Shown here: piece by piece, positions 1-64,000 of the stretch
Position numbering within the stretch: the first letter of the stretch is position 1
Layout: the number at the start of each line of letters is the position of its first letter
Assembly: GCA_016867815.1 (NCBI GenBank)
Contig: VGIR01000004.1
Coordinates: forward strand, 488 to 64,487
Reading direction: 5' to 3'
Length of the DNA stretch: 64,000 bases
Source: a candidate division WOR-3 bacterium
GTDB lineage: Bacteria; Hydrothermota; Tepidihabitantia; Tepidihabitantales; Tepidihabitantaceae
Program-made: the position numbers and the translations under genes
The notes under the pieces: generated by a model
What the model was told of the DNA's origin: nothing
Seen by the model: only the letters and a program-made list of their open reading frames with translations
Databases searched by the model: none

Positions 1-216
1 TCCGCGCCACATCCTGTGCTTGAGCTTGCCCAAGAGAATCTCGATCCGAGGCCCACTTCGGCGCCCCGCTGGATGGAGTTCGTAGATGCGGCGTGTCCAA
101 TCATTGGGGAACCTCGCTATCAGACGCCCGGTATTCGCACCAAAGCAGTCAACGTATCTGAGCAAGGCGTCTTCAGTCCTTAGCACCTCAGGGTCGACAG
201 CGAATTCGTGGAGCAT
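1..216 (-). CDS. Partial CDS (N-terminal ~72 aa; 3' end lies beyond the window start). Putative partner gene of the upstream ATPase; function unknown.
   Basis: On the minus strand the ATG at ~216 starts 6 nt below the ATPase stop codon (223-225). It reads open to the window edge (MLHEFAVDPEVLRTEDALLRYVDCFGANTGRLIARFPNDW...). Absent from the ORF track only because it is truncated. Confidence 0.35.
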   Translation of the reverse strand, partial: MLHEFAVDPEVLRTEDALLRYVDCFGANTGRLIARFPNDWTRRIYELHPAGRRSGPRIEILLGKLKHRMWRG

Positions 217-222
217 GTCCGC

Positions 223-1932
223 CTAGAAGAGCTCGGCCGCCCGTTCGGCAAAGAAACCACCGGGCCAATCCACTGCAAGGTCGCCGTCAGGCGTTAGCGG
301 CATTTCGCGAACGACGCTCCCTTCGTTTGTCGGTTCGACGTAGACGACCTGCACGTCCTTCGTCGTAACACGAATGGCGCCCTTGCCATCAGTCGTTTCG
401 CGGATTCGACGTAGGATACGCAGGAGCAGATGCTCGCTGTGAGTCTCGACTATGAACGTATTCTCGCGTTCGCTCAGCGCCGCCTTGATGAACACGTCGC
501 CAAGCTCGGCCTGCAGTGCCGGGTGCAGGTGTATCTCCGGCTGCTCAATGACGATGGTCGCACCCCTAGAACCATAGGCCTCCGCGAGAACCGGCAGAAC
601 TTGGCTTATCCCCACTCCGATATCCCGATGGCTCACCAGAGTACCTGTGCGCTCGTCCGTCAGCTGCAGTTCGATGGCCGCCGGACCCTTCTCTCGTAGT
701 CGCTCCAGCGCAAGACGGATCTCAACTGGATCGTGATTCTGCGCCGAGAGTACCCGGGCGAGCGGCTCTACATCGTAGTAGGGATGCGCCTCAAGCCTGA
801 ACGGGGTCTGTAGCAGCCCTGAGCCAAGCCAGCGGTTCACAGCCTCGCGCACTTCTGAGTCAGTCCTGACTACGTCCCACGCAGATGCGCCGGAGGAATG
901 GTAGTTCGGGTCATACTCGCCATAAGTGATCAACCGCCTCGGAGGGTAGGCACGGAACGGGCCCAGGTACCGCATGCTGCCAAAGCCGCCAGCTATTCGC
1001 GCGTGCAGGTTTCTCACCATATCGTTCAGCTCTGCAAAGGGCACAGCCGGGATCCAATGCTCGGCAGTCTTCCGCAGGCTACAGATGTGCTGACGATAGG
1101 CTTCGTGGGACTCGGTTTCCTCACTCCAACTCAACGGGCCATCGCGACGCTCCTCGTAGTCAACGTCAGTGATGCCTCGTTCCTGTTTCCATTCTTCCCA
1201 CGTCACGTACCCCGGCAGCTCTCTGTCATCAGTCTGCAGAGTCGCTGTCAATTCACCGGCCGACTCCTGGCGGACCTTCACGGCGTCCCCGTCCTCACCG
1301 TGTAGCCGCTGTGCAACAAGCCCGGGGCACTTGGCGGCGATGCCGGTTACCTCAAACCACGGCCAGAAGTAGTCAGCCTCCATCTCCGCATAGACCTTAT
1401 CGTCTCCGGCCAAAGGGTAGTTCCCAGAGTCGGGGGTCTCCTCCTCAGTGAACACGTGGAGCTTCTCGGCTGCGCGCGTCCCGATTTGGGTCAACGCCAA
1501 GGGGGCATCGGAGCTCTCCCTGGTCAGCCGGATGCGTCCGCCTTCACTTTCAAGTGTGTATTCGCGGACGTACGGCTTCTTGTCGAATGCGAGTCGGACG
1601 CACACATTCCAGTCGTTGTCCAACAAGTGGCTCGCCTCGTCGGGCAGCGGCGGTTTCGCGAGCCGGAAGCCGAGCTCAACGTCGGCGTTCACGTCCCGCC
1701 TGAAAACGTACTGACGAAACCCGCCGAGGTCGACGTTGTCTCCGCCTATCTGAGTCGTGTGGGCGTCGAGGTTCTCCCTCGTGACGCCCTCATGGGCGAG
1801 TAGCAGCGCGTGTATGAGGCTGGACTTCCCGCCGCTGTTCGGCCCGAAGACCAGCGTGATGGGCTTGATAGGCAACCTCTGCGTGTCCCTGAATGCCTTG
1901 AACCCTCCAACCCGAAATTCCGTCAAGAACAC
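223..1932 (-). CDS. ABC-type AAA ATPase of the OLD/PtuA/AriA class (AAA_21-like N-terminus with a DUF3696-like C-terminal H-loop region). Candidate defence ATPase.
   Basis: Walker A GPNSGGKSS near the N-terminus. C-terminal ...TIVIEQPEIHLHPALQ... motif typical of AAA_15/AAA_21/DUF3696 ATPases. No Toprim or HNH domain inside the protein. A small downstream ORF follows on the same strand. Confidence 0.7.
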   Translation of the reverse strand: MFLTEFRVGGFKAFRDTQRLPIKPITLVFGPNSGGKSSLIHALLLAHEGVTRENLDAHTTQIGGDNVDLGGFRQYVFRRDVNADVELGFRLAKPPLPDEASHLLDNDWNVCVRLAFDKKPYVREYTLESEGGRIRLTRESSDAPLALTQIGTRAAEKLHVFTEEETPDSGNYPLAGDDKVYAEMEADYFWPWFEVTGIAAKCPGLVAQRLHGEDGDAVKVRQESAGELTATLQTDDRELPGYVTWEEWKQERGITDVDYEERRDGPLSWSEETESHEAYRQHICSLRKTAEHWIPAVPFAELNDMVRNLHARIAGGFGSMRYLGPFRAYPPRRLITYGEYDPNYHSSGASAWDVVRTDSEVREAVNRWLGSGLLQTPFRLEAHPYYDVEPLARVLSAQNHDPVEIRLALERLREKGPAAIELQLTDERTGTLVSHRDIGVGISQVLPVLAEAYGSRGATIVIEQPEIHLHPALQAELGDVFIKAALSERENTFIVETHSEHLLLRILRRIRETTDGKGAIRVTTKDVQVVYVEPTNEGSVVREMPLTPDGDLAVDWPGGFFAERAAELF

Positions 1933-2260
1933 GTGTACCTCCTCATGCGCCTCATCGTCTTATGTGACAGAGCACAGCAGCACAGGCCACAACCGGATCG
2001 ATCCTGGACAAGCCGAACAATGCAGTCCATCCTCGTACACCCGAACAACCGGAGGCTGCAGTACTCGTGCTGGATTATGGGTGATACCGAGACGGAGTCA
2101 AGCCGAGAGCGGCTGCGTGACTACTACCGGAAAGCAGAGTGGAGGGCGGACGCGATGACGGGGATTTCATCGCGGTGGAGGGCGCGGAAGTCGAGTAGGT
2201 ACTCGTCCTACTCGACCCTCCGAACACCGGCGGCCGATGGGGACAGCTGGCCTCTGGTCG

Positions 2261-3940
2261 CTAGCGGCTCAATCCCCGATACAGCGTGCCTTTGCGCACG
2301 CCCAGCCATTCCAGCGCTCCGTCGTCCCGGAAGACCGGACCGCCGTGGATGACGTCATGCTCCGGTCCGGGCCGTCCGTCGATGATTACGAACTCCTTCT
2401 TGCCCTCCCGGGCCCAGTGCGCCGTACGCCGGCTGTCCGGGCTGAACGCGAACCGGTCCAGGCCGGGATAGGCCGGCCCGGGAACGCCGTCGATCACGAC
2501 CCGGCGCTTGCCGCCGCTGTCCGCCTGGTAGGCCACGCGCCGGCTGTCCGGGCTGAAAACCATACTGCCCCAAGCGATCTCGTCGTACTTCGGTCCAGCC
2601 TGGCCATCCACCATCGCGAACTGCCCCGTGGCAGTCTTCACTCCGTAAGCCACGCGCCGGCTGTCCGGGCTGAAGACGCACCAGTCCCATACGTCCTCGT
2701 GCGCCGGGCCGGGCACGCCGTCGGTTACCAGGAACGCCTGCTCGCCCTGCAGCGCGAAGTAGACCACGCGACGGCCATCCGGGCTGAACGAGAGCCCGTC
2801 GATGAAGTCGTACGCCGGCCCGGGATTCCCGTCGACCACCGCACGCTGCTGCTGGCCATCTAGGACGGCGTAGGCGACTCGCCCGCCCTGCGGGCTGAAG
2901 ACCGGCGTTGAGACCTGCGCGTATTCCGGCCCGGCCAGCGTGTCAACCACCACGAGCCGCTTTGCGCCCTGGCGCGCCTGGTAGGCTGCGCGGGCCCCGT
3001 CCGGGCTGAATGCCAGACCCTCGATGAAGTAATACTCCCGACCGGCCTTGCCGTCGAGTACGACCCGCTGTTCCCCGACGTCGCCCGCAGCGTAGGCCAG
3101 CCGCCCGCCCACCGGGCTGAAAAGAAGCGGCCCAATGACCTCGTACTCCGCCCCGGGCAGGCTGTCGACCACGACCAGGTGCTTGTCACCCCGGCGCGCC
3201 TTGTACGCTACGTGCCGGCTGTCGGCACTGAACCGCTGATCGCTAATCTCGTCGTAGTCCGGGCCGGGCTTGCCGTCCACGACCAGGAACTGCCTGCCTT
3301 CGCGGCTCGCCCTGTACGCCACGCGTCGGCTGTCCGGGCTGAACAACGGCGCCGCACCCGCATCGTAGTCGTATTCCGGACCAGCAATGCCGTCGACCAC
3401 GACCCGCTGTTTCTCTTGGTCGAGAGCAACCCAGGCAATGCGCCGGCTGTCTGGGCTGAAAACCGTGAACAGCTCGCCCACGGCGCCGCACTTCGGCCCG
3501 GGCATGCCGTCCAGCACCACGCGCTGGCCATCACCGTCCTGCACGATACCCGCCACGTGCTTTCCGTCCTGGCTGAACGTGACCGTGAACGCGTAGACGT
3601 CGTCATACGCGGCCCCTGGCCGGCCGTCGATCACCAGGAATGCCTTGTTGTTCTTGATCCCGGTGAAGCAGAACCGCGCGCCATTCGGGCTGAACACCAG
3701 ATTGTTTTCGCGAACCGCATCCCACGTCCCGGGCAGCAGCTTGCCGTCGAGCCAGACGCTGTAACCGGAGTCGTCCGCTACGACGCAGGCAGCATGCAGT
3801 CCGTCCGCGCTGTAGGTGAAATCCTCGACCGGGTTCGGCAGCGCGCCGAGTACGGTCTCGGTCACGCTGCCCACCGCCTGCGCGCCGAGTGCCAGCGGTA
3901 ACAGGCTGGCTATCAGGACTGTGAATCGGACCAGTTTCAT
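2261..3940 (-). CDS. Secreted PD40 (WD40-like beta-propeller, TolB-like) repeat protein, paralog A.
   Basis: About 13 tandem ~39-aa repeats (V/IDGxPGPxYD....FSPDSRRxAY). Signal peptide MKLVRFTVLIASLLPLALGAQA begins at an internal ATG (3940) preceded by GGGAGA. The track ORF's longer N-terminal extension is spurious. Confidence 0.75.
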   Translation of the reverse strand: MKLVRFTVLIASLLPLALGAQAVGSVTETVLGALPNPVEDFTYSADGLHAACVVADDSGYSVWLDGKLLPGTWDAVRENNLVFSPNGARFCFTGIKNNKAFLVIDGRPGAAYDDVYAFTVTFSQDGKHVAGIVQDGDGQRVVLDGMPGPKCGAVGELFTVFSPDSRRIAWVALDQEKQRVVVDGIAGPEYDYDAGAAPLFSPDSRRVAYRASREGRQFLVVDGKPGPDYDEISDQRFSADSRHVAYKARRGDKHLVVVDSLPGAEYEVIGPLLFSPVGGRLAYAAGDVGEQRVVLDGKAGREYYFIEGLAFSPDGARAAYQARQGAKRLVVVDTLAGPEYAQVSTPVFSPQGGRVAYAVLDGQQQRAVVDGNPGPAYDFIDGLSFSPDGRRVVYFALQGEQAFLVTDGVPGPAHEDVWDWCVFSPDSRRVAYGVKTATGQFAMVDGQAGPKYDEIAWGSMVFSPDSRRVAYQADSGGKRRVVIDGVPGPAYPGLDRFAFSPDSRRTAHWAREGKKEFVIIDGRPGPEHDVIHGGPVFRDDGALEWLGVRKGTLYRGLSR

Positions 3941-3962
3941 TTCATGTCTCCCTAGTTTGGCG

Positions 3963-5444
3963 TCATCGTCCTGGCGGCAGTCGCACCCGGAACAGCGAAT
4001 CACTGCGCACCGCGAGCCACTCGAGCGCGCCGTCGGCACGGAACTCGGGGCCGCCCAGCAGCCGGTCATACTCCGCGCCGGGCAGGCCATCGACCACGAC
4101 CAGCGCCCGGTAGCCCCGGCCCGCCCGAAAGGCAAAGCGCCGGCTGTCTGGGCTGAAGACCGGCCGCGCGGCATCGTTGTACACCGTCCCGGGTTTGCCG
4201 TCGAGCACGGCGAACCAGCGGTCGACCGAGTCGTTGGCGCAATAGGCCAGATGCCGGCTGTCCGGGCTGAAGATAACGCTCTCATCCCGGATATCGTAGT
4301 ACTCCGCGCCGGGCAGGCTGTCATCAATCACCCGGGTCCGGTCGTTCTGCCAGGCAAGGACGGCCATGCGCCGGCTGTCCGGGCTGAAGACAGCCGGCTC
4401 GACACCGTCGTATGCCGGCCCGGGCACGCCGTCGCGCACCGTGAAAACCTTGTCTCCCTGCCGGGCCCGGTAGGCCAAGCTGCGGCTGTCCGGGCTGAAC
4501 ACCAAGTAATGCGCGTCCGCGTATTCCGGACCTTCCCGGCCGTCGACCACGACCCGGTACTGCTCGCCCCGGCGGGCGCAGTAGGCCATGCGCCGGCTGT
4601 CCGGGCTGAAGACCGGGCCGTCGGTGATCTCGTCGTACGCCGAACCGGGAGCAGTATCCTGCACAACAAACCACTTGTCGCCCCGGCGGGCCGAGTAAGC
4701 GAAGCTCCGGCCGTCCGGGCTGAAAACCGCCCCTTCCCGGCCGAGCGCGTCATACGCCGGCCCGGGCACCGAATCGACCACAATGAACTTTGCTTCGTCC
4801 TGCTCGGCGGAAAAGGCCAGGCGTCGGCTGTCCGGGCTGAAGACCAGTTCCCGGACACTCGTGTACTCCGGCCCGACCCGGCCGTCAATTACCACACGCC
4901 GGGCGCCTCTTTGCCAGAGGATGTACGCCGCGCGCCGGCTGTCCGGGCTGAAGATGAGCCCCCAGGCACCGTAGCCGCGCGGCCCGGCGACGCCGTCAAT
5001 CACCATCCACTGCCAGCTGCTGTCCCGCGCCGCGTAGCCGGTGCGCCGGCTGTCCGGGCTGAAGATCTGGTCGCCCAGCTCAATCTCATCGCATACCGGT
5101 CCGGGCCGGCCGTCGATCACGGCAAACGCCTTGCCGCCCTTCATGGCAATGTAAAGAGTATGTTGTCCGTCCGGGCTGAACGCGAGTTCACCGATCCAGA
5201 TCGAATCATAGATCCCGGCCTGCACTTTGCCGTCAAACCAGGCGCTCTGGCCGGAGTCGACCGCGACCACGCCTGCCGCGTGGCGCAGGTCCCGGCTGCG
5301 GACAATCTGGCCGACCAGCGCCGGAACCGGGCCGAGGAACTTCTCGGTCGCCTTCCCGGCCGGCCGCGCCCAGGTCAGAAAAGGGAGAAGACCGACGATC
5401 AACGCGCCGCGCAGACGAGGTCTCAAAGTCGATTCCTTTCGCAT
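3963..5444 (-). CDS. Secreted PD40 beta-propeller repeat protein, paralog B.
   Basis: Same repeat architecture as paralog A. Signal peptide MRKESTLRPRLRGALIVGLLPFLTWA at an internal ATG. Lies directly upstream of paralog A (23-nt gap). Confidence 0.75.
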   Translation of the reverse strand: MRKESTLRPRLRGALIVGLLPFLTWARPAGKATEKFLGPVPALVGQIVRSRDLRHAAGVVAVDSGQSAWFDGKVQAGIYDSIWIGELAFSPDGQHTLYIAMKGGKAFAVIDGRPGPVCDEIELGDQIFSPDSRRTGYAARDSSWQWMVIDGVAGPRGYGAWGLIFSPDSRRAAYILWQRGARRVVIDGRVGPEYTSVRELVFSPDSRRLAFSAEQDEAKFIVVDSVPGPAYDALGREGAVFSPDGRSFAYSARRGDKWFVVQDTAPGSAYDEITDGPVFSPDSRRMAYCARRGEQYRVVVDGREGPEYADAHYLVFSPDSRSLAYRARQGDKVFTVRDGVPGPAYDGVEPAVFSPDSRRMAVLAWQNDRTRVIDDSLPGAEYYDIRDESVIFSPDSRHLAYCANDSVDRWFAVLDGKPGTVYNDAARPVFSPDSRRFAFRAGRGYRALVVVDGLPGAEYDRLLGGPEFRADGALEWLAVRSDSLFRVRLPPGR

Positions 5445-5610
5445 ACATGTTCTTCCGAAGATCACACCGCATATTGTAGCAGGAAGGTAGAGCACTGTCA
5501 GGCGAAAACAGCCGCCGAGACTCCGCACTTGAGCCCACCACCAGGTCGGTGACCAGACCAGATCGGGAGTCAGAATCCTGCAGGTGGCCGAGCAACAGAA
5601 CGGACGCAGG

Positions 5611-7080
5611 CTAGTGCTGGAATGCGGACTGGAGGGCGGCGGCGATGATGGGAATCTCATCCTGGCGGAGGGTCCGGAAATCGAGCAGGTATTCGCCCTT
5701 CTCGACCCGGCCGAATACCGGTGGGCGATTGAGGCGCATCCGGCGGGCAAGCTCGTCCACGTGCACGGTCTTTGGCCGAACCGAAACCACGCGTGATTCG
5801 AGGCTCTCGGTGGCGAGCGACCCACCGCCGATTTCGGATAGCGCGGGCTTCACCTGGACTGCGGCCTTGTCCTTGAGCCTGGCCTGCACCTGACTCACAA
5901 GCGTCTCTGCCTCTTCCTGCATCTGCTGGGGAGTCTTGAGCAGGAGCTGGAACAGAGCGTGCTCCTTGACGACTCGCTCTTCGTCGAGGAAGAGCTCCAG
6001 GGTCCGTTCGAGCACGGCGTAGGTCAGCTTGCCGCAGCGCATGGCACGGGTGAGCGGGTGTTTCTTCAAGAGGTCGATGTACTTCTTCTTGCCGACGATG
6101 ATGCCTGCCTGCGACGCGGAAATCAGCTTGTCCCCGGAGAAGCAGATGACATCGGCTCCGGCTTTGACCGACTCCTGCACCAACGGTTCCTTGGGCAGGC
6201 CGTACTTCGAGAGGTCTATGAGCGCGCCGGAACCAAGGTCATCCACCACCAGCACCTTGGCCTCACGCGCCAGCCCGACCAGCTCTTCAAGTCCCACTTC
6301 CTTGGTGAACCCGGTAATCTTGTAGTTGGAAGTGTGGACCCGGAGCAGCAATGCCGTCTCGGACGTGATGGCATTCTTGTAGTCACGCAGGTGGGTACGG
6401 TTGGTTGTGCCTACCTCTACCATCTTGCATCCACTCTGCTGCATCACGTCGGGGATGCGGAATGCTCCGCCGATTTCGATGAGCTGGCCCCGCGAGACAA
6501 TCGCCTCCCTGCCCTTGGCCAGCCCCGAGAGGATGAGCAGCGTCGCGGCGCAGTTGTTGTTGACGACCATCGCCGCCTCGGCCCCGGTCAGCTCGCAGAG
6601 CAGCGGCTCGATGTGTCGATAGCGGCTGCCGCGCCTGCCAGTCTCAAGGTCGATTTCGAGGCTGGAGAAATGCTCGCTCACGTCGGCCAGCGCTTCCTGC
6701 GCGGCCTTGGACAACGGCGCGCGACCCAGCCCGGTATGCAGGATGACGCCGAGTCCGTTGATCGCCCGAGTCAGGGTCGGCTTGCGCTCGCGTTCAAGAC
6801 GCCGCTCTAGTTCGGTCTGGTCGTAGGCAACGCCCTCGCCAGCGTGAATCTTCTCCCGCAGTTCATCCAGGTAGACCCGTATCGTACGCACCGCCATTCG
6901 ACGGTGGACGTGAGACAGAACCGGCTTCAGTTCCTCACTCTCGAGCAGCTTGTCTACCGATGGCAGAGACCGAAAAGTGGCCCCGTGATCTAGTGGTCCA
7001 GTGTTCGAGTGTCCGGTCGGGAGTCCCGCACTTGACCTCTTGACCACTTGAGCACTAGACCGCTGCTGTTTCTTCTTCAC
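5611..7080 (-). CDS. selA: L-seryl-tRNA(Sec) selenium transferase (selenocysteine synthase).
   Basis: Full-length similarity to SelA (..FRSLPSVDKLL.., VVNNNCAATLLIL, VSRGQLIEIGGAFRIPDVM, HTSNY, FSGDKL...). GTG start at 7080 abuts the mcsB stop. The first ~35 codons are encoded by palindromic repeat element E1. Confidence 0.85.
   Translation of the reverse strand: MKKKQQRSSAQVVKRSSAGLPTGHSNTGPLDHGATFRSLPSVDKLLESEELKPVLSHVHRRMAVRTIRVYLDELREKIHAGEGVAYDQTELERRLERERKPTLTRAINGLGVILHTGLGRAPLSKAAQEALADVSEHFSSLEIDLETGRRGSRYRHIEPLLCELTGAEAAMVVNNNCAATLLILSGLAKGREAIVSRGQLIEIGGAFRIPDVMQQSGCKMVEVGTTNRTHLRDYKNAITSETALLLRVHTSNYKITGFTKEVGLEELVGLAREAKVLVVDDLGSGALIDLSKYGLPKEPLVQESVKAGADVICFSGDKLISASQAGIIVGKKKYIDLLKKHPLTRAMRCGKLTYAVLERTLELFLDEERVVKEHALFQLLLKTPQQMQEEAETLVSQVQARLKDKAAVQVKPALSEIGGGSLATESLESRVVSVRPKTVHVDELARRMRLNRPPVFGRVEKGEYLLDFRTLRQDEIPIIAAALQSAFQH
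6988..7062. repeat. Palindromic repeat element E1 (GTCNAGTG-type octamers x4, centre CGGGACTCCCG, inverted octamers x4), in-frame inside the selA 5' coding region.
   Basis: Read from the sequence; the plus and minus strands are near-identical. A homologous element sits in the lolD 5' region. Confidence 0.6.
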
Positions 7081-8120
7081 GGATGCACCAGCGTCTCTCG
7101 GACGAATGTGGCGCGGCGCTCGTCGCGTTCCGCCGCGGTCAGGTTCTCGCCCAGCAGCGCCTGCAGGTTCGCAGGACGGACAAGTATCATCAGCCGCGTC
7201 ACCTGCTCCAGGCTGATCTCGTTGACTATGCCAAGGGTGACTCCGAGCCTGAGGCCGGCAATCAGGTTTATCGCCTCGTCCGAAGAGAGGACGCGCGCGC
7301 CCCGCAACAGGCCAAGCGACCGGAAGACCTTGTCTTCGACCTCGACCCGCAGCTTCTTCATCAGGTACTCACGCGCCTTCCGCTCGTACAGAATCACCTG
7401 CCGACTGATGTCGGCGATCGTCTCGATGATCTCCCACTCGGTCTGGCCGACCGTCTTCTGGTTGGAAATCTGGAAGAAGTTGCCCTTGGTTTCAGTTCCC
7501 TCGCCGTACAGGCCGCGCACCGCGAGGCCGATATGGATGGCCCCGCGCAGCACCTTTTCGATCTCGCGGGTGATGACCAGCGCGGGGAGGTGCACGAGAA
7601 CCGAGGCCCGCATTCCGGTGCCGAGGTTGGTCGGGCACGCGGTCAGGAATCCGAACTCGGGCGAGAAGGCGTACTGAAGCTGGCTCTCCAGCTTCTCATC
7701 AAGAGCCGCCGCCGCAGTGAAGGCCTCGGGGAAATCGAGGCCGGATGCCATCACCTGGAACCGAAGGTGGTCTTCTTCGTTGATCATCAGGCTCGTGGCT
7801 TCATCGTTGCCGACGTAGAACCCGCGCTTTGCCTTGGAGGCGATGAAATCGGGCGAAGCGAGGTGACGCTCGATCAGGTACTGGCACTGCGGGTCGGCAA
7901 GCTGCTCGTTCTGGAGGAACTTGCCGTTCTCCAGGTAGCCGGTGTCGGTAAGCGCCCAGCGTACGACGTCAACGGTACGTTCGTGGTCGCGGGGCTCTGC
8001 CCGGTGGGTGAAGGGTACGTCGGCCAGGTTCCGCGCCAGCCGGACGCGGGTGGAGAGGACTACGTCAGCTTCCGGGCCGGAGGCCGCAAGCCACTTCCCG
8101 ACCGAACCGCCTGGACTCAT
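7077..8120 (-). CDS. mcsB: Protein arginine kinase (ATP:guanido phosphotransferase family).
   Basis: Phosphagen-kinase signature CPTNLGTGMRASV and an McsB-like N-terminus (VVLSTRVRLARNLADVPF). Confidence 0.8.
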   Translation of the reverse strand: MSPGGSVGKWLAASGPEADVVLSTRVRLARNLADVPFTHRAEPRDHERTVDVVRWALTDTGYLENGKFLQNEQLADPQCQYLIERHLASPDFIASKAKRGFYVGNDEATSLMINEEDHLRFQVMASGLDFPEAFTAAAALDEKLESQLQYAFSPEFGFLTACPTNLGTGMRASVLVHLPALVITREIEKVLRGAIHIGLAVRGLYGEGTETKGNFFQISNQKTVGQTEWEIIETIADISRQVILYERKAREYLMKKLRVEVEDKVFRSLGLLRGARVLSSDEAINLIAGLRLGVTLGIVNEISLEQVTRLMILVRPANLQALLGENLTAAERDERRATFVRETLVHP

Positions 8121-8133
8121 AGAAGCGGAGTAT

Positions 8134-8212
8134 CACCACCAAGGCACCAAGACACCAAGTCCGAGAACGGACTTCCTGTCCGGTCTGCTTTGTGCCTTTG
8201 TATCTTTGTGGC
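8134..8212. repeat. Palindromic repeat element E2 (ACCACCAAG GCACCAAG ACACCAAG, a 28-nt spacer, then CTTTGTGC CTTTGTAT CTTTGTGG) in the mcsA-mcsB intergenic region, ~22 nt upstream of the mcsB ATG.
   Basis: Read from the sequence. The arms differ from perfect complements by one systematic position per heptamer. Confidence 0.65.
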
Positions 8213-8220
8213 GGGCATCC

Positions 8221-8709
8221 TCACTCCCCTTCAGTTTTCCGGAGTTGGTCGCGCAGGGCCGCGGCCTTCTCGTAGTCTTCGTCCTGTATGGCGCCGGACA
8301 GCGCCTCGCGCAGCTTCTGGACGTTCATCTTCATCTGCGCCTGCTTGCGCCCTCCGCTCGCGGTCCTGCCGACGTGCTGCACCGCGTCGTGGATCCGTCT
8401 TATCAGCGGTACGAGCTGATCGTGAAATGACGTGTAACACTCGGCGCAGCCGAGCCGGGCCTGCCGTTTGAACTCGGCATAGGAGAGGCCGCAATTCGGG
8501 CAGATCAGCTTCGAATCGCCCTCATCGATGCGGTTCTTCAGCTCGGTGATGATCTCGGCTACGTTCGCCTTCAGCTTCTCGACTTCGGTGAACCCTCGCT
8601 GGCGGGCGCATTCGGGGCAGATGGTGATCTCCGTGACCTTGCCCTCCTTGTCGAGCTGGCTCACCTTCATTGTCGCCTCACCCTTGCCGCAGAGGTCACA
8701 TGCCTTCAT
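8221..8709 (-). CDS. mcsA: McsA-like activator of protein arginine kinase (zinc-ribbon plus UVR domain).
   Basis: MKACDLCGK...ICPECA...CPNCG...CAECY Cys pairs and a C-terminal UVR motif (EDYEKAAALRDQL). Start placed at the internal MKAC; the track ORF extends further upstream. Confidence 0.6.
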   Translation of the reverse strand: MKACDLCGKGEATMKVSQLDKEGKVTEITICPECARQRGFTEVEKLKANVAEIITELKNRIDEGDSKLICPNCGLSYAEFKRQARLGCAECYTSFHDQLVPLIRRIHDAVQHVGRTASGGRKQAQMKMNVQKLREALSGAIQDEDYEKAAALRDQLRKTEGE

Positions 8710-8732
8710 ATGGATGGAAAAACCGGAGGTCC

Positions 8733-8800
8733 GCCACAAGGGCACAAAGACCCGAAGAGGCCCCAGACTCTGGAACCTTCGGGACTTTGTGTTCTAGTGG
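8733..8800. repeat. Palindromic repeat element E3 (CACAAGG GCACAAAG ACCCGAAG, a 19-nt loop, then CTTCGGG ACTTTGTG TTCTAGTG) between lolD and mcsA.
   Basis: Near-perfect 15-bp inverted repeat. Belongs to the same heptamer family. Confidence 0.6.
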
Positions 8801-9573
8801 TTGGATTCCTCATCGAGCTTCCCTGCGGCGAGATGCAGCCGTCGCGTCGCCCGGTCCGCAACCGCCTGGTTGTGAGTCACGACCAGAATCGTCATCTTCC
8901 TTTCGTTGCTCAAGCGCACCATCAAGTCGACCAGGGCGGCCGCCGACGTCGTATCGAGGTTACCGGTCGGTTCGTCCGCCAGGATTACTGCCGGGTCGTT
9001 CACCAGCGCCCGGCCCATGGCGGCGCGCGCCTGCTCGCCGCCCGACAGCTCAGCCGGACGATGGGTCAGGCGGGAGGTGAACCCGATCTCCTCGAGTACT
9101 TTGTGCGCCCTGACCAACGCCTCGGCACGGGCAACACCCGCCACCAACAGCGGCATCGCCACATTCTCGAGAACCGTGAACTCGGAGAGCAGGTGGTGGA
9201 ACTGGAACACAAAGCCCAGTTTCCGGTTTCTCACCTCGTGCAGCTCCGACTCAGGGTAGCTGAAAACATCCAGTGAATCAAGCAGCACCCGGCCTCTGGT
9301 GGGCCGATCCAGAGCGCCGAGAACGTGCAGCAGGGTTGACTTGCCGGTGCCCGAAGGACCGAGAATGGCCACCAGGTCGCCGCGCTGCACTTCCAGATCG
9401 ACACCCCGCAGGATTTCAAGCCGCTCCGTCCCGGTTTCGAATACGCGCCAGACATCGGTCGCCTGAAGGACAGGCGTGTGGTCGAGTGGCGCCGTGGTCG
9501 AGTGGTCAAGTGCCGAACTCCCGGCCGAACACTGGTTCACTGGACCACTAGACCACTGCTTCTGCTCACTCAT
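8794..9573 (-). CDS. lolD: ABC transporter ATP-binding protein, LolD/FtsE/MacB family (lipoprotein release).
   Basis: Walker A GPSGTGKST, signature LSGGEQ, Walker B ILADEPTG. Its start overlaps the stop of the LolC/E-type permease by 8 nt. The N-terminal ~35 aa are encoded by repeat element E4, so the true start is uncertain. Confidence 0.75.
   Translation of the reverse strand: MSEQKQWSSGPVNQCSAGSSALDHSTTAPLDHTPVLQATDVWRVFETGTERLEILRGVDLEVQRGDLVAILGPSGTGKSTLLHVLGALDRPTRGRVLLDSLDVFSYPESELHEVRNRKLGFVFQFHHLLSEFTVLENVAMPLLVAGVARAEALVRAHKVLEEIGFTSRLTHRPAELSGGEQARAAMGRALVNDPAVILADEPTGNLDTTSAAALVDLMVRLSNERKMTILVVTHNQAVADRATRRLHLAAGKLDEESNH
9480..9560. repeat. Palindromic repeat element E4 (GTCTAGTG GTCCAGTG AACCAGTG, a centre, then CACTTGAC CACTCGAC CAC..CACTCGAC) inside the lolD 5' coding region.
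   Basis: Aligns with E1 in the same orientation and reading frame. Confidence 0.55.
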
Positions 9574-10789
9574 ACCTTATCGCCTCCAGCGGCACGAGCC
9601 TCGCTGCCTGCAGCGCCGGATAGATGGTGGCGGCAAAGGTAATAGCAATAGCCGAGATACAGACTAACGTCACATCCTGCACCATGACCTGCACCGGCAG
9701 GTTCTTGATGAAGTAGACGTCGCCGGGCAAAGAGACGAAGCGATACTTGTTCAGCAGCCAGCATGCGACCAGGCCGAAGACCGAACCCGTAACGGTACCG
9801 ATGATACCGATGAACCCGCCGGCCAGTATGAAGATGCGCGTCACGGTTGAGGACTTGGCCCCCATCGCTTTCAGGATACCTATCTCGCGGGTCTTGCGGA
9901 TGACCATCATCGTCAGCATGCCGATGATGTTGAACGCGGCAACCAGCACGATCAGCACCAGCACGATGAACGTAACGACCTTTTCCAGGCGCAAAGCGGT
10001 GAAGAGATTGCGGTTCTGCATTATCCAGTCGGTAGCGCGATACGGGTATCCAAGCTGCCGCGTGATGCGCCGCCCGATGCGGGCCGCAGCGTAGACGTCA
10101 CGCACGCGTAACTCGAACCCGGTAACCATTTTCTCCATGCCGAGGAACTGCTGGATTCCGGCCAGCGAAAGGTAGACGAAGCTCGAATTGTACTCGTACA
10201 TGCCGCAGTCGAAGATGCCGTTCACGACGAAGTACTTGGTGCGGGGCAGGAAGCCGAAGGCGGTCATCGTCCCGCCGAAGGGCGAAGCGAGGTTCAGCGA
10301 GTCACCGATGGAAAGCCCGAGTATACGCGCCAATTCGATGCCGATGACAACCCCGCTCGAGTCAAAGTCGAACTGCCCCTGGACAATGGTGCCGGATATG
10401 TCGGTGATATCGTCTTCGTACTCCGGATCGACGCCGCGAACCACGACACCCTCGACCCCGTTCTCGGTCCTTACCAACGTCTTGGCGTAGATGAACGGAG
10501 CGACCGACAGGACACCCGGAACCCGGGCAATCTCCTGCTGGAGCGAGTCGCCTCCGCCGGCCGGATACGGGATCGGCTCGAACGAATACTTGGCCACAAC
10601 CACATGCGGGGTAGCGCCGAGAATCCGATCCTTCAGCTCCTGGTGGAATCCGTTCTCGACCGAGAGAACGATGATGATTGCCGCAACGCCGACGAACACG
10701 CCACCCATCGCAATCGCGGTTATGCCGGAGAAAGTGCGCCTGCCCCTGCCGCGCAGGTACCGCCGCGCCATGAAGAGTTCGAATCTCAT
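9566..10789 (-). CDS. Lipoprotein-releasing system permease, LolC/LolE family (FtsX-like).
   Basis: N-terminus MRFELFMARRYLRGRGRR..., four TM segments and an FtsX-like C-terminus. Positioned in an operon with lolD. Confidence 0.8.
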   Translation of the reverse strand: MRFELFMARRYLRGRGRRTFSGITAIAMGGVFVGVAAIIIVLSVENGFHQELKDRILGATPHVVVAKYSFEPIPYPAGGGDSLQQEIARVPGVLSVAPFIYAKTLVRTENGVEGVVVRGVDPEYEDDITDISGTIVQGQFDFDSSGVVIGIELARILGLSIGDSLNLASPFGGTMTAFGFLPRTKYFVVNGIFDCGMYEYNSSFVYLSLAGIQQFLGMEKMVTGFELRVRDVYAAARIGRRITRQLGYPYRATDWIMQNRNLFTALRLEKVVTFIVLVLIVLVAAFNIIGMLTMMVIRKTREIGILKAMGAKSSTVTRIFILAGGFIGIIGTVTGSVFGLVACWLLNKYRFVSLPGDVYFIKNLPVQVMVQDVTLVCISAIAITFAATIYPALQAARLVPLEAIRYE

Positions 10790-10809
10790 GGTAGACGGAC
10801 CGGAGTCTT

Positions 10810-10888
10810 ACCACCAAGACACCAAGACACCAAGGTCGGAATCCGGCCGGCCGGAGAGATCTCTTTGTGCCTTTGTGCCTTTGTGGTG
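10810..10888. repeat. Palindromic repeat element E5 (ACCACCAAG ACACCAAG ACACCAAG, a 27-nt spacer, then CTCTTTGTG CCTTTGTG CCTTTGTGG) between lysS and the LolC/E gene, ~22 nt upstream of the permease ATG.
   Basis: Nearly identical to E2 in its arms. The distal context CTTGGTGGTRAKACTCCG..ATG is shared with mcsB. Confidence 0.65.
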
Positions 10889-10903
10889 AGAATCCTCACC
10901 GAA

Positions 10904-12451
10904 TCAGGATTCTTTCTGAGGCCGGAGTTGCGGAAAGAGAATCACGTCTCTGATGGTCGGTGAGTTCGTCAGCAGCATGGCAATCCGGTCAATCCCCAGT
11001 CCGAGGCCGCCGGTCGGCGGCATGCCGAACTCGAGCGCGGTGCAGTAGTCCTCGTCCACCGTCGCAAACTCCTCATTCAGAGCCACGCCCTCCTCGAACC
11101 GCTCCCGCTGCTCGGCCGGGTCGTTCAGCTCAGAGAACGCGTTGCCCAGTTCCATGCCGCATACCACCGGCTCGAACCGCTCGACCAGTTCCGGGTTGTC
11201 GCGGTGGCTCTTGGCCAGCGGCGTCGTCACCTTCGGATGGTCCATCACGAAGGTCGGGTCAATGATGTGGTCCTGTATCAGCTCGGAGAAGAGCTTGTCC
11301 AGCAGCTTGGCGCGGGAAATGTCCTCCGTGGTCTGAACGTTGAAGCGCGCCGCGACCTTCCTCAGCATCGGCATGGAGAGCTTCATCGGGTCCGTCTCAA
11401 TCCGCGCTGCCAGCGTGTCCACGAATTTCATCCGCTGCCAGGGTCTGCCGAAATCAACGATGTGGTCGCCGAACGGTAGCTCCGTCTTGCCGCAGACCTC
11501 CATGGCGAGGAACTTGAACAGCTCCTCGACCAGCGCGAGCACGTCATTGTAGTCGGCATAGGCCCAGTAGAGCTCCATCTGGGTGAACTCGGGATTGTGC
11601 GTCCGGTCCAGTCCCTCGTTGCGGAAATCCTTGCCGATTTCGAAGACCTTCTCCAACCCGCCGACGATCAGCCGCTTCAGGTACAGCTCGTCGGAAATCC
11701 GCATGAACATCTTCTGCTCGAGCACGTTGTAGAATGTCTCAAACGGACGGGCTGCGGCACCGCCGTAGATCGGCTGCAGAATCGGCGTCTCGACCTCGGC
11801 AAACCCGCGCTCGGAAAGGAACCGCCGCACGAGCCCGGTGATCTTGGTCCGATTCAGCAGCACCTGCCGCGACTCCTGATTGACAATAAGGTCAACGTAG
11901 CGCTGCCGATAGCGCATTTCGACATCTGTCAGACCGTGGAACTTCTCCGGCAGCGGATGTAGCGACTTTGTGAGGAGAACCAGTTCCTTCACGTTGACCG
12001 TCACCTCCCCGGTCTTGGTGCGGAACATCTCGCCCCGCGCTCCCACGAAGTCGCCTAGGTCGAGCAGACCAAGGTTCGCGAACGCCTGCTCGCCCAGGGT
12101 GTCCTTCCGCAGGTAGAGCTGCAGTCTCCCGGTTTCGTCCTGGATGTGGCCGAACTGGGTCTTCCCGTGCTCCCGCCGCGACATCAGCCTGCCCGCAACG
12201 CTCACTGCGAACAGGGGCGTGGGCAGAGGGGCTGTACCGGATTGCGGCGCTCCTGGCGCCGGAGACTGTCCCTGCCCGCTCAGATCCTCGAACTCCGCTA
12301 TCGCCTTCGCATTCGTGTGGGTCCGTTCCCACTTGTACGCGTAAGGATTGACACCGGCCTCGCGCAACTTCGCGAGTTTGCCGAGCCTGACTTCGCGGTC
12401 ATGGCCGCTGGTCTGAGTCGGTGGTTGTTGCTCCTGTGGGTTGTCGCTCAT
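10904..12451 (-). CDS. lysS: Lysine--tRNA ligase (class II).
   Basis: Class II aaRS motifs throughout (FRNEG, GGLGLGIDR...). About 505 aa with a typical OB-fold N-domain. Confidence 0.9.
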   Translation of the reverse strand: MSDNPQEQQPPTQTSGHDREVRLGKLAKLREAGVNPYAYKWERTHTNAKAIAEFEDLSGQGQSPAPGAPQSGTAPLPTPLFAVSVAGRLMSRREHGKTQFGHIQDETGRLQLYLRKDTLGEQAFANLGLLDLGDFVGARGEMFRTKTGEVTVNVKELVLLTKSLHPLPEKFHGLTDVEMRYRQRYVDLIVNQESRQVLLNRTKITGLVRRFLSERGFAEVETPILQPIYGGAAARPFETFYNVLEQKMFMRISDELYLKRLIVGGLEKVFEIGKDFRNEGLDRTHNPEFTQMELYWAYADYNDVLALVEELFKFLAMEVCGKTELPFGDHIVDFGRPWQRMKFVDTLAARIETDPMKLSMPMLRKVAARFNVQTTEDISRAKLLDKLFSELIQDHIIDPTFVMDHPKVTTPLAKSHRDNPELVERFEPVVCGMELGNAFSELNDPAEQRERFEEGVALNEEFATVDEDYCTALEFGMPPTGGLGLGIDRIAMLLTNSPTIRDVILFPQLRPQKES

Positions 12452-12524
12452 CGGGCAAGACTATATCCGTGTCAGAGGCGAAGTCAAACAGACGAAGAAG
12501 AGATCGACGCCGGGACAGGCACCT

Positions 12525-12552
12525 ACCACCAAGTCACAAAGACACAAAGATG
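12525..12552. repeat. Partial element E6 (CCACCAAG TCACAAAG ACACAAAG) upstream of lysS.
   Basis: Only one arm type is clearly present. Confidence 0.4.
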
Positions 12553-12588
12553 GATCTGGAAGCAGCCGCTACCGATGCACGCGCAAGG

Positions 12589-13407
12589 CTACTTCTTCTT
12601 GTGCCCGCTGGCAACGAGCCAGCTCCGCTCAACAACTCCCCAAACCGGATTGTCCGCATCGTGCTGCAGAAGCTCTCCATAGACACGCCAAGGCCGACTC
12701 CGACTCCAGAACTGCAGGCTCTGAACTATTCGGCGTTCGGCAGGCTGTGCACGCAGTCCAATCTCGCCCCCCGACTCAGTCCGGACCTGGTAGACAATGC
12801 CGCGCGGTCTGACGACGCGCCCTCCGACGGTGTCCCCTTCATCGAGCAGACGCTGGACCGATGCGGCGTCGGCGACGCCCGATATCTCGCGTTGCCACGC
12901 CGCGTAGTCCTCAAGCTTCCTGGGCTGGAACATAGTATCTACTTCCTCCGGCTTCAGCGGAAACCTGGGGAGGCACTGCTCGCCGCCAAACAGAGCGCCG
13001 ACCAAACCGGAGGCGCTCACCACGGTCTCCGGAGCGACATTGTCGCGTGGTCCGGAGAACAGAACCTGACGAACAACGAGCCAGTTGTCCGTACGAACGT
13101 ACCACACAAAGTCGTCCCTGGATGTCCCGTTTCGACGATCCTGGGCTTCGGCCCGCAGCACGTAGCAGTCCTGTTGTTCGACCGTCTCGACGCCGGCTAC
13201 ACAATATCGTTTGTAGCTGCAGCCGGAGTCAACCGCAGGATCGACTCTTGCCGGCTCCCAGGTCTTGACCACCCACCAGTCGCCCACTCGCCACCTGGGA
13301 GCAAAGTTCATCTTCCCGCCCGCGGTGAACTGCCGCGCGCATGCCGCGACAGCCAACGCGGTCAGGGCGACTCTCGTCCAACGCACGACACCAGTGTATA
13401 ACGACAC
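12589..13407 (-). CDS. Hypothetical secreted lipoprotein.
   Basis: Signal peptide with a lipobox (LAVAAC). No recognisable domain. Confidence 0.5.
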   Translation of the reverse strand: MSLYTGVVRWTRVALTALAVAACARQFTAGGKMNFAPRWRVGDWWVVKTWEPARVDPAVDSGCSYKRYCVAGVETVEQQDCYVLRAEAQDRRNGTSRDDFVWYVRTDNWLVVRQVLFSGPRDNVAPETVVSASGLVGALFGGEQCLPRFPLKPEEVDTMFQPRKLEDYAAWQREISGVADAASVQRLLDEGDTVGGRVVRPRGIVYQVRTESGGEIGLRAQPAERRIVQSLQFWSRSRPWRVYGELLQHDADNPVWGVVERSWLVASGHKKK

Positions 13408-13508
13408 AGACTGCTGTCAAACCACTTGTCGAGGGACAATCCCTAGCCGCCCGAGGAGGCTGGCCGCGAAGTTAGGCGCATGGCGAAGTCGGGATGATGA
13501 GACATGTT

Positions 13509-13760
13509 CGTATCACTATGCCGAGGGCGTTTTCGGTCCTATGTGCCTGAGGATTAGGGCGTTAGGCGGCATCGAGCCGAAATGACCCCCCCCGCCCCGG
13601 GGACTGCTCGGGGGATAGCCAGCCATGTCGTTTGTATCGCTGTATCGGACATCGTTCGGCAGACAGTCTCGGACACGGTCTGGGAGAGTCCTTGGTCCGT
13701 TGTCCCGGAGGCAGTGCGGCAAGCTGCGTGCATCGTTGCTTCGTGCGTCGTTTGGGGAAA
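13509..13760 (+). ncRNA. Conserved noncoding element, copy 1 (candidate sRNA, 5' leader or cis-regulatory element; not identified in any known family).
   Basis: About 230 nt that align at ~70% identity with 30006-30236 (shared blocks CCTATGTG..TGAGG..TTAGGC..CGAAATGACCCC, a CATCGTT/TCGNTGTA repeat block, CAGACAGTC, GAGAGTCCTTGGTCC). Lies in a 680-bp ORF-free divergent intergenic region. Strand not established. Confidence 0.3.
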
Positions 13761-13969
13761 AGCAGAGATAGTATGCAGCAGGCAGTAGACAGGACTGCCG
13801 GGCACGCAGACGGGCACGTCGTTCTGCACGTTGCTTCCGCCGCAATCCGGAACGCAGCCTGCGAGGCGGTTCGCGGGGTTGCGCCCGGAGTCATGTCCTT
13901 TTCCGTGACCCGAGTCCCACGATGAGAGGTCTTCCCGAATCCAGCCTGCGGCGTGAGTCCATCACCGGC

Positions 13970-13997
13970 TTGACATGGCGTACCGGGGCGATAGCAT
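13970..13997 (+). promoter_or_regulatory. Putative sigma70-type promoter (TTGACA-N16-TAGCAT) for the CARDB cargo gene.
   Basis: Read directly from the sequence, ~125 nt upstream of the ATG at 14121. Strong SD AAGGAGGT 7 nt before the ATG. Confidence 0.35.
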
Positions 13998-14120
13998 GAC
14001 CCGTTCACGGGCTGCGGTCCTTTGCAGCCGTGAGCGGCATACGCCGGCAGGCCGCGTGGCAAGGCTGTCTGCGGTGGCGACCGGCGGGTGCGCAACGCCA
14101 GTCAGCACGAAGGAGGTCGG

Positions 14121-16343
14121 ATGATTCAGGCAGTTCGCAAGGCAGTGACCGTGACAATGCTAGTCCTGCTGTTCGTTGCCGCTGGAGCATCGGCAGCGAC
14201 GTCGGAAGCGTCGGCGATCGAGAAGGCCAAGGCGGCAGCATACGCGGCCGCGTTCGACGCGCCCGGGGCTGACCCGCTCGAGTTGAGCGGCGGGCCGGAC
14301 GACTACGGGTACATCTTCAAAGACGAGACCGACAGCGGCGGTCCGGCCTACGACTGGATTGACACCGTCGGTGCAACCAGCCTGGATATCACGGGCGACG
14401 ATACATTCACTGTGGTCGCGCTGCCTTTCACCTTCTCGTTCTACGGCGCGGACTTTGACTACTGCCACCCCTCCACCAATGGCCAGATGGGGCTCGGCAG
14501 CGGCATCCGGGCCTACGCCAACTCCGAGCTTCCGACCACCAATCTCCCCGCCAGTCACCTGTGCCCCTACTGGGACGACCTGTACGTGGACACCAGCTCC
14601 AAGGTCCTCTACAAGACCGTGGGCACTGCCCCGAACCGGCAGTTCGCCGTCATCTGGGACAGCGTCCGCACGCTCAGCAGCAGCTATCGTCTCGTGTTCG
14701 AAGCCATCCTGGGTGAGTCAGACAACAGCATCACCTACCAGTACCGCTACCTGGACACGAACGCGCAGGGCCAGTCCGCCACAATCGGCGAACAGCAGGC
14801 CCAGACCGGCAACCGCTACCTGCAGTATTCGTACAACACGGCGTCGCTGACCGCCGGGCGCGCCATCAAGTTCTGGCGTCCGGAGATGACGGCCGACGTC
14901 GGCACTCACCGGATTGTCGCGCCCAACGGCGTCCACCTGATGGACACGATTCAGCCGGAGGCCGTCATCAAGAACTACGGGACTGCTGCCCAATCCAACT
15001 TCGGGGTCAGGCTCGACATCGGCACCGGCTATACCAGCACGGTGAACGTACCCGGTCCGGTTGCGCCCGGAGATACCGTCGTCGTCAACACGTTCACCCC
15101 CTGGGTCCCGACTGCCATGGGCCCGTACGCGGTCGCCTGCTCGACCCAACTCAGCGGCGACCTGTTCGAGAGGAACGACAAGGCGACCGCGAGCGCGATG
15201 ATTGTGAGCCTGGTCGAGCACTTTGAGCCGACCAACGGCGGCTACGTGCCGACTCCGGACTCGGGCCACTGGGCGTGGCGCGAACCGGCGTACCCGCGGC
15301 CGGCGCCGCCGTCGTCACCCAATGTGTGGACCATCCCGGACTCCGGTGCCTATCAGACATACGAAAGCAGCTACGTGGCATCCTGCAAGTACGTCGCCAC
15401 CCTGGACTCCCCGCAGGTCATGTTCGACCACCGGTTGTACGTCGAGCCGAACTTCGACGGCGGCAACGTATCCTACTCAACCGACCATGGCTCGACTTGG
15501 ACTGTCATCTTCCCGGACGGCACCCGGCCCTACGACTCTCTCCGTTCCGGGCAGTGGGGCTACACCGGCACCGTCCCCTGGGAACTGGCCACGTTCCGTG
15601 TCCCGGTCCTGCAGGACAGCGGGTTCAAGCTGCGCTGGAAGTTCATGACTGACCTTTCGGTCCAATACCAGGGCGGCTGGATGATTGACGACTTCGCCGG
15701 CATCGGCATCGCCAGGCTCGCGGCCGACGTCGGCGTCGTACAGACACTCGCGCCGGCCGAGTCGGTCTACTTCGGTGACACGATCGCCCCGCGTGCCGTA
15801 GTCCAGAACTTCGGTAGCGCGGAGCAGACGTTCGTGGTTCGGTTCTCGGTCGGCGACGGCTATGGGGACTCGGACTCGATGACGCTTGCTCCCGGCCTGA
15901 CGGACACGGTTGAGTTCGCGGACTGGACTCCGGAATCGCTCGGGACCTTCAGCGTCACCTGCTCGACCGAACTGGCCGGTGATATGGACCAGGCCAATGA
16001 CGCAGTCCATGGCTCGGCTACGGTCATGCCGTTCGTTGGGGTGGCCGAACAACCCCGCCTTGCCCGCGCCTTCTCACTGGACAATGCGCTGCCGAACCCG
16101 TTCACCGGCAGCACAACCATCCGTTTCGGCGTCACGCGCCGGGAGCAGGTGTGTGTGAGCGTCTACTCCGCCGCCGGTACGCTCGTTCGGACGCTCTGCA
16201 ACTCCGACCTGGTTCCGGGATACCACTCGCTTGCCTGGGACGGCCGGGACGCACGGGGGCACGCGGCCGGAGCCGGCGTGTACCTGATGCGGATGAAGAC
16301 CGACGTCTTCACCGCCACGCGCAAACTGGTCCTGCAGCGCTAG
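14121..16343 (+). CDS. Secreted CARDB-domain protein with a T9SS C-terminal sorting domain.
   Basis: Signal peptide MIQAVRKAVTVTMLVLLFVAAGASA. CARDB-like modules (..VIKNYGTAAQSNFGV..). C-terminus NPFTGSTTIRFGV...GVYLMRMKTDVFTATRKLVLQR matches the Por_Secre_tail/T9SS CTD pattern. Confidence 0.8.
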   Translation: MIQAVRKAVTVTMLVLLFVAAGASAATSEASAIEKAKAAAYAAAFDAPGADPLELSGGPDDYGYIFKDETDSGGPAYDWIDTVGATSLDITGDDTFTVVALPFTFSFYGADFDYCHPSTNGQMGLGSGIRAYANSELPTTNLPASHLCPYWDDLYVDTSSKVLYKTVGTAPNRQFAVIWDSVRTLSSSYRLVFEAILGESDNSITYQYRYLDTNAQGQSATIGEQQAQTGNRYLQYSYNTASLTAGRAIKFWRPEMTADVGTHRIVAPNGVHLMDTIQPEAVIKNYGTAAQSNFGVRLDIGTGYTSTVNVPGPVAPGDTVVVNTFTPWVPTAMGPYAVACSTQLSGDLFERNDKATASAMIVSLVEHFEPTNGGYVPTPDSGHWAWREPAYPRPAPPSSPNVWTIPDSGAYQTYESSYVASCKYVATLDSPQVMFDHRLYVEPNFDGGNVSYSTDHGSTWTVIFPDGTRPYDSLRSGQWGYTGTVPWELATFRVPVLQDSGFKLRWKFMTDLSVQYQGGWMIDDFAGIGIARLAADVGVVQTLAPAESVYFGDTIAPRAVVQNFGSAEQTFVVRFSVGDGYGDSDSMTLAPGLTDTVEFADWTPESLGTFSVTCSTELAGDMDQANDAVHGSATVMPFVGVAEQPRLARAFSLDNALPNPFTGSTTIRFGVTRREQVCVSVYSAAGTLVRTLCNSDLVPGYHSLAWDGRDARGHAAGAGVYLMRMKTDVFTATRKLVLQR

Positions 16344-16371
16344 TCAGCATCCGACAGCAGCAGTCGGCAGG

Positions 16372-16389
16372 GGCGGGCGCAAGCCCGCC
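16372..16389 (+). terminator. GC-rich GNRA-tetraloop hairpin (GGCGGGC GCAA GCCCGCC) immediately after the cargo-gene stop. Likely an intrinsic terminator without a U-tract.
   Basis: Perfect 7-bp stem with a GCAA loop. A near-identical hairpin follows the 27532-29889 gene. Confidence 0.4.
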
Positions 16390-16432
16390 TCTTGCTGGAC
16401 AGGTCGCGGGCTGTAGCCTACACTCTACAGAG

Positions 16433-16951
16433 ATGGGTCGCATCCTCTGTATAGACTACGGCGAGCGGCATACGGGCGTTGCGGTCTCTGACCCGACGCG
16501 AACCATCGCGCAAGCTTTGCCGACCATCCATCACTCGAGCAAACGCGAGCTGCTGGAAGCGCTTAGGCGGCTCATTGCCGAGCAGGAGGTGACTGAGGTC
16601 GTCATCGGCCTGCCGGTGGCTCAATCCGGCAAGCCGAGCCGTCGGTCCGAGCAGGTGCGGAGTTTCGCCGGGCAACTGAGGAAGGCAACCGGCCTGTCTG
16701 TGGCGACGTTCGATGAACGCTTCTCGACCGCCCGAGCGACCGAGGTGCTGGAGGAGATGTCGGGCGGCCGCGACCTCGCGCCCGGCAAGCGCGCAGCCAC
16801 CGGCCGGAACCGGAAGCGCCGCGAAGCCGTGGACCGGATAGCCGCGACCATCATCCTTGAAGACTACCTGGCTGAGATGGGGGACCGCACGAAGAACCCA
16901 GAATCCAGAGTCCAGAATCCAGAATCCAGAAGTACCGGAGCCGGGGCGTGA
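16433..16951 (+). CDS. ruvX: Holliday-junction resolvase-like protein YqgF/RuvX.
   Basis: MGRILCIDYGERHTGVAVSD... RNase-H-like YqgF motif. The C-terminal tail KNPESRVQNPESRST is encoded by an 11-bp tandem repeat (CAGAATCCAGA x3). Confidence 0.75.
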   Translation: MGRILCIDYGERHTGVAVSDPTRTIAQALPTIHHSSKRELLEALRRLIAEQEVTEVVIGLPVAQSGKPSRRSEQVRSFAGQLRKATGLSVATFDERFSTARATEVLEEMSGGRDLAPGKRAATGRNRKRREAVDRIAATIILEDYLAEMGDRTKNPESRVQNPESRSTGAGA

Positions 16952-17955
16952 AACCACCAGGATACCGGTGCACCAAGGTCCTGGTCCTGACCTCTTTGTG
17001 TCTCTGTGCCTTTATGGTGGGTCACCTCTCGTGTTCGAGCCGCGTGCCGTCGAACGGCCGGAAGGTCGAGGTGGTGGTGCGGCCCGGCCAGAGCGCCACG
17101 TCCATCGCCGACACCCTGGTTGTGAAGCAGGTCATCGGCTCCAAACCGCTGTTCCTGCTATACGCCTGGTACTACAACTACAATGCCCGCCTGCGCGCCG
17201 GCCGCTACCAGCTTTCCATCGGCACCGGCGAGCGGCGCGCGCTCCGGCTGCTGGCCGGCGAAGAGGCCGCGGTGACGATGGTCACGATTCCCGAGGGCTA
17301 CACCATGAACGAAATCGCAGCGGTGCTGGCGGAACGCGGGGTCTGCCCGGCCGACAGCTTCCTGAGCGCGTGCATGGATACGAGCCTGCTCCGGCAGTCC
17401 GGCGTGAGGGCGGCGACCGCCGAGGGCTACCTGTTTCCGGAGACCTATGAATTCCTCAGCGGCTCCGCGCCAGCCGATGTCGCGCGCAGGCTGATCCGCC
17501 AGTTCTTCTCGGTGTTCGCCGAACTCCACGACTCCTCACGCCTCCCTCCTGCCTCTTTCCTCACTCCCTCGCAGGTCGTGATACTCGCGTCCATCGTCGA
17601 GCGCGAAGCCAGGGTGCCGGAGGAGTTCCCGCGCATTGCCGGAGTATTCGCTAATCGCCTGCGCCGGCGCCTGCCGCTGCAGTCTTGTGCCACCGTCGAG
17701 TACCTGCTGCCGCAGCGCAAGGGACGGCTGTCGGTAGAGGACACGAAGATAGCGTCCCCGTACAATACCTATCTCCACGCCGGCCTGCCGCCCGGGCCGA
17801 TCTGCAATCCGGGCCGCCGCGCGCTGGCCGCCGCGCTCCATCCCGAGCGGAACGACTATCTCTTCTTTGTCGCCCGCGGCGACGGCACCCACCTCTTCTC
17901 CCGCACCGCGGCCGAGCACGCTGCGGCCTGCCGCCGCGTCCGCGACGGCGGCTAG
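16948..17955 (+). CDS. mltG: Endolytic murein transglycosylase MltG (YceG family).
   Basis: YceG-like domain (..VVVRPGQSATSIADTL..., NTYLHAGLPPGPICNPG). ATGA overlap with the ruvX stop. The N-terminal TM anchor is encoded within repeat element E7. Confidence 0.8.
   Translation: MKPPGYRCTKVLVLTSLCLCAFMVGHLSCSSRVPSNGRKVEVVVRPGQSATSIADTLVVKQVIGSKPLFLLYAWYYNYNARLRAGRYQLSIGTGERRALRLLAGEEAAVTMVTIPEGYTMNEIAAVLAERGVCPADSFLSACMDTSLLRQSGVRAATAEGYLFPETYEFLSGSAPADVARRLIRQFFSVFAELHDSSRLPPASFLTPSQVVILASIVEREARVPEEFPRIAGVFANRLRRRLPLQSCATVEYLLPQRKGRLSVEDTKIASPYNTYLHAGLPPGPICNPGRRALAAALHPERNDYLFFVARGDGTHLFSRTAAEHAAACRRVRDGG
16954..17020. repeat. Palindromic repeat element E7 (CACCAGG..CACCAAGG, a spacer, then CTCTTTGTG TCTCTGTG CCTTTATGG) at the ruvX/mltG junction. 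It encodes the MltG N-terminal hydrophobic segment and supplies an in-frame ATG.
   Basis: The right arm matches E5 at 27 of 31 nt. Confidence 0.5.
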
Positions 17956-17965
17956 CGGAAATGAA

Positions 17966-17993
17966 GCGGGGCGAAACGCCCGTTTCGCCCCGC
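17966..17993. terminator. Bidirectional intrinsic-terminator-like hairpin between convergent mltG and the 18013-19971 gene.
   Basis: Perfect inverted repeat GGGGCGAAACG-CC-CGTTTCGCCCC. Confidence 0.5.
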
Positions 17994-18012
17994 GACTTCC
18001 CGTTCGGTTCGG

Positions 18013-19971
18013 CTAGTTGACCAGCACGGCCCGGCCCGTGAGCCTGCGGTCCTGGGTCCTCAGCTCCACGAAGTAGGTGCCGCGCGAGAGCTTGTGCCCG
18101 CTGTCGTCTCTGCCGTCCCAGACCGCCGTCCCCGGCTCAAGCGCTGAGCGTGCCAGTAGCCGTACGATTCTGCCGGTCTTGTCGAGTATCCGCAGGTCGA
18201 CCGGCACCGACTCCGCTGTCTGCCAACGGATACTGGTGCTGTGGGTGAACACATTCGGCGTCACCGAGAGCCGGTCAGTCCCGACCGAGCGGGAGGTCTC
18301 GACGACGCCAAGCAGCCGGTAGACAGGCGGGCTGACAAACGACGCGACCACCTTGTCTTCGACCAGTATAGGCTCAAAGTAGGTGCCGCCGCTGTAGCCC
18401 GATGCCGAGACGGTCAGCGTGTACTCTCCGGCAGCCAGCCCCTTGATAAGGTACTCACCCCAGGTAGTCGTGTACGCCTGCCCGGTGCCTTTCGCGCCGG
18501 AGGCGGTAACCAGCACCCCACTGACCTCAGTCTGACTGACCCCTTCGTAGACAAAGCCCGAAATGCCGCCGCTTTCGACCGCAACCAGGGCGAAGTTGAT
18601 GTTCTCCGTGATCTGGCCCGCCTGAACGTGAACGCTCTCCGGATAGACCTGGTGGTAGTAGCCCCGCGCGCATGCCCGAACCAGGTACTTGCCCGCGCGC
18701 AGCTCCTGAATCAGGTAGTAGCCGTTTGAGTCCGACTTGGCGTGACCCTGACCGCGCGGACCCCAGGCAAACAGCTCTGCGTTCTTGATCGGCTCCTGGG
18801 TTGCGGAGTCGGTCACCGTTCCGGAGATGCGGCCTCTCTCGCCTTCCTCCGGCTCCAGGGCGAAGTCCACGTGCTGGGTTACCTGTCCGGAATCGACCAC
18901 GACCGTCTCCGGGGGCGCGGGCTTGAATCCTCGGGCACTGGCCATTACGTGGTAGTTACCAGGCGGCAGTTCGCCGATGTAGTAGTTACCTTCCATGTTG
19001 GTATTTGCCTGGCCGCGCCTCGGCCCCTCGGCGACGACCAGCGCGCCGAATATCGGCTTGCCGTTCACCTTGTTCGTCACCGTTCCGGCGACCGCGCCGT
19101 AGCCACCACCCACGGGCTCCAGCGCGAAGTTGATGCCGTCCGTAATCTGGCCGCCAACGACCAGGACCGACTCCGGATAGACCTTGGGCTTGAACCCCTG
19201 AGCCTGCGCGCAGACCCGGTACTTGCCCGCCGGCAGATTCTCTATCAGATACCCGCCCTGCTGGCAGGTATGTGCTTCGCCGCTGCCTTTCGGCCCGGTG
19301 GCAAACACCACCGCTCCCGGGATGGGCTCGCCGTTGCTGGCATTGGTGACCTTGCCGGAGATGCCGCCTTTCTCGCCGCCGGTGGGCTGCAGAGCGAAGT
19401 TGATGTTCTTTGTGATTTCGCCCGCAACCACAGTAACCGACTCCGGATACACGGACGATTCATACCCAGTGGCCGAGGCGGTGACGCGGTACCTGCCCGG
19501 TGGCAGTCCCGCGATCTGGTACCCGCCGCAGGCATACGAATGGGCCTCGCCGTCTCCGCTCGGACCGCGGGCAACGATGAGAGCGCCGGCAATCGGTTCC
19601 TCCGTAACCGCATCGGTCACCTTACCGGAGATCCCGCCCTTCTCACTGCCGAGCGGTTCCAGGGCGAAGTTGATGCCGTCGGTGACATGGCCCTCCTCCA
19701 CTACTACCGACTCCGGGTAGACCTTGGTCTTGAACCCGGTAGCCGAGGCATGGACCTGGTACTTGCCCGGCTGAATCTGAATCAGGTAGTGGCCGGTGCT
19801 GTCGGTGTAGGCTCCGCCATGGCCGGTGCACACCGCCGCACCCGCGATCGGCTGCCCGCTCTCGGCGTTGGTGACCTTGCCGCAGATACCGGTAAGTGCC
19901 AGCGCCGGTGTACCGGCGACCAGCGTCAGAACCGCAAACAGAACCAGAACACTCTTCATTGCCACCTCCAC
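18013..19971 (-). CDS. Secreted protein with ~7 carboxypeptidase-regulatory-like (CarbopepD_reg/Cna-B-like) repeats and a T9SS C-terminal sorting domain.
   Basis: Repeats GISGKVTDA.T.EPIAGA.V...G....HSYACGGYQI.GLPPGRYRV.ASA.GY.... Signal peptide. C-terminus ...GTYFVELRTQDRRLTGRAVLVN. Confidence 0.8.
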   Translation of the reverse strand: MEVAMKSVLVLFAVLTLVAGTPALALTGICGKVTNAESGQPIAGAAVCTGHGGAYTDSTGHYLIQIQPGKYQVHASATGFKTKVYPESVVVEEGHVTDGINFALEPLGSEKGGISGKVTDAVTEEPIAGALIVARGPSGDGEAHSYACGGYQIAGLPPGRYRVTASATGYESSVYPESVTVVAGEITKNINFALQPTGGEKGGISGKVTNASNGEPIPGAVVFATGPKGSGEAHTCQQGGYLIENLPAGKYRVCAQAQGFKPKVYPESVLVVGGQITDGINFALEPVGGGYGAVAGTVTNKVNGKPIFGALVVAEGPRRGQANTNMEGNYYIGELPPGNYHVMASARGFKPAPPETVVVDSGQVTQHVDFALEPEEGERGRISGTVTDSATQEPIKNAELFAWGPRGQGHAKSDSNGYYLIQELRAGKYLVRACARGYYHQVYPESVHVQAGQITENINFALVAVESGGISGFVYEGVSQTEVSGVLVTASGAKGTGQAYTTTWGEYLIKGLAAGEYTLTVSASGYSGGTYFEPILVEDKVVASFVSPPVYRLLGVVETSRSVGTDRLSVTPNVFTHSTSIRWQTAESVPVDLRILDKTGRIVRLLARSALEPGTAVWDGRDDSGHKLSRGTYFVELRTQDRRLTGRAVLVN

Positions 19972-20383
19972 TGGCTATGCCGCTGTCGGAGTACCGAACG
20001 ACCCCGGCCGCATCCGGGCAGGAGTCGTTCCTGTATTTTCGCCTGACCGGTTTGGATGTCAAGTCCGCGCTCCGCCCTGAATCCGACGATGAGCCACGGA
20101 GCACGCAGACAACTGAAGTATGCGGGGTGGAAACTCCGACCGACACCGGGACTGCGGGCTCACTGGCCTGTGAGAGCGCCCCAGTTCCTGTCGTGGAGAC
20201 ACTCGGCCGCTTGACACGATGGAACTCCAGGGCTAGGATTGTACGTTGATTGGTCGCAGGACCGTTGGCAGAGAAGGTTCTTGAACAGCCTGCAAGTCGT
20301 CGAGTTCGGTCTAGCCTGAAATCCGGTCTGCCGTCCGGCAGAGCCTGTACCGATTCCCCGCACGGCGAGCAAAGGAGTACACC

Positions 20384-22513
20384 ATGATGCTGCGCTTTTC
20401 CGCAAGGTCGCTCGCGACCCTGATTGCCGCGGTCGCGCTTCTCGCCGGCATTGCCGGCGCCGTTCCCGAACCCTGGGTCCACCCGGACGGGAGCATTCAC
20501 TATTACGACCCCATCAGCACGCCGAGCGGCCTGAACTGGAACTTCGCCTGGGATTCGGCGCTCGGGCATGGCGGCTACCTCGCCACCATCACGTCGCAGG
20601 CCGAGAACGATTTCGTCTTCAGCCTGGTCGACTCCAGCCAGTTCTGGCACACGCGCACATCGCGCCAGGTTGCCGGACCGTGGCTCGGCGGCACGCAGGA
20701 CTTCGGCTCATTCGAGCCGGACAGCGGCTGGCACTGGGTGACCGGCGAGTCGATGAACTACCGCAACTGGACTCCGGGCGAGCCGGACAACAACGGAGAC
20801 GAGAATGCTCTCCACTTCGGCGAGGCGCTGAACGCGCGCGTGCCGTCCTGGGATGACGTCAACCGCCTGGACGATTCGATCCGCGGATTCGTACGCGAGC
20901 TCTCTGCCGATTCGACCACGCTCGGCCTGCGCTACTGGGATTCCCCGGCCTGGGAAGGCTACACGCTGTTCGCAAACAACCAGGGCCGGGCCTTCTACCT
21001 GATCGACAACAAGGGCCGGCTGATCCACAGGTGGCGTGTTACCGACAAGACGGTCGGCGCGCTCTACCTGCTGGAAAACGGACTAGTTTCCCAGATCGGT
21101 AACTTGAACAACCCCCATTTCCTCAATGGCGGCCGCGTATCGCTCATCGACTGGGGCGGCAACAAGACCTGGTCCTTCGACTATTCGGACAGCCTGGTCT
21201 GCCTGCACCACGACGCCATCTGGCTGCCCAATGGAAACATGCTGGCGATTGCCTGGGAGCTCAAGACCCGGGCAGAGGCGATCGCGGCGGGCCGCGATAC
21301 GACCAAGCTGACCGCAAACAAGCTCTGGCCCGACCATATCATCGAAGTCGACCCGGCAACCGACAGCATCGTCTGGAAATGGCATGTCTGGGACCACCTC
21401 ATCCAGGACTACGACTCTACCAAGCAGAACTACGGGGTGGTCGGGGACCATCCTGAACTCATCGACCTGAACTTCACGGACGCGGTTTCGCCGATCGCGG
21501 CCGACTGGATACACTCCAACGCTCTCGACTACAACTCGGAGTTCGAGCAGATCCTGCTCAGCGCCCGCGACTTCAACGAAGTGTGGGTCATAGACCACAG
21601 CACAACGACCGATGAGGCGGCCGGTCACACCGGCGGGCGCTACGGCAAGGGCGGAGACCTGCTCTTCCGCTGGGGTAATCCTCGAACCTACCGCCGGGGC
21701 GACAGCACCAGCCAGATCTTCTACCATCAGCACCACTCGTCGTGGATCCCGAGCGGCCTGCCGGGCGCGGGCAATATCACGGTGTTTGACAACGGACTGC
21801 AACGGCCGGGATCGGCGTACTCGACCGCCATCGAGTTCATTCCGCCGGTTGATTCCACCGGCCACTACGCGGACCCTCCGCCCGGCGCACCCTACGATCC
21901 TTTCGGTCCGGCCTGGCAGTACGTCGCCGACCCGCCGACGTCCTTCTACTCGTCCCAGCTCAGCAGCGTCCAGCGACTACCCAACGGGAACACGCTGATT
22001 TGCGAGGGCAACAGCGGGCGGTTCTTCGAACTCGCACCGGATACCCAGGTAGTGTGGAAGTACACCAACCCTGTCACGGACACGCTGCCTAAGTACCAAG
22101 GCACGCCGCCGGCACAGAACACGGTCCACCGGTCGCCGCGCTATCCGCTCGACTACGCCGGACTGCAAGGTCACGACCTGACCCCGGGATACCCGGTGGA
22201 ACTCTACACCACCAAGCAGTACGTCGGCGTGAAGGAAGCTCCGCCGTCCGGCAGCGCTCCGGTCGGGCTGTCAGTCAGCCCCAATCCTTTCGGACCGCTC
22301 GCCCGAATCAGCTTTAATCTGCCGCGTGCCGTTTCGGCGGAACTCGGCATCTACTCGGCTGACGGTCGACTTGTGCGGACGCTGCCGGCCGTCAGCGGCT
22401 CCGTCTGGAACGGCGCCGACAACAACGGGAATCGCGTGGGCCGAGGTGTCTACTACTGCCGGCTGCAGGGACCGTCATTCGGCACGTCGGCGAAACTGGT
22501 GAAGAGCGAGTAG
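20384..22513 (+). CDS. Secreted C-type-lectin-like domain plus arylsulfotransferase (ASST)-like beta-propeller protein with a T9SS C-terminal sorting domain.
   Basis: N-terminal lectin-like region (WHWVTGESMNYRNWTPGEPDN). Central region matches ASST-family blocks (HHDAIWLPNGN, HSNALDY, FYHQHHSSW). C-terminus SPNPFGPLARISF...GVYYCRLQG...KLVKSE. Confidence 0.65.
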   Translation: MMLRFSARSLATLIAAVALLAGIAGAVPEPWVHPDGSIHYYDPISTPSGLNWNFAWDSALGHGGYLATITSQAENDFVFSLVDSSQFWHTRTSRQVAGPWLGGTQDFGSFEPDSGWHWVTGESMNYRNWTPGEPDNNGDENALHFGEALNARVPSWDDVNRLDDSIRGFVRELSADSTTLGLRYWDSPAWEGYTLFANNQGRAFYLIDNKGRLIHRWRVTDKTVGALYLLENGLVSQIGNLNNPHFLNGGRVSLIDWGGNKTWSFDYSDSLVCLHHDAIWLPNGNMLAIAWELKTRAEAIAAGRDTTKLTANKLWPDHIIEVDPATDSIVWKWHVWDHLIQDYDSTKQNYGVVGDHPELIDLNFTDAVSPIAADWIHSNALDYNSEFEQILLSARDFNEVWVIDHSTTTDEAAGHTGGRYGKGGDLLFRWGNPRTYRRGDSTSQIFYHQHHSSWIPSGLPGAGNITVFDNGLQRPGSAYSTAIEFIPPVDSTGHYADPPPGAPYDPFGPAWQYVADPPTSFYSSQLSSVQRLPNGNTLICEGNSGRFFELAPDTQVVWKYTNPVTDTLPKYQGTPPAQNTVHRSPRYPLDYAGLQGHDLTPGYPVELYTTKQYVGVKEAPPSGSAPVGLSVSPNPFGPLARISFNLPRAVSAELGIYSADGRLVRTLPAVSGSVWNGADNNGNRVGRGVYYCRLQGPSFGTSAKLVKSE

Positions 22514-22520
22514 TCCGACA

Positions 22521-23912
22521 GTGAACGCATCTCGACGTACCGTGAAGACACTGGTACTGGCCCTGCTGCCGGCACTGGCAATTGCCACGGTGACGTTCGA
22601 GCGCCGCTGGCACTGGTTCCGCGAAGACATCGGCCGCTCGGTGGCGCTGATGGCGGACGGCGGGTATCTGGTCTCTGGTGAAACCTGGGTGGACTCAACC
22701 TTGTACGGCATCGTCCTGGCGCGAACCGACTCCCTGGGCGACACGAATTCGGTACGTCACTTGCTGGGCGTTGCTCACGGCAGCGGCTACGTCTGTGCCC
22801 TGACAGGGGGGGACATCGTCGCTGCCGGCATTCGCAACGGCTCACGTTTTTTCGCGCAGGGCTTCGATCCCTCGGGTGACTCGATCTGGACCTACGATTC
22901 CCCGCACCGCGGCCTGCCGTTTGCACTCATGGCCACGAGCGATGGCGGATGCCTGATTGCCGGCCGGGATTCGATGCAGGACATGGGCCTCGTGCGGCTC
23001 GATTCCGCGGGCAGCGAAAAGTGGGTCCGTTCCTATGATGAACCCCGCGTCCAGGGTTCCACCACCAACGGTGTGGCCCAAACCCGGGACAGCGGTTTCA
23101 TACTCTGCGGCGACGCGACCGACTACATGGGTTCCTACGTCCGGCTGGTCCGGACCAGTTCAACCGGCGACACGCTCTGGACCCGCCTCTACTCGGGGCC
23201 CGTCGGACCCTCACTGGAGGCGGTCTGCGAAACCCCGGACCGCGGGTTTCTCGCCGTGGGCAACGAGTTCGACACCTTGCAGTCACTGGACGCAGCCTTT
23301 CTCCTGCGTACCGATTCCAACGGCACCATCATCTGGACCCGCAACATCCCGTTTCCCGGCGCCGGAACGCATGCCACGGCACTTCGCACCACCAGTGACG
23401 GTGGCTACATCCTCGCTGGTGCGGTCGATTGGGGTGACTCTTCACGGGCGTGGCTGGCCAGGCTCGACGCCGGGGCGGACACGGTCTGGACAAAGGTCTT
23501 GCCCGGCATTGGCAGGGAAAAGGCCGAGGACGTGTGGCAGACTCCGGATGGTGGCTACGTGATTGCCGGCACATCCGACTCCGCCGGCGGCAGCGTGTTG
23601 CTGGTGAAGACGGATTCTACCGGCCACGTGGATTACGGCGTCGCTGAGGACAACCAGGCCGTCGGCCGGCGCATGGGCCTGTCAATCACGCCCAACCCGA
23701 CCCGCGGCGCAGTCAGTGTAAGCTGGTCACTGCCCGCCAATTCCGCGGCCGACGTCAGCGTGTACGACATCACCGGCACCCACGTGTACTCGGCATCCGA
23801 AATCCGGGCTTCTTCATTCCGGCTCGGTCTTCGGTCACTACCGTCCGGCGTCTACCTGCTCCGACTCGAGTCCGGCCGCAGCAGCGCGACGAGGAAACTG
23901 GTTATCGAATAG
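22521..23912 (+). CDS. Secreted repeat (beta-propeller-like) protein of unknown function with a T9SS C-terminal sorting domain.
   Basis: Seven-fold repeated (T.DGGY.L.G......W..K.D..G..LW) units. C-terminus ITPNPTRGAVSVSW...GVYLLRLESGRSSATRKLVIE. Lies 7 nt after the previous cargo gene. Confidence 0.7.
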   Translation: MNASRRTVKTLVLALLPALAIATVTFERRWHWFREDIGRSVALMADGGYLVSGETWVDSTLYGIVLARTDSLGDTNSVRHLLGVAHGSGYVCALTGGDIVAAGIRNGSRFFAQGFDPSGDSIWTYDSPHRGLPFALMATSDGGCLIAGRDSMQDMGLVRLDSAGSEKWVRSYDEPRVQGSTTNGVAQTRDSGFILCGDATDYMGSYVRLVRTSSTGDTLWTRLYSGPVGPSLEAVCETPDRGFLAVGNEFDTLQSLDAAFLLRTDSNGTIIWTRNIPFPGAGTHATALRTTSDGGYILAGAVDWGDSSRAWLARLDAGADTVWTKVLPGIGREKAEDVWQTPDGGYVIAGTSDSAGGSVLLVKTDSTGHVDYGVAEDNQAVGRRMGLSITPNPTRGAVSVSWSLPANSAADVSVYDITGTHVYSASEIRASSFRLGLRSLPSGVYLLRLESGRSSATRKLVIE

Positions 23913-24579
23913 GCGGTCCGGCCGGCGCGTCGACCGGAGCCCGCGCCACCAGCACTACGAAGCTCGCCCCGCGCACGAAGCCGGGGCGGGCTTCTTCCAT
24001 GGAAACAGTCTCACCTGGTCCCTGGAAGAGAGTGGAGAGCGTATCCAGCAACTCAAAGCCCGCCTGCTCCGTCAATCGCCTGACGTCCTCGTAGCGATCG
24101 AAGTGTGCCCGGCTGAACAGCGGATGTCCTTGTCGCCTTCGCTCGACATAGCTCGCACCCCACCTGCCGTCGCGTTCGAGAATGGCGTTCACCAGGCGGC
24201 CGCCGGGCTTGAGCACGCGCCGGCACTCACGCAGCACCTTCGGCGGGTCGTTGAGGAACTCCCATGTAGTCAGCAGGAACACGGTGCCGAAACAGGCGGC
24301 CCGGAACACCAGTTCCTCTCCCTCCCCGTACAGCACTTCGACTCCCCGCCGCCGCGCCTTCTCGAGCAGCGCCGGTGACGGGTCGACGCCCAGCGGAATT
24401 CCCAGCGCCTGAGCGAATCGACCCGTGCCCACGCCGACTTCGAGCCACGGCTCGGGCAGTCCGGCCAGGAGCGGCCTCAGGGCTGCCAGCTCTATCTCGA
24501 ACGGCAGGCGACCCTTGCCGTCGTACCACGAGTCGTACCTGTCGGCCTGAGCCTCAAAAGGACTCGATTGCGGATCCAT
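23902..24579 (-). CDS. Class I SAM-dependent methyltransferase (Methyltransf_11/UbiE-like).
   Basis: Motif I LEVGVGTGRF and post-I VLKPGGRL. Start taken at the internal MDPQSS. Confidence 0.7.
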   Translation of the reverse strand: MDPQSSPFEAQADRYDSWYDGKGRLPFEIELAALRPLLAGLPEPWLEVGVGTGRFAQALGIPLGVDPSPALLEKARRRGVEVLYGEGEELVFRAACFGTVFLLTTWEFLNDPPKVLRECRRVLKPGGRLVNAILERDGRWGASYVERRRQGHPLFSRAHFDRYEDVRRLTEQAGFELLDTLSTLFQGPGETVSMEEARPGFVRGASFVVLVARAPVDAPAGPPIR

Positions 24580-24791
24580 CTCCTGGAAGGTCAGCACCTC
24601 ACAGCGCGGCGCATGGCGTTCAGCATCGCGCGGGCGAAGCACCCGGGGTCGCTGAAAGCGCACCGCGCCACTCTCGGCACGGATTTCCTTTCATCTGCCA
24701 CGGATTCCAGTATGCCGCGCCCGCGGCAACAATCAAGCCGGGGCCTCGCGCCGACTCCTTGACCCGCCCGGCTCGCCGGATATAGTAGCCC

Positions 24792-27014
24792 GTGCGGACT
24801 CCGAACCACCTCGGCCGCATGCCGCGCATAGATCCTGCTTCTCGACTTGGCATCGGGTTCGTGGCGCTGGCTGCGGTCCTCAGCTGCTATCCGTTCATCG
24901 CCCCGGGACATCCGGCTACGGTCGACGTGTGGCCGCATCTGGCGCGTCAGAGCATCGTCTACCAGGCGGTCAAAGAGGGCTTTTCGCCCTTCTACACTTT
25001 CATGTTCTACTGCGGATTCCCGGTGCTCAGGTTCTATTCACCCTTGTTCTACATGCTGGGCGGGCCTTTGACGCTGCTCACGTCCGGGAATCTACTGCTG
25101 GCCTTGCGCATCCTCCTTGTTCTGCTGCACCTGGCGAGCGCTCTCGCAATGTACCGGTTTCTGTGCTCCCGGGGGAATCGAGCGAGAAGTGAAGATGCGC
25201 CGCCAACACTCGGGCCGGCACTCGGCACCATCGTCTACATGGTAGTCCCCTGGCGAACGTTGTACCTTTCGGGCTGCGCCAACTACCCCCAGGCGCTGGT
25301 CTACCTGCTTCTGCCGCTTGCCTTTCTCGCGCTGGAGCGGATCCTGGAGGAAAGAAAGGAAGACGCGGAGAGCAATACGCGTCAGGCCCTGCTGCTTGGT
25401 CTCTGGGTCGGCCTGCTCTTCCTCAGTCACCTGGTGTATGCCATCTACACGCTCGTCTTTCTCGCCTTGTGGGCACTGGCCAAAGGTCCAGCTCGGGCCG
25501 TGGCCCGTTGGCGGCCGCTGGGCACGGCCATGCTGGCCGCCATTGGAGTCTCGGCTTTCTTCCTCGTCCCCTTCGCAGCCGAGCAGGCATCGCACCGATT
25601 TCCGATTGCCCACCTGAACCTGTCCGTGCCGGACTTAGTGGTCCTGCTCGGACTCAGGCCGCGGACAGGCGGATATGGAGGTGGGTACCTGGGATTGAGC
25701 GTAGTAGTGATGCTGCTCGTCAGCCTCGGCGCCATTCTCCTGCGGCGCCCCGAGCGCTTTCAACTGCCGGACCTGGTCGGCCTGGCAGCCAGCGTCTTTC
25801 TGACGTTCGCCCCGGCCCTGCTGAGAGACAAGCAGCACCTGATTACTACCGGGCTGCCACCGGAGCGCTTCCTTCTCTTCGTCATCTTCTTCGTGGCGCT
25901 GCTGATCCCGAGCGCGCATCGGCTCGTACGCGACGCCGTAGCCCGCAAACGAGGCTGGCCCGGTATGGTGTTTGCGGTCATTGCCGGAATCGTGATGTTC
26001 GACTGCCTGCGGTTCGTGCTACGCGTCTATTTCAGGCCCCCGAGCGAGTTCCGGGACGTGCGCGAGGAGCTGTACCCGATGGTCGCCAGCGAACCGCATG
26101 CCCGGCTTCTCGACGTGAACATCCCGACGGCCAGGGTCGACGATCCGCGCCGCGTAGTACGGATGCCCACAGTCGGCGTCGTCTATGGCGGGCTTCCATC
26201 TCCTCTCGGGCTACCTTACCACCAGTACGCGCCCCGGTCGATGCTCCATGCCTATGCCTGGGTTGATTTCGTAGCCGAAGACCTTGGTGCCCGGGAGTCA
26301 CCTCTCATCTCCGCCAACGCTCACAAGGCACTCGCGCTGATGGGTATCAGCCACCTCATTACCCTCCCGTCGCTGTTGAACGTCACCGATACCGGGCCCA
26401 CGCTCCTGCTGCTCAAGAATGAGATGGACTGGGACGACCGGTTTATGAGAGCCGGGCGCGAGCCTCCCCTGGCGTTGGGCCGAACCAATCAGAACCTTCT
26501 CCTGGCTGCGAGCCGAACCGCCCCGATGGCCCCGGATACGCTGGGCCGCAAACTCTCTTTCATCGTGGCGCGGAACTGGCGTCGACTGCTCGACACGCTG
26601 CAACTCGACGCGGCCACGCGCTCCCTCAACTTCATACCGGTTCCGGCGGGCTCCGGCCCCGAGTCATTGCCGGGCAAACCGGTGCTGGTGATTGACCGCA
26701 CGCGCATCCGCCATCCCGACGTCGCCGCCGGATTCTGGGCCAAATCGGACTGCTTCCTCCGCATAGCCGTCAGCTACTACCCGGAACTCGAGGTCCGGCT
26801 GGACGGCAAGCCGGTTCAGTTCTTTGAGACGGCCGACCACTTTACCTACATCCGTTGCCCGGCCGGACCCCACGTCCTGAGCGTCACGGCTCGCCTCGGA
26901 AGACTAAGAAGCGCGACCCGGCTACTTTCCCTCATCTCTCTGCCGGTAGTAGTAGTTCTCATTCTGCGGCGAAAGCGAGCGCAGCCGACAGACCCCCGGC
27001 AGGCAGAAACATGA
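24792..27014 (+). CDS. Large polytopic membrane protein (>=10 TM helices plus a C-terminal soluble domain). Possibly a YfhO/PMT-like glycosyltransferase.
   Basis: Hydropathy is evident from the sequence. No confident family assignment. Confidence 0.6.
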   Translation: MRTPNHLGRMPRIDPASRLGIGFVALAAVLSCYPFIAPGHPATVDVWPHLARQSIVYQAVKEGFSPFYTFMFYCGFPVLRFYSPLFYMLGGPLTLLTSGNLLLALRILLVLLHLASALAMYRFLCSRGNRARSEDAPPTLGPALGTIVYMVVPWRTLYLSGCANYPQALVYLLLPLAFLALERILEERKEDAESNTRQALLLGLWVGLLFLSHLVYAIYTLVFLALWALAKGPARAVARWRPLGTAMLAAIGVSAFFLVPFAAEQASHRFPIAHLNLSVPDLVVLLGLRPRTGGYGGGYLGLSVVVMLLVSLGAILLRRPERFQLPDLVGLAASVFLTFAPALLRDKQHLITTGLPPERFLLFVIFFVALLIPSAHRLVRDAVARKRGWPGMVFAVIAGIVMFDCLRFVLRVYFRPPSEFRDVREELYPMVASEPHARLLDVNIPTARVDDPRRVVRMPTVGVVYGGLPSPLGLPYHQYAPRSMLHAYAWVDFVAEDLGARESPLISANAHKALALMGISHLITLPSLLNVTDTGPTLLLLKNEMDWDDRFMRAGREPPLALGRTNQNLLLAASRTAPMAPDTLGRKLSFIVARNWRRLLDTLQLDAATRSLNFIPVPAGSGPESLPGKPVLVIDRTRIRHPDVAAGFWAKSDCFLRIAVSYYPELEVRLDGKPVQFFETADHFTYIRCPAGPHVLSVTARLGRLRSATRLLSLISLPVVVVLILRRKRAQPTDPRQAET

Positions 27015-27401
27015 TGAGATGGGGACCAGCACGATGGTGGTCCTGATGCTACTGGTTGCCTTCGGCCGGGCCGAGCCCCAACTCACCATGGCCTGTCACC
27101 GCGTCGACCACGCGGCCCCGCGGCTCGACGCGTGTCTCAACCCAAAGGACTTCCGAACGCGCTACGGCCCGTACCTGAAACAGGTAGCCGAACAGGAGTC
27201 ATGCTCGCCGTTCGACGGCTGCACTCGGACTCATGCAGGCGCATGAATGCGAGAACGTAGGGTACCGGACCGACATCCCGGGTCTGCCCTCGAACCCGGA
27301 ATCCGCCAACGTGGACCTCTAACCAGCGGACGACCGTGCCGCGCTGCGGCTGAAACTCAGACCATCTGCCGGCCGCACTCCACCCTCCCCGACAGCGGTG
27401 T

Positions 27402-27430
27402 TTGACACAAACAGTTTCCGCGTCTAGCAT
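27402..27430 (+). promoter_or_regulatory. Putative sigma70-type promoter (TTGACA-N17-TAGCAT) for the YVTN cargo gene.
   Basis: Read from the sequence. AAGGAG SD 5 nt before the ATG at 27532. Confidence 0.4.
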
Positions 27431-27531
27431 AGGCTGAATGAGCCGAACCCGACCGGTTCGTCCGTCGAACGCGGACATGTCGCGCGACGCGGTGCCCTGG
27501 AGTCCCGGTACTTGAACCAGAAGGAGATGAC

Positions 27532-29889
27532 ATGAACCGAACCGCAGTTCTCGCCGTCCTTTGCCTGCTCGTTGCGTACGCCGGCGCCCAGTTCCGGGAA
27601 ACCACTGTGCTGCTGCCCGATACGCTCGGTGGCGTCGGATACCCGGGTGCGATGGTCTACAACAGCGGCGCCAACCGCATCTACGCCGGCGGGACCGCGA
27701 GCGACGCGGTAGCCGTCATCGACGCGGCGACCGGCACGCGTGTCGCCCGGATCTCCACCCCACCCGGCGAGGGAATCTATGCGCTATGCTACAATCCGGC
27801 CAACAACAAGCTCTATGCCTCAACCAGCGTCAGCTCCGCCAAGCTGCTGGTCATCGACGGCGCGACGCACGCAGTGCTGGCAACGGTGCCTGTAGGCGGC
27901 TACGTCAACGCAATTCTAGTCAACCCGGCGACCGACCGAGTCTACTGCGTGAACTCGGGCGTGGACTCGGTTACAGTCATCGACGGAACCACCAACGGCG
28001 TCGTCACGACGGTGAAGGTAGGTGACTATCCGTACGCGCTCTGCGTCAACGCGACCAACAACAAGATCTACGTCGCAGGGAACTCCGACAGCTCAGTCAC
28101 CGTCATCGACGGCGCGACCAACAACGTCGTCGCCACTGTCCGGGTCGGCCGCGGCCCGATCGCGCTCTGCTGGAACTCGGGCGAGAATAAGGCGTACAGC
28201 GCCAACAGCACCGATGGCAGCGTCACCGTCATCGATGGCGCAACCAACAACGTCGTCGCCACTGTGGCGACCGGGACTCTAACCCGCGACGTCTGCTACA
28301 ACCCGACCAACAGCAAGGTATACGCTGCGGCAAATGGCACCAGCAAGCTCGTGGTCATAAACGGAGTGACCAACGCCATCGACACGTTCTTCACGGTCGG
28401 CCAAGCCTACGCGGTCGGATACAATCCAACCAGCAACAAGGCCTATTGCACCTGGCAGTACAGCCGTCGGGTCACCATCATTGACGGCACGGCCGATACC
28501 GTGCTCGGCACGGCCGACGTCGGCTACACGCCGGGGCCGGTCATCCACGCCGCGACGGGCAACCGGGTTTTCGTCTGCAACCGCGACGACAACAACCTGA
28601 GCATCGTGGATGGCGTGTCCGATTCGACCGTCGCGACCGCGTATGTCGGCTTCTACCCGTACGGCGCCTGCTATGATTCGCGGCAGAACCGGCTCTACGT
28701 GCCCAACGCGCATGGGCCGACGGTCGCGGTCGTGGACTGCGCGACGAACACCGTCGACGCCGAGGTGGCGGTCGGTCAGGATGTGAGTTCGGCCTGCTTC
28801 GACAGCGTGGACAACAAGATCTTCTGCGCCGTCTCCGGTTCGCAGCGGGTTGCGGTCATTAACGCGGCGACCGGTGCAGTAGTCGACTCGGTGCCGGTCG
28901 GCGGCAGGCCCTTTGGAATCCTGTACAATCAGGCGTCGGGCAAGGTCTACTGCTCCGACATCTATACCGACTCGCTGTTCGTCATCAACGCGGCGACCAA
29001 CGCGGTTCTGGCGCGAATGAGCCCCGGCAACAACCCTGTTGCACTTTGCCTCAGCACTGCCGGTAACAAGGTCTACGTCGCCACCCGTGACGACGACCAG
29101 GTCAGGGTTATCGATGGCGTCACGAATCTCGTTCTTGACTCGATACCGGTCGGCGACGGCCCCTACTTCCTCTGCTACAACGGCAATGACGACAAGGTGT
29201 ACGTCGCGAACTACGGCGACAGCACCGTATCGGTCATCGATTGCGCGGGCGACTCCGTCGTTGCCACCGTCAAGGTCGGCCGCTGGCCGTTCCGGTTGGC
29301 ATACAACCCCGACCACAACAAGGTCTACGTCGTCACCGGCTCTGGGAGCAGTGTCGCTGTGCTCGACGGCGCCGGCGACAGCATCATCACCAAGGTCAGC
29401 GTCGGCCAGAGTCCGCTAAGCGTCATCTACAGTGAACGCACCGGGCTTGCCTACGTCGGCGTCAGTGCGAGGAACATCGTGCTCATAGACGGTGCCACCA
29501 ACGAAGTGAGGAAGAACGTACCTTCCGGCGTCCGGGTCGAGGTCTTCGCCCTGAACCCGTCCGGCGGGCGGGTCTACGCCATCAGCCCGTACGGCTCGGA
29601 CATCACAGTTGTCGTTGACTCTCTGACCGGCATCGCGGAAGCGATGAGTGATGAACGAGCAACGATGAAAGCCGGTCCCACCATCGTCCGCGGCGTCTTC
29701 CTACTGGATGGGGACTGTCCCCGCACAGGGACCATCCCCAAAGCCGTCCTACTGGATGCATGCGGCCGCAGGGCAATTGATCTCAAGCCCGGCGCGAATG
29801 ACGTGCGTCGCCTCGCGCCCGGGGTATACTTCGTCCGGCGCCTGGCCGGCGACTACCGGGCTACCGAGAAGGTGGTCTTGCAGAAGTAG
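27532..29889 (+). CDS. YVTN-family beta-propeller repeat protein (~16 repeats) with a T9SS C-terminal sorting domain.
   Basis: Canonical 40-aa YVTN repeats (..NKIYVAN.GS.SVSVID..TN.VVATV.VG..P.GIA). Signal peptide. C-terminus GVYFVRRLAGDYRATEKVVLQK. Confidence 0.85.
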   Translation: MNRTAVLAVLCLLVAYAGAQFRETTVLLPDTLGGVGYPGAMVYNSGANRIYAGGTASDAVAVIDAATGTRVARISTPPGEGIYALCYNPANNKLYASTSVSSAKLLVIDGATHAVLATVPVGGYVNAILVNPATDRVYCVNSGVDSVTVIDGTTNGVVTTVKVGDYPYALCVNATNNKIYVAGNSDSSVTVIDGATNNVVATVRVGRGPIALCWNSGENKAYSANSTDGSVTVIDGATNNVVATVATGTLTRDVCYNPTNSKVYAAANGTSKLVVINGVTNAIDTFFTVGQAYAVGYNPTSNKAYCTWQYSRRVTIIDGTADTVLGTADVGYTPGPVIHAATGNRVFVCNRDDNNLSIVDGVSDSTVATAYVGFYPYGACYDSRQNRLYVPNAHGPTVAVVDCATNTVDAEVAVGQDVSSACFDSVDNKIFCAVSGSQRVAVINAATGAVVDSVPVGGRPFGILYNQASGKVYCSDIYTDSLFVINAATNAVLARMSPGNNPVALCLSTAGNKVYVATRDDDQVRVIDGVTNLVLDSIPVGDGPYFLCYNGNDDKVYVANYGDSTVSVIDCAGDSVVATVKVGRWPFRLAYNPDHNKVYVVTGSGSSVAVLDGAGDSIITKVSVGQSPLSVIYSERTGLAYVGVSARNIVLIDGATNEVRKNVPSGVRVEVFALNPSGGRVYAISPYGSDITVVVDSLTGIAEAMSDERATMKAGPTIVRGVFLLDGDCPRTGTIPKAVLLDACGRRAIDLKPGANDVRRLAPGVYFVRRLAGDYRATEKVVLQK

Positions 29890-29918
29890 ACGGCAGACAG
29901 TAGACAGCATACAGGGCA

Positions 29919-29940
29919 GGGGCGGGCGAAAGCCCGCCCC
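29919..29940 (+). terminator. GC-rich GNRA-tetraloop hairpin (GGGGCGGGC GAAA GCCCGCCCC) after the YVTN gene. A conserved terminator-like element.
   Basis: Perfect 9-bp stem. The flanking GACAGCA..CAGGG context is shared with the hairpin at 16372. Confidence 0.45.
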
Positions 29941-30005
29941 TGCGTCCTTCGATCTACTCGCCGTGACGATGTCCTAGGCTCGCTGCCGAGCGCGATTCTA
30001 CGACG

Positions 30006-30236
30006 CTGTAGAATAGCGCGGCAGCGGGCTTTCGGGCCTATGTGTTTGAGGCTCGAGGCCTTAGGCTTGAAGCTGACGAAATGACCCCTGTACCTGAGGG
30101 AATACCCCCTGCATCGTTCACATCGTTGTATCGTACATCGTTCCTCAGACAGTCGCAAACGTAGTCCCGGAAAGTCCTTCGTCCCTGGTCTCCAGAGCAG
30201 TCTGACCGGGAGTTCGAGGGCTTGCGTGCCGAACAG
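30006..30236 (+). ncRNA. Conserved noncoding element, copy 2 (homologous to 13509-13760).
   Basis: See copy 1. Sits in a 1.06-kb ORF-free gap and is followed by a perfect 9-10-bp hairpin at ~30276-30305. Confidence 0.3.
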
Positions 30237-30432
30237 CAGGGGATGCAGTTTGCCGGTCTGCAGTCCGGGTTCCTCTCCACTGAGTCCGGGCGTTTGCGGC
30301 CCGGACTGCCGCTGAGACAGCAGTCCAGATTGCGTGCGGGTCAGTCTCCAGACTTGCCTGCCGGGCTATGCGCGGAGGCAATGCAAACTGCAGAATGCAG
30401 ACATCAAAGTGCAGAATGGCGGACCCGAGGAT

Positions 30433-30455
30433 CACCACCAAGGCACCAAGGCACT
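30433..30455. repeat. Partial element E8 (CACCACCAAG GCACCAAG GCAC) in the 1-kb intergenic gap, followed by a 9-bp tandem repeat (GAATGACGA x3, ~30465-30500).
   Basis: Read from the sequence. Confidence 0.4.
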
Positions 30456-30794
30456 ACGATGGAGGAATGACGAAGTCCGAATGACGAATGACGATTGAAA
30501 CTCGAAGCCCGAGGGATGAAACCGCCGATGCACGCCGATGGACGCAAATAGGCGGACCTGGGTAGTTCAGAATCTAGAAACCAGAGGCAACGCGGCCAAA
30601 GGCCGCGAGTTTCCAAGCGAGCCTCTCAAGCAGCTCTTGACCGAGCTTTCGCACGTGCTGCCGAGGGATCTTCCCTTCGACCTTTTGGCACAGCTTTGAG
30701 CTGCGATTCCCCAGTTCCCATTTGGCAGTTTGCGGTGGAGGAGCGGACCCAAGGCTGAGTAGTCTGCGGGTTCCGTGGATAGCAGGCCGCGGGG

Positions 30795-30822
30795 TTGACA
30801 TCCTCGGTCACTGGACTAGAAT
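30795..30822 (+). promoter_or_regulatory. Putative sigma70-type promoter (TTGACA-N16-TAGAAT) for the TPR gene.
   Basis: Read from the sequence. GGAGGAG SD before the ATG at 30950. Confidence 0.4.
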
Positions 30823-30949
30823 CTCATTCTGAGCAGACCGTCTTGCGTGTAGACGGATACCCCTGGCGAGCGGCCGCGGTCCATGCGTGTGGCCGGGAAA
30901 TGCCGCACCCCGGGGTGGCATCAAGTCGAGAGTAGAGGAGACATCGTAG

Positions 30950-31864
30950 ATGAGCAGCAAATCCGACCGTTGGCATCGCAGGCCTGCAAAGCCTGACGCT
31001 GCCGAGGACCGCGGTCCGGGCGTGACGCCGCAGACAGCAGCGCACGGCGGGCAGCCATCCGCCGACACGCCGGTGCAGGAAGCAGAGGAGTGGTGCATGA
31101 AGGCGGTTGCCCTGCACCGGGAAGGCCGACTCGAGGACGCAATCCCTCTTTTCGATAAAGCGCTGGAGCTGAATCCCCGTGAAGCCCGAGGCTGGGCGGG
31201 CAAAGGTCTCTGTCTTGATGCGCTGGGCCGAGACGAAGAGGCGCTCGCCTGCTACAGCGAGGCACTCGCAGACGCCCCACGGGACGCCGAGGTCTGGTGG
31301 CTCAAGGGTGATGCCCTTGAAAGGCAGGGCCGGCACGAGGAGGCGCTGCGACACCTGGACAAGGCACTCGAGCTCGATCCCTGCCTGGCAAACGCGTGGA
31401 TCGACGAAGGACTGGCCCGCAAGGCTCTCGGCCGGTGCGATGAAGCGGTTCGCTGCTATGACCAGGCGCTGAAGCTGGACAGGCGCAGCCCGGAAGCCTG
31501 GTACAACAGAGGGAACGCCCTCTGTGCCCTGGGACGGTTTGAGGAGGGACTCCGCTGCTTCAGCGAGTCGCTGGTGCTCAACCCGCACGACGCGAGCGCC
31601 TGGAGCAACAAAGGCGTCTGCCTTGCCGGCCTGGGCCGCCACGAGGAAGCGGTCGCCTGCTTCGAAAAGGCCCTGCAGATCGACCCCTTGTACCCGGTGG
31701 CTTGGCGGGCAAAGGCAGTGGCACTGGAACGGCTTGGCCGGATAGCGGAAGCGGTCGAGGCGTACAAGCAGTTCATCACGCTTGCATCTGCCGACGATGC
31801 CGCGTCGGTCGAGGGCGTAGAGAAGCACGTTCGCGAGTTGGAGAGCGCATCGGCCGCATCGTAG
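30950..31864 (+). CDS. TPR-repeat protein (about 7 TPR units).
   Basis: Repeated W.AKG.AL..LGR.EEA..CYD.AL.LDP consensus. The long minus-strand ORF 30824-31828 is its antisense shadow. Confidence 0.75.
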   Translation: MSSKSDRWHRRPAKPDAAEDRGPGVTPQTAAHGGQPSADTPVQEAEEWCMKAVALHREGRLEDAIPLFDKALELNPREARGWAGKGLCLDALGRDEEALACYSEALADAPRDAEVWWLKGDALERQGRHEEALRHLDKALELDPCLANAWIDEGLARKALGRCDEAVRCYDQALKLDRRSPEAWYNRGNALCALGRFEEGLRCFSESLVLNPHDASAWSNKGVCLAGLGRHEEAVACFEKALQIDPLYPVAWRAKAVALERLGRIAEAVEAYKQFITLASADDAASVEGVEKHVRELESASAAS

Positions 31865-32122
31865 AGACGCGTCCCGGCGCGTTGACGGGCGACCGGGAAG
31901 GATGAGACGGGTCCAAGCCCTGGCAGAGAGGAGCCCGGGTTTCGAGGCGGGGGCGGGGACGGGGCTTCTCTCCAGCTTGACAGCAGGTTAATCCCGGCCA
32001 TCCTTGTATCGGGAATGATGACCTTCATCCGTGATGTGAGTTCTGCGTGGCGTCCCTGCGCGTGTCCGCAGGTTACCTCGAACATCGCTGAGTCGGCAGG
32101 GCGTCGAGCCGGAGAGTTCTAG

Positions 32123-33136
32123 TTGCCTGGCGAGTCCGGACCGACAAACCGGCCGTCCAGGAACTGGGACAAGGCAGCGGCGTTCGCGGCCGTGGCCGCC
32201 CTTTCGCCGATTGTCCTGCTGGTCCTGGAGCGCGGCATCCTGGCCAGGGCGCGCGCACTCCTCTCCGACACCAATGCCGCCGCAATCAGGCCGCCGGTGT
32301 CCTGGTTCGTGGTCCATGTCGATGTTGTCGCCTGGGCATGGGTGATCTTCTTCGTGGTACTGGCGTTCGTCTTTCTCCGCGATACGGGGTCGGAGGAAGA
32401 GGCGTTGGCCGTGTCGGAGGCATTCGACGACTACCCCGAGACGGAACCCCGGCCGGAGGTGGCGACGGCGGGTCCCCGCATTGCAGCACCACGGGCAGCA
32501 GCGGAGCCGTCGGCAGGGAGTCGCGACTCCGTGCCGGTGGTGCCGAACATGCCGCAGGCCCTGGCCTGGTTGAAGAAGGGTAACGAGTTGTACGCCTTGG
32601 GTCACGTCGAGCAGGCGATTGCCAATTTCGACAGTGCCATCAGGCTCAATCCGCGCCTCGCCGGTGCCTGGGCCGGCAAGGGGCTGGCCAGCAATGCCCT
32701 GGGTCAGTACCAGGAAGCGATCCGCTGCTATGATGAGTCGCTCCGACTCGATCCGCGGGATCCGGCAGTCTGGCACGACAAGGGTAACACGCTCTGCGCC
32801 ATCGGGCGGCTGGAGGGAGCACTCAACTGCTTCAACGAGACGCTGGTACTCGACCCGCGCGACGCGAGGGCGTGGAACAACAAGGGCATCTGTCTTGCCA
32901 GTCTGGGCCGCCCCGAGGAAGCGCTTCCCTGTTGCAGCAAGGCCACCGAGCTGGATCCTTCTTTCGCCGTGGCGTGGCACGCCAGGGCGGTCATAGAGGA
33001 ACGCCTGGGCCTGCTGCCGCAGGCAATCGCGACCTACAAGCGGTTCGTCACCCTCGCCCCGGAAGGCGAAGCAGTGGTCGAGAGAGTCCGGCGGCATGTG
33101 AGCGCGCTCGAAGCCGCTCCCAAGACAGAGGCCTGA
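32123..33136 (+). CDS. TPR-repeat protein with an N-terminal hydrophobic/TM region (paralog of 30950-31864).
   Basis: The same TPR consensus as the previous gene. N-terminal start uncertain. The antisense ORF 31988-33097 is rejected. Confidence 0.65.
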   Translation: MPGESGPTNRPSRNWDKAAAFAAVAALSPIVLLVLERGILARARALLSDTNAAAIRPPVSWFVVHVDVVAWAWVIFFVVLAFVFLRDTGSEEEALAVSEAFDDYPETEPRPEVATAGPRIAAPRAAAEPSAGSRDSVPVVPNMPQALAWLKKGNELYALGHVEQAIANFDSAIRLNPRLAGAWAGKGLASNALGQYQEAIRCYDESLRLDPRDPAVWHDKGNTLCAIGRLEGALNCFNETLVLDPRDARAWNNKGICLASLGRPEEALPCCSKATELDPSFAVAWHARAVIEERLGLLPQAIATYKRFVTLAPEGEAVVERVRRHVSALEAAPKTEA

Positions 33137-33492
33137 GCCGGTCGCCTGACCGGAGTTCCTTCAGTTCCCCGGATCACTGCCGCAATGCAGGCCAGACGAA
33201 TGCCGGCAGTGCGGCAACTCGCGGACGAGGCGGAGAAAGAAAAGCCGGAGTGGCGATGCCACCCCGGCGTCGGTTCGAAAGGCGTCGCTACCTGAGCAGC
33301 ACCAGTGGTTCGGTGACCACCTGGTTGCCGGCCGCTACCGTGCAGAGATAGAGACCGTTCCGGTTGCCGCGCAGGTCCAGCCGGGCGTTGTTTCCGGTCG
33401 TCGTCCGGCGGGCGCCGGCCCGCAGCTTGACCGGCGGGCGCGCCGCCGACATAATCTCTGGAGTGAATTCCATACCGAGAGGAGATTGAAGA

Positions 33493-34143
33493 ATGCTGAG
33501 GCAATTCGCGCTACTGCTGGGCGCCGCGCTGACACTGGCGGCGGCGCAGCCGGTGATACCGTACGATTCGCTGTTGGTAGACCGGGTAGGAATTGACGGC
33601 GTTATCGACAACGAGGAAGGGCCGGAGTACCCCGCTACCTACAAGGACAAGGCGTCGGGCATCACGGTTCACTGGGGATTCGACGACAGCCTGATCTACG
33701 TCGGGCTGGAGACCAAGAGCCGCGGCTGGCTGGCAATCGGGTTCGGTTCGGCCAGGATGGACAAGTCGAACATGATGATCGGCTACTTCACCGAGGATTC
33801 GACCGAGGTTATGAACCAGGTCGGGGCAAACTACGCCCACAACCGCTCAGCGCAGTCGGACAGCGCCATCCGCGAGGCCGAGATCGACCGTGACGAGGAG
33901 ACCGGCGTCACGGCCATGGAATTCTCCTACCCGCTGCGGTTTCCCGCCGGTGAGGCGCTGGCGGTTCCGGGCTTGGAGCCAGGCGGGGCGTACGACGTTA
34001 TCCTCGCCCAGAACACCAAGAGCATTTCGCTCCGCGCGAAGCATACCAACTACAGCACGCTGAAGGTGAAGTTGGCCGCCGGACCGCCTCCGCCACCGCC
34101 AACCCAGACGCAGGAACAGCCGGAGCCGGGGCCGCAGAAGTAG
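33493..34143 (+). CDS. Secreted DOMON-like domain protein with a Pro-rich C-terminal tail.
   Basis: Signal peptide. HWGFDDSLIYVGLE...GWLAIGFG...MIGY pattern resembles DOMON domains. GAGGAG SD. Confidence 0.5.
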   Translation: MLRQFALLLGAALTLAAAQPVIPYDSLLVDRVGIDGVIDNEEGPEYPATYKDKASGITVHWGFDDSLIYVGLETKSRGWLAIGFGSARMDKSNMMIGYFTEDSTEVMNQVGANYAHNRSAQSDSAIREAEIDRDEETGVTAMEFSYPLRFPAGEALAVPGLEPGGAYDVILAQNTKSISLRAKHTNYSTLKVKLAAGPPPPPPTQTQEQPEPGPQK

Positions 34144-34261
34144 GGCCTGCATTCGGGCGGAACCGGGCCGGGCAGAAGCGCGGATGCGGAAGGCGTCACC
34201 GGCGCTACGTTGTCTCCGCTACCTTGACTTTCCTGAGGGAGGAGCTATTGTTTCCCTCGCC

Positions 34262-35584
34262 ATGAGAAATCTCTTCGCAGCTATTCTGGCCGCCTTGGCG
34301 CTGACGGCCTGCGCCGGCGCTCCGGGCCGGCAGGTCGTGGCCGTGGTCAACGGCGAGAAGATCGCCGCCGCCGACGTCGAGGCGATGCTCCCCCAGAACC
34401 TTGACTCGGTGCGGGCCGACACGGTCAGGAAACAGGTCCTCGACAACATCATCACCCGGAAGCTGTTCGCCCAGGAGGCGAAGCGCGCGGGCATGGATAA
34501 GGATGCCGAGTACCAGGTAGAGCTGGAGCAGAAAGCGCTGGTGAACCAGCGGCTGTACGACACGATTACGGCTGCCGGCAACCGGTTGACCGAGGCCGAG
34601 CTGCAGGCGGCCTACAAGCTGCTGCAGGTCGAGGCGCACCTGAGAATGATCTCGGTCCCCGACGAGAGCGTGGCCCGCCGTCTGGCGGCCGAGCTGAACC
34701 AGGGAGCGGTCTTCGAATCGCTCGCCGTGAAGTACTCGAAACACCCCAGTGCGGTCAAGGGCGGGGACGCCGGTTTCGCTCCACTCCTCTACATCGACGA
34801 ACCGCTGCGGACCAGGGTGACGGTTCTGAAGCCGGGCCAGCGCACCGAGCCGACGCCGGTGTCGGGCGTGTGGCAGATTGCGGAGCTGCTGGAGACGAGG
34901 CCGGCAGACCCGGGCCCGCCGCCGCTCAGCCAGTACCGGCCGGAGTTCGAGCGGCGAGTGAAGCAGTTGCAGCGGCGGGAACTTGCGAACCGGTACATGG
35001 CCGACCTGCGGCAGCGCATCACTTACAACCCGGAAGGCCTCGATATCCTGTGCAAACCGATTGACGAGATGACCGAGGCCGACAAGGACGTGGCCGTTGC
35101 CTACAAAGACAAATCGAAGTACGTGAAGGTGACGAGACTGCTCCCCGTCGCGGCCCGGTTCACGCCGATGCTCGACTCGGCGACAAAGAAGTACGCGGTG
35201 CGCCGCTACATTGAAGAGGACCTGATGTACGAGGACGCGCTGCGCATGGGGCTGCAGAAGGCCCCGGAAATCGTGCGGCAGCTGGCGGTCAAGCGCGAGG
35301 ATGTGTTGTACAAGGCGCTGTTCAAGGCGGAGATCTCCGACAAGCTGAACGTATCCGATGCGGACGTGATGGACTATTTCCAGCAGAACCGCGAGAATCT
35401 AACGACCCCGGACACGAACCAGGTCGCGAACATGATTCGCAGCCGACTGCTGACCGAGCGCCGCGACGCCCGGATGCAGGAGTACGTGGCCGAGTTGAAG
35501 GCAAAGGCGAAGATAACGATCAACCAGGCGGCGCTCGCCGCCGTGAAGAAGCAAGCGACAGCAAGGGTCAATCCCAGGCAATAA
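34262..35584 (+). CDS. SurA-N-domain/parvulin-type peptidyl-prolyl isomerase lipoprotein.
   Basis: Lipoprotein signal MRNLFAAILAALALTAC. SurA N-terminal chaperone-like region and a PpiC-type domain. Confidence 0.65.
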   Translation: MRNLFAAILAALALTACAGAPGRQVVAVVNGEKIAAADVEAMLPQNLDSVRADTVRKQVLDNIITRKLFAQEAKRAGMDKDAEYQVELEQKALVNQRLYDTITAAGNRLTEAELQAAYKLLQVEAHLRMISVPDESVARRLAAELNQGAVFESLAVKYSKHPSAVKGGDAGFAPLLYIDEPLRTRVTVLKPGQRTEPTPVSGVWQIAELLETRPADPGPPPLSQYRPEFERRVKQLQRRELANRYMADLRQRITYNPEGLDILCKPIDEMTEADKDVAVAYKDKSKYVKVTRLLPVAARFTPMLDSATKKYAVRRYIEEDLMYEDALRMGLQKAPEIVRQLAVKREDVLYKALFKAEISDKLNVSDADVMDYFQQNRENLTTPDTNQVANMIRSRLLTERRDARMQEYVAELKAKAKITINQAALAAVKKQATARVNPRQ

Positions 35585-35593
35585 GGAGCGGCG

Positions 35594-36496
35594 ATGATAA
35601 ACCGATATCTACTGGTTCCGGCGGCGGTGCTGGCGGCAGCAGTTTTCCTGTCCGGCTGCGGCAACAGCAGTACTCAGAAGAGCGCGCCGGCCCTGACCGG
35701 GCCGGTGCTTGCCAGCGTGAACGGCGACAAGCTGACCGTGCCCGAGCTCGATTCGCTCTCACCCGAGGGGTTCGATGTCACCCGCGAGAACCTGCCCAAG
35801 ATTCTCGACAAGTGGGTCTCGAATACGCTGATGTACCAGGAGGCCGTGCGCCGCGGGGTAGAGAAGGAACCGCAGATACAGGCCCGCCTCAAGCGGCTCG
35901 AGCGCGACTACCTGGTCAACGAGCTCTTGGACCGGTTGACCGCCCCCGAACGTATTCAGCTGGGCCACGTAACGCAAAATGGAGTGGAGTTGGACAACAT
36001 CGGAAGCCAGGTCTTGGATTACTACAGAAAGCATAAGGAAGAGTTCAGTTACGAGGTGAAGATAACCCGCATCGTGCTGGCCGACAGCCTGATGGCCGTT
36101 CAGACGCTCGCGGAACTCCGGGCCGGGGCTGACTTCGCCAAGCTGGCCAAGGAATGGTCGCAGGACGTGGCACTCGAGGCCGGCCAGGAGTCGCGCTATT
36201 TCGCCCGGAACGTCGGCGACCCGCGGATGGGCGGCGACCCGGCCGTGGCCGAGGCCATCTTCGCGCTTTCGCCCGGACAGATCTCGGACGTCGTCCCGAG
36301 CCAGGAAGGCTACCAGATCATTAAGCTCGTGGATAAGAAGAAGGTGAAGGCGGACGTGACCTTCGCCGAGGCGAAGCCCGACATCGAGGCGATTCTCTTG
36401 TATCGTCGGAGCCAGGCGATTGTAGACAGCGTGCTCAGTGCCCTGCGCGCGACCGCGAAGATTGAGCTGAAGCCGGACGCGTATTTCGAGAAGTAG
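35594..36496 (+). CDS. PpiC/parvulin-type peptidyl-prolyl isomerase lipoprotein (PrsA/SurA-like).
   Basis: Lipobox LSGC. Parvulin domain (..FAKLAKEWSQD...GYQIIKL). Confidence 0.7.
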   Translation: MINRYLLVPAAVLAAAVFLSGCGNSSTQKSAPALTGPVLASVNGDKLTVPELDSLSPEGFDVTRENLPKILDKWVSNTLMYQEAVRRGVEKEPQIQARLKRLERDYLVNELLDRLTAPERIQLGHVTQNGVELDNIGSQVLDYYRKHKEEFSYEVKITRIVLADSLMAVQTLAELRAGADFAKLAKEWSQDVALEAGQESRYFARNVGDPRMGGDPAVAEAIFALSPGQISDVVPSQEGYQIIKLVDKKKVKADVTFAEAKPDIEAILLYRRSQAIVDSVLSALRATAKIELKPDAYFEK

Positions 36497-36517
36497 GGAG
36501 AAGTCGGGGTACAGAAA

Positions 36518-37828
36518 GTGGAAATGGCGAAGGGAGGAGTGCCGGCGGTCGTGACTTTGGCCTTGTGCCTTCTCACTTTCCACCCGGCGCACGCGGCTGA
36601 GCCGGCCGACAGCATCGTCGCCGTGGTCGGTGATGAGCTGATTCTCGCCAGCGAACTCAACCAGGCGGTGACTTTCCTGCGGCTGTCGCAGCCGGACACG
36701 ACCGCGTCGGAAGCCGCGCTGGAGGACCTGGCGCTGGGCCGCCTCATCGACGACCTCGTACTGGAGGAGCAGGCGCGGCGCGAGACAGTCGAGGCGGCGC
36801 CGTCGGAAGTCGCGGCCGAGGTGGATGGCAATATCGCCGCCGTTAAGGAGCGTTTCGGGGACGAGGAGCGGTACCGGGAGGCGCTGGCGGTCGAAGGCTA
36901 CACCGAGCGGGCACTGCGCCAGCGCTACGAAAGAGATGCGCGGCGCAAGCTGCTCGCCCGCAAACTGATGGAGAAAGCCGGGCTCACCCAGATCTACGTC
37001 TCGCCGAGCGAAGCCGAGCGCTTCTACAACGAGAACCGAGATTCCATCGCCCGGGTGCCGGGAAGAGTGGCCCTCGCCCACGTCCTGCTTGTCTTTGCGC
37101 CGGGCCCGGCCGCTGACTCCGCCGGTCAGCGCCGCATGACCGAGGTGATGGATGTGCTGGCGAGGGGTGGCGACTTCGCGACCGTTGCCGCTTCATTCTC
37201 CGACGACAAGCGGACAGCCGCCCGAGGCGGCGACCGTGGCTGGGTGGAGATAGCGCAGCTGCCCCCGGAGTTGATGATGGTTCTGTCGCAGCTGGAACCC
37301 GGTCAGACCTCGCCGCCGTTCCCGACCCGCGAAGGCTACATGACGGTGAAGTTCGAGCGCAAGGGCGAGGACCGCGTTCGCTTCCGGCAGATACTGATCC
37401 GCGTGCCGGTCACGCGTGGCGACACGGTCCGGGCGCGGACTCTCGCCAACTCAGTCCGCCGCAAGGCGCTCGAGGGAGTACCTTTCGACTCGCTCGCCCG
37501 GCAATACTCGCAGGACCCGGTGACTGCCGACTCGGGCGGCCGGCTGGGCGAGTTCCTGGTCGTCGGTCTCGCCCCGCCGTTCAACCAGGTCGTCGCCGGC
37601 ATGGACTCCGGTGACGTGAGCGAGCCGGTGCTCTCCGAGCACGGCTACCACATCATCAAGGTCTTGTCCAAGCAGCCGGAGCAGATTCTCTCCTACCTCG
37701 AACTGCAGGAGAACATCCGCAACTACCTCTATCAGCAGAAACTGGGCGAGCGGCTCGAGACCTACCTCGACCGCGTGCGCGGCAAGGTGTACGTCAAGCG
37801 ATTCCGTTCGACCGGCTCGTCAGGCTAG
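36518..37828 (+). CDS. surA: Periplasmic chaperone/PPIase SurA (two parvulin domains).
   Basis: Signal peptide. SurA N-domain followed by two PpiC-type domains (..GWVEIAQLPPEL.., ..GEFLVVGLAPPF..GYHIIKV). Confidence 0.7.
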   Translation: MEMAKGGVPAVVTLALCLLTFHPAHAAEPADSIVAVVGDELILASELNQAVTFLRLSQPDTTASEAALEDLALGRLIDDLVLEEQARRETVEAAPSEVAAEVDGNIAAVKERFGDEERYREALAVEGYTERALRQRYERDARRKLLARKLMEKAGLTQIYVSPSEAERFYNENRDSIARVPGRVALAHVLLVFAPGPAADSAGQRRMTEVMDVLARGGDFATVAASFSDDKRTAARGGDRGWVEIAQLPPELMMVLSQLEPGQTSPPFPTREGYMTVKFERKGEDRVRFRQILIRVPVTRGDTVRARTLANSVRRKALEGVPFDSLARQYSQDPVTADSGGRLGEFLVVGLAPPFNQVVAGMDSGDVSEPVLSEHGYHIIKVLSKQPEQILSYLELQENIRNYLYQQKLGERLETYLDRVRGKVYVKRFRSTGSSG

Positions 37829-37834
37829 CGCCAC

Positions 37835-39106
37835 ATGAAGCGTACGGCAATCGTCATGGCAGTAGTCATTCTGGCGCTGGCGGCGGCCCAGGCGCAGCCG
37901 GTCGCCTCGGATACGGCTTCGCGGGACGACGTCGTGCTGGCGGCAAGACAGGCGCTGGAAGCGGCGAGCCGGAATCTCGGCCGCACGCTCACGTTCGTCA
38001 TTGTGGCGGTTCTGGTCGCGGCCGCGCTGGCCGTGTGGCGGACATGGTCCCTGAGCCGGAAGGTCGCAAGGCTCGAGGACCTGCGGTCGTCGTGGGAAGG
38101 ACGATTCGCTGGTACCGCGGACGAAGTCCTGCGCTTGAAGCGGAAGCTGGCCGATTCCGAGAGCAGGGTCGGAAAGATCGAAGCAGACACGGCTGCCCTG
38201 CGGCCTGCAGAGCAGGATGCCGCAACCGCTCAGGTCGCGATGGTGCAGTCCGAGATGGTGGCGCTGCGCGAACGTCTTGACCGCGCCGAGGAGAACCTGG
38301 AGGCGGTCGCTGATCACACCGTCGTGACGAAGCAGGAACGCGCCGCCGTCGAGGAACTGGTCCGAAGCGCCATCGAAGAACGGGGCAGGGCGGAGGATCT
38401 GGCGAAGGCAGTGGCCGAAGAACGGGCAAGAATCGAGGAGCTGGTCAAGACGGCCGCCGGCGAGCGGGGCAAGGTCGGGGACCTCGCGCGCAGCGTCGTC
38501 GCCGAGCGGGCCCGGGTGGAGAGCGTGGCGCAGGCCGCCGCCGCCGACCGCGCCAAGACCGAGGGCCTGGTCAAGACCGCGGTCAAGGCGCAGTCAGCGG
38601 CTGAGGCCGGCGCGGCGCGGGCCGAGGCGGTGGCGCGGCGTACGGCAGCGGTCGATTCGCTGCGGGCCGGCGACCAGAGGCTGGATCAGCAGGCGTACCC
38701 GGCGGCGGTTCGGGCATACACGCTTTGTTTGGAATCTCTCGCCGGCGGGCCCTGGGACGAACCGGAGCTGCGATTCCACGCCCTGCACGGCCGTGCGCTT
38801 GCCAATCTGCGTCAGCGGGAGTTCGGTCGGGTGCTGTCCGACGCGGCCGAAATCGAGGGCGTAGGTTCCGACCGGGCACAAGGCGCCTCACGGCTTCTGT
38901 CCGGGGTCGCCCGGCTGTGGCAGGGCGACGTGCCGCGAGCCCTCAAAGACTTCGCCGACGCCACGGCGAGAGACGCGGGGGCGCGGGCGGCCATCGTTCA
39001 GGACGAAGACATCGCCGCCTGGGTCAAGGTCAACTCGAGGCGGGCAGCTCCGGTCAAGCAGTACATCCGGGAACTGGGCCGGGAACTGGAACAGCCCAGC
39101 CACTGA
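37835..39106 (+). CDS. Membrane-anchored coiled-coil protein with ~22-aa Glu/Arg/Ala-rich repeats and a TPR-like C-terminus. Function unknown.
   Basis: Signal/TM segments at the N-terminus. Repeats ER.R.EELVKTA..ERG...DLA..V. Confidence 0.55.
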   Translation: MKRTAIVMAVVILALAAAQAQPVASDTASRDDVVLAARQALEAASRNLGRTLTFVIVAVLVAAALAVWRTWSLSRKVARLEDLRSSWEGRFAGTADEVLRLKRKLADSESRVGKIEADTAALRPAEQDAATAQVAMVQSEMVALRERLDRAEENLEAVADHTVVTKQERAAVEELVRSAIEERGRAEDLAKAVAEERARIEELVKTAAGERGKVGDLARSVVAERARVESVAQAAAADRAKTEGLVKTAVKAQSAAEAGAARAEAVARRTAAVDSLRAGDQRLDQQAYPAAVRAYTLCLESLAGGPWDEPELRFHALHGRALANLRQREFGRVLSDAAEIEGVGSDRAQGASRLLSGVARLWQGDVPRALKDFADATARDAGARAAIVQDEDIAAWVKVNSRRAAPVKQYIRELGRELEQPSH

Positions 39107-39218
39107 CTTCCCGGACGACACCCAAGGGCAGAACCGGGCCGGATCGCTGAAGCCACCGGCAGCGCCTGGTGCTGCCACGGCTTGACTGGGGTGGCGCAGG
39201 GGCTAATCTTTAGGGCCT

Positions 39219-40697
39219 ATGCACTGGCTCCTGTGCGTGATCGGCCTCTCGGTGCGCGTCGCGTCGCTGCCGGGGTCGGCCTGGGGCGACAGCCTGCCCG
39301 GCCCGGCCCGCAGCGCGTTTTCGTTCGCGCAGCTTGCCAACAGCCGGTACTCCGTCCACTCCGGGTTTGATGACTCCCTGCCGGCGCAGGTAATGGCCAA
39401 CGTGCTCTGGGCGATGAGCCGCGCGCCGCAAGTCGGCAGTGGGTACCGGGAGTTCTACGTGGCTACGTCCAGCAATGTCTATCGCTACGACCCGCTAGCC
39501 CTCCGCCTGACTCTGCATCGGGCCGGTGACCATCGCTACAATTCCGGTTCGGCGTTTGAGGTGGGCGTCGCCGCCGACCGGGCGGAAGCAGCCGGCATGG
39601 CGATCCAGGCAGGGCTGCTCGCCGGAACTGCCTTCAGGGGCGGCGGGACGGAGGTGGTCAGCTGCCCGATGCAGTGGGCCGCAGACCACGCCGCCACCGC
39701 ATGGCTGCCGGGCCACCGGGTCCAGATGGTCAACGTTTTCGGCCGGGCCGCCGCTGGGCCGCTCGACACGCTGTGCGTCGCCTTCTCGTCGGATTCAAGC
39801 CTGCCACAGCCACATGTCGTCGGACCCGATACTTTCGAGGCGGTGATGGCCGACCTGCACCAGGATTCGTTGTTCAACTCCGTCGAGTTGTCGCAGGAGA
39901 ACGTTTCTCAGCTCTGCTGGGCCGCCTACGGCGTTACCCCGCATCTGACCTACAACCGCCGCCAGGGATTGACAGTGCCCAGCGCGATGGCGAGCTACTA
40001 CCTGACCGACCGCATCTACGTCGTCAGCGCCTACGAAGTCAGCCGGTATCACAACCGGCTTATGGTCGCGGCCGACGCGGCGAAGCGCGACCACCGTTTG
40101 GAGCGGGTCGCAGCCGGCGACCGCCGACCCCAGTTGCGGGCGGCCTCGGCGCGGATTCCCGGCAGCGCGCCGACCTACTTCGTCATCTGCGTTCCGGACA
40201 CGGGCTCCGGCCCGGTGATGATTGAGGCTGGCACTGCCGGATTCCAGCTGCTCGCGCAGGCACGGGCGCTCGGGCTTGCCGGGTTCCTGGTCGTGCCGCT
40301 CGACCGCACCGAACGGCGGGCAATTGCCTCGGCGCTCGGGCTGCCTTCCGGTCACGTCCCGGCGCTCGTGTTCGCCGTCGGTGAAGCTGAAGGTGTAACT
40401 GCCGACGGTGGGTCCGCTGCCGACGTCGTGACAATCGTCCGGGCGCAGTCGGCCATGCGCCGCGGCAGCCTGCGGGTCGAGTATCGGCTGAGCCGGGCAG
40501 GGCAGGTCCGCGCGGAAGTCTTCGACATGCTGGGAAGGCCGGTCAAGTTGCTCCTGACCGAACAGCAGACGTCCGGGTATCACGCCGTCGAGTGGGACGG
40601 CAGCGGCGAGGACGGCGTGCGCCTGAAGCGCGGCACCTACCTCGTCGTTATCATCTCCGGCGCGACCGTCGCCAAGCACAAAGTCAGTCTCGGCTAG
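39219..40697 (+). CDS. SagB-type dehydrogenase/nitroreductase-fold domain protein with a T9SS C-terminal sorting domain.
   Basis: Blocks resembling SagB/nitroreductase (..VGSGYREFYVATSSNVYRYDP.., ..IEAGTAGFQLLAQARALGLAGF..). C-terminus LRVEYRLSRAGQVRAEVFDMLGRPV...GTYLVVIISGATVAKHKVSLG. Confidence 0.6.
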   Translation: MHWLLCVIGLSVRVASLPGSAWGDSLPGPARSAFSFAQLANSRYSVHSGFDDSLPAQVMANVLWAMSRAPQVGSGYREFYVATSSNVYRYDPLALRLTLHRAGDHRYNSGSAFEVGVAADRAEAAGMAIQAGLLAGTAFRGGGTEVVSCPMQWAADHAATAWLPGHRVQMVNVFGRAAAGPLDTLCVAFSSDSSLPQPHVVGPDTFEAVMADLHQDSLFNSVELSQENVSQLCWAAYGVTPHLTYNRRQGLTVPSAMASYYLTDRIYVVSAYEVSRYHNRLMVAADAAKRDHRLERVAAGDRRPQLRAASARIPGSAPTYFVICVPDTGSGPVMIEAGTAGFQLLAQARALGLAGFLVVPLDRTERRAIASALGLPSGHVPALVFAVGEAEGVTADGGSAADVVTIVRAQSAMRRGSLRVEYRLSRAGQVRAEVFDMLGRPVKLLLTEQQTSGYHAVEWDGSGEDGVRLKRGTYLVVIISGATVAKHKVSLG

Positions 40698-40858
40698 AAG
40701 CCCCCGCTTCGCGCCATCTACCTCCGAAACCTCGAAGCCGGCCAGCGCCTACTTGACGCTCCAGACTCCGGGCTGTAGGCTTCTGATAAGGTGGATGCGT
40801 TGTCGCGCTGCGACCGTTTCGCGGACGTCCGGATACTGCCCGCAGCAGAGGTGTCCTG

Positions 40859-42469
40859 ATGCCGAGGCCGGAAAGGCTTGGCTTGCTGGTCTGCGAGTGC
40901 TTGCACCCGGCCGCAGTCGAGCTGGTGCGCGCCGCGCGGCTCGAGGACGTCCGGTTGATACCATTTCCCGGCGACTGCAGCAGACAACTTGACGGCTGGC
41001 AGGAGATTGAGCGGGCCGTGGCGACGCTGGGCGACTGCCAGCAGTTTCGCATGCTCGCCGGCGCTTGCGTCCCCGGCCCGGCCCCAGCCATCCTCGCCGG
41101 ACGGCAACTGCCGATCGTCCGATGCTTTGACGGCCTGCCCCGGGCTTTGTCTGATGCCGGGCGCGAGCGACTGGGGCTGCTGATCGAGAAGACGGCGCTG
41201 GAGTGGCGGCTGGAGTGTCAGCGGACGCGATTGAACGTCATCCTGTCCGGCGCCTACCGGCGGCTCACGGACTTCGGCATGGTGACGGAACTCGTGAGCG
41301 GGCTGGCCGGGACCCTGGCTGAGGAGAAGGTCGTGGACAGAGTGTTCGGCCTGTTCGCGGCGATGCTGGCGCCGACGACGATGGTCTTCGCTGCGCTGGA
41401 GGAAGGCAAGCTGCTCCGAATCTGGTCGCGGCCGGCGGGGTTCGGAGAATCCGAGGAGGTGAAACGACGGCTCGTGGCTTTCAGCCGCTCGCATGCCTGG
41501 ACAGAGAGCGGGGCTGGGTTTCGTTTGAGCCTGCGGCACCGGACCAGGACGCTCGGCGTGCTCGAAGTCGAGGGCGCCTCCTTCTCCGAGTACCGGGATC
41601 ACTACCTCGATCTGGCGCTGGTAGTTGCCCGGACAGGCGCGCTCGCTATCGCCGATGCCCGGCTGTACCGGGAGATGAAGGGGCCGAACCGATCCTACCT
41701 CGGATTCGCCGAGGACCTGCAGGACGCGCTCGCCGCCCGCAAGCGGGCCGAGGAGAAGCAGGCGCAGCTGATGAAACAGGTCGAAGCCGCCAACCTGGAA
41801 CTGGCCGCATTCGCACACACTGTGGCCCACGACCTGAAGAGCCCGCTCGGCGCCGTTCTTGGTTTCGCCGAACTCCTGACCGATGCAGCCGTGGAACTGA
41901 GCAGCAAGGATGTCCGCGAGTCGCTGCAGGCGGTCCACCACAGCGCACGCAAGATGAACAACATCATCGACGAACTCCTGCTGCTGGCCGAGGTGCGCGA
42001 GGCCGAAGTCGAGAAGCAGCCGGTCGAGATGGCCGCAATCGTGTCCGGCGCGCTGCAGCGTCTCTCGCACATGACGGCGGAGTATGCGCCGGAAATCGTG
42101 CTGCCTGACAGGTGGCCGCTAGCCCTCGCTCACGGGCCCTGGATTGAGGAAGTCTGGGCCAACTATCTGTCGAACGCGATGAAGTACGGCGGCAGGCCGC
42201 CGCGGCTGGAGCTGGGGGCCGACACTGCGGACGGCAAAGCCCGGTTCTGGGTCAGGGACAACGGGCCCGGACTGACACCGGAACAGCAGGCGCGACTCTT
42301 CATGCCTTTCACCCGGCTGCACCACGCGCGGGCTACCGGCTCGGGACTGGGGCTTTCCATCGTGCGCCGCATCATGGAAAAGCTCGGCGGCGAGGCCTGG
42401 GTTGAGAGCGAATCGGGCAGAAGCAGCAGATTCGGTTTCACGCTTCCGCATGTCCCCGCGTCTGACTAG
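40859..42469 (+). CDS. Cytoplasmic sensor histidine kinase (GAF-like sensory region, HisKA, HATPase_c).
   Basis: H-box AHDLKSPL; N, G1 and G2 boxes (NAMKYG, DNGPGL, GSGLGLSI). The kinase core is ~95% identical at DNA level to the next gene. Confidence 0.8.
   Translation: MPRPERLGLLVCECLHPAAVELVRAARLEDVRLIPFPGDCSRQLDGWQEIERAVATLGDCQQFRMLAGACVPGPAPAILAGRQLPIVRCFDGLPRALSDAGRERLGLLIEKTALEWRLECQRTRLNVILSGAYRRLTDFGMVTELVSGLAGTLAEEKVVDRVFGLFAAMLAPTTMVFAALEEGKLLRIWSRPAGFGESEEVKRRLVAFSRSHAWTESGAGFRLSLRHRTRTLGVLEVEGASFSEYRDHYLDLALVVARTGALAIADARLYREMKGPNRSYLGFAEDLQDALAARKRAEEKQAQLMKQVEAANLELAAFAHTVAHDLKSPLGAVLGFAELLTDAAVELSSKDVRESLQAVHHSARKMNNIIDELLLLAEVREAEVEKQPVEMAAIVSGALQRLSHMTAEYAPEIVLPDRWPLALAHGPWIEEVWANYLSNAMKYGGRPPRLELGADTADGKARFWVRDNGPGLTPEQQARLFMPFTRLHHARATGSGLGLSIVRRIMEKLGGEAWVESESGRSSRFGFTLPHVPASD
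41975..42215 (+). repeat. About 240-290 bp that are ~95% identical to 43810-44050 (the duplicated histidine-kinase core between the two adjacent kinase genes).
   Basis: Direct comparison of the two DNA segments and of the encoded peptides (LLLAEVREAEVEKQPVEMAAIVSGALQRLSHMT.EYAPEIVLP...GPWIEEVWANYLSNAMKYGGRPPRLELGA). Confidence 0.7.
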
Positions 42470-42508
42470 CGGCCTCACGCTGCCCAAACCGTCGGCGTCG
42501 GTGACCGG

Positions 42509-44341
42509 ATGATAGAGTCACGGACCGTGACTCCGATGACGCTCGTGTACGCGCTGGCGCTGGCCGCATACCTGTCGCTGGCCGTGCGGGTGCTCCGGCG
42601 CCGGCCGCGCACGCTGCTCCACTGGCTGTGTGCCGCCGTGCTCGTCGCGCTTGCTCTCTGGAGCGTCGAGGACATTGTCCACGGCATGCCGGACGCGCCA
42701 AGGGACCTGGTCTGGCTGTTCGGGTACGTCGGCTCGCTGGGCTGGGTCGGGTTTGCTAGCGTCTACCTCGCCTTCGCGATGGTGCTGACACGTCGGCTCA
42801 AGCTGCTGCGGTCCTGGCTGTTCTGGCCGGTGCTCGTCGTCCCGCCCGCGCTGATCATCTGCGCGCAGTTGGCCGGGAAGCTCACTGCCGACTACGACCG
42901 CAGCGTCTACGGTTGGAGGACGGTCTGGGCAAAAACCGCCTGGGTTCCGTCCTATTATGCGTACTACGGGCTGTATACGCTGGCAGCGCTCTTCCTGATA
43001 TTCAAGTTGTGGCAGTCGGCCAAGACCTACCGTGAACGGAGACAGACAGGCCTGATTCTCAGCACCAGCCTCATCACTCTCGTGCTCGGCACGGTCACCG
43101 ACGTCGTGCTGCCGCAGTTCACTTACCTCGGGATTCCCGACCTCGCCGGCGCGCTCTGTCTGATCTGGGCCGGCGGGCTCTACCTTGCGGTCACCCGCTA
43201 CGGGCTGATGTCGGTTACTCCCCAGCGTGCCGCCCGCGAGATCATTGCCACGATGGCCGACGCCCTGCTGCTCCTGACACCGGAGGGTGAGATCGCGATC
43301 GCGAACCAGGGCGCCGCCGACCTCTTCGGCAGAGAGATACAGGGACTGCGCGGGCAGAAGGCCGAGCAGTTCTTCGTCCTGCCCGACCTGTTCCGGCAGA
43401 CATTCATCCGGGTCGGTGATGGGGTTGCGTTGAGCGCGCTCGATCTCGAATGTCAAGGTCAAGGCGGCCGTATCGTCCCGGTCAGTGTATCGAGCCGGCT
43501 GATGCGGGACAAAGGCGGCGAAACCGTGGGCAGCGTCTGGGTTATCCGTGATGTCACCGCCCGGCACGAGGCCGAGCAGCGTCAGGCGCATTTGCTGCGG
43601 CAGGTCGAGGCCGCGAACCAGGATCTCGCCGATTTCGCGCACGTGGTGGCGCACGACCTCAAGAACCCGCTCTGCGCCGTGCTCGGTTTCGCCGGGCCGC
43701 TGACCGCCGCCGACGTCCGTTTGAGCGACAAGGACGTTTCCGAGTCGCTGCAGGCAATCGGCCAGAGCGCGAGGAAGATGAGCAGCATCATTGACGAACT
43801 CCTGCTGCTGGCCGAGGTGCGTGAGGCCGAAGTCGAGAAGCAGCCGGTCGAAATGGCCGCGATCGTGTCCGGCGCGCTGCAGCGCCTTTCGCACATGACG
43901 AAGGAGTATGCGCCGGAAATCGTGCTGCCCGAAACGTGGCCGGTAGCGCTCGGTCACGGGCCCTGGATTGAGGAAGTCTGGGCCAACTACCTGTCGAACG
44001 CGATGAAGTATGGCGGCAGGCCGCCACGGCTCGAACTCGGGGCCGCCGCGGCCGCAGGCGAGGTTCGTTTCTGGGTCAGGGACAACGGGCCCGGCCTGAC
44101 GCCGGAACAGCAGTCGCGACTCTTCATGCCTTTCACCCGGCTGCACCAAGTCCGCACCACCGGGCAGGGATTGGGACTCTCCATAGTGCGGCGCATCATG
44201 GAGAAACTCGGCGGCGAGACATGGATCGAAAGCGAGCCCGGCAGTGGCAGCAGGTTCGGGTTCACTCTGCCGGCCAGTATGTGTGCCGGACGTTGCACCG
44301 GCAGGCCGACAAAACTACAGGTTGACATCGATGAACAGTGA
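42509..44341 (+). CDS. Membrane sensor histidine kinase (~6-7 TM sensor, PAS-like, HisKA, HATPase_c).
   Basis: N-terminal multi-TM region, then the same kinase core as the preceding gene (AHDLKNPL...NAMKYGGRPPRLELGA...DNGPGL). Confidence 0.8.
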   Translation: MIESRTVTPMTLVYALALAAYLSLAVRVLRRRPRTLLHWLCAAVLVALALWSVEDIVHGMPDAPRDLVWLFGYVGSLGWVGFASVYLAFAMVLTRRLKLLRSWLFWPVLVVPPALIICAQLAGKLTADYDRSVYGWRTVWAKTAWVPSYYAYYGLYTLAALFLIFKLWQSAKTYRERRQTGLILSTSLITLVLGTVTDVVLPQFTYLGIPDLAGALCLIWAGGLYLAVTRYGLMSVTPQRAAREIIATMADALLLLTPEGEIAIANQGAADLFGREIQGLRGQKAEQFFVLPDLFRQTFIRVGDGVALSALDLECQGQGGRIVPVSVSSRLMRDKGGETVGSVWVIRDVTARHEAEQRQAHLLRQVEAANQDLADFAHVVAHDLKNPLCAVLGFAGPLTAADVRLSDKDVSESLQAIGQSARKMSSIIDELLLLAEVREAEVEKQPVEMAAIVSGALQRLSHMTKEYAPEIVLPETWPVALGHGPWIEEVWANYLSNAMKYGGRPPRLELGAAAAAGEVRFWVRDNGPGLTPEQQSRLFMPFTRLHQVRTTGQGLGLSIVRRIMEKLGGETWIESEPGSGSRFGFTLPASMCAGRCTGRPTKLQVDIDEQ

Positions 44342-44395
44342 GTTCCCGGAACTGCACACTTCTGACTTCGTTCTCTCCTTGTGCTATAATCCCGC

Positions 44396-45205
44396 ATGCG
44401 ATTCCTGATTGACGGTCTGGTACTTCTCGCCCTCGGTCTGAGCACGTATGCCGAGGCGAAGCGAGGCTTGTTCTTCGCCCTCTTCGATCTCATCCGAATC
44501 GTCATCGGGCTGGCACTGGGATTCGCCGCTTTCTCCCTGCTCCACCGGATGTCCGGCTCGTACCCGGCCGGCTTCGCCGCGTTCGGGGTCGCGGCCCTCA
44601 TCGGCATCTTCGGCGTGCGTGCCCTGCTGCATGCGCTGCGGTTGGACCCGGCCTGGGGCCGGCTGCCTGCGGCGCGCTTCCTGGGAGGTCTCCTCGGCCT
44701 GCTGCTCGGCTGTCTCATCAGCGCGGTGTTCGTGCCGGTCATCGGCCGTTCCGGCTGGGGACGTGAGGCGGTCCCGCGCTCGTCCCTGGCCCGGCCGTTC
44801 CTCGATGCCGCGCCCACGCTCTACTACGTTGCCGATGCCGTCAACCTGGACTTCCCGATGCTCAACGCCCGGGCGGTCAGATTCGAGGATGAAGGCCGGG
44901 GCGCCGAGGCGACACTGGTTGATCGTATCAACTACTCCCGGCTCGACGGCTCGACCTGCATCGAATGCGGGTCCGCGGTTCACTTCGACGGCTACTTCCG
45001 TCGCGTCGGCGTATCGGTCTCGCCGAGATTCACCTGTCCGCAGTGCGGCCGGATGTCGGACGGGTGCCAGACTTTCGAGGGATTCCACGAGATGTACGGT
45101 CGCTGCCCGACTGACGTTTGCCGGGAGATAGGCCCGATCGACTGCGGGGTGTGGCCCAACGGCCGGCCGGTGATGCCGTATGGCGTGTGCCCGATAGACG
45201 GCTAG
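44396..45205 (+). CDS. cvpA: CvpA-family membrane protein with a C-terminal Cys-rich (zinc-ribbon-like) domain.
   Basis: Four TM helices of the CvpA type. C-terminal CIECG...CPQCG...C..C motifs. A perfect TATAAT 5 nt upstream of the ATG suggests a leaderless transcript. Confidence 0.6.
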   Translation: MRFLIDGLVLLALGLSTYAEAKRGLFFALFDLIRIVIGLALGFAAFSLLHRMSGSYPAGFAAFGVAALIGIFGVRALLHALRLDPAWGRLPAARFLGGLLGLLLGCLISAVFVPVIGRSGWGREAVPRSSLARPFLDAAPTLYYVADAVNLDFPMLNARAVRFEDEGRGAEATLVDRINYSRLDGSTCIECGSAVHFDGYFRRVGVSVSPRFTCPQCGRMSDGCQTFEGFHEMYGRCPTDVCREIGPIDCGVWPNGRPVMPYGVCPIDG

Positions 45206-46149
45206 TCCATCGGTTCAGGCCGCTGACTCACCGGCCGCAAACCTCCAGCACCAAGCTCGGCGTAGACGCGATAGCGGGCGCCACGGCCAGCTGCCGGGTT
45301 GTCCTCAAAGCAATTGAACTGAGCTTCAAGAACCGCATCTCCGACTGAGCCGCCGCTCTCCTCAACACGCGAAGCCATTTGACTAGCCGGGCGCAGGACC
45401 GAATACTGCACTTAGAACACAACTTGGGGCGGTACTCCGGTGGTGACGTGAGTGACGGTGAGCCCGGCAGTGCCTCGGCCAATCCTTGGGACTGACCGGT
45501 GAATCGCACCGCAGGTAGCCTCGGCTGCAAGACCCGGGGCAAACCGGGCAGCGAACTCCACCGTAACGAGGAGGCAAACCTCGGGGCTGACCCGACCGGC
45601 CAGCTCCCCGGCTAAAAGGGAAGTTCACCAGCCGGTTGGTCCGGACGTTGCCCGGGAGATTGTGTGCGGGACGCCGGCCGGGTTTACCCGGAGGATTGCG
45701 CTGGAAGCAACGAGGGAATTAACCTCGCGGGCAATCGGTGGGGCAATCCCCGGGGCAGTCCCCCGGGCGGGGGTATCATTTCCCGGCCCCAAGCCCAAAG
45801 CCATAGGCCGCAAACAGATACGCCAGAGAGCCGTCTCCGCAGGATGATAAGAACCTGTCTCATCCGCGCCAAGGTCAGTTCCCGCTCGCCGCACTGCGAT
45901 AGCATGGCCACCGTCTTCCAATTCCCTGCAGAGCGCCGGCCCCTGCTGGATAGTCTAGAGAGGGATCTACTGCTCCAGCGGTGTTCAATTCAAGTCGGCG
46001 CTCCCGTTCACAATGGACATCGCGAGCCTGCTTCCACAAGGTCAATAGCGTGTCAGCTCGGCGACAGGCTGTCGCTTCACGGTGACTGATTCCACTCTGT
46101 CCATCTGCTAGGTCCCGCAATATCGGCCCTTGGCCGACTGGCATGCGGC

Positions 46150-47112
46150 ATGCAATCCAGTGCGGTGTGGAACAGTGGCAGACGCGGACTCCGCAGGAAG
46201 CACCTCGGGAGTTTCCGTGCACCAGAAGGCAGAGGAGGTAGTGTGGGACTGACAGAAACTGGATCCGAGCGCTTCCGGGCAGTACCGTTCCCAATCCAAA
46301 GGCGGCTCGTCGTCGACGCCGGGCGGCATGCGCGACGGATGAGCCTCGTCCACGGGTTGCTGGAGTTCGACATCACGCTGGTTCGGAGGCGTCTGCAGGC
46401 GGAGCGGGAGCGCACCGGCGAGCGGCCGTCGCTGACTGCCTACATGGCGGCATGCCTTGGCCGGGCCGTGGCTGCCGACCGCTCGGTGCAGGCATACCGG
46501 GACTGGCGGAATCGGCTGGTCATCTTTGATGATGTCGATATTGCCCTGATGGTTGAGATGCGCACCGCTGCCGGTTCGTTCCCCGTGGTTCACGTTGTGC
46601 GAGCGGCCGACAAGCGGAGTCTCCGCCAGATCGACGCGGAAATCCGCGAACTGCGCACCGGTCGGCAGGATCACATCGGGCTGGGGTACGGACGGGGCGC
46701 GAGGTTGTTCGCGCGACTGCCGCGGTTCGTGCGCGATCTCGTCTACCGCTACTACAAGGCCGAACCGTGTCGCTGGAAGCAACAGGGCGGCACCGTAGGT
46801 CTGACCGCCGTCGGGATGCTCGGGCAAGGTGGTGGCTGGGGCATTCACTGCTCCAACAGCAACCTGAGCGTCTGCACCGGTGGCATCACCGAGAGGCCGG
46901 TCTACATCGACAACGTCCTGACGAGACGCGAGTTCCTGTGCGTGACCGTGGCCTTCAATCACGACATCGTTGACGGCGGACCGGCGGCACGGTTCGTGAC
47001 CCTTTTCAGGCGGCTGGTTGAGACCGCGGCGCTGCTGAGTCCTGAGGCGGAGGCTCCGATTCATGACCGGGCCGCCAGGCACGAGTTGGCGGTCACGGTC
47101 CAATCGGCCTGA
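46150..47112 (+). CDS. 2-oxoacid dehydrogenase E2 catalytic-domain-like (CAT-fold) acyltransferase. No lipoyl or E1/E3-binding domain.
   Basis: A FNHDIVDGGPAARF catalytic H-x-x-x-D-G motif and the preceding ..RAVPFP..RR.VA.... block match E2 catalytic domains. The true start is probably internal. The antisense ORF 46108-47133 is rejected. Confidence 0.55.
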   Translation: MQSSAVWNSGRRGLRRKHLGSFRAPEGRGGSVGLTETGSERFRAVPFPIQRRLVVDAGRHARRMSLVHGLLEFDITLVRRRLQAERERTGERPSLTAYMAACLGRAVAADRSVQAYRDWRNRLVIFDDVDIALMVEMRTAAGSFPVVHVVRAADKRSLRQIDAEIRELRTGRQDHIGLGYGRGARLFARLPRFVRDLVYRYYKAEPCRWKQQGGTVGLTAVGMLGQGGGWGIHCSNSNLSVCTGGITERPVYIDNVLTRREFLCVTVAFNHDIVDGGPAARFVTLFRRLVETAALLSPEAEAPIHDRAARHELAVTVQSA

Positions 47113-47153
47113 CGGGGCAGCGGCGGCGGACACGGCCGGTGCGGTTCGACGGC

Positions 47154-47181
47154 TTGACAGTGTCCAGCCGAGTTATATAAT
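47154..47181 (+). promoter_or_regulatory. Sigma70-type promoter (TTGACA-N16-TATAAT) for the sigma54-activator gene.
   Basis: Perfect -35 and -10 hexamers ~40 nt upstream of the ATG at 47219. GAAGGGAGAG SD. Confidence 0.5.
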
Positions 47182-47218
47182 CCAGCGTGACTTGCCGCCG
47201 AATGCGAAGGGAGAGTAG

Positions 47219-48589
47219 ATGAGAGAGAGAGACAGCAGGGGTCTCCGGCCGCTGGTGTACGTGGTCGATGACGAACCGCTGGTGGCCAGAGCGCTGTCCG
47301 CTATGCTGCGACAGGCCGGCTGTGAGGCGACCGTGTTCGACACGGGCCCGGCCGCGCTGGCGGCGCTGAACCAGGTCCGGCCGCAGCTGGTGATGCTGGA
47401 CCTGGCCATGCCGGAGATGGATGGCATCGAGACGCTGCGCCGCATCCGCCTGGCCGCACCTGACCTGCCCGTGGTGATGGTGTCGGGCCATGGGACAATC
47501 CGCGCCGCGGTGGACGCACTTAGACTCGGCGCCTTCGACTTCCTGGAAAAGCCGGTTGACCAGGAACGGATGGAAGCTGCGCTTGCCCGGGCGCTGGAAT
47601 GCTCGCAGTTGCGGCGCCAGGTGAGCGTGCTGCGGGCGGAGCTCGGGGAGCGGTTCCGGATGGTCGGCAGCTCAGGGGCGCTGGACCAGGTGAAGGACCT
47701 CGTAGGCCGGGCCGCGCCGACCGCGGCTGGGGTGCTGATTACCGGCGAGACCGGCGTGGGCAAAGAGCTGGTGGCGCGGGCGATTCACCTGCAGAGCCCG
47801 CGGCAGGCTGAGCCGTTTGTGGCACTCAACTGCGCCGCGATTCCCAAGGAGTTGATTGAAAGCGAGTTGTTCGGGCACGAGCGGGGCGCGTTCACCGGCG
47901 CCGAGGCCGCGCGCAAAGGCAAGCTGCAGGAGGCCGACAAGGGCACGCTGTTCCTGGACGAGGTCGCCGACATGAGTCTCGCAGCGCAGGCCAAGTTGCT
48001 TCGTTTTCTCGAGCATCCTGAGGTCGAGAGGCTGGGCTCGAACGAAAAGCACCTGCTGGACGTGCGGGTACTTGCCGCCACCAACAAGAACCTCGCGGCG
48101 TCTATCAAGGACGGCTCTTTCCGCGAGGACCTTTTCCACCGCCTGAACGTTGTGAGTATCAAAGTCCCGGCGCTGCGCGAGCGCCCGGAAGACATTGAGC
48201 AGTTGACCGCGTTCTTCCTCGAACGGTTCTGCCGGCAGTACAACCGGGTGCTGGCTCTTGCCCCGGAATGCCCGGCCGTTCTGCGCGACTACCACTGGCC
48301 CGGAAACGTGCGCGAGCTGCGCAACCTGATGGAGCGGGTAGCCGTGCTGGCCAGGACTAACCCGGTCGAGCCGGACGAGCTGCTGGCGTTCATTGGTCTC
48401 GAGACTCAGGTGCGCCATGACGGAACACTGAAGGCTACCTTGGACCGGGCCGAGCGCGAGGCCGTAGAAGGGGCGCTGGCTGCCGAAGAAGGCGTTGTTA
48501 GCGCGGCAGCGCGGAGGCTCGGCGTGGAGCGCGCCAGCCTGTACCGGATCATGAAGCGGCACGGCATCGCTCACGAGACGGCCGACTGA
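47219..48589 (+). CDS. Sigma54-dependent Fis-family response regulator (REC, AAA+ sigma54-interaction and HTH domains), NtrC-like.
   Basis: Receiver D54-like (VMLDLAMPEMDG). GETGVGKE Walker A, ESELFGHERGAFTGA GAFTGA motif, arginine finger, C-terminal HTH. Confidence 0.85.
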   Translation: MRERDSRGLRPLVYVVDDEPLVARALSAMLRQAGCEATVFDTGPAALAALNQVRPQLVMLDLAMPEMDGIETLRRIRLAAPDLPVVMVSGHGTIRAAVDALRLGAFDFLEKPVDQERMEAALARALECSQLRRQVSVLRAELGERFRMVGSSGALDQVKDLVGRAAPTAAGVLITGETGVGKELVARAIHLQSPRQAEPFVALNCAAIPKELIESELFGHERGAFTGAEAARKGKLQEADKGTLFLDEVADMSLAAQAKLLRFLEHPEVERLGSNEKHLLDVRVLAATNKNLAASIKDGSFREDLFHRLNVVSIKVPALRERPEDIEQLTAFFLERFCRQYNRVLALAPECPAVLRDYHWPGNVRELRNLMERVAVLARTNPVEPDELLAFIGLETQVRHDGTLKATLDRAEREAVEGALAAEEGVVSAAARRLGVERASLYRIMKRHGIAHETAD

Positions 48590-48692
48590 GAAACCGGGCC
48601 GACGTGCCCGGCCGTCGCCTGCCTCCACCTGCGCCGATTGCGGCCCGGTCGACGGCGCGCTCTCTCGTGGCTTCCATATCGACTCAAGGGCT

Positions 48693-48780
48693 AGTCAATC
48701 CAGCTTGACGGCCTTGTGCGTGAGCTTGGCGCCCGTGCTCTTGATGCGGTAGAGGTGAGTGCCTTGTTCGACGCGGCGCG
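48693..48780 (-). pseudogene. Orphan 3' fragment encoding the last ~30-35 aa of a T9SS C-terminal sorting domain (...GRPVHAQLTRRVEQGTHLYRIKSTGAKLTHKAVKLD*). Remnant of a cargo gene.
   Basis: Translation of the minus strand ends in a typical CTD tail (G.Y.YRIK....K.V.L). It has no start or N-terminal domain, and it overlaps the 3' end of the ABC-2 permease in another frame. Confidence 0.35.
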
Positions 48781-49596
48781 TCAACTGGGCGTGGACGGGA
48801 CGTCCGCTCGGCGCGGGCCAGGGCGGCGGACCCGCATCCGGAGGAAGTAGACCACCAGCGCCGCGGCGAGGAAGGCGCCGCCGTAGAGCAGGCTGCCGAG
48901 CAAGGCCTGGCCGACGCCGTGGTGGGTGAACGCCGCGGTCATGCTCAACTGCGACGGGTAGAAGGCGGGCAGCCGGCGGATGATGACCTGGTTTTGCGCG
49001 CCCGCGTAGTAGACCGGGTTCTGGAGCCAGGCCGCGTCGATGTTGGCCAAGAGGGCGATGAAGAGCACTCCTTCGAGCTCGCGGCGGAAGATGGCGCCGA
49101 TGAGGAGGCCGTAGCAGCCGTAGACGAACCCGGCCAGGGCAAAGCCGGCGATGACGAGGACGAGCCGTTCGGGCTCGAAGAAGAGCGGCAGGAGCTCGGC
49201 AACGAAGGCGCCGATGATGATGGTAACAATGAGGAGCACGGCGAGCTTGGCCGCGATGAGCTCAAGCGGGCGATAGCCGCAGAGGACGAGCCGACGGTTG
49301 GTCTCGACGTTCTTCTGGACAAGGCCGAGCGCGAGGAACGCGGTGAGCAGGCCGACCGCGGCGGTACCGATGAAGATGAGGTTGGTGCTGCGCTCGCTGA
49401 CCTGAACGAACGGGTTGCCCGGGATGGAGGCGAGCTTGAACGCGATCTTGGTGGTCCTGGTGGTCAGGACGACCAGTGTGTCGAAGAGCGCCGGGATGAT
49501 GAAGAGCATCAAGAGGGCGACGCGGTTGCGGGCGAGCTCCTGTCCGGTAAGCGCGAGCGCGGTACCGAAGCGGCGGGCAGAGGAGCCGCGCTTCAT
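48781..49596 (-). CDS. ABC-2 type transporter permease.
   Basis: Six predicted TM helices. Start overlaps the ATPase stop (4 nt). Confidence 0.75.
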   Translation of the reverse strand: MKRGSSARRFGTALALTGQELARNRVALLMLFIIPALFDTLVVLTTRTTKIAFKLASIPGNPFVQVSERSTNLIFIGTAAVGLLTAFLALGLVQKNVETNRRLVLCGYRPLELIAAKLAVLLIVTIIIGAFVAELLPLFFEPERLVLVIAGFALAGFVYGCYGLLIGAIFRRELEGVLFIALLANIDAAWLQNPVYYAGAQNQVIIRRLPAFYPSQLSMTAAFTHHGVGQALLGSLLYGGAFLAAALVVYFLRMRVRRPGPRRADVPSTPS

Positions 49597-50231
49597 CTCG
49601 TGGCCTCCGGTTCGAGTCGACCGGCGACGATACGGTAGAGCGAGTCGAACCGGGCGCGGTCCTGGACGAAGTGCGACACCACGAGCACGGCCCGCTTTCT
49701 CTCCCGCAGTTCGGCGGTGAGTTCCCAGAAGTGGAGGTAGGTCTCCCAGTCGAAGCCGGAGTAGGGCTCGTCGAGGACGAGGATGTCGGGGTCATGTAGG
49801 TAGGCGATGGCGAGGTTCAGTTTCTGGCGGGTGCCGCCGCTCAAGTGGTTGACCATGGTGTCGGCGTAGCGCTCGAACTTGAGCTGGCCGAGCAAGACCT
49901 GCATGCGCTTTGGCCAGTCGGCGCGGCCGTAGGCAGCGGCGAAGTAGCGGAAGTTCTCGCGCACGGTGAGCGTTTCGAAGACGAGCATCTCCTGCGGGCA
50001 ATGGCCGACGCGGCCGGACATGACGACCGTGCCGGCGTCGGGCCTGAGGCGGCCGACAATGATGTTGAGGAGGGTGCTCTTGCCCGAGCCGTTCTCGCCG
50101 GTGACGCCGGCTATTTCGCCGGGAGCGAGGCTGAGGCTCGCGTCCAAAAGAACGCGGTTGCGTCCGAACGACTTGGCCACGTTCCGGGCGAAGAGGAGCG
50201 GCCGCGTCGCCGGGTCAGTCGAAGAGGGCAT
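49593..50231 (-). CDS. ABC transporter ATP-binding protein.
   Basis: Walker A GENGSGKST, signature LSGGTRQK, Walker B ILVLDEP. Confidence 0.85.
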   Translation of the reverse strand: MPSSTDPATRPLLFARNVAKSFGRNRVLLDASLSLAPGEIAGVTGENGSGKSTLLNIIVGRLRPDAGTVVMSGRVGHCPQEMLVFETLTVRENFRYFAAAYGRADWPKRMQVLLGQLKFERYADTMVNHLSGGTRQKLNLAIAYLHDPDILVLDEPYSGFDWETYLHFWELTAELRERKRAVLVVSHFVQDRARFDSLYRIVAGRLEPEATR

Positions 50232-51114
50232 ATTCGTCTAACAGCGGCACTTCGGTGCGGAGCGTGGTCCCTGAGTGTTCGATGCGGGCTACGGCGCGGC
50301 CGGTGAACTTGACCCCGCGCGGGTTGCGGGTGATGCGGCGCAGAAGCGGCCCGGAGATAAACTCGGACTCGACCGCGGCGCTTTCGTGGACGACATCGAG
50401 TTCCACGCCGAGGCCGGGCCCGGTTGCGTTCAGGCGATAGCGGGAGGGGCACGCGATGCCGAGTTCCGGCGAAGGCCGCCACTCGGACGGCTCGACCTTA
50501 ACATCAGTCGCGACGATCACGCGCTCGCCGATCCGGAGGACAAGTCGCGGCCAGGCGCCGGCGGGACCGGATGCAACGGTGTAGGTCAGATCGCAGTAGG
50601 AATCATGGGCGCGGCCCCAGAAGAGCGTGCGGACAGGGACGGACGGCGGGAGTACGGTCGAGCGGAGATAGTCGTCGTAGCCCCGCACGTTCGAGGCGAC
50701 AATCGTCCTGCCCCGGAGTTGAACCTCACCCTGGACCATGGCGCCGAGCATTACCGGTTGCCAGAGCACAGTGCCGCGGCGCGCGGCAATCGCGAGGCCG
50801 GGGTCGGTCAGCGGCCGGGCCGTGTACTCAAGCCGGACTGAGGCGTCGGGCAGGTTGACGGCGACGGATGCGGCGGCCGGGCTGAACGTGAGCCGGCCGG
50901 CGGGGAAGTCGATGGTGGGAGTAGCGCCGCCGCTGACCTCTGCCGGCAGGCGGCCGGACCACTTCACCGGCTCATCGGTCCCGGCGCGGCGGAGGTGGAG
51001 CGCGAGTTCGGATGTGCGGGTGCCGAGGAATGCGACCTGGGCAAAGTAGCCGAAGAAGTAGTCGCCGGCTTCGGTCAGGAAGTCGAAGTACCACTTCTCC
51101 AACTGGTAGAGCAT
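50215..51114 (-). CDS. Hypothetical protein (~300 aa, soluble beta-rich; family unassigned, possibly a lipocalin/CrtC-like fold). Start at the internal MLYQLEKWYFDF.
   Basis: ATGA overlap with the upstream radical-SAM gene's stop. 17-nt overlap with the downstream ABC ATPase start. Confidence 0.5.
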   Translation of the reverse strand: MLYQLEKWYFDFLTEAGDYFFGYFAQVAFLGTRTSELALHLRRAGTDEPVKWSGRLPAEVSGGATPTIDFPAGRLTFSPAAASVAVNLPDASVRLEYTARPLTDPGLAIAARRGTVLWQPVMLGAMVQGEVQLRGRTIVASNVRGYDDYLRSTVLPPSVPVRTLFWGRAHDSYCDLTYTVASGPAGAWPRLVLRIGERVIVATDVKVEPSEWRPSPELGIACPSRYRLNATGPGLGVELDVVHESAAVESEFISGPLLRRITRNPRGVKFTGRAVARIEHSGTTLRTEVPLLDEYALFD

Positions 51115-52283
51115 CAGAAGAACGAGGGGGCCCGGTCGGTCAGTTCGCTTCCCCGGTAAGGGCCGGGATGCGGGCCGAGACACCGGCTGTCGCGGCGCGC
51201 GTAGGTGCCGTAGAGTGCCATGTTGCCGGCGCGGCAGCCGCCGGCGCAGGCCGACTTGTACGCGCAGGGCTCGCACTCTTCAGGCGTGCTCTTGAACTCG
51301 ACGAGGGCCGGGTTGGAGAAGCGACCGTGGTAGATGGTCCAGATGTCTTGCTCGGCAATGTTGCCGAGCGGGATGTCAACGATGAACGGGCAGGGCTGGA
51401 CCGATCCGTCGACCTTCACGGTCAGGACGAAGTTGCCGCCGGAGCAGGCGTTGCCGGTCAGCTCGTAGAAGCGGCGGACGAAGCGGGCGTGGTCCGGGTT
51501 CTCTTCGAGCAGTGCCCAGTGCTTGACGTCGGCCCAGGTTCGGGCCGGCACCTGGAGCGGGTCGTCTTTCATCTGCGGTGTGTATTGGTAGAAGATGGCG
51601 TGGGCGTCGAGCGCGCCACGGGCAAAGCGGTCGATCTGGCGGCAGTGCGCGGCGTTCAGGCTGTGGACCGCGCTGAAGGTGTAGACCCGGATGCCGGCGG
51701 CGCGCAGGTTGCGGATGCCCGCGACGGTGCGCGCATGGGAGCCAGGGCTGCCGGTGAACTCGTCGTGGGTCGCCGGGTCGTGGGAGATGAGTGAAACGAT
51801 GCCGGCGTCGAGCCCGGCCGCAGCGAGCTCGCGGCAGAGCGCAGGTTCGGCGGTCGTGCCGTTGGTATAGAGCGTCACGAACGGCGAGCGGGCCCGATGC
51901 TTGGCCGCGCGCACGATTTCCGCGATGCCGGGCATGAGCAGCGGCTCGCCGCCGAGCAGTTCGACCCTGACCCCGCACCCGCTGATGTCGTCGAGCAGGC
52001 GGTCTACCTGGTCGCGAGGCAGCTCCTTCTTCCCGGCCGGCACGTAGCACATGCGGCAGGAGAGGTTGCAGTAGTTGTTCAGTTCGACCTTGAGCGAGTA
52101 GAGGTAGGCGCCGACCAGTCGCCGGGCGGAGCGGGCGTAGAGCTGGGCAGCGGGCGGTGTCGTGGGCAGGCTGCCGAAGAGGTCGAGCAGGCGGAACTGG
52201 ACCCGGGTGATGGTGCGGTTCTTCTGCCGGCACCAGCGGTCGAGCGGCGCGTTCGTCGTGATGGGGCGGCCGTAGTCGAGCAT
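51114..52283 (-). CDS. Radical SAM enzyme with a C-terminal SPASM domain.
   Basis: CNLSCRMCY (CxxxCxxC). C-terminal CEPCAYKSACAGGCRAGN...C cluster typical of SPASM/twitch auxiliary Fe-S domains. Start at the internal MLDYGRP, 2 nt after the upstream stop. Confidence 0.8.
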   Translation of the reverse strand: MLDYGRPITTNAPLDRWCRQKNRTITRVQFRLLDLFGSLPTTPPAAQLYARSARRLVGAYLYSLKVELNNYCNLSCRMCYVPAGKKELPRDQVDRLLDDISGCGVRVELLGGEPLLMPGIAEIVRAAKHRARSPFVTLYTNGTTAEPALCRELAAAGLDAGIVSLISHDPATHDEFTGSPGSHARTVAGIRNLRAAGIRVYTFSAVHSLNAAHCRQIDRFARGALDAHAIFYQYTPQMKDDPLQVPARTWADVKHWALLEENPDHARFVRRFYELTGNACSGGNFVLTVKVDGSVQPCPFIVDIPLGNIAEQDIWTIYHGRFSNPALVEFKSTPEECEPCAYKSACAGGCRAGNMALYGTYARRDSRCLGPHPGPYRGSELTDRAPSFF

Positions 52284-52285
52284 GT

Positions 52286-53971
52286 TCAGCGCGTATTGGG
52301 TTCGATACCCAGTTCGTTGCGCATGATCGCGACGATGAAGTCCTGCCACTTCAGCACGCTCTCGGAAGGGAAGGTGAGCTGATAGAGCCGGCCGGCTGCG
52401 GCGTCGTAGAGCTGGAGCTTGCGGTTACTTTCGGTCGTGACCGAGCGGACCGCTGCGAGGTCGATTATGCGCGCACCGTTCGTTCCCTGGATGCCGAGGG
52501 AGCGGCGGCCGAGGGTCAGCCAGCCGGTGAGCACGGACTTGAGTTCGGTGCCGGTCTCTTCCCAGAGCTCGGCTGAGTCGGCGGCAGCGATGAGTCCTTC
52601 AGGGCCGGCAAGGTCGGCGGCCCTAATGCGAATCCGGTCGTAGACCGCGGCCAGCGGCATATCAAATGCCGCGTCGGCTTCAGACCAGCCGATAGAGTAC
52701 TCCGGGCTGATGGTGAAGGAGCGGCCGCAGTCAGGGCAGTTCAAACCGGCCGGCCCGGAGAGAGCGAGCGGACGGAAACTGCGGCAGGACGGGCAGCGGT
52801 ATACAATCTTGGTGAGTCCTGAGTTCAGTCTCCGGCTCAGGCAGCGGCGGCCCGAGTCGTCGGGCTCGATGAGCGAGCGGAGATGTCGCTCGAGCGCCCC
52901 GGTGTCGGCTCCGGGGCGCACCTTCACCGGCGCGCCGATTGCGAGTTCGACACGCGCGCGGCGCAGGTTCGATCCCCAGCGCGGCCAGGCGAGGTAGTTG
53001 CCCGAGATCCGTACCGGCACGATCGGTACATCCGGAAAATGGACGAAGAGGTTGAGCACCTCGGGCTTCCACGCCTGGGTAAGGCCGCTCCACGACCGCT
53101 CGCCTTCGGGGAAGACGCCGACGACTGCTGCTCCTTTCAGGCGCGCGGCAATCGCGCGAGCGGCGCTCACATCGTTCAGGTAGCGTTTCTTCGGAATGCA
53201 GAGGAACCTGCGAAATAGCGCGCCGAGCCGGGGACTGCGGAACATCTCGTACGTGGTGATGAAGTGGACCGGGAACCCGGCGCCGGCGCCGATGAAGGAA
53301 GGGTCGAGGTAGTTCCGGTGGGCCGCGATGATGAAGAACGGCGGCGCAAGCGGCAGGTTCTCCTTCCCGCGAATGCGGAGGTCGAACAGCACCCAGCAGA
53401 CCAGCCGAAAGAACGGGAGCAGGATGAACCCGAGGCGCGGGACGAGGAGCGGCGTGCGCCGGCAGTAGTTGCGCCAGGCGGTCCCGAAGCGGCGGTCGAG
53501 CGCGCGCTCTTCGAGGGCGATGTAGCCGGCCTCGGCCGCGACAAAGGCAGGCAGGACGATCAAGAGCAGGGACAGCGAGCGTACCAGCAGGCCGACGCCG
53601 ACGAAGAAGAGGGTGAAGAAGAGGTAGATCGGGTGGCGCCAGACCGCGTAGAGCCCGGCCTGGATGAGCCGGTCGGGCGGGAGGGCCGAGACCGGCATCG
53701 CCCGGCCGAAGTGCCGGAACTGGACGATCGAGGTGCCGAGCATCAGACCCGAGCTGACGACGATGAGTCCGCCTACGACGGTCCAGAACCATGTGAAGGC
53801 GATGTGCCAGCCCAATCGTCGGTCGAGAAAGAGCGCGCTTGCCAAGAGCAGCGCGGGCAGCACGAGCCAGAAAAGGACGATGTAGACGGCGAGCAGCAGG
53901 CCCCGGCGGATGCTACATCTCCCCGAGGTGAGAGTAGACGGTCGTCCGGAGCGGTTCGTCGACAGCAGCAC
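52286..53971 (-). CDS. Fusion protein with an N-terminal PEMT/ICMT-family membrane SAM-dependent lipid methyltransferase, a PlsC-type (lysophospholipid) acyltransferase domain, and a C-terminal Cys-containing domain.
   Basis: RHPIYLFF...EE.AL...FG..WRNYCRRTP matches the ICMT/PEMT motifs. AAHRNYLD (HxxxxD) and FPEGERS match LPLAT/PlsC motifs. About 5 TM helices. The 5' end overlaps the upstream rSAM by ~59 nt, so the start may be a non-ATG codon further in. Confidence 0.7.
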   Translation of the reverse strand: MLLSTNRSGRPSTLTSGRCSIRRGLLLAVYIVLFWLVLPALLLASALFLDRRLGWHIAFTWFWTVVGGLIVVSSGLMLGTSIVQFRHFGRAMPVSALPPDRLIQAGLYAVWRHPIYLFFTLFFVGVGLLVRSLSLLLIVLPAFVAAEAGYIALEERALDRRFGTAWRNYCRRTPLLVPRLGFILLPFFRLVCWVLFDLRIRGKENLPLAPPFFIIAAHRNYLDPSFIGAGAGFPVHFITTYEMFRSPRLGALFRRFLCIPKKRYLNDVSAARAIAARLKGAAVVGVFPEGERSWSGLTQAWKPEVLNLFVHFPDVPIVPVRISGNYLAWPRWGSNLRRARVELAIGAPVKVRPGADTGALERHLRSLIEPDDSGRRCLSRRLNSGLTKIVYRCPSCRSFRPLALSGPAGLNCPDCGRSFTISPEYSIGWSEADAAFDMPLAAVYDRIRIRAADLAGPEGLIAAADSAELWEETGTELKSVLTGWLTLGRRSLGIQGTNGARIIDLAAVRSVTTESNRKLQLYDAAAGRLYQLTFPSESVLKWQDFIVAIMRNELGIEPNTR

Positions 53972-55097
53972 TGCCGGCGCCCGGCAACGGGCTGATACGG
54001 TCGGCCACGCACACCGGGGTCAGGCGGCCGTTGCGGATGGTGGCGTCCGGGCAGTGGTAGCACATCTGAACCGCGTTCCTTTCGGCATTGAACGTCGGCG
54101 GCTCCTGCAGAACGATGTAGTGGAGCCGGATGTCCCCGGCGCCGCGGCTGTCGCGCATCAGGGCGATGAAGCGGCCGACCCGGCCGGGATGGAGCAGCAG
54201 TTCGAGGAGAATCGAACCGTAGAAGGAGAACGAGACCCTTTCCGGCCGGGTGGTCATCCCGAACGCGTAGCGGCCGTTGATGACGCGGAACGCCCACCGG
54301 AGCAGCCGGTTGAGCTGGGGCGAGAGTCCGAACGTTTCGCCGGTGCGGGCGTTGATGTTGTAGAAGTAGATGAGCCAGCTCACGTCGTCATCGCTGAGGC
54401 TGGTCGGCAGGTAGGTGACCGGCTCTACCTTGAGGTCTTGTGCGATGGTGCGGTACTCGGTCAGCATCTCAGAGCCGAAGCCGTGGCCATGGGTGGGGCT
54501 GCGACCCGCGTCGCGCGGAAGCGTCACGAGCACACCGTCAAAGAAGCGGAAGCGCGACCAGCGGCGCATCACCTGAGAAATGGTGCCGCTCGACTCGGGG
54601 TAGACCGTGACCGCGAGAGCGGCCCAGAGCCGGCGCGACTCGGCCATGCCGAGCAGCCGCTCGCAGTCGGCATCGGGATCGGGGCGGACATGCGTTTGAC
54701 CGCAGTCAACGTGGAACGCGATGCGGTCCAGCCCGGCGGTGACGAGCGCGTCCAAGTACTCGTCCCCGTCCGGTTCGAGCAGACGAAGCCCGTTGGTCAG
54801 CATTTCGCAGTAGAGGTTTTGCCTCCTGATGTAGCGGATGATCTGGGGCAGGTCGGGGTGGAGCGTGGGCTCGCCACCGAGGATGCTGATGGTCTCCAAT
54901 CGGCGCTTGGACAGCCCGAGGTCGATCTCGGCGCGGATCTGGTCGAGCGTCTTGTCCGGGGCGCGGAAGCGATTGTAGCAGGCGCGGCAGCCGAGATTGC
55001 AGCGCAGCGTGGGCTCGAGCACGAGGTGCGGTATTTCGCCAAGCGGCAGCTTCATCGGCCTGATGCCGTTGCCGGGCCGCATCTGCCTGACGTTCAC
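53913..55097 (-). CDS. Radical SAM enzyme (second) with a partial C-terminal Cys motif (CYHCPD...C).
   Basis: CNLGCRACY CxxxCxxC near the N-terminus. The true start is probably the internal ATG (MRPGNG.. or MKLPLG..). Confidence 0.75.
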   Translation of the reverse strand: MNVRQMRPGNGIRPMKLPLGEIPHLVLEPTLRCNLGCRACYNRFRAPDKTLDQIRAEIDLGLSKRRLETISILGGEPTLHPDLPQIIRYIRRQNLYCEMLTNGLRLLEPDGDEYLDALVTAGLDRIAFHVDCGQTHVRPDPDADCERLLGMAESRRLWAALAVTVYPESSGTISQVMRRWSRFRFFDGVLVTLPRDAGRSPTHGHGFGSEMLTEYRTIAQDLKVEPVTYLPTSLSDDDVSWLIYFYNINARTGETFGLSPQLNRLLRWAFRVINGRYAFGMTTRPERVSFSFYGSILLELLLHPGRVGRFIALMRDSRGAGDIRLHYIVLQEPPTFNAERNAVQMCYHCPDATIRNGRLTPVCVADRISPLPGAGSAAVDEPLRTTVYSHLGEM

Positions 55098-55330
55098 TCT
55101 GGCTTCCTCGCGCCCAGAGAGTAGTGATCCGGCCGGTGGGAGTCAAGCAATGGAGCGGGCCCAAGCGACCGACTCTTGCGCCTCCAGAGCATGACGGGTG
55201 TTCTGCAGCTTGAATGCCAGGCAGTGAGACATACAAGTTGCGTCACCAATGAAGAGCGAGGTCCGGGACTTGTCTCTCAATGGTGACGTTGAGTCGCTGT
55301 TCGGACACATCCCGGCGGCGTCCGGGCGGC

Positions 55331-55356
55331 TGGAACCGGAAGGGCGGGACGCGAAT
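55331..55356 (-). terminator. GC-rich hairpin (GGGCGGG...CCCGCCC) just downstream of the giant-gene stop on the minus strand.
   Basis: 7-bp GC stem with a ~12-nt loop. No U-tract. Confidence 0.3.
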
Positions 55357-55384
55357 GCGCCCCGCCCGTGAGATCCGTACAGCC

Positions 55385-58300
55385 CTAGTGTATCTTAGTG
55401 GCCTTGCGGGTGAGGACTGTGCCTTCGCTCTCCATTCGCCAGAAGTAGATGCCCGGAGCCACGCTCCGGCCCGAGTTGTCGCGTCCGTCCCAAGCCAGGG
55501 TATAGGTGCCAGGGGCGAGGGACTTGGGCCCGGAGAGGGTTCGGACGAGGGTGCCGGTGACGGAGCGGACGGTGACGTTCACTCGGGTCCGGCGCGGGAG
55601 GCTGAGCCTGATGGTAGCACATCCGCGCATCGGGTCAGGCCGTGGCCGTTCCAGCGCGAGCACCCTGGGCAGGACTTGCAGTTCGGCCACGCCGGTGTAG
55701 GTCTCGACGAAGACCGAGTCATGGATTGCGTCGTTCGTCGGGTCCATGTCGGTTGCGAGCGTCGTGGCGCACAGGGTTGGGAACGTTCCGGGTGCGAAGG
55801 CGGTCCAGGCTGCGAAGTCGAGCGTGTCTGTCTGCCCGGCAGTCAGCGTGACCGACACCGTGTCAGCGAAGCCGGCGCCGACCGCGAACCGTACGTTGAA
55901 CATCTCCGCGGTGGTACCGAGATTCTCGACCACGGCCCGCGGCACAACAGTTGCGCCGGAGTCGACCGTGTCCCGCGGTGCCAGAAGTTGGGTGCAGGCG
56001 ACGTCGCGCACGCGCACGGTCACCAGACCCGGCAATGTATCGTTGGCCCGGTTGTTGTCGCCGGAAAGCGCGGTGGAACAGCGGACCCCGTTGTCGCCGC
56101 GCGCCGTCGCCGTCCACGTCGCGAAGCTCACCGAAGCTGAGTCGCCCGCCGCGAGATTGGTAACGTTCTGGGTATCCGCGTAGGCGCCGATGCGGAAGAC
56201 GACCGGGAAAGATGTCGCTCCTGTCCCGTAGTTTCTGACCCGCGCCTGCGGGTTGACCGCCGCGCCGGAATCAACGGTGTCGGTCGGCGCTACGATGGCA
56301 GTAACGCCGACGTTGAGCACTCGCACCGTCACTGCGCCGGACAGTGTGTCGTTGGTGTCGACCTGGTCGCCCGTAAGGTCGGTGGAGCAGCGCACGGACA
56401 ACAGGCCGCGCGGTGAAGCCGTCCAGTTTGCGAAGTTCACTTCAATCGAATCGCCGGGCGCAAGGTCGGTGACGGTCTGGGTGTTGGTGTAGTTCGGAAA
56501 GAGGGATACCGGTGAGGGGTTCGAGCCGGCGCCGGTACGGTTCATCCTCGCGCTGATGGATTTGTTGCCGGTGGCCGGCTCGACCGGGATGGTAGCGGCA
56601 GACGTGCCGGCGCTCCGGCCACTCTTCAGGTTCGCACCAATGGACATGGTTATCGGGAACGTCGCGGCGGTGTTGCCGTGATTCCGTACCCGGGCCTTCG
56701 GGGTGATGCTCGCACCCGAGTCGACCGTGCCGGCCGGTGCGACGATGGCCGTCACGCCGACATTGGTCACCCGTACCGCCACCGAGCCGGAGAGCGTGTC
56801 ATTGGCGCGGTGCTCGTCTCCGGCGAGCGCGGTGGAACAGCGAGTCGCATGGGTGCCGCGCTGCAGCGCGGTCCAGTTAGTGAATGAGACAAGGACCGAG
56901 TCACCGGCCGCAAGGTTCGATACAGTCTGGGTGTTGGAGTAGAACGAGCCAATACTGAAGTAGACCGGGAACGAGGCGGCGGACGATCCATAGTTCCTGA
57001 CCCTGGCCTGGGGCGTGACAGTGGTGCCCGAATCGAGCGTCCCGGTCGGTGCGACAATCGCGGTAACGCCGACGTCCAAAGTGGGCGGAGGCACGACAGT
57101 GACAAGGCCAGATAGCGTATCGTTTGTCTGCACCTGGTCATTGGCCAGGCCGGTCGAGCAGCGTTTGACATGGGTGCCAAGCTGCAGCGCGCTCCAACCA
57201 AGGAAGGTCACCTGAGCCGAGTCGCCGGCCGCGAGGTTCGTGACGGTCTGGGAGTCGGAGTAGAACGAGCCGATGCGGAAAGTGACCGGGAAAGTGGCGG
57301 CAGCCGTGCCGTAGTTCCTCACCCGGGCCTTTGGCGCAACGACCGTGCCCGAATCGACGGTGTCGACGGGCGCGGTGATCGCGAAGACACCGACATTCGT
57401 GACACGTACAGCTACCGAGCCGGAGAGCGTGTCGTTGGCGTGATTCTGGTCATTGGTGAGGTCGGTGGAGCAGCGAGTGACGTGGGTGCCGCGCTGCGTC
57501 GCGGTCCAATTGGTGAACGAGACCAGCGCCGAGTCACCAGCCGCGAGGTTGGTGACCGTCTGCGTGTTGGTGTAGAAGGAGCCGATGCGGAAGGTGGTTG
57601 GGAATGTGGCGGCGCCGGTGCCGTAGTTCCTCACCTTGGCCTGCGGGGTTACGGTCGTGCCGGAATCGAGCGTACCGGTCGGGGCCACGATTGCGGTAAC
57701 ACCGACATTGAGCACGCGCACCGTCACCGAACCGGAGAGCGTGTCGTTAGCGGGATACTGGTCGCCAACCAGCGCCGTAGAACAGCGCGTTGCGTGCGTG
57801 CCGCGTTGCGTCGCGGTCCAGTTCGTGAATGAGACAAGGGCCGAGTCGCCGGCAGCCAGATTGGTGACGTTCTGGGTGTTGGAGTAGAAGGAGCCGACCC
57901 GGAACGTGACCGGGAACGTAGCGGCGCCGGTGCCGTAGTTCCGCGCTCTGGCTCTTGGTGTCACGACCGTGCCCGAGTCGATGGTGCCGGTCGGCGCGAC
58001 CAACGCGGTCATGCCGACATTGATGACCCGCACGGTGACGGAGCCAGCCAGCGTGTCGTTCGTCTTGTCCTGGTCGCCGGTCAGCGCGGTGGAGCAACGG
58101 GTAGCGTGGGTGCCGCGTTGCGTCGCGATCCAGTTCGTGAACGACACCAGCAGGGAGTCGCCGGGCGCGAGGTTGGAGACATTCTGGGTATTGTTGTAGA
58201 AGGAACCGATCTTGAACGTGACCGGAAAGGTGACAGAACCGGTGCCGTAGTTCCTGACTCTGGCTCTCGGCGTCACGACCGTGCCCGAGTCAACCGTGCC

Positions 58301-61300
58301 GATAGGCGCGACAATCGTTGTGACGCCAACGTTGGTGACCCGCACTGTAACGGACCCCGGCAGCGTGTCGTTGGCTTTGTTCTGGTCGCCGGCGAGCGCG
58401 GTGGAGCAGCGAGTGGCGTGGGTGCCGCGTTGCGTCGCGGTCCAGTTGGTGAGCGATACCAGCACGGAGTCTCCGGGCGCCAGGTTACTGACATTCTGGG
58501 AGTTGTTGTAGAACGAACCGATCTTGAAGAAGGCCGGGAACGAAACCGCATCGGTGCCGTAGTTCCTGACTCTGGCCTGAGGCGCAACGGTCGTGCCGGA
58601 GTCGACCGTGCCGGTCGGGGCGACAATAGCTGTTACACCGACATCGGTTACTCGAACCTTCACCGTCCCGGACAGCGTATCGTTAGTGTGTACCTGGTCG
58701 CCCGCAAGTGCGGTGGAGCAGCGCGTGGTGTGCGTGCCGCGTTGCGTGGCGGTCCAGTTGCTGAACGAGACCACAGTCGAATCACCGGCCGCGAGGTTCG
58801 TCACGGTCTGGGAATTGGAGTAGAAGGAACCGATCTTGAAGAAGGCCGGGAACGAAGCCGGATCGGTGCCGTAGTTCCTGACTTTGGCCTGAGGCGCAAT
58901 GGTCGTGCCGGAGTCCACGATGCCGGTGGGTGCGACGATGGCGGTTATCCCGACATTCGTCACCCGCACCTTCACGGAACCGGACAGCGTGTCGTTGCTG
59001 TGCACCTGGTCGCCGGCGAGGTCGGTGGAGCAGCGCGTGATGTGCGTGCCGCGTTGTACTGCGGTCCATGCGGCGAACGAAACCAGGGTTGAGTCACCGG
59101 CCGCAAGGTCGGTGACGTTCTGCGAATTGGAGTAGAAGGCGCCGATGCGGAAGAAGACGGGGAACGAAGCAGGGCCGGTGCCGTAGTTCCTGACCCGGGC
59201 CTGGGGCGTGACCGACGTGCTGGAGTCAACAGTGCCGATGGGCGCGACGATTGCGGCCACGCCGACATTGGTTACGCGCACCATCACGGTGCCGGCCAGG
59301 GTGTCGTTGGCGCGGTACTGGTCGCCGGAGAGGTCGGTCGAGCAGCGCACGGACAAGAGGCCGCGCGGCGCAGCAGCCCAGTTGGTGAAGCTGACCAGGA
59401 GTGAGTCACCGGCCGCAAGGCTGGTAACCGTCTGGGTGTTGGTGTAGCCGGTGCCGATGCGCATCGTGACCGGGAAGGTGGCGGCGGACGTGCCGTAATT
59501 CTTGACGCGGGCCTGGGGTGTTACCGTCGTACCGGAGTCGACGGTGCCCGTGGGCGCGAGGATTGCGGTCACCCCGACATTGGTGACTCGCACGGTCACG
59601 GAACCGGACAGCGCGTCGTTTGTGGGGACCTGGTCGCCGGTGAGGGCGGTGGAGCAGCGGGTGGCGTGGGTGCCACGCTGCGTGGCGGTCCAGTTTGTGA
59701 ACGACACCGAGGCCGAGTCCCCGGCCGCAAGGCTCGTGACATTCTGGGTGTTGGAGTAGAACGAGCCGATGCGGAAGGTCACCGGGAATGTCGCCGCTGC
59801 CGTGCCGTAGTTCTTCACCCGGGCCTGCGGGGTGACGGTCGTACCGGAGTCGATTGTGCCCGTGGGTGCAACAATTGTGGCCACACCGACATCGGCTACC
59901 CGCACCATCACGGTGCCCGCCAGTGTGTCGTTAGTGTGGTACTGGTCGCCGGAGAGGTTGGTCGAGCAGCGCACAGACAGCAGGCCGCGCGGTGCCGCCG
60001 TCCAGTTGATGAAGTTGACCAGGAGCGAGTCGCCGGCAGCGAGGCTGGTGACCGTCTGGGTGTTGGTGTAGCCGGTGCCGATACGCAGCGTTACCGGGAA
60101 AGTGGCTGCTGCCGTGCCGCAGTTCTTCACCCGGGCCTTTGGGGTGACGACTGCACCCGAATCGACCGTGCCGGTGGGTGCGACAATCGCGGTTACGCCG
60201 ACGTCAGTTACCCGCACCGTGACCGAGCCGGCGAGCGTGTCGTTGGTGTGGTTCTGATCGCCCGAGAGGTTGGTCGAGCAGCGCGTGACGTGGGTGCCCC
60301 GCTGAGTTGCGGTCCAGTTGGTGAACGATACCAGCGCCGAGTCACCGGCCGCCAGGTTGGTTACCGTCTGAGTATTGGAGTAGAAGGAGCCTATCCGGAA
60401 GGTGACAGGGAATGTTGCCGCTGCCGTGCCGTAGTTCCTGACCCTGGATTGCGGAGCAACGGTCGTGCCGGAATCGATTGTACCGGCGGGGACGACGATG
60501 GCGTTGACACCGACATCGAGCACCCGCACCGTCACCGTACCGGGCAGCGTGTCGTTACTGCGCAGTTGGTCACCGGCGAGGGCGGTGGAGCAGCGGGTAG
60601 CGTGGGTGCCGCGCTGCACTGCGGTCCAGTTGGTGAAGCTGACCTGAACTGAGTCGCCGGCGGCAAGACTCGTCACGGTCTGCGTGTTTGTGTAGAACGA
60701 GCCGATGCGGAAAGTTACCGGGAACGTGGCCGCTGCCGTACCGTAGTTCTTCACCCGGGCCTGCGGGGTGACCACGGTGCCCGAGTCGACGGTACCCGTG
60801 GGCGCGAGGATTGCGGCCACCCCGACATCGGTGACTCGCACGGTCACGGAACCGGAAAGCGCATCGTTGCCGGGGACCTGGTCGCCGGTGAGGGCGGTGG
60901 AACAGCGGGTGGTGTGCGTGCCGCGCTGCGTAGCGGTCCAGTTCGTGAATGACACCAGGGCCGAGTCACCAGCCGCGAGGTTGGTGACGGTCTGCGAGTT
61001 GGAGTAGAAAGAACCGATCTTGAAGTAGACGGGGAAAGTCGCGGTGGATGTACCTGAGTTCTTCACGCGAGCCTGCGGTGTCACGGTAGTGCCGGAGTCG
61101 ATGGTGCCGGTGGGCGAGACAATCGCGGTCACGCCGACGTTGGTCACCTTGACCGTCACGGAACCCGATAGTGCGTCGTTGGCGAGGTTCTGGTCACTTG
61201 TCAGGGCGGTCGTGCAGCGAGTGGTGTGCGTTCCGCGCTGCGTCGCGGTCCAACTGGTGAATGACACCAGGGCCGAGTCCCCCGGCGCGAGGTTGATGAC

Positions 61301-63988
61301 ATTCTGGGAGTTGTTGTAGAAGGAGCCGATGCGGAAGGTCACCGGGAAAGTGGCGCTCACGTTGCCGAAGTTCTTGACCCTGGCCTGCGGGGTGATGGCT
61401 GCGCCGGAGTCCACCGTCCCGACAGGCGCGACAATCGCGGTAACGCCGACGTCCATCACCACAGGAATGCGCACTGTCACCAGTCCGGAGAGGGTATCAT
61501 TGCCCGGCACCATGTCGCCGGAGAGACCGGTGGAGCAGCGTTTAACGTGCGTCCCGCGCTGCAGCACATTCCAGGAGGTGAAGGAGACCAGCGCCGAGTC
61601 GCCGGCCGCGAGGCCGGTAACGGTCTGAGTGTTGTTGTAGAACGAGCCGATGCGGAAAGTCACCGGGAATGTCGCCGCTGCCGTGCCGTAGTTCTTCACC
61701 CGGGCCTGCGGGGTTACGGTTGTGCCGGAGTCGACCGTGTCGGGCGGCACGACAATCGCCCTAACGCCTACGTTGACCACGCGCACCGTCACCGAGCCGG
61801 AGAGCGTGTCGTTGCCCGGGACCTGGTCGCCGGTGAGCGCGGTGGAGCAGCGGGTGGCGTGGGTGCCGCGCTGCACTGCGGTCCAGTTCGTGAAAGAGAC
61901 CAGCGCCGAATCGCCGGCAGCGAGATTGGTGACCGTCTGGGTGTTGGAGTAGAACGAGCCGATCCTGAAGAACACCGGGAACGTCGCTGCACCGGTGCCA
62001 TGGTTCTTCACCCGAGCCTGTGGCGTGATGGCTGTCCCGGAGTCCACCGTGCCGATGGGCGCGACGATCGCCGTCACGCCGACGTTGGTCACCCGTACCG
62101 TGACGGAACCTGAGAGCGCATCGTTGCCGGGGACCTGGTCGCCCGAAAGGGCGGTGGTGCAACGGGTGGTATGGGTGCCGCGCTGCAATGCAGTCCAGTT
62201 GGTGAAAGAGACCAGCGCCGAGTCACCCGGCGCGAGGTTGGTGACTGTCTGTGTGTTGGTATAGAAGGAGCCGACCTTGAACGTCACAGGGAATGTAGCC
62301 GAACCGGTGCCGTAGTTCTTGACCCGCGCTCGCGGCGTGACGACCGTGCCCGAGTCAACCGTGCCGATAGGCGCGACAATCGCGGTGACACCGACATTGG
62401 TGACACGCACGGTGACGGAGCCAGGCAGTGTGTCGTTGGCCTTGTTCTGGTCGCCGGTGAGCGCGGTTGAGCAACGGGTAGCGTGGGTGCCGCGTTGCGT
62501 CGCGGTCCAGTTCGTGAACGACACCAGCAGGGAGTCGCCGGGCGCGAGGTTGGAGACATTCTGGGTGTTGTTGTAGAAGGAACCGATCTTGAACGTGACG
62601 GGGAACGACGCACCGGACGAGCCAAAGTTCTTGACCCGGGCTTTGGGAGCTATGACAGTTCCGGAGTCGATGGTCCCGGTGGGCGCGGTGATCTGGGTTA
62701 CACCGACATCCGTACGGATGATTCGGGCCCGGGCATACACCCCGACATTGTAGTCCGGGATGCTGACCGGCGTGTCGCTCGATATGCCGGTCGCGTTCCA
62801 CGCCAGGTGCGTGGCCGCAAAGTAGTTGATGGTGCCGGTCTTGGAATCGGAGACGTCGTCAATTGCCCGGACAAAGACTGTGTCGGTCGTGTTGTTGGTG
62901 ATGTAAGGTTCGCCTTCGGTCATGTCGAAGACGATGTTGTTGTTCGGGAACGAGCGGTCGACTCTTGGGTAGCGCCAGGTACGGAAGTTCTTCTGCCAAT
63001 TGGGGGACGAGGGACGGCCGACGCCCAGGCGGATGCCGATCTTGTCCCGGGCTGCATGGGTTATCTTCACGCGGCCGAGCATGGTTGGCGAGTAGCCGAT
63101 GAGGTCATCGAGGTAGTACCCGACCTGATGGGAGAGTACTATGTGCCGGGCCGCCACGTACGACATCCAGCAGTACCCGGACTGGCCCCAGCCCGTGCCC
63201 CAGGAATTGATGATCTTGAAGGCGCCGGTCCCGTCGTTCGTGGTCATGGTGTCGTTGTAGCCGACGATGGTTATGGCGTGGCTGCCGCGGTCGCCGCCGT
63301 AGGTATCGGCCACGCAGTACTTGTAGCCATAGTTGTGAACGTTGTCGAAATTGGAGTAGACCTCGATGCCGATGACCGTTGTATAGCCACTGTCGAGCCG
63401 CCGTTTGGCCTGCTTGATTCCGTTGGTGTCGGTCATCCAGAACCAGTGGGCGGTGCCGCCGCGGAACGGTATGGCCCGGGAATAGGCCGATTCGGATGGC
63501 CAGGATGTGTAATCGTTCTGGTTGTAAGGGCAGTCGGCCATGGTCGCGCAGCCCTGCTCATTGATGAGAGAGAAGGCGGTGGACGTACTCGACCCCAGGT
63601 CGTCGCCGCCGTTTATCTGGTTGTAGATGAACTTCGGGCTGAACTGGTGGCTGGTCTGGCCCAGGTCCCACTGGTGTTCGATCCATTCGTAGTGGGTCTT
63701 CTGGTAGTAGCCGACCGCCCACGCGGTACACGAACCCTGGGATCCCTGGTTCCCGACCGGCGGCATCTGACCGGACAAGTCAACCGATACAGCGAGGCGG
63801 GGAGGCACGCTCGGAACGATCGTGTCCTGGACCATCCACGGAACCGTGCGCGGATCCTCGCGGATCAGGCCACACGGATGCAGCTCGGGGGAATCCGAGC
63901 CACGTTGCCCCACGGCCGAACTCTGCCGGTTGGAGTTCGGCAGGGTCTGGGCCAGGACAGGGCTGAAGAGAACCGCACCAAGCAGCAT
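55385..63988 (-). CDS. Giant (2867 aa) secreted papain-family (C1A) cysteine peptidase with ~22 tandem CARDB repeats and a T9SS C-terminal sorting domain.
   Basis: Signal peptide MLLGAVLFSPVLA. C1 motifs QGSQGSCTAWAVGYY (Cys), HAITIVGY (His) and NSWGTGWGQSGYCWM (Asn). ~104-aa repeats (VGVTAIVAPTGTVDSGT.VTPQARVKNYGTAAATFPVTFRIGSFYSNTQTVTNLAAGDS.LVSFTNWTA.QRGTH..RCST.L.GDQ...ND.LSGSVTV). C-terminus ...GIYFWRMESEGTVLTRKATKIH. Confidence 0.85.
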   Translation of the reverse strand: MLLGAVLFSPVLAQTLPNSNRQSSAVGQRGSDSPELHPCGLIREDPRTVPWMVQDTIVPSVPPRLAVSVDLSGQMPPVGNQGSQGSCTAWAVGYYQKTHYEWIEHQWDLGQTSHQFSPKFIYNQINGGDDLGSSTSTAFSLINEQGCATMADCPYNQNDYTSWPSESAYSRAIPFRGGTAHWFWMTDTNGIKQAKRRLDSGYTTVIGIEVYSNFDNVHNYGYKYCVADTYGGDRGSHAITIVGYNDTMTTNDGTGAFKIINSWGTGWGQSGYCWMSYVAARHIVLSHQVGYYLDDLIGYSPTMLGRVKITHAARDKIGIRLGVGRPSSPNWQKNFRTWRYPRVDRSFPNNNIVFDMTEGEPYITNNTTDTVFVRAIDDVSDSKTGTINYFAATHLAWNATGISSDTPVSIPDYNVGVYARARIIRTDVGVTQITAPTGTIDSGTVIAPKARVKNFGSSGASFPVTFKIGSFYNNTQNVSNLAPGDSLLVSFTNWTATQRGTHATRCSTALTGDQNKANDTLPGSVTVRVTNVGVTAIVAPIGTVDSGTVVTPRARVKNYGTGSATFPVTFKVGSFYTNTQTVTNLAPGDSALVSFTNWTALQRGTHTTRCTTALSGDQVPGNDALSGSVTVRVTNVGVTAIVAPIGTVDSGTAITPQARVKNHGTGAATFPVFFRIGSFYSNTQTVTNLAAGDSALVSFTNWTAVQRGTHATRCSTALTGDQVPGNDTLSGSVTVRVVNVGVRAIVVPPDTVDSGTTVTPQARVKNYGTAAATFPVTFRIGSFYNNTQTVTGLAAGDSALVSFTSWNVLQRGTHVKRCSTGLSGDMVPGNDTLSGLVTVRIPVVMDVGVTAIVAPVGTVDSGAAITPQARVKNFGNVSATFPVTFRIGSFYNNSQNVINLAPGDSALVSFTSWTATQRGTHTTRCTTALTSDQNLANDALSGSVTVKVTNVGVTAIVSPTGTIDSGTTVTPQARVKNSGTSTATFPVYFKIGSFYSNSQTVTNLAAGDSALVSFTNWTATQRGTHTTRCSTALTGDQVPGNDALSGSVTVRVTDVGVAAILAPTGTVDSGTVVTPQARVKNYGTAAATFPVTFRIGSFYTNTQTVTSLAAGDSVQVSFTNWTAVQRGTHATRCSTALAGDQLRSNDTLPGTVTVRVLDVGVNAIVVPAGTIDSGTTVAPQSRVRNYGTAAATFPVTFRIGSFYSNTQTVTNLAAGDSALVSFTNWTATQRGTHVTRCSTNLSGDQNHTNDTLAGSVTVRVTDVGVTAIVAPTGTVDSGAVVTPKARVKNCGTAAATFPVTLRIGTGYTNTQTVTSLAAGDSLLVNFINWTAAPRGLLSVRCSTNLSGDQYHTNDTLAGTVMVRVADVGVATIVAPTGTIDSGTTVTPQARVKNYGTAAATFPVTFRIGSFYSNTQNVTSLAAGDSASVSFTNWTATQRGTHATRCSTALTGDQVPTNDALSGSVTVRVTNVGVTAILAPTGTVDSGTTVTPQARVKNYGTSAATFPVTMRIGTGYTNTQTVTSLAAGDSLLVSFTNWAAAPRGLLSVRCSTDLSGDQYRANDTLAGTVMVRVTNVGVAAIVAPIGTVDSSTSVTPQARVRNYGTGPASFPVFFRIGAFYSNSQNVTDLAAGDSTLVSFAAWTAVQRGTHITRCSTDLAGDQVHSNDTLSGSVKVRVTNVGITAIVAPTGIVDSGTTIAPQAKVRNYGTDPASFPAFFKIGSFYSNSQTVTNLAAGDSTVVSFSNWTATQRGTHTTRCSTALAGDQVHTNDTLSGTVKVRVTDVGVTAIVAPTGTVDSGTTVAPQARVRNYGTDAVSFPAFFKIGSFYNNSQNVSNLAPGDSVLVSLTNWTATQRGTHATRCSTALAGDQNKANDTLPGSVTVRVTNVGVTTIVAPIGTVDSGTVVTPRARVRNYGTGSVTFPVTFKIGSFYNNTQNVSNLAPGDSLLVSFTNWIATQRGTHATRCSTALTGDQDKTNDTLAGSVTVRVINVGMTALVAPTGTIDSGTVVTPRARARNYGTGAATFPVTFRVGSFYSNTQNVTNLAAGDSALVSFTNWTATQRGTHATRCSTALVGDQYPANDTLSGSVTVRVLNVGVTAIVAPTGTLDSGTTVTPQAKVRNYGTGAATFPTTFRIGSFYTNTQTVTNLAAGDSALVSFTNWTATQRGTHVTRCSTDLTNDQNHANDTLSGSVAVRVTNVGVFAITAPVDTVDSGTVVAPKARVRNYGTAAATFPVTFRIGSFYSDSQTVTNLAAGDSAQVTFLGWSALQLGTHVKRCSTGLANDQVQTNDTLSGLVTVVPPPTLDVGVTAIVAPTGTLDSGTTVTPQARVRNYGSSAASFPVYFSIGSFYSNTQTVSNLAAGDSVLVSFTNWTALQRGTHATRCSTALAGDEHRANDTLSGSVAVRVTNVGVTAIVAPAGTVDSGASITPKARVRNHGNTAATFPITMSIGANLKSGRSAGTSAATIPVEPATGNKSISARMNRTGAGSNPSPVSLFPNYTNTQTVTDLAPGDSIEVNFANWTASPRGLLSVRCSTDLTGDQVDTNDTLSGAVTVRVLNVGVTAIVAPTDTVDSGAAVNPQARVRNYGTGATSFPVVFRIGAYADTQNVTNLAAGDSASVSFATWTATARGDNGVRCSTALSGDNNRANDTLPGLVTVRVRDVACTQLLAPRDTVDSGATVVPRAVVENLGTTAEMFNVRFAVGAGFADTVSVTLTAGQTDTLDFAAWTAFAPGTFPTLCATTLATDMDPTNDAIHDSVFVETYTGVAELQVLPRVLALERPRPDPMRGCATIRLSLPRRTRVNVTVRSVTGTLVRTLSGPKSLAPGTYTLAWDGRDNSGRSVAPGIYFWRMESEGTVLTRKATKIH
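55900..62650 (-). repeat. Tandem ~312-bp (104-codon) coding repeat array (~21-22 units, highly similar at DNA level) inside the giant gene.
   Basis: Periodicity is visible in the plus-strand shadow ORFs spaced ~312 nt apart and in the protein repeats. One or two units carry a divergent insert. Confidence 0.8.
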
Positions 63989-64000
63989 GAGCCAACGGGC

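What the first reader, a model, noticed from the sequence alone, without database searches (positions are those of the whole stretch)
1..1932. OLD/PtuA/AriA-class ABC ATPase with a truncated downstream partner: a probable anti-phage defence module cut by the window edge
The 569-aa protein has a Walker A motif at residue ~30 and a C-terminal IEQPEIHLHP H-loop/DUF3696-like region. That combination is characteristic of the ATPase components of two-gene defence systems (Septu PtuA, PARIS AriA, and AAA_21-type partners of Toprim/HNH nucleases). A second ORF starts 6 nt after its stop on the same strand and runs off the window (72 aa visible, no recognisable motif yet). The module is unrelated to the neighbouring PD40/selA genes, consistent with a defence islet.
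Basis: partly seen in the sequence, partly recalled or inferred. Interest (0 to 1): 0.5.

Follow-up and report, generated by a model that had tools for sequence, protein, structure and literature searches.

The report
Menshen-like ATPase–nuclease pair, effector broken
The window edge holds an intact ATPase gene and the start of its partner gene, a pair that resembles known anti-phage systems and usually sits behind type I restriction genes, but here a mobile element has cut off the partner's predicted nuclease half, so the module is probably dead.

Summary
Window 223-1932 (-) encodes a 569-aa ABC ATPase. A second ORF starts 6 nt after its stop and runs off the window.

The ATPase is not OLD/PtuA/AriA-class. 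Its best matches are the PADLOC models PDC-M55A, NsnB (Menshen) and HEC-03B (E 1e-47 to 1e-36). It has NsnB-like motif deviations: Walker B E-Q, a GxG signature and a DUF3696-type tail.

In 76 of 80 homologous loci from many phyla the next gene is one unannotated ~313-aa family with no Pfam or PADLOC match. A confident AlphaFold model (pLDDT 94.6) shows a PIN-like N-domain without the full acidic set, plus a PLD/MIT_C-like C-domain with conserved D, H and H-D-R. That is the NsnC "inPIN + PB-PLD1" architecture.

No NsnA/DUF262 gene accompanies the pair. Instead, 48 of 80 loci have type I hsdS directly upstream.

In this genome the partner is only 172 aa. Identical metagenome contigs show an IS256-family element inserted about 283 nt beyond the window edge. 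It removes the PLD half and supplies the stop codon.

Verdict: a decayed, orphan copy of an unnamed, restriction-linked, Menshen-like two-gene family. The family is moderately interesting. This copy is not.

The parts
223..1932 (-). ABC ATPase gene, 569 aa, intact (NsnB/HEC-03/PDC-M55A-like, with a DUF3696-type C-terminal tail)
   Evidence: ORF. Pfam AAA_15 and AAA_21 at E~1e-16. PADLOC PDC-M55A 2.2e-47, NsnB 2.5e-40, HEC-03B 1.6e-36. AlphaFold model with an ABC/SMC-head fold, pLDDT 79.
1819..1845 (-). Walker A / P-loop GPNSGGKSS (residues 30-38)
   Evidence: Read. G30, N32, S33, G35, K36, S37 and S38 are invariant in 60 homologues.
601..618 (-). Signature-motif equivalent GVGISQ (residues 439-444), a GxG variant of SGG
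   Evidence: G439, G441, S443 and Q444 are invariant. The Menshen paper reports GxG for NsnB (PMC12065111).
535..555 (-). Walker B IVIEQPE (residues 460-466) with E463-Q464 in place of the D-E dyad
   Evidence: E463, Q464, P465 and E466 are invariant. NsnB has an analogous E-N replacement.
430..447 (-). H-loop ETHSEH (residues 496-501)
   Evidence: E496 to H501 are invariant.
226..363 (-). C-terminal tail (residues 524-569): beta-hairpin plus WPGGFF and a terminal helix (DUF3696-like). In NsnB the equivalent tail is the predicted docking site for the partner.
   Evidence: Pfam DUF3696 E=0.013. W556, P557, G559, F560 and F561 are invariant. Helix 562-568 in the model. The docking role is inferred from PMC12065111.
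1..216 (-). First 72 codons of the partner gene (PIN-like N-domain). The gene continues 284 native nt beyond the window and is then interrupted by an IS256-family element.
   Evidence: Homologous to the ~313-aa partner family: 32% identity to the L014 partner at E=2e-23, and jackhmmer E down to 4.5e-54.
1938..1944 (-). Shine-Dalgarno-like GAGGAGG, 5 nt upstream of the GTG start
   Evidence: Read.
2074..2101 (-). Possible sigma-70-type promoter (TTGACT-16-CATAAT, 10/12) in the 328-nt gap upstream of the ATPase. Not above chance.
   Evidence: 1 found against 0.7 expected.

Best explanation
Window 1-1932 (-) holds a two-gene ATPase-effector cassette of the kind used in anti-phage defence. Gene 1 is an intact NsnB-like ABC ATPase.

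Gene 2 belongs to an unannotated ~313-aa family. Its N-terminal half is a PIN-like fold lacking the full catalytic acidic set (an 'inPIN'). Its C-terminal half is a PLD-superfamily, MIT_C-like domain with conserved D174, H206 and H253-D-R255, which is the predicted nuclease or toxic effector. This matches the NsnB-NsnC part of Menshen (the inPIN + PB-PLD1 variant), but without the NsnA/DUF262 sensor. In most genomes the pair is instead fused to the 3' end of, or embedded in, a type I hsdR-M-S operon.

Inferred mechanism, by analogy with the predicted NsnB4-NsnC2 complex and with the solved PARIS and Septu complexes. An ATPase oligomer holds the effector through its C-terminal DUF3696 tails. 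A phage cue would change the ATP-bound state and release or activate the PLD-like effector, aborting infection. Given the R-M linkage, that cue could be an anti-restriction protein or a disabled or stalled R-M complex.

In this genome, named candidate division WOR-3 by NCBI, the cassette is orphan: there are no hsd genes. An IS256-family element has inserted after codon ~166 of gene 2. It deletes every conserved PLD residue and donates the last 5-6 codons and the stop. This copy is therefore most likely non-functional as a defence system.

Shown: homology, gene order, fold, motif conservation, R-M linkage, IS junction. Inferred: defence role, complex formation, trigger, nuclease activity.
For: ATPase identity:
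- PADLOC PDC-M55A 2.2e-47, NsnB 2.5e-40, HEC-03B 1.6e-36.
- Walker B E-Q and a GxG signature are invariant in 60 homologues. The Menshen paper describes parallel deviations for NsnB.
- The model has an ABC head fold.

Partner family:
- It lies immediately downstream in 76 of 80 genome loci. Median length is 313 aa. Distances between the ATPase stop and the start of the longest partner ORF cluster around -4 to +6 nt.
- The other 4 loci carry a same-sized protein with a GHDRFV motif.
- No conserved third gene: 106 downstream proteins fall into 101 clusters.
- There are 517 clusters at 90% identity. At 50% identity there are 1544 representatives with E<=1e-3, all unnamed.

Fold:
- AF2 pLDDT 94.6, pTM 0.89.
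- Foldseek best hit is MITD1 MIT_C, 4a5z/2ymb.
- Conserved residues in 79 sequences: D174 99% acidic, H206 95%, H253 94%, R255 94%. Only E7 and D13 are conserved acidics in the N-domain.

R-M linkage: hsdS is upstream in 48 of 80 loci, hsdM in 45 and hsdR in 36. In 17 loci hsdS ends within 50 nt of the ATPase start.

Precedents:
- HEC-03 (ABC ATPase + PIN protein) defends, and needs both genes.
- Menshen NsnC has an inPIN + PB-PLD1 variant with an HDR motif.

IS truncation:
- All 15 contigs carrying the identical pair break 7-97 nt after the 172-aa ORF.
- The sequence from GAGGATGTCCC onward is shared by 17 other flanks besides this locus.
- It is the left end of a ~1.43-kb element encoding a Transposase_mut protein, E=1e-32, with 29-nt terminal inverted repeats.
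Against: - No experiment exists for this family.
- The partner matches no PADLOC model, including NsnC and the HEC-03 partner.
- MIT_C in MITD1 is not a demonstrated enzyme. The catalytic K of the HKD motif is R here, so nuclease activity is unproven.
- The ATPase-partner complex was not modelled.
- The R-M link is only contextual and is absent in this window.
- The C-terminal remainder of the partner was not found. An IS-mediated deletion or rearrangement, rather than a simple insertion, cannot be excluded.
- The retained ATPase plus inPIN fragment could have some residual role.
Confidence: 0.6

Rival explanations
1. The pair is an accessory of type I restriction-modification rather than an autonomous defence system. 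It would be an extra nuclease/ATPase that processes stalled or blocked Hsd complexes, or that regulates restriction. On this reading the orphan copy here never had an independent function.
For: The hsdS/M/R genes lie directly upstream on the same strand in 45-60% of loci, often with overlapping stop and start codons. Some copies sit between hsdS and hsdR, for example L070, L089 and L106.
Against: About 40% of loci, including this one, have no adjacent hsd genes, yet the pair stays intact and coupled. Related ATPase-effector pairs (HEC-03, and the ATPase-effector part of Menshen) defend on their own. Other R-M-embedded ABC ATPase systems (PrrC, PARIS) are autonomous abortive-infection modules.
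Confidence: 0.15
2. The pair is a toxin-antitoxin-like addiction module: a PLD/PIN toxin held by an ATPase antitoxin. It would stabilise R-M islands and other mobile DNA, with no phage-sensing role.
For: It has a two-gene architecture with a tightly coupled predicted toxin. AAA_21 is annotated as an 'AbiEii/type IV TA' domain. Copies decay repeatedly: L012 is frameshifted beside a transposase, L105 is fragmentary, and this locus is IS-disrupted.
Against: The gene order (ATPase first, effector second), the large ABC ATPase and the closest HMM matches are all to defence systems or candidates. The distinction from abortive infection is partly semantic.
Confidence: 0.1
3. One reading: a Septu (PtuA), PARIS (AriA) or OLD-class ATPase with an HNH or Toprim partner that is merely cut by the window edge.
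For: It has the same broad ABC ATPase class. AriA, GajA and PtuA models give weak hits. PtuA, GajA and OLD structures appear among many ABC-head Foldseek matches.
Against: Scores against these models are 20-30 orders of magnitude weaker than against NsnB, PDC-M55A or HEC-03B. PtuA scores 14.9 bits against a cut-off of 500. The partner is PIN-like plus PLD-like, with no HNH or Toprim. The partner ends in an IS, not just at the window edge.
Confidence: 0.03
4. The 172-aa partner is the native full-length protein of this lineage, a short ATPase-binding adaptor, and the adjacent repeat is unrelated.
For: The 172-aa ORF has a stop codon, is identical in 15 contigs from several samples and is annotated in NCBI as a complete hypothetical protein.
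Against: The last 5-6 codons and the stop lie inside sequence shared by 17 other IS junctions. The ORF breaks off right after the conserved (D/E)P motif of the PLD domain, whereas 78 homologues continue for ~140 more residues.
Confidence: 0.02
5. A housekeeping SMC/RecF/RecN-type ATPase.
For: N-terminal SMC_N/RecF-like P-loop matches and SMC or Rad50 heads as top Foldseek hits.
Against: All scores are far below family cut-offs, for example RecF 14.3 against 172 and SMC 15 against 567-729. There is no coiled coil. Distribution is patchy, and the gene is linked to R-M genes and to a PLD partner.
Confidence: 0.01

Closest known systems
Menshen NsnB-NsnC (the variant whose NsnC is inPIN + PB-PLD1)
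   Same: - An ABC ATPase with a DUF3696 tail, a Walker B acid-amide dyad instead of D-E, and a GxG signature.
- A downstream effector with an inactive-PIN-like N-domain and a MIT_C-like PLD domain carrying an acidic residue after a strand plus an HDR motif.
   Different: - No NsnA (ParB-DUF262) gene. The upstream gene is hsdS in 60% of loci and a PD40 protein here.
- The ATPase is ~560 aa with a much larger insert than the 345-position NsnB model.
- The partner matches no PADLOC NsnC model.
HEC-03 (Hma-embedded candidate 03: ABC ATPase + PIN protein; validated, both genes required)
   Same: A two-gene ATPase plus PIN-fold partner, without a DUF262 sensor, embedded in a larger defence operon. 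The ATPase model matches at E=1.6e-36.
   Different: The partner here has an extra PLD/MIT_C domain and its PIN-like domain lacks the full acidic set. There is no HMM match to the HEC-03 partner. The host operon is type I R-M, not Hma.
PDC-M55 (untested PADLOC candidate)
   Same: It is the best ATPase HMM match, E=2.2e-47.
   Different: The match is in three stretches. The partner matches no PADLOC model, so it is not PDC-M55's second gene.
PARIS (AriA/AriB), Septu (PtuA/PtuB), Gabija (GajA), OLD
   Same: All are ABC ATPases that control a nuclease effector. PARIS is often R-M-embedded and is triggered by anti-restriction proteins.
   Different: Sequence similarity is weak: AriA 1e-17, GajA 1e-8, PtuA below cut-off. 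Their effectors are Toprim or HNH, not PIN+PLD.
PrrC / RloC (type I R-M-embedded anticodon nucleases)
   Same: ABC-type NTPase-regulated nucleases embedded in hsd operons. PrrC is held latent by the R-M complex and is released by the phage anti-restriction peptide Stp. This is the model for the proposed trigger.
   Different: They are single polypeptides with a different nuclease domain. No homology was detected beyond the ABC core.
MITD1 MIT_C domain / PLD (HKD) nucleases (Nuc, NucT, Zucchini, the SauUSI nuclease domain)
   Different: HxR rather than HxK. No activity is known for MIT_C. The domain is fused to a PIN-like domain and coupled to an ABC ATPase.

Membership tests
Menshen (NsnABC) | NsnA: a ParB-DUF262 + ParBDB sensor gene immediately upstream of the ATPase | tested here: not met
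   The upstream genes in the window are PD40-repeat proteins and SelA. In 80 homologous loci the upstream gene is hsdS in 48. DUF262 is not among the 25 most frequent families of 68 non-R-M upstream neighbours.
Menshen (NsnABC) | NsnB: an ABC ATPase with a DUF3696 tail, Walker B not D-E, and GxG instead of SGG | tested here: met
   PADLOC NsnB E=2.5e-40. The L012 homologue aligns over profile positions 3-335 of 345. E463-Q464 and G439/G441 are invariant. DUF3696 is weak here (0.013) but is annotated on homologues.
Menshen (NsnABC) | NsnC: an N-terminal inactive PIN plus a C-terminal effector domain, encoded directly after the ATPase | tested here: inconclusive
HEC-03 | An ABC ATPase homologous to the HEC-03 ATPase | tested here: met
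   PADLOC HEC-03B E=1.6e-36.
HEC-03 | A VapC-like PIN-domain partner, with the pair embedded in an Hma system | tested here: not met
   The partner gives no hit to any PADLOC model. The context is type I R-M or none, and no Hma system was identified by name in the loci examined. It shares only the PIN-like fold.
PARIS (AriA/AriB) | An AriA ATPase plus an AriB DUF4435/Toprim nuclease | tested here: not met
   AriA models match only residues ~400-503, at E 1e-17 to 1e-16. The partner has no Toprim domain and no Pfam or PADLOC hit.
Septu (PtuA/PtuB) | PtuA (NCBIfam NF041760) plus an HNH nuclease PtuB | tested here: not met
   PtuA scores 14.9 bits against a cut-off of 500. The partner has no HNH domain.
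OLD / Gabija GajA | An ABC ATPase fused to a C-terminal Toprim nuclease domain | tested here: not met
   The C-terminus is a beta-hairpin plus a helix. There is no Toprim Pfam hit. GajA models match at E~1e-8 on short stretches only.
PLD (HKD) superfamily, for the partner family's C-domain | The PLD fold with an HxK(x)4D catalytic motif | tested here: inconclusive
IS256 family, for the element that truncates the partner | A Mutator-type DDE transposase, a ~1.3-1.5 kb element, terminal inverted repeats, multiple copies, and an 8-9 bp target duplication | tested here: met
   Transposase_mut E=1e-32. The element spans about L024:2-1431 with 29-nt inverted repeats, 83% complementary. The same terminus sits beside 17 other flanks besides this locus. 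The target duplication could not be verified, because no copy with both flanks is in hand.
RecF/RecN/SMC housekeeping ATPases | A score above the NCBIfam equivalog cut-offs | tested here: not met
   RecF scores 14.3 against 172. SMC scores 15 against 567-729.

The most novel reading that the evidence does not exclude
The intact family would be a new, widespread defence system: a sensor-less Menshen derivative. Its NsnB-like ATPase and inPIN-PLD effector would use the adjacent type I R-M complex, or phage anti-restriction proteins that attack it, as the trigger. That would make it a two-protein analogue of PrrC or PARIS that guards restriction. It would also give the first functional evidence that MIT_C-type 'HDR' PLD domains are active nucleases, which bears on BrxL and eukaryotic MITD1.
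Probability: 0.3. Interest if true: 0.6.

Novelty: new variant of a known kind. Interest (0 to 1): 0.4.

Why it matters
- The partner family has no Pfam model, no PADLOC model and no name. Yet it is found in many phyla (for example Verrucomicrobiota, Planctomycetota and Cyanobacteria) and in several cultured strains.
- Its near-obligate coupling to an NsnB-like ATPase, and its frequent fusion to hsdRMS operons, make it a concrete and cheaply testable defence candidate.
- It also bears on two open questions: how Menshen-type ATPases are triggered when the DUF262 sensor is absent, and whether MIT_C-like PLD domains are enzymes.
- For annotation of this genome, the practical message is the reverse. 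The locus should be flagged as an IS-disrupted remnant, not counted as an active defence system.

Tried and rejected
1. Extending the contig. Exact-protein look-ups gave 15 contigs, and all break within 97 nt of the partner's stop. This led to the IS.
2. Looking for the IS or its ends inside the window: none.
3. Looking for the partner's C-terminal remainder among the 16 IS-junction contigs. tblastn with three homologous C-domains found nothing. A search for right-end junctions found only one, in L024, and it is unrelated.
4. Pfam, PADLOC and NCBIfam on the 72-aa and 172-aa partner and on full-length homologues: no hits.
5. A word-indexed search with the 172-aa partner found only itself. A profile of neighbours from the genome scan was needed to reach the family.
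6. A conserved third gene was sought downstream and rejected: 101 clusters for 106 proteins.
7. Compositional evidence for recent transfer: none. GC is ~0.60, as in the surroundings.
8. The promoter/terminator scan is not above chance.
9. Krishnan et al. 2020 (the ABC ATPase classification) is not in the held library, so whether it already lists this dyad could not be checked.
10. The WOR-3 genome is not among the best 80 loci returned by the genome scan.
Full report
**1. What is at the coordinates**

- On the minus strand, 223-1932 is a 569-aa ORF. It has a GTG start preceded by GAGGAGG and ends in TAG.
- Six nucleotides later an ATG at 216 opens a second ORF that leaves the window after 72 codons.
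- Upstream on the same strand lie two PD40-repeat paralogues and selA, after a 328-nt gap.
The exception is the motif labels: IEQPEIHLHP is Walker B/D-loop, and the H-loop is ETHSEH at 496-501.

**2. The ATPase**

- Pfam gives AAA_15 and AAA_21 (E~1e-16) and a sub-threshold DUF3696 tail.
- Against PADLOC the best models are PDC-M55A (2.2e-47), NsnB of Menshen (2.5e-40) and HEC-03B (1.6e-36). AriA reaches only 1e-17 and GajA about 1e-8.
- NCBIfam PtuA, RecF and SMC all score far below their cut-offs.
- In alignments of 12 and 60 homologues, the following are invariant: Walker A, an E463-Q464 Walker B, a G439-x-G441 signature, the H-loop and a C-terminal WPGGFF.
- The Menshen paper reports comparable peculiarities for NsnB: the D-E dyad replaced by E-N, SGG replaced by GxG, and a DUF3696 tail (PMC12065111).
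- The AlphaFold model has pLDDT 79, with low confidence only in the insert at residues 154-295. It is an ABC head that matches SMC, Rad50, JetC, GajA, OLD and PtuA about equally (sequence level). Structure therefore places it in the class but does not discriminate within it.

**3. The partner is not just cut by the window**

- Exact-sequence look-ups found the identical gene pair on 15 metagenome contigs. In all of them the partner is 172 aa, and every contig stops 7-97 nt after its stop codon.
- NCBI names the partner as a hypothetical protein of a candidate division WOR-3 bacterium.
- A scan for the tail sequence found it in 16 metagenome contigs. Besides the partner locus it abuts 17 other flanks, always starting at GAGGATGTCCCTGTC.
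- One contig, L024, carries the whole element. It is ~1.43 kb with 29-nt imperfect terminal inverted repeats and a Mutator-type (IS256-family) transposase, Pfam E=1e-32.
- The native partner sequence therefore ends at ...PYFAPDEC. The codons for (G)RMSLS and the stop are IS sequence.
- The junction lies about 283 nt beyond window position 1 (L001:12216/12217).
- The missing part was not found in the material I could fetch.

**4. What the partner should look like**

- Three homologous ATPases examined first have a longer downstream gene with the same N-terminus (MLxEYAxxPEV).
- A scan of one genome per species returned 80 loci from many phyla. In 76 of them the gene right after the ATPase belongs to one family with a median length of 313 aa. 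Distances from the ATPase stop to the start of the longest partner ORF cluster around -4 to +6 nt.
- The other four loci, all betaproteobacterial, carry a different 335-351-aa protein with a GHDRFV motif at the same place. This hints at effector swapping.
- No third gene is conserved.
- The family has 517 clusters at 90% identity and 1544 representatives at 50% identity. All are 'hypothetical', with no Pfam and no PADLOC model.

**5. Fold of the partner**

- A full-length member (P0124) was modelled with pLDDT 94.6 and pTM 0.89.
- Across 79 sequences the conserved residues of the C-domain are D174, E204, H206, W249, H253, R255, G263, G269 and D271.
- The N-domain keeps only E7 and D13 as acidic positions, not the PIN quartet.
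- This is the architecture the Menshen study calls inPIN + PB-PLD1: an acidic residue after a strand plus an HDR motif, MIT_C-like.
- The window's copy retains the PIN-like domain and the first strand of the PLD domain (IVEPYF). It lacks every later conserved residue.

**6. Context in other genomes**

- hsdS lies directly upstream on the same strand in 48 of 80 loci, hsdM in 45 and hsdR in 36. In 17 loci hsdS ends within 50 nt of the ATPase start, and in a few hsdR follows the pair.
- Among the non-R-M upstream neighbours there is no recurring DUF262. Instead there are LysR regulators and assorted defence-type genes: other OLD-type ATPases, DUF2130, DUF3800, KwaB, NYN and pPIWI-associated nuclease.
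- The family is thus a two-gene cassette that is mostly appended to or embedded in type I R-M operons. It has no NsnA.

**7. How it most likely works**

- Shown: homology to NsnB-type ATPases, obligate pairing with a PIN-like/PLD-like protein, conservation of a putative PLD active site, and R-M linkage.
- Inferred from the predicted NsnB4-NsnC2 complex and from the solved PARIS and Septu complexes: an ATPase oligomer holds the effector through its DUF3696 tails. A phage cue alters the nucleotide state and frees or activates the effector.
- Inferred from the precedents of PrrC and PARIS: because the pair sits on R-M operons, the cue could be an anti-restriction protein or the disabled R-M complex.
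- The naturally occurring E-Q Walker B suggests a slow-hydrolysing, switch-like ATPase. This is speculation.
- Rivals are an R-M accessory function or a TA-like addiction module. The housekeeping and Septu/PARIS/OLD readings are rejected.

**8. This copy**

- It is orphan, with no hsd genes, and shows no compositional anomaly.
- The ATPase is intact.
- The effector gene is destroyed by the IS, and the same allele occurs in all sampled contigs. No intact close allele exists in a 5.8-billion-protein database.
- It is most simply a recently inactivated remnant.
- Similar decay is seen elsewhere: a frameshifted partner beside a transposase in L012 and fragments in L105.

**9. Novelty and score**

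- The components are of known kinds: an ABC ATPase plus a nuclease-like effector, with NsnB/NsnC-like domains.
- The NsnA-less, R-M-appended dyad with this partner family is not in PADLOC 2.0. I did not find it in the literature I could search. One key classification paper could not be read.
- I rate it a new variant of a known kind, with interest 0.4. It is a good, testable candidate family, but conceptually incremental, and the instance in this window is broken.

Noticed in passing
L010:2856-2966, L024:2-1431 (about 283 nt beyond window position 1): An IS256-family insertion sequence (~1.43 kb, Transposase_mut). Its terminus abuts 17 other flanks in the same lake metagenomes, so it is active or high-copy in this population and probably explains why assemblies of this genome fragment.
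   Followed up: yes
L025:1-1634 and L030:1-1730: Two short contigs whose ends are the same IS left end in inverted orientation (161 and 203 nt, 100% complementary) around ~1.3 kb of unrelated DNA. This is either head-to-head IS copies forming a composite structure or an assembly artefact.
   Followed up: partly
L021:10020-10223: The same ~75-nt IS terminus is followed by a different interior sequence. It may be a derivative or MITE-like element, or a variant end.
   Followed up: no
L079:~2090-4815 and 6001-8631: Two ATPase + partner modules lie in the same locus of a Verrucomicrobiota MAG (597+311 aa and 558+315 aa).
   Followed up: no
L043, L049, L054, L055 (gene after the ATPase, e.g. L049:7716-8720): Four betaproteobacterial loci replace the usual partner with an unrelated-looking 335-351-aa protein. 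It still shows a GHDRFV motif at the equivalent position, which suggests effector swapping like that described for NsnC. In L049 the next ORF (8724-9728) is also 335 aa; whether it is related to the first was not tested.
   Followed up: partly
L012:4464-5399 and 7695-8671: In another lineage the partner gene is split by a frameshift and a DDE_Tnp_1 transposase sits about 600 nt upstream of the ATPase gene. This is independent decay of the same cassette.
   Followed up: partly
window 2261-3940 (-) and 3963-5429 (-): Two tandem paralogous PD40/beta-propeller repeat proteins with GC of 0.65-0.70, noticeably higher than the ~0.60 of the flanking genes. The opposite strand carries long spurious ORFs because of the repeats.
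   Followed up: partly
window 535-555 (-), ATPase residues 463-464: The Walker B acidic dyad is naturally E-Q in all 60 homologues. An E-to-Q change at this position is what experimenters engineer to trap ABC/SMC heads in the ATP-bound state, as in the 'EQ' cohesin head structures among the Foldseek hits. This suggests a slow, switch-like ATPase.
   Followed up: no
L031, L034, L045, L064, L080, L096, L104, L110 (gene upstream of the ATPase): Eight of 68 non-R-M upstream neighbours match LysR-family regulators. The members most similar to the first one (L031) are divergently oriented genes in the loci listed here, most of them Verrucomicrobiota. This suggests a lineage-specific integration site or a dedicated regulator.
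   Followed up: no

What the first reader, a model, noticed from the sequence alone, without database searches (positions are those of the whole stretch)
6988..17020. Family of short palindromic elements built from tandem heptamer/octamer direct repeats (CACCAAG x3 ... CTTTGTG x3, or GTCAAGTG-type) at gene junctions
At least eight copies were found (E1-E8). Seven are clustered at 7-17 kb, at every junction of the selA-mcsB-mcsA-lolD-lolCE-lysS block and at ruvX/mltG; one partial copy is at 30.4 kb. Each has 3-4 direct repeats of a 7-8 bp unit, a 11-28 nt centre, and then 3-4 inverted repeats. In E2 and E5 the arms are not perfect complements: one systematic GG/TT difference per unit gives a regular mismatch on either strand. 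That argues for a protein-binding array rather than a simple hairpin. Two copies (E2, E5) sit ~22 nt upstream of start codons with a conserved CTTGGTGGTRAKACTCCG..ATG context. Others (E1, E4, E7) are in-frame inside annotated 5' coding regions. This looks like a REP/BIME-like or operator-like element family that I cannot assign to a known class.
Basis: seen in the sequence. Interest (0 to 1): 0.62.

Follow-up and report, generated by a model that had tools for sequence, protein, structure and literature searches.

The report
Tandem-octamer palindromes inserted at gene junctions
The short palindromes are real insertions at the gene boundaries of one operon in a WOR-3 bacterium. They are gene-less members of a very widespread but barely described class of hairpin cassettes, related to cyanobacterial STRR repeats and to the intervening sequences of 23S rRNA, whose full-length forms carry a small four-helix-bundle or GxxExxY nuclease gene.

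Summary
Five complete palindromes (E1-E5) and several solo arms are built from 3-4 tandem 8-nt units. They fill every junction of a lysS-lolCE-lolD-mcsA-mcsB-selA operon of a candidate division WOR-3 bacterium.

They are insertions. Distant relatives have a compact operon without them. Closer relatives carry elements of the same architecture at the same junctions, but with different unit sequences. Where there was no intergenic space (lolD, selA) the element sits just after the start codon and stays in frame.

In two relatives the arms at lysS|lolCE flank a four-helix-bundle gene (PF05635, the "23S rRNA intervening-sequence protein"). 27 of 32 such genes from unrelated metagenomes are flanked by inverted arms more similar than the 95th percentile of a control, and most arms are tandem 7-8-nt arrays.

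The CACNAAG octamer type of E2/E3/E5 occurs with the same layout in at least 120 species genomes of many phyla. It occasionally flanks a GxxExxY PD-(D/E)XK gene. No Rfam family or paper matches it.

Best reading: IVS/STRR-like insertion cassettes, here without a gene. On the mRNA they form long imperfect hairpins that are probably cut by RNase III. They are not operators or terminators. How they move, and why CACNAAG is conserved, is unknown.

The parts
6976..7064 (-). E1: palindrome of GTGGTCNA-type octamers (arms 6976-7011 and 7029-7064). It lies in frame in the 5' end of the selA reading frame, just after the GTG that overlaps the mcsB stop.
   Evidence: The frame is kept open in 4 of 4 related genomes. 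The element is absent from L135 and L136.
8136..8211 (-). E2: CACNAAG-type palindrome. C+CACCAAG x3 (8137-8159), 28-nt centre with its own small hairpin, CTTTGTG x3+G (8188-8210). It lies between the mcsA stop (8221) and the mcsB start (8120).
   Evidence: An orthologous element is present in L131. A different unit type is present in L132 and L133. It is absent from L134-L136.
8734..8800 (-). E3: degenerate CACNAAG-type palindrome between lolD and mcsA. The lolD stop codon lies in the outer unit.
   Evidence: (z = -4.7 and -5.8). An alignment with four empty sites shows a ~126-nt insertion flanked by two copies of the ancestral GATGAAG overlap.
9478..9559 (-). E4: palindrome of GTGGTCNA-type octamers. 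It lies in frame in the 5' end of lolD, just after the ATG that overlaps the lolCE stop.
10809..10888 (-). E5: the cleanest CACNAAG-type palindrome (CACCAAGA x3, 28-nt centre, CTTTGTGC x3). It lies between the lysS stop (10904) and the lolCE start (10789). An outer inverted repeat GGAGTCTTAC / GTGAGAATCC extends it.
   Evidence: In L133 and L134 the same junction holds a four-helix-bundle gene between tandem-unit arms.
12527..12550 (-). E6: solo arm (CACCAAGT CACAAAGA CACAAAG) about 40 nt upstream of the -35 box of the promoter-like site in front of lysS.
   Evidence: (no hairpin, z = -0.9).
16893..16931 (+). Solo array AGAATCC x5.6. It forms a C-terminal extension of RuvX. The unit is the same as in the arms of the four-helix-bundle cassette of relative L133.
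16956..17016 (+). E7: weak, degenerate CACNAAG-like palindrome inside the mltG 5' end. It encodes the hydrophobic core of the signal peptide. Membership is doubtful.
   Evidence: (z = -1.1).
30380..30498 (+). Run of solo arrays with no inverted partners: AATGCAG-like (30380-30418), E8 CACCAAGG x2.4 (30436-30454) and GAATGAC x4.9 (30465-30498). They lie in a ~900-nt non-coding stretch.
5611..12451 (-). Host operon selA (5611-7080), mcsB (7077-8120), mcsA (8221-8745), lolD (8794-9573), lolCE (9566-10789), lysS (10904-12451). All are on the minus strand. A promoter-like site lies at 12487-12460.

Best explanation
The elements are gene-less members of a class of insertion cassettes. In this class, inverted arms made of 3-4 tandem 7-8-nt units enclose a short centre or a small promoter-less gene: a four-helix-bundle protein (TIGR02436/PF05635) or a GxxExxY PD-(D/E)XK protein (TIGR04256/PF13366). 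They entered the ancestrally compact lysS-selA operon at its gene boundaries. At two junctions the start/stop overlap was duplicated, which leaves the element intergenic. At two others the element landed just behind the start codon, where it is kept in frame and translated as an N-terminal extension. Since then the elements have turned over in sequence.

They are transcribed with the operon. The arms then fold into a hairpin of about 24 bp with regular mismatches. By analogy with the S23p-type 23S rRNA intervening sequence, this hairpin is most likely cut out by RNase III, separating the cistrons without harming them. On this reading the elements are tolerated, selfish or neutral.

Shown here: the anatomy, the insertion polarity, the frame conservation, the cargo association and the wide distribution. 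Inferred: RNase III cleavage, the mode of spread, and any benefit to the host.
For: Anatomy and excess over chance.

Insertion polarity:
- L135 (70% McsB identity) and L136 (63%) have abutting or overlapping genes and no elements.
- L134 (75%) has long inserts at only two junctions: a gene-bearing cassette at lysS|lolCE, and a 150-nt spacer at mcsB|selA that I did not examine for arms.
- The window, L131, L132 and L133 have elements at nearly every junction, with different units at the same junction.
- Duplicated copies of the ancestral GATGAAG or ATGA(A/G) flank the inserts at lolD|mcsA and mcsA|mcsB.

Frame conservation: the reading frame is open through the element in 8 of 8 lolD and selA genes. 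The other two frames are closed in 15 of 16 cases.

Cargo:
- Arms flank PF05635/TIGR02436 genes at L133 6917-7276, L133 18712-19092 and L134 5158-5496.
- For 27 of 32 metagenomic PF05635 genes, the inverted-repeat score of the flanks exceeds the 95th percentile of mismatched-locus controls, and most arms are tandem 7-8-mers.
- The cargo gene is co-oriented with its upstream neighbour in 24 of 26 cases.
- CACNAAG arms flank a GxxExxY gene in L044. GxxExxY genes of cultured isolates sit between housekeeping genes with CACAGAG or CGCAGAG arms.

Distribution:
About 2 would be expected from uniform composition (my arithmetic).
- The arms are oriented as a hairpin in 72 cases and the other way round in 9. 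The flank consensus is TTMAC|CAC. Elements are mostly intergenic and close to stop codons.
- The pattern also occurs in 86 IMG/VR stretches.

Published precedent: the Coxiella IVS has an S23p ORF preceded by 3 tandem heptamers whose number varies between strains, and RNase III cuts at the first repeat (PMC4990558). STRR 7-bp repeats form hairpins between hupS and hupL (PMC2670836).
Against: - There is no direct evidence of RNA cleavage.
- Hairpins are not more stable on the sense strand than on the antisense strand. Among the cross-phylum elements the sense strand is the more stable in 6 and the less stable in 11. Among the WOR-3 elements it is 10 versus 8.
- Folding z-scores are modest for E1, E2 and E4 (-2.2 to -2.6 on the strand that gives the weaker result).
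- The variable unit positions show no compensatory pairing. Solo arms are common. Neither fits a pure 'stem is all that matters' model.
- That model also does not explain why CACNAAG and its flank are conserved across phyla.
- Only 3 of about 200 CACNAAG loci carry a cargo gene, and none carries a four-helix-bundle gene. The link between the gene-less CACNAAG elements and the cassettes therefore rests on shared architecture and a few cases.
- The window itself has no cargo gene.
- The duplicated start/stop motifs could be products of selection rather than target-site duplications.
Confidence: 0.6

Rival explanations
1. The arms are arrays of binding sites for a sequence-specific protein. This could be an operator or nucleoid site, or a recognition array for a trans-acting GxxExxY nuclease in a REP/RAYT-like arrangement. 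The hairpin potential would be secondary.
For: - CAC and AAG are fixed, while the 4th and 8th positions vary without complementarity between arms (38% and 36%).
- The same unit and the same flank consensus recur across phyla with 34-73% G+C.
- Solo arms are common.
- Three units per arm is the norm (82 of 107).
- A GxxExxY gene lies between CACNAAG arms in L044, as a RAYT gene lies between REPs.
Against: - Unit sequences differ freely at the same junction in sister genomes.
- The position is after stop codons and inside an operon, not at promoters. Divergent intergenic regions are the rarest context.
- No protein family recurs next to the elements. A cargo gene is present in only 3 of about 200 loci.
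- A 50-kb stretch around a GxxExxY gene in Bernardetia has essentially no dispersed copies.
Confidence: 0.15
2. The elements arise locally, not by insertion of a mobile unit. Replication slippage expands a 7-8-nt unit, and template switching copies it in inverted orientation. They would be mutational by-products at tolerant sites.
For: - Unit sequences are very diverse.
- Units grade into one another within a single arm (GGATTCAA to GGGGTCCA in L132).
- Adjacent units in one arm are more alike than paired units across arms (51% versus 38%).
- Solo arrays extend reading frames, as in RuvX.
- No transposase is present.
- Heptamer copy number varies among Coxiella strains (PMC4990558).
Against: - It does not explain the identical unit plus flank consensus in many phyla.
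- It does not explain the strong bias to one arm order, 72 versus 9.
- It does not explain the enclosed, co-oriented small genes of two specific families.
- It does not explain the duplicated junction motifs.
- Ten near-identical population copies show no unit-number variation.
Confidence: 0.12
3. The hairpins are host-beneficial intercistronic regulators. They would act as mRNA stabilisers, processing sites or translational-coupling devices that set the relative expression of the unrelated genes in this operon, and would be maintained by selection for structure.
For: - Four related genomes keep an element at the same junctions even though the sequence has been replaced.
- In E2 and E5 the spacer pairs as G-U on the sense strand only, which gives 7-bp helices there and 3-bp helices on the antisense strand.
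- Five of the six independent intergenic element types in the WOR-3 set fold better on the sense strand.
- A stabilising or coupling role has been proposed for STRR hairpins (PMC2670836).
Against: - The operon works without the elements in L135 and L136, and largely without them in L134.
- There is no overall sense-strand folding advantage.
- The elements are not intrinsic terminators.
- Two of the five lie inside coding sequence, where a stable hairpin would hinder translation.
Confidence: 0.13

Closest known systems
S23p-type intervening sequences (IVS) of 23S rRNA (Coxiella, Leptospira; ORF-less forms in Salmonella)
   Same: - A stem formed by inverted flanks encloses a small promoter-less gene of the PF05635/TIGR02436 family, oriented with the host transcript.
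- Tandem heptamers sit at the base of the stem.
- ORF-less versions of about 100 nt exist.
- Distribution is sporadic, with signs of horizontal transfer.
- RNase III excision has been shown experimentally (PMC4990558).
- Relatives L133 and L134 carry exactly such a gene between tandem-unit arms at the junction where the window has E5.
   Different: - The elements here lie between, or in the first codons of, protein-coding genes, not in rRNA helices 9, 25 or 45.
- All copies in the window lack a gene.
- Some are translated.
- RNase III cleavage is untested here.
Cyanobacterial STRR (short tandemly repeated repetitive) sequences
   Same: Tandem units of about 7 bp can form hairpins in intercistronic spacers such as hupS-hupL. 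Their function is unknown. Transcript stabilisation or translational coupling has been proposed (PMC2670836).
   Different: - STRR are described for filamentous cyanobacteria, with other unit sequences.
- Here the host is WOR-3, the units are mostly 8 nt, and one unit type (CACNAAG) is shared by many phyla.
- In the papers I could search, I found no report of a link between STRR and small cargo genes.
REP/BIME and REPIN elements with their RAYT genes
   Same: - They are short, extragenic, imperfect palindromes placed after stop codons and between cistrons.
- They can be numerous.
- The proposed mobilising gene is itself flanked by the repeats, as the GxxExxY gene is in L044.
   Different: - The arms here are internally tandem-repetitive.
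- No REP-like sequence and no Y1-transposase (RAYT) gene were seen.
- REP sequences are lineage-specific, whereas CACNAAG is cross-phylum.
- Some copies here lie in coding sequence.
MITEs
   Same: They are small, have terminal inverted repeats and no gene, show presence/absence polymorphism, and may have duplicated target sequence.
   Different: - No parent insertion sequence with a transposase is known.
- The enclosed genes, when present, are not known transposases.
- The arms are built from tandem sub-repeats.

Membership tests
23S rRNA intervening sequence (S23p type) | Inserted in a 23S (or 16S) rRNA helix | tested here: not met
   The elements lie between or within protein-coding genes of the lysS-selA operon.
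23S rRNA intervening sequence (S23p type) | Inverted flanks form a stem around the insert, with tandem heptamers at its base | tested here: met
   Compare with PMC4990558.
23S rRNA intervening sequence (S23p type) | Encloses a PF05635/TIGR02436 four-helix-bundle ORF in sense orientation | tested here: inconclusive
   Not in the window. Present at the orthologous lysS|lolCE junction in L133 and L134, and at L133 18712-19092. The ORF is co-oriented with its upstream neighbour in 24 of 26 metagenomic cases.
23S rRNA intervening sequence (S23p type) | Excised from the transcript by RNase III | not testable with these tools
   Needs RNA end mapping or an in vitro assay.
Cyanobacterial STRR | Tandem ~7-bp units in intergenic or intercistronic DNA that can form a hairpin with an inverted array | tested here: met
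   The period is 8 for E1-E5 and 7 for the RuvX array.
Cyanobacterial STRR | Cyanobacterial host and the STRR unit sequences | tested here: not met
   The host is candidate division WOR-3. The units are CACNAAGR and GTGGTCNA. That the described STRR units differ from these rests on my own recollection, not on a tool result.
REP/BIME (RAYT-associated) | Imperfect palindrome in extragenic DNA near gene 3' ends | tested here: met
   True for E2, E3 and E5. Across phyla the elements lie mostly within 5-30 nt of a stop codon. E1 and E4 are intragenic.
REP/BIME (RAYT-associated) | A cognate RAYT (Y1 transposase) gene flanked by the repeats, and a REP-type sequence | tested here: not met
   No protein family recurs near the elements except a few GxxExxY genes. 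The arms are tandem octamers, not REP-like.
MITE | Terminal inverted repeats and no coding capacity | tested here: met
MITE | Target-site duplication | tested here: inconclusive
   Duplicated GATGAAG or ATGA(A/G) is seen at two junctions, but selection to keep both stop and start could produce this. None is visible at lysS|lolCE.
MITE | Derived from an autonomous element that encodes a transposase | tested here: not met
   Full-length forms carry four-helix-bundle or PD-(D/E)XK genes, not a recognised transposase.
Intrinsic terminator | G+C-rich stem followed by a U tract | tested here: not met
   No terminator-like site on the minus strand coincides with E1-E5.
Operator / repressor-binding repeat array | Located at a promoter, with a sequence conserved at orthologous sites | tested here: not met
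   The elements are internal to the operon and downstream of the promoter-like site at 12487-12460. Unit sequences are replaced between sister genomes.
Any Rfam RNA family | Match to a curated covariance model | tested here: not met
   No match in the window at E<=10. No match at gathering score in 20 related loci, apart from one tRNA.

The most novel reading that the evidence does not exclude
The CACNAAG-type palindromes (with CACAGAG and CGCAGAG relatives) and the GxxExxY PD-(D/E)XK protein form a cross-phylum mobile system of the REP/RAYT kind. The four-helix-bundle gene with its heptamer arms would be a parallel system. In this reading the tandem units are recognition arrays for the small protein, which acts in trans to copy or maintain the gene-less palindromes at gene boundaries. 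23S rRNA intervening sequences would be one special case of a general class of operon-riding hairpin cassettes found in most environmental bacterial phyla.
Probability: 0.25. Interest if true: 0.8.

Novelty: new variant of a known kind. Interest (0 to 1): 0.62.

Why it matters
Three things follow if this reading holds.

- It links three phenomena that are treated separately: cyanobacterial STRR repeats, 23S rRNA intervening sequences, and the very common but uncharacterised 'four helix bundle protein' and 'GxxExxY protein' genes. They become one class of hairpin cassette that rides on host transcripts.
- It shows that such cassettes remodel operons. They pull overlapping genes apart and add translated low-complexity N- or C-terminal extensions to essential proteins such as LolD, SelA and RuvX.
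- It defines a simple motif (TTMAC-[CACNAAGR]x3 ... [YCTTNGTG]x3-GTKAA) that is shared by many phyla yet absent from Rfam and from the searchable literature. The questions of what recognises it and how it spreads can therefore be tested directly in cultured carriers such as Caenispirillum bisanense, Desulfonema magnum and Bacteroides finegoldii.

There is also a practical point. Gene callers disagree on the starts of selA and lolD because of these inserts.

Tried and rejected
- Rfam scans of the window and of 20 related loci found nothing relevant.
- Full-text searches for the octamer arrays and for CACNAAG or CTTNGTG gave no relevant paper.
- Searches for GxxExxY, TIGR04256, TIGR02436 and S23p found only incidental mentions apart from the Coxiella IVS paper.
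- A search for a linked transposase or any recurrent neighbouring gene around 120 loci found none. The largest cluster covers 13 loci and I did not annotate it. Its members are 230-740 aa long and several lie kilobases from the arms.
- The intrinsic-terminator idea is rejected: there is no U tract and no hit.
- CtsR, HAIR, CIRCE, DnaA-box, parS and IHF resemblances were considered from memory because mcsA/mcsB are neighbours and some words look alike (GGTCAAG, TTAACCACA). I rejected them. The period is 8 rather than the spacing of those sites, the units change between sister genomes, and the family is not tied to particular genes.
- A sense-versus-antisense folding test for RNA-level selection showed no overall bias.
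- I looked for unit-number variation among ten population copies of the locus. There was none, only one substitution in the E5 centre.
- tblastn of GxxExxY against IMG/VR found nothing.
- blastn of a model element against plasmids gave no match, possibly because of the low-complexity filter.
- A 50-kb stretch of the Bernardetia replicon that carries a GxxExxY cassette showed no dispersed gene-less copies. Co-occurrence could therefore not be established that way.
- E7 is downgraded: its 'arm' encodes the MltG signal peptide.

Full report
**1. What is in the window**

The window comes from a candidate division WOR-3 bacterium. Its McsB protein is 100% identical to an NCBI entry of that name. 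The same locus occurs in several Lake Tanganyika metagenome assemblies.

Six genes lie head to tail on the minus strand between 5.6 and 12.5 kb: lysS, lolCE, lolD, mcsA, mcsB and selA. A sigma-70-like site (TTGACT-16-TATAGT, 12487-12460) precedes them.

Tandem Repeats Finder and the inverted-repeat search place period-8 arrays in inverted pairs at every junction:
- E1: 6976-7064
- E2: 8136-8211
- E3: 8734-8800
- E4: 9478-9559
- E5: 10809-10888

Two unit types occur:
- E2, E3 and E5 read (CACNAAGN)x3 on the 5' arm of either strand.
- E1 and E4 read (GTGGTCNA)x3-4.

The remaining items are weaker:
- E6 (12527-12550) and E8 (30436-30454) are single arms.
- E7 is weak, and its 'arm' encodes the MltG signal peptide.
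- Next to E7, a solo AGAATCC x5.6 array (16893-16931) extends RuvX by about 20 residues relative to L136.

CACMAAGNCACMAAG with at most one mismatch occurs 13 times in the window, against 0.03 expected.

**2. They are insertions, and they turn over**

I fetched the same operon from six relatives at graded distance, measured by McsB identity: L131 92%, L132 89%, L133 84%, L134 75%, L135 70%, L136 63%.

- In L135 and L136 the genes abut or overlap, and LolD and SelA have short N-termini. There are no elements.
- L134 has long inserts at two junctions only: the gene-bearing cassette at lysS|lolCE, and a 150-nt spacer at mcsB|selA that I did not examine for arms.
- The window, L131, L132 and L133 have elements at nearly all junctions. 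The architecture is always the same (3-4 tandem units, centre, 3-4 inverted units) but the unit differs at one and the same junction. Examples are CACAAAGG, GGGGTCGA, GGATTCAA, CCAGAATC and GGGACAGA.

Alignment of the lolD|mcsA junction shows a ~126-nt insert in three genomes against four empty sites. The insert is flanked on both sides by a copy of the ancestral GATGAAG start/stop overlap. The left copy has lost its ATG, and the right copy serves as the mcsA start. The mcsA|mcsB junction shows the same pattern with ATGA(A/G). This looks like a target-site duplication. Selection to keep both a stop and a start could give the same picture.

At lolCE|lolD and mcsB|selA the overlapping start codon is kept and the element follows within a few codons. 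In all eight such genes (four genomes) the frame is open through the element. The other two frames are closed in 15 of 16 cases. These copies are evidently constrained to be translatable.

Ten near-identical population copies show no unit-number variation.

**3. Full-length relatives carry a small gene**

At lysS|lolCE, where the window has E5, the arms in L133 and L134 are (CCAGAATC)n ... (GATTCTGG)n. They enclose a 112-119-aa gene of the PF05635/TIGR02436 family ('23S rRNA intervening sequence protein', four-helix bundle, bAvd-like). A second such gene in L133 lies between (GGGGTTA)n and (TAACCCC)n. The gene-less elements of L133 use similar units.

I then fetched 33 loci with relatives of this protein from unrelated metagenomes, with these results:
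- For 27 of the 32 loci with usable flanks, the inverted-repeat score between the two flanks exceeds the 95th percentile of mismatched-locus controls. For 14 of 32 it exceeds the 99th percentile. That control is inflated by unit types shared between loci.
- Most arms are visibly tandem 7-8-mers of very diverse sequence.
- The gene is co-oriented with its upstream neighbour in 24 of 26 cases.

This matches the published Coxiella 23S rRNA intervening sequence: an S23p ORF preceded by three tandem GACAGAT heptamers whose number varies among strains, with the RNase III cut at the first repeat (PMC4990558). It also matches cyanobacterial STRR repeats, 7-bp tandem units that form hairpins between hupS and hupL and whose function is unknown (PMC2670836).

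**4. The CACNAAG type is cross-phylum**

About 2 would be expected from uniform composition (my arithmetic: 1.2e12 positions / 5.5e11).

The hits come from many groups, with G+C from 34 to 73%:
- Chloroflexota, Planctomycetota, Acidobacteriota, Bacteroidota and Verrucomicrobiota
- Alpha- and Zetaproteobacteria, and Desulfobacterota
- Gemmatimonadota, Omnitrophota, Cyanobacteriota and Spirochaetota
- two archaeal MAGs
- cultured strains, including Desulfonema magnum and Caenispirillum bisanense

The layout is the same as in E5:
- The flank consensus is TTMAC before the first CAC on both sides.
- There are three units per arm in 82 of 107 elements.
- The centre is variable.
- The arm order CACNAAG-then-CTTNGTG outnumbers the reverse order 72 to 9.

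CAC and AAG are fixed. The 4th base and the spacer vary, and are complementary between arms in only 38% and 36% of cases, about what composition gives. Adjacent units in one arm agree in about 50%.

Elements are mostly intergenic. They often lie 5-30 nt after a stop codon. Convergent and tandem gene contexts (12 and 20) far outnumber divergent ones (5).

86 further stretches occur in IMG/VR contigs.

No protein family recurs beside the elements, with one exception. In L044 the arms enclose a GxxExxY PD-(D/E)XK gene (TIGR04256/PF13366), and L101 and L063 have such genes beside arms. GxxExxY genes of cultured isolates sit between co-oriented housekeeping genes:
- radA and an FAD-dependent protein gene in Bacteroides finegoldii
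- ade and a mannose-1-phosphate guanylyltransferase gene in Bernardetia
- fabD and fabG in Sphingomonas

Their arms are built from related units: CACAGAG(GA), CGCAGAGGA or CGCGAAG.

Rfam has no model for any of this. No paper in the searchable library contains the arrays.

**5. How it most likely works**

Shown:
- The elements are inserted DNA that rides inside host transcription units.
- The arms can pair into a hairpin of about 24 bp with regular 1x1 mismatches. Minimum free energies are -33 to -48 kcal/mol and z-scores -2.2 to -5.8.
- They are not intrinsic terminators.

Inferred, from the rRNA intervening sequences: the hairpin is an RNase III substrate. The insert would then be cut out of, or cut within, the polycistronic RNA. 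That is harmless between cistrons, just as it is harmless in rRNA.

In E2 and E5 the spacer pairs as G-U on the sense strand only, which gives 7-bp helices there. Over all elements, however, there is no sense-strand folding advantage. RNA-level selection is therefore not demonstrated.

Neither this model nor local slippage explains why CAC-N-AAG and its flank are conserved across phyla without pairing constraints at the variable positions. That points to a sequence-reading partner, and the enclosed PD-(D/E)XK protein is the obvious candidate. This would parallel REP and RAYT. I could not test co-occurrence. A 50-kb stretch around a Bernardetia GxxExxY cassette has no dispersed copies.

**6. 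Verdict**

'REP-like' is a fair description of position and behaviour. 'Operator-like' is not supported.

The family is best filed as a new variant of the IVS/STRR kind. It is gene-less, octamer-based, located in mRNA rather than rRNA, sometimes translated, and one unit type is shared by many phyla.

The mechanism of spread, and the role of the four-helix-bundle and GxxExxY proteins, remain open.

Noticed in passing
window 13460-13715 and 29957-30201: Two ~250-nt non-coding segments resemble each other (local alignment score 131; shared blocks such as CCTATGTG..TGAGG..TTAGGC..GAAATGACCCC and ATCGTTGTATCG.ACATCGTTC..CAGACAGTC). One lies upstream of a CARDB/FlgD_ig secreted-protein gene, the other downstream of a 785-aa ORF that I did not annotate. 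No Rfam match. This could be a repeated regulatory region or a non-coding RNA.
   Followed up: partly
window 29880-30600: A ~900-nt non-coding stretch packed with different solo tandem arrays: GCAGACA/GTAGACA, AATGCAG, CACCAAGG, GAATGAC, CGCCGATGCA and a CAGAATC-like array. All are on one strand and none has an inverted partner. It looks like a pile-up or graveyard of half elements.
   Followed up: partly
window 16371-16395 and 29915-29945: Nearly identical G+C-rich hairpins (GGCAGGGGCGGGCGNAAGCCCGCC) follow the stop codons of the CARDB/FlgD_ig gene (14088-16343) and of the ORF 27532-29889. Each is preceded by a short CAGCA/GACAG repeat. They are probably shared 3'-end structures.
   Followed up: no
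window 55385-63988 (minus strand); repeat 56674-62607: A 2867-aa ORF contains a 312-nt unit repeated 19 times (74% matches), so it probably encodes a giant repetitive protein. Separately, a 126-nt x1.8 repeat lies at 28035-28265 within the ORF 27532-29889.
   Followed up: no
window 12487-12460 (minus strand): A sigma-70-like promoter match (TTGACT, 16 nt, TATAGT; 10 of 12) lies 9 nt upstream of the lysS start. It suggests that lysS-selA is one transcription unit.
   Followed up: no
window 6897-7080; L001, L131 versus L132, L133: Automatic gene calls disagree on the selA start. The call is 428 aa in L001 and L131, which cuts off the Se-cys_synth_N domain, and 506-522 aa from the GTG overlapping the mcsB stop in L132 and L133. 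The inserted element is the cause. The long form is supported by the conserved open frame.
   Followed up: yes
L035 5540-5850; L172 760-900: L035 has a nested element: outer arms (CCGGGGAG)n / (CTCCCCGG)n enclose inner CACCAAGG / CTTGGTG arms. In L172 a gene-less CGCAGAGGA hairpin lies directly downstream of a GxxExxY (pseudo)gene. Cassettes seem to insert into or next to one another.
   Followed up: no
L133 18560-19240; L137, L161, L165: Several four-helix-bundle cassettes have arms of GGGGTTA, GGGACTA or GGGGATA units. These are telomere-like, G-rich repeats on the 5' arm and might form G-quadruplexes.
   Followed up: no
L062 4766-5176: Four CACNAAG-type hairpins lie in tandem at a 109-nt spacing in a Chloroflexia genome, between convergent genes.
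   Followed up: no

What the first reader, a model, noticed from the sequence alone, without database searches (positions are those of the whole stretch)
6988..7080. selA and lolD share a ~35-aa N-terminal extension encoded by palindromic elements E1/E4 in the same frame
The first ~35 codons of selA (VKKKQQRSSAQVVKRSSAGLPTGHSNTGPLDHGATF) and of lolD (MSEQKQWSSGPVNQCSAGSSALDHSTTAPLDHTPV, 9478-9573) are homologous at both DNA and protein level. Both are made of the octamer-repeat palindrome. In both genes the sequence lies between an upstream overlapping or abutting stop and the first conserved residues of the protein family. No alternative canonical start codon exists downstream of the element before conserved sequence begins. 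Either the elements insert in-frame and are tolerated as N-terminal tags, or translation initiates at a non-canonical codon inside the element.
Basis: seen in the sequence. Interest (0 to 1): 0.5.

Follow-up and report, generated by a model that had tools for sequence, protein, structure and literature searches.

The report
Palindromic repeats translated inside gene starts
In an uncultured WOR-3 bacterium, two copies of a short hairpin-forming repeat sit in frame just after the start codons of selA and lolD, most likely giving both proteins a floppy extra N-terminal tail, much as the palindromic elements of Rickettsia do.

Summary
selA (5611-7080) and lolD (8794-9573), both on the minus strand, each begin with about 34 extra codons. 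These codons come from a ~77-81 nt palindrome (6985-7061; 9478-9558) whose arms are tandem octamers GTGGTCNA / TNGACCAC.

The two copies are inverted relative to each other. They read alike only because the element is palindromic and has one stop-free frame on the gene strand.

Each start codon overlaps the upstream gene's stop (GTGA for selA, ATGAGTGA for lolD). This arrangement is conserved in relatives that lack the element, and those relatives run from it straight into the conserved core. The gene frame is open in all 9 selA and 13 lolD junctions examined. All length differences are multiples of 3. Several relatives have no other canonical start.

Period-7/8 arrays were found only in the window's closest relatives among the loci scanned. 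There they occupy every junction of the lysS-selA gene cluster and also interrupt other genes in frame. They are swapped like cassettes between sister species. This is a new variant of a known kind of repeat. No function or mobilising enzyme was identified.

The parts
5611..7080 (-). selA ORF (489 aa) read from the GTG that overlaps the mcsB stop. The conserved SelA sequence begins at residue ~35.
   Evidence: (SelA 107-471, Se-cys_synth_N 36-75)
7077..7080 (-). GTGA overlap: the selA GTG start (7080-7078) and the mcsB TGA stop (7079-7077). This is a translational-coupling arrangement kept in all relatives (ATGA or TGATG where there is no element).
6985..7061 (-). selA element (~77 nt). On the gene strand the left arm is 7061-7029 (GGTCTAGT GCTCAAGT GGTCAAGA GGTCAAGT), the loop is 7028-7012, and the right arm is 7011-6985 (CACTCGAA CACTGGAC CACTAGAT CAC). 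It encodes residues ~7-32.
8794..9573 (-). lolD ORF (259 aa) read from the ATG that overlaps the end of lolE. The conserved LolD sequence begins at residue ~35.
9566..9573 (-). ATGAGTGA overlap: the lolD ATG (9573-9571) and the lolE TGA stop (9568-9566). A GGAGG Shine-Dalgarno-like motif lies 9 nt upstream, inside lolE.
9478..9558 (-). lolD element (~81 nt). The left arm is 9558-9530, the loop is 9529-9513 (TTCGGCCGGGAGTTCGG), and the right arm is 9512-9478. It is inverted relative to the selA copy and encodes residues ~6-32.
9460..9476 (-). Small second hairpin CGCCTG-TCCTT-CAGGCG immediately after the lolD element, within codons (T)PVLQA. The stem is kept and the loop varies in close relatives.
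8135..8211 (-). Sibling intergenic palindrome between mcsA and mcsB, built from CACAAAGN x3, a loop, and CTTGGTGN x3. It has the same architecture but a different octamer, and starts ~10 nt after the mcsA stop.
8733..8793 (-). Sibling intergenic palindrome between lolD and mcsA. It starts directly after the lolD stop.
10809..10889 (-). Sibling intergenic palindrome between lysS and lolE, built from CACAAAGG x3, a loop, and CTTGGTGT x3. It starts ~15 nt after the lysS stop.
12526..12551 (-). Octamer array upstream of lysS, next to a promoter-like site at 12487-12460.

Best explanation
The two segments are copies of a lineage-specific dispersed palindromic repeat, in opposite orientations. Each copy is about 80 nt: three to four tandem octamers GTGGTCNA, a ~17-nt GC-rich loop, then the inverted octamers.

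In the close relatives of this WOR-3 bacterium, repeats of this kind (period 8 and period 7) sit at gene boundaries, usually within about 15 nt after a stop codon. In the lysS-lolE-lolD-mcsA-mcsB-selA gene cluster, two boundaries have no spacer, because the downstream start codon overlaps the upstream stop. At those two boundaries the repeat lies inside the first ~100 nt of the downstream gene.

Only insertions that keep the reading frame and lack stop codons survive. The repeat is therefore read through from the ancestral start codon and adds a ~27-30-residue Ser/Gly/Pro/Thr/His-rich tail that is probably unstructured. The tail lies ahead of the tRNA-binding N-domain of SelA and ahead of the ATPase core of LolD.

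What is shown: the anatomy, the inverted orientation, the conserved start codon, frame conservation, insertion relative to element-free orthologs, and the existence of a family with other in-frame copies.

What is inferred: that the tail is actually translated, that it is functionally neutral, and how the repeat spreads or is replaced.
For: Insertion relative to element-free orthologs.
- Distant WOR-3 orthologs have 4-15 residues before the conserved core. Close ones have 25-48.
- The element-free relative L011 has the same gene order with overlapping or abutting genes.

Reading frame and start codon.
- The start codon overlapping the upstream stop is conserved in every junction.
- Junction lengths are all 2 mod 3 for selA and 1 mod 3 for lolD.
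- The gene frame is open in 22 of 22 junctions. Other frames are open in 9 of 34 cases among the close relatives.
- There is no alternative canonical start in L012, L013, L014 and L016 (selA) or in L017, L018 and L031 (lolD).

A dispersed family.
- Period-7/8 arrays occur only in the close clade, at every junction of the gene cluster.
- A metagenome scan with the octamer pattern found 45 copies on WOR-3-like contigs. Eight lie inside called genes.
- Three insertions are supported by Pfam matches. The match runs across the insert in a GalE-like epimerase and in methylmalonyl-CoA mutase. In a MutL-family protein the insert lies between the matched domains.
- SelA orthologs carry further in-frame inserts after residues 84, 273 and 402.

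Tail probably unstructured.
- AlphaFold pLDDT is below 50 for LolD residues 1-3 and 7-26, and about 93 from the fourth block of ten residues onward. It is below 50 for SelA residues 1-28.

Precedent.
- Rickettsia palindromic elements are integrated in frame in many genes (PMC10969869).
Against: - There is no protein-level or ribosome-level evidence that the tail is made.
- Each window element has an in-frame GTG at codon 12 that could serve as a start.
- Codon usage inside the elements looks non-coding. JGI called selA from M62, and my own codon-usage caller picked M62 for selA and V12 for lolD.
- Within the type-A subset, the arms are 90-98% identical between species, against 63-78% at third codon positions of the flanking genes. 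This is not what a purely neutral tail predicts. It points to nucleotide-level constraint or homogenisation. The subset was chosen by type, so this comparison is biased.
- No target-site duplication, parent insertion sequence or transposase was found.
Confidence: 0.72

Rival explanations
1. The elements are in frame but are not fully translated. In this genome initiation would occur at the internal GTG (codon 12 of each gene) or at a non-canonical codon. The upstream part would then act as a structured leader, and the proteins would carry a shorter tail or none.
For: In-frame GTGs exist at +29 (selA) and +25 (lolD) after the upstream stop. My codon-usage caller prefers V12 for lolD and M62 for selA, and JGI called selA from M62.
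Against: A start at M62 would delete most of the conserved Se-cys_synth_N domain (residues 36-75), and that region evolves like coding sequence. The internal GTG is simply part of the octamer. Relatives with other element types have no internal start, yet keep the frame open from the overlapping start. If the first 11 codons were untranslated there would be no reason for the frame to stay open and the lengths to stay multiples of 3 upstream of codon 12. That specific sub-region was not tested on its own.
Confidence: 0.12
2. The hairpins are kept because they do something as RNA or DNA. They would be intercistronic 'punctuation', like E. coli REP elements, placed within 15 nt of the upstream stop codon. 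In that position they could stall terminating ribosomes, tune coupling between cistrons, or protect upstream mRNA from 3' exonucleases. The peptide would be a by-product. This is compatible with translation through the element.
For: All five elements inside the window's gene cluster start 0-15 nt after the preceding stop. About 15 of the metagenome copies lie 26 nt or less after a stop. The arms of type-A copies are far more conserved than synonymous sites, and change is confined to the N positions and the loop. The lolD site keeps a strong hairpin (z -2.8 to -6.3) across three unrelated sequence types. In E. coli, REPs within 15 nt of a stop stall ribosomes (PMC12306157). Heptamer arrays in Xanthomonas and Nostoc also cluster 0-50 bp after stops (PMC4692102).
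Against: At the selA site the hairpin is weak or absent in four of nine species: hybrid arms in L012 and L014, and direct heptamer arrays in L016 and L013, with z-scores of -0.85 to -2.3. Copies also sit in the middle of unrelated enzymes, where no cistron boundary exists. Element-free relatives manage with a compact gene cluster. No compensatory substitutions were seen, because paired positions are invariant. Proximity to stops can arise from tolerance alone, because gene ends are the only permissive places in a dense genome.
Confidence: 0.25
3. These are not copies of a mobile or dispersed element. They would be simple-sequence arrays that expanded independently in place by polymerase slippage at each locus, with the resemblance between selA and lolD being convergent.
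For: The arms are short-period tandem arrays. Unit number and unit type vary between orthologous sites, and units differ by single substitutions: GTGGTCAA, GGGGTCAA, GGGATCAA, GGGTTCAA. Heptamer simple-sequence repeats elsewhere are thought to arise by slippage (PMC4692102).
Against: The two window copies share the whole composite structure, including a 17-nt loop: TCCGGTCGGGAGTCCCG against TTCGGCCGGGAGTTCGG when one is reverse-complemented. The same arm-loop-arm unit recurs on many contigs. Sister species L016 and L018 (94% identical) differ by replacement of the whole ~100-nt cassette at both sites, with flanks 90-100% identical right up to the element. Stepwise slippage does not produce that pattern.
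Confidence: 0.08

Closest known systems
Rickettsia palindromic elements (RPEs)
   Same: Both are dispersed palindromic repeats frequently integrated in frame in unrelated housekeeping genes. The host ORF is maintained and the extra peptide is tolerated (PMC10969869). Here the hosts are selA, lolD, a GalE-like epimerase, methylmalonyl-CoA mutase and a MutL-family protein.
   Different: RPEs are ~100-150 bp unique-sequence elements of Alphaproteobacteria. These are ~80 nt, belong to an uncultured WOR-3 lineage, and have arms made of tandem 8-nt (or 7-nt) units. Most copies are intercistronic. Orthologous sites are swapped between element types. No sequence comparison with RPEs was made.
Heptameric tandem-repeat arrays of cyanobacteria and xanthomonads (STRR; GGGAATC / GGGGAYT arrays)
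   Same: Both are short-period tandem units dispersed over the genome, mostly 0-50 bp after stop codons and some overlapping them. Both include paired inverted arrays, an intragenic fraction, and extensive length and sequence variation between close relatives (PMC4692102). Heptamer arrays (GGGGTCA, AGAATCC, GAAGTCA) co-occur with the octamers in this clade.
   Different: The two elements in question have period 8 and a fixed arm-loop-arm palindrome. They are read in frame at gene 5' ends. G-quadruplex potential applies only to the GGGGTCA variants in relatives, not to the window copies.
REP / BIME elements of Enterobacteria and pseudomonads
   Same: Both are imperfect palindromes at intercistronic and 3' positions in operons, many within 15 nt of the upstream stop. 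REPs in that position can stall ribosomes or stabilise mRNA (PMC12306157). Both show species-specific sequence at conserved positions.
   Different: REPs are by definition extragenic and 14-40 nt long, with no internal tandem units, and are linked to RAYT transposases. Here two copies are genic and translated in frame, and no RAYT was seen in the 64-kb window or the fetched loci.
PARCELs (palindromic amphipathic repeat coding elements)
   Same: Both are palindromic DNA repeats that are part of coding sequence and readable on either strand (PMC2996958).
   Different: As I recall them (the paper was listed but not read), PARCELs are longer units repeated in tandem inside surface proteins and encode amphipathic modules. 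The present elements are single copies per site and encode low-complexity tails.

Membership tests
RPE-like in-frame palindromic repeats (functional class) | Palindromic repeat present in multiple dispersed copies | tested here: met
   There are two copies in the window and 45 further copies on WOR-3-like metagenome contigs. The hairpin z-scores are -2.4 and -3.2.
RPE-like in-frame palindromic repeats (functional class) | Inserted inside protein-coding genes with the host reading frame preserved | tested here: met
   The gene frame is open in 22 of 22 orthologous junctions and lengths are multiples of 3. Internal copies occur in a GalE-like epimerase and MM_CoA_mutase, where the Pfam match spans the insert, and in a MutL-family protein, where the insert lies between matched domains.
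RPE-like in-frame palindromic repeats (functional class) | Inserted peptide is actually translated and compatible with the fold | tested here: inconclusive
   The only support is indirect. The tails precede the first conserved residues and have pLDDT below 50. There are no proteomic data.
Rickettsia RPE families proper | Sequence homology to one of the described RPE families; rickettsial host | not tested
   No RPE sequences were available for comparison. The host is candidate division WOR-3, so membership is not claimed.
REP/BIME | Extragenic location | tested here: not met
   Both elements lie inside the selA and lolD ORFs. The sibling elements at 8135-8211, 8733-8793 and 10809-10889 are extragenic.
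REP/BIME | Association with a RAYT (IS200/IS605-like Y1) transposase in the genome | not testable with these tools
   No transposase domain was found among the window genes scanned here or carrying Pfam annotation in the same-strain locus L001. Small ORFs were not scanned. The rest of the genome was not available.
MITE | Terminal inverted repeats plus target-site duplication, derived from a parent IS | tested here: inconclusive
   The arms are inverted repeats. No direct duplication is evident at the flanks when filled and empty sites are compared by eye. No parent IS was identified.
Short tandemly repeated (7-nt) arrays, STRR type | Tandem heptanucleotide units | tested here: not met
   The window elements have period 8. 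Heptamer arrays do occupy the same two sites in relatives L016, L017 and L018.
Short tandemly repeated (7-nt) arrays, STRR type | Location close to the 3' side of stop codons; strong variation between close relatives | tested here: met
   The elements start 0-15 nt after stops in the window's gene cluster. Whole cassettes are replaced between sister species that are 94% identical.
Known RNA families (Rfam) | Match to a curated covariance model | tested here: not met
   There were no matches at gathering thresholds for the whole window, and none at E <= 1 for 5300-12800.

The most novel reading that the evidence does not exclude
The repeats are not passive passengers. They would be an actively maintained system of hairpins (or G-quadruplexes) adjacent to stop codons, which punctuates operons in this WOR-3 lineage. 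An unidentified mechanism would home to existing elements or to the 3' side of stop codons. It would replace whole ~80-100-nt cassettes while keeping the reading frame. Where cistrons overlap, essential proteins would then carry interchangeable N-terminal tails. The arms are conserved well above synonymous sites, both sites were swapped precisely between sister species, and every junction of the gene cluster is occupied. All three fit targeted turnover, regulatory function, or both.
Probability: 0.22. Interest if true: 0.72.

Novelty: new variant of a known kind. Interest (0 to 1): 0.5.

Why it matters
1. Genome annotation. JGI's calls and my own codon-usage caller start selA at Met62, which removes the tRNA-binding N-domain. 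About 15 of the 120 listed SelA homologs begin at this Met. Some database proteins also begin inside intergenic repeats. Knowing the repeat family would correct the 5' ends of genes across this WOR-3 lineage.

2. Generality of the Rickettsia phenomenon. Selfish palindromes living inside genes are here seen in a free-living, uncultured phylum and with a different repeat architecture.

3. A natural experiment on N-terminal tails. Sister species carry different, cleanly swapped cassettes at the same codons of essential genes. This allows study of how much arbitrary N-terminal sequence proteins tolerate, and of how such repeats move or convert.

4. Possible regulation. If the position next to stop codons is functional, it would be a REP-like post-transcriptional layer in a phylum with no genetics.

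Tried and rejected
- **Gapless inverted-repeat finder.** It missed both elements because the arms have periodic mismatches. I replaced it with motif density, blastn, lag-8 autocorrelation and TRF.
- **Peptide searches for other host proteins, all uninformative.**
  - The exhaustive representative search gave 7 hits, all spurious ORFs over unrelated tandem repeats.
- **Rfam.** Nothing was found.
- **Terminator scan.** No terminator-like site lies at the elements, so they are not intrinsic terminators.
- **Transposase search.** None was found among the window genes scanned or annotated.
- **Covariation test.** It was uninformative because the paired positions are invariant among type-A orthologs.
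- **First ORF-based classification of metagenome copies.** It was too noisy in GC-rich DNA, so I replaced it with a codon-usage model trained on window genes.
- **Concordance of element type within a genome.** I considered that each genome might have its own flavour at both sites. This is rejected, because the selA and lolD types are not concordant: WIN A/A; L017 and L018 A/heptamer; L016 C/A; L012 hybrid/D; L013 C'/D.
- **Large recombination tract between L016 and L018.** This is rejected, because identity stays at 90-100% right up to the element on both sides.
- **One structure look-up returned no DNA** because the sample file was too large.
Full report
**What is in the window**

- Both genes are on the minus strand. 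selA is 5611-7080 and lolD is 8794-9573.
- The selA GTG (7080-7078) overlaps the TGA of the upstream arginine-kinase gene mcsB (GTGA). The lolD ATG (9573-9571) overlaps the last codons and stop of lolE (ATGAGTGA), and a GGAGG motif lies 9 nt upstream.
- About 16-19 nt after each start codon there is an imperfect palindrome of ~77-81 nt: 6985-7061 in selA and 9478-9558 in lolD.
- On the gene strand each palindrome reads as three to four tandem octamers of the form G(T/A)GGTCNA, then a ~17-nt GC-rich loop, then the inverted octamers (T)NGACCAC.
- The motif GGTCNAGTG occurs 8 times in 64 kb, all inside these two segments. The expected count is 3.2, and 1 of 100 shuffles reached 8.
- Motif-density and blastn scans find no third copy of this type in the window.
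- The mRNA strands fold to -38.5 and -44.1 kcal/mol, with z-scores of -3.2 and -2.4.
- The quoted peptides are exact and share 12 of 32 residues.

**Corrections to the description**

- The two copies are inverted relative to each other. They match at 63 of 82 positions when one is reverse-complemented, against 55 of 83 in the same orientation. blastn gives 79% against 71%.
- The loops also match only in the inverted orientation: TCCGGTCGGGAGTCCCG against TTCGGCCGGGAGTTCGG.
- The peptides look alike because the element is palindromic. Any run of three octamers (24 nt) cycles through all three codon phases, so it always spells ..VV(K/Q)WSSG.. on one strand and ..LDHSTTGP.. on the other.
- The shared frame is forced, not a coincidence. 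Only one of the six frames of the selA element is free of stops, and only one frame on the gene strand of the lolD element is.
- Each element does contain an in-frame GTG at codon 12.

**The segments are extra**

- SelA residue 35 aligns with residue 8 of E. coli SelA (8uzw). LolD residue 35 aligns with residues 3-5 of solved LolD chains.
- Pfam's Se-cys_synth_N domain begins at residue 36.
- No ATG, GTG or TTG lies in frame between either element and the conserved core.
- AlphaFold models built with 51-sequence alignments give pLDDT below 50 for LolD residues 1-3 and 7-26, rising to about 93 in the next block of ten residues. SelA residues 1-28 are also below 50, but that model is poor overall. 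This fits unstructured tails without proving them.

**Who has it**

- The organism belongs to candidate division WOR-3. LolD is 100% identical to an NCBI WOR-3 protein, and the same strain appears in Lake Tanganyika metagenomes.
- SelA homologs with 80% identity or more that were called from the upstream start carry 22-42 residues before the LPSVDKLL motif. Those below about 75% identity mostly carry about 10-15.
- LolD behaves the same way, with 34-48 residues against 4-15.
- The extensions fall into several unrelated-looking sequence types. Examples are RSSAQVVKRSS..GHSTTGPLDH, GSRGRGVKGSS..LESSNPGPLESS, GSGVRGQGSG..RSQKLEARSQ, KGQRDRGTEG..LDPLIPRSLDPS and GTRDEGLGTG..PNPQPLTPNP.
- At the DNA level these are the same architecture with point-variant units: GTGGTCAA, GGGGTCAA, GGGATCAA and GGGTTCAA, plus the heptamers GGGGTCA, GAAGTCA and CCCCGAT.

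**Orthologous loci**

- The gene order lysS-lolE-lolD-mcsA-mcsB-selA is conserved.
- The element-free relative L011 has a compact cluster with overlapping or abutting genes. There SelA reads MNDKGVMFRSLPSVD from an ATG that overlaps the mcsB stop, and LolD starts at the same ATG overlapping the end of lolE.
- In the window's close clade (eight GTDB species, McsB 86-89% identical), period-8 and period-7 arrays are frequent. They are essentially absent from about 70 more distant loci.
- In that clade the arrays occupy every junction of the cluster.
- The window's other junctions carry palindromes with the same architecture but a different octamer, CACAAAGN / CTTGGTGN, at 8135-8211, 8733-8793 and 10809-10889.
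- All five elements inside the window's cluster begin 0-15 nt after the preceding stop codon.
- The two junctions where start and stop overlap are exactly the two where the element ends up inside the downstream gene.

**Evidence that the element is read through from the ancestral start**

- The overlapping start codon is present in all junctions examined.
- The distance from the upstream stop to the conserved core is always 2 mod 3 for selA: 26, 59, 98, 104, 107 and 110 nt.
- It is always 1 mod 3 for lolD, across 13 junctions from 22 to 115 nt.
- The gene frame is open in 9 of 9 selA and 13 of 13 lolD junctions. Among the close relatives, the other two frames are open in 3 of 18 and 6 of 16 cases.
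- In L012, L013, L014 and L016 (selA) and in L017, L018 and L031 (lolD) the overlapping start is the only canonical in-frame start.
- With roughly eleven independent element types, and about a 0.26 chance that a given frame is open, this pattern is not expected unless the region is translated. This is my own estimate from those counts.
- Codon usage inside the elements looks non-coding. That explains why JGI called selA from Met62 (P0002 is this very protein, truncated) and why my own codon-usage caller picks M62 and V12.
- A start at M62 would remove most of a domain that evolves as coding sequence, with identities of 0.92, 0.92 and 0.67 at the three codon positions.

**A dispersed family that also sits inside other genes**

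- One metagenome scan with GTGGTCNAGTGGTCNAGTG gave 45 elements on contigs with WOR-3-like composition.
- I classified them with a codon-usage model trained on window genes. Eight lie inside called genes, and about fifteen lie 26 nt or less after a stop, often filling the whole intercistronic spacer.
- Three insertions have Pfam support:
  - a GalE-like epimerase, where the match runs across the insert KTLDHSTTRPLDHSL;
  - a methylmalonyl-CoA mutase, where the match runs across the insert VVQRSSGQVVEC;
  - a MutL-family (PF13941) protein, where the insert lies between the matched domains.
- An HsdR_N-like protein gave only a weak partial match.
- SelA itself carries further repeat-derived in-frame inserts after residues 84, 273 and 402 in relatives.

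**Evolutionary behaviour**

- Among species that keep type A, the arms are 90-98% identical. Third codon positions of the flanking genes are 63-78% identical.
- Change in those arms is confined to the N of each octamer, which forms 1x1 mismatches every eighth position, and to the loop.
- This subset was chosen by type, so the comparison is biased. The pattern is nonetheless bimodal: a copy is either nearly identical or wholly different.
- A neighbour-joining tree of mcsB plus the selA core places L016 and L018 as sisters (94% nucleotide identity), with L017 next.
- L017 and L018 have type A at selA and a GGGGTCA/CCCCGAT heptamer palindrome at lolD. L016 has direct heptamer arrays at selA and type A at lolD.
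- Identity between L016 and L018 is 90-100% right up to both sides of each element and 38-48% only across the ~100 nt of the element. The length differences are 6 and 18 nt.
- This is cassette-like replacement that preserves the frame. It is neither a long recombination tract nor stepwise slippage.
- L012 and L014 have hybrid elements, with a D-type left arm and an A-type right arm, and weak hairpins.
- L020 (73% McsB identity) keeps a decayed right arm, which suggests the site has been occupied for a long time.

**What it most likely is**

- It is a lineage-specific palindromic repeat of the REP/MITE/RPE sort, with arms built from short-period units like cyanobacterial and xanthomonad heptamer arrays.
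- It is tolerated at gene boundaries. Where cistrons overlap, it is tolerated in frame in the N-terminal tail of the downstream protein.
- I put 0.72 on translation from the ancestral start with a tolerated tail, and 0.12 on initiation at the internal GTG in this genome.
- I put 0.25 on a REP-like RNA-level function.
  - For it: the position next to stops, arm conservation, and a persistent hairpin at lolD (z -2.8 to -6.3 across three sequence types). In E. coli, REPs within 15 nt of a stop stall ribosomes (PMC12306157).
  - Against it: loss of the hairpin at selA in four species, copies in the middle of enzymes, and compact element-free relatives.
- I put 0.08 on independent in-place expansion at each locus.
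- No terminator-like feature, Rfam family or transposase was found.

**Comparison with what is known**

- Rickettsia palindromic elements are the closest functional precedent for in-frame genic palindromes (PMC10969869).
- Heptamer arrays of Xanthomonas and Nostoc share several features: short-period units, proximity to stops, inverted pairs, an intragenic fraction and rapid variation (PMC4692102).
- REP/BIME elements share intercistronic placement but are extragenic by definition.
- The present elements combine these traits and add cassette-like turnover at fixed codon positions.
- I found no paper describing such repeats in WOR-3. One five-term search that included 'WOR-3' returned none among its top 10 that mention it, and a REP survey of bacteria and archaea does not mention WOR-3.
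- I therefore rate this a new variant of a known kind, of moderate interest.

Noticed in passing
window 8135-8211, 8733-8793, 10809-10889, 12526-12551; also 16971-17000 and 30436-30454: A second octamer-palindrome family (CACAAAGN x3, loop, CTTGGTGN x3) fills the other intercistronic gaps of the lysS-selA gene cluster. Its translation (..HQDTKT.., ..LCAFV..) shows up in spurious ORFs and in the N-termini of some database SelA entries (P0057, P0059, P0069, P0072).
   Followed up: partly
window 16893-16931; 29880-29914; 30380-30418; 30465-30498: There are heptamer tandem arrays: AGAATCC x5.6 at the 3' end of the RuvX-like ORF, GCAGACA around the stop of the 27532-29889 gene, and AATGCAG and GAATGAC in the ~1.1-kb gap 29890-31021. 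The window therefore holds period-7 as well as period-8 arrays.
   Followed up: no
window 9460-9476 (and the same place in L012-L018, L031): A small hairpin CGCCTG-N5-CAGGCG lies in codons P-V-L-Q-A right after the lolD element. Its stem is invariant and its loop variable across close relatives, and it is absent in L011. It could be chance codon conservation, part of the element, or a target.
   Followed up: partly
SelA orthologs P0004, P0005, P0008, P0019, P0023, P0032 etc.; L012 6265-6298, 6867-6904, 7278-7304: Relatives carry further in-frame repeat-derived inserts inside SelA, after window residues 84 (..SRKPQ..), 273 and 402. The insert after 402 reaches 39 aa and includes GTVP/DRVP-type and GLGTG..PDP-type palindromes. 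These make proteins of 500-525 aa.
   Followed up: partly
P0002 and about 15 of the 120 listed SelA homologs (P0026, P0033, P0034, P0037-P0044, P0046 and others); L001-L008 and L010 gene calls: Many SelA entries were called from a Met equivalent to window residue 62 and so lose the Se-cys_synth_N domain. For the window strain (L001-L008, P0002) and for L010 the DNA shows this is caused by the repeat at the 5' end. The other entries were not checked at the DNA level.
   Followed up: yes
window 55385-63988 (-), tandem repeat 56674-62607: A giant 2867-aa ORF has a papain-like peptidase C1 domain, many CARDB domains (19 copies of a 312-nt repeat) and a C-terminal FlgD_ig-like domain. It is probably a secreted surface protease.
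   Followed up: no
L009 117-476, L010 8380-8739: In several relatives a 23S-rRNA-intervening-sequence-protein gene (PF05635) is inserted between lysS and lolE. It is absent from the window, where a palindrome occupies that gap.
   Followed up: no
window 12487-12460 (-) and 5501-5473 (-): There are sigma-70-like promoter matches (10 of 12 positions) upstream of lysS and downstream of selA. No terminator-like site lies in between, which is consistent with lysS-selA being one transcription unit.
   Followed up: no
window 5520-5600 (-), just after the selA stop: A degenerate stretch (..CTGGTCTGGTCACCGACCTGGTGGTGGGCTCAAGTGCGG..) looks like a decayed type-A element 3' of selA.
   Followed up: no
L017 1250-1327, L018 175-260: The lolD tail in these species is encoded by (GGGGTCA)x4 followed by C-rich heptamers. 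This is a canonical G-quadruplex motif on the coding strand, directly after the start codon.
   Followed up: no
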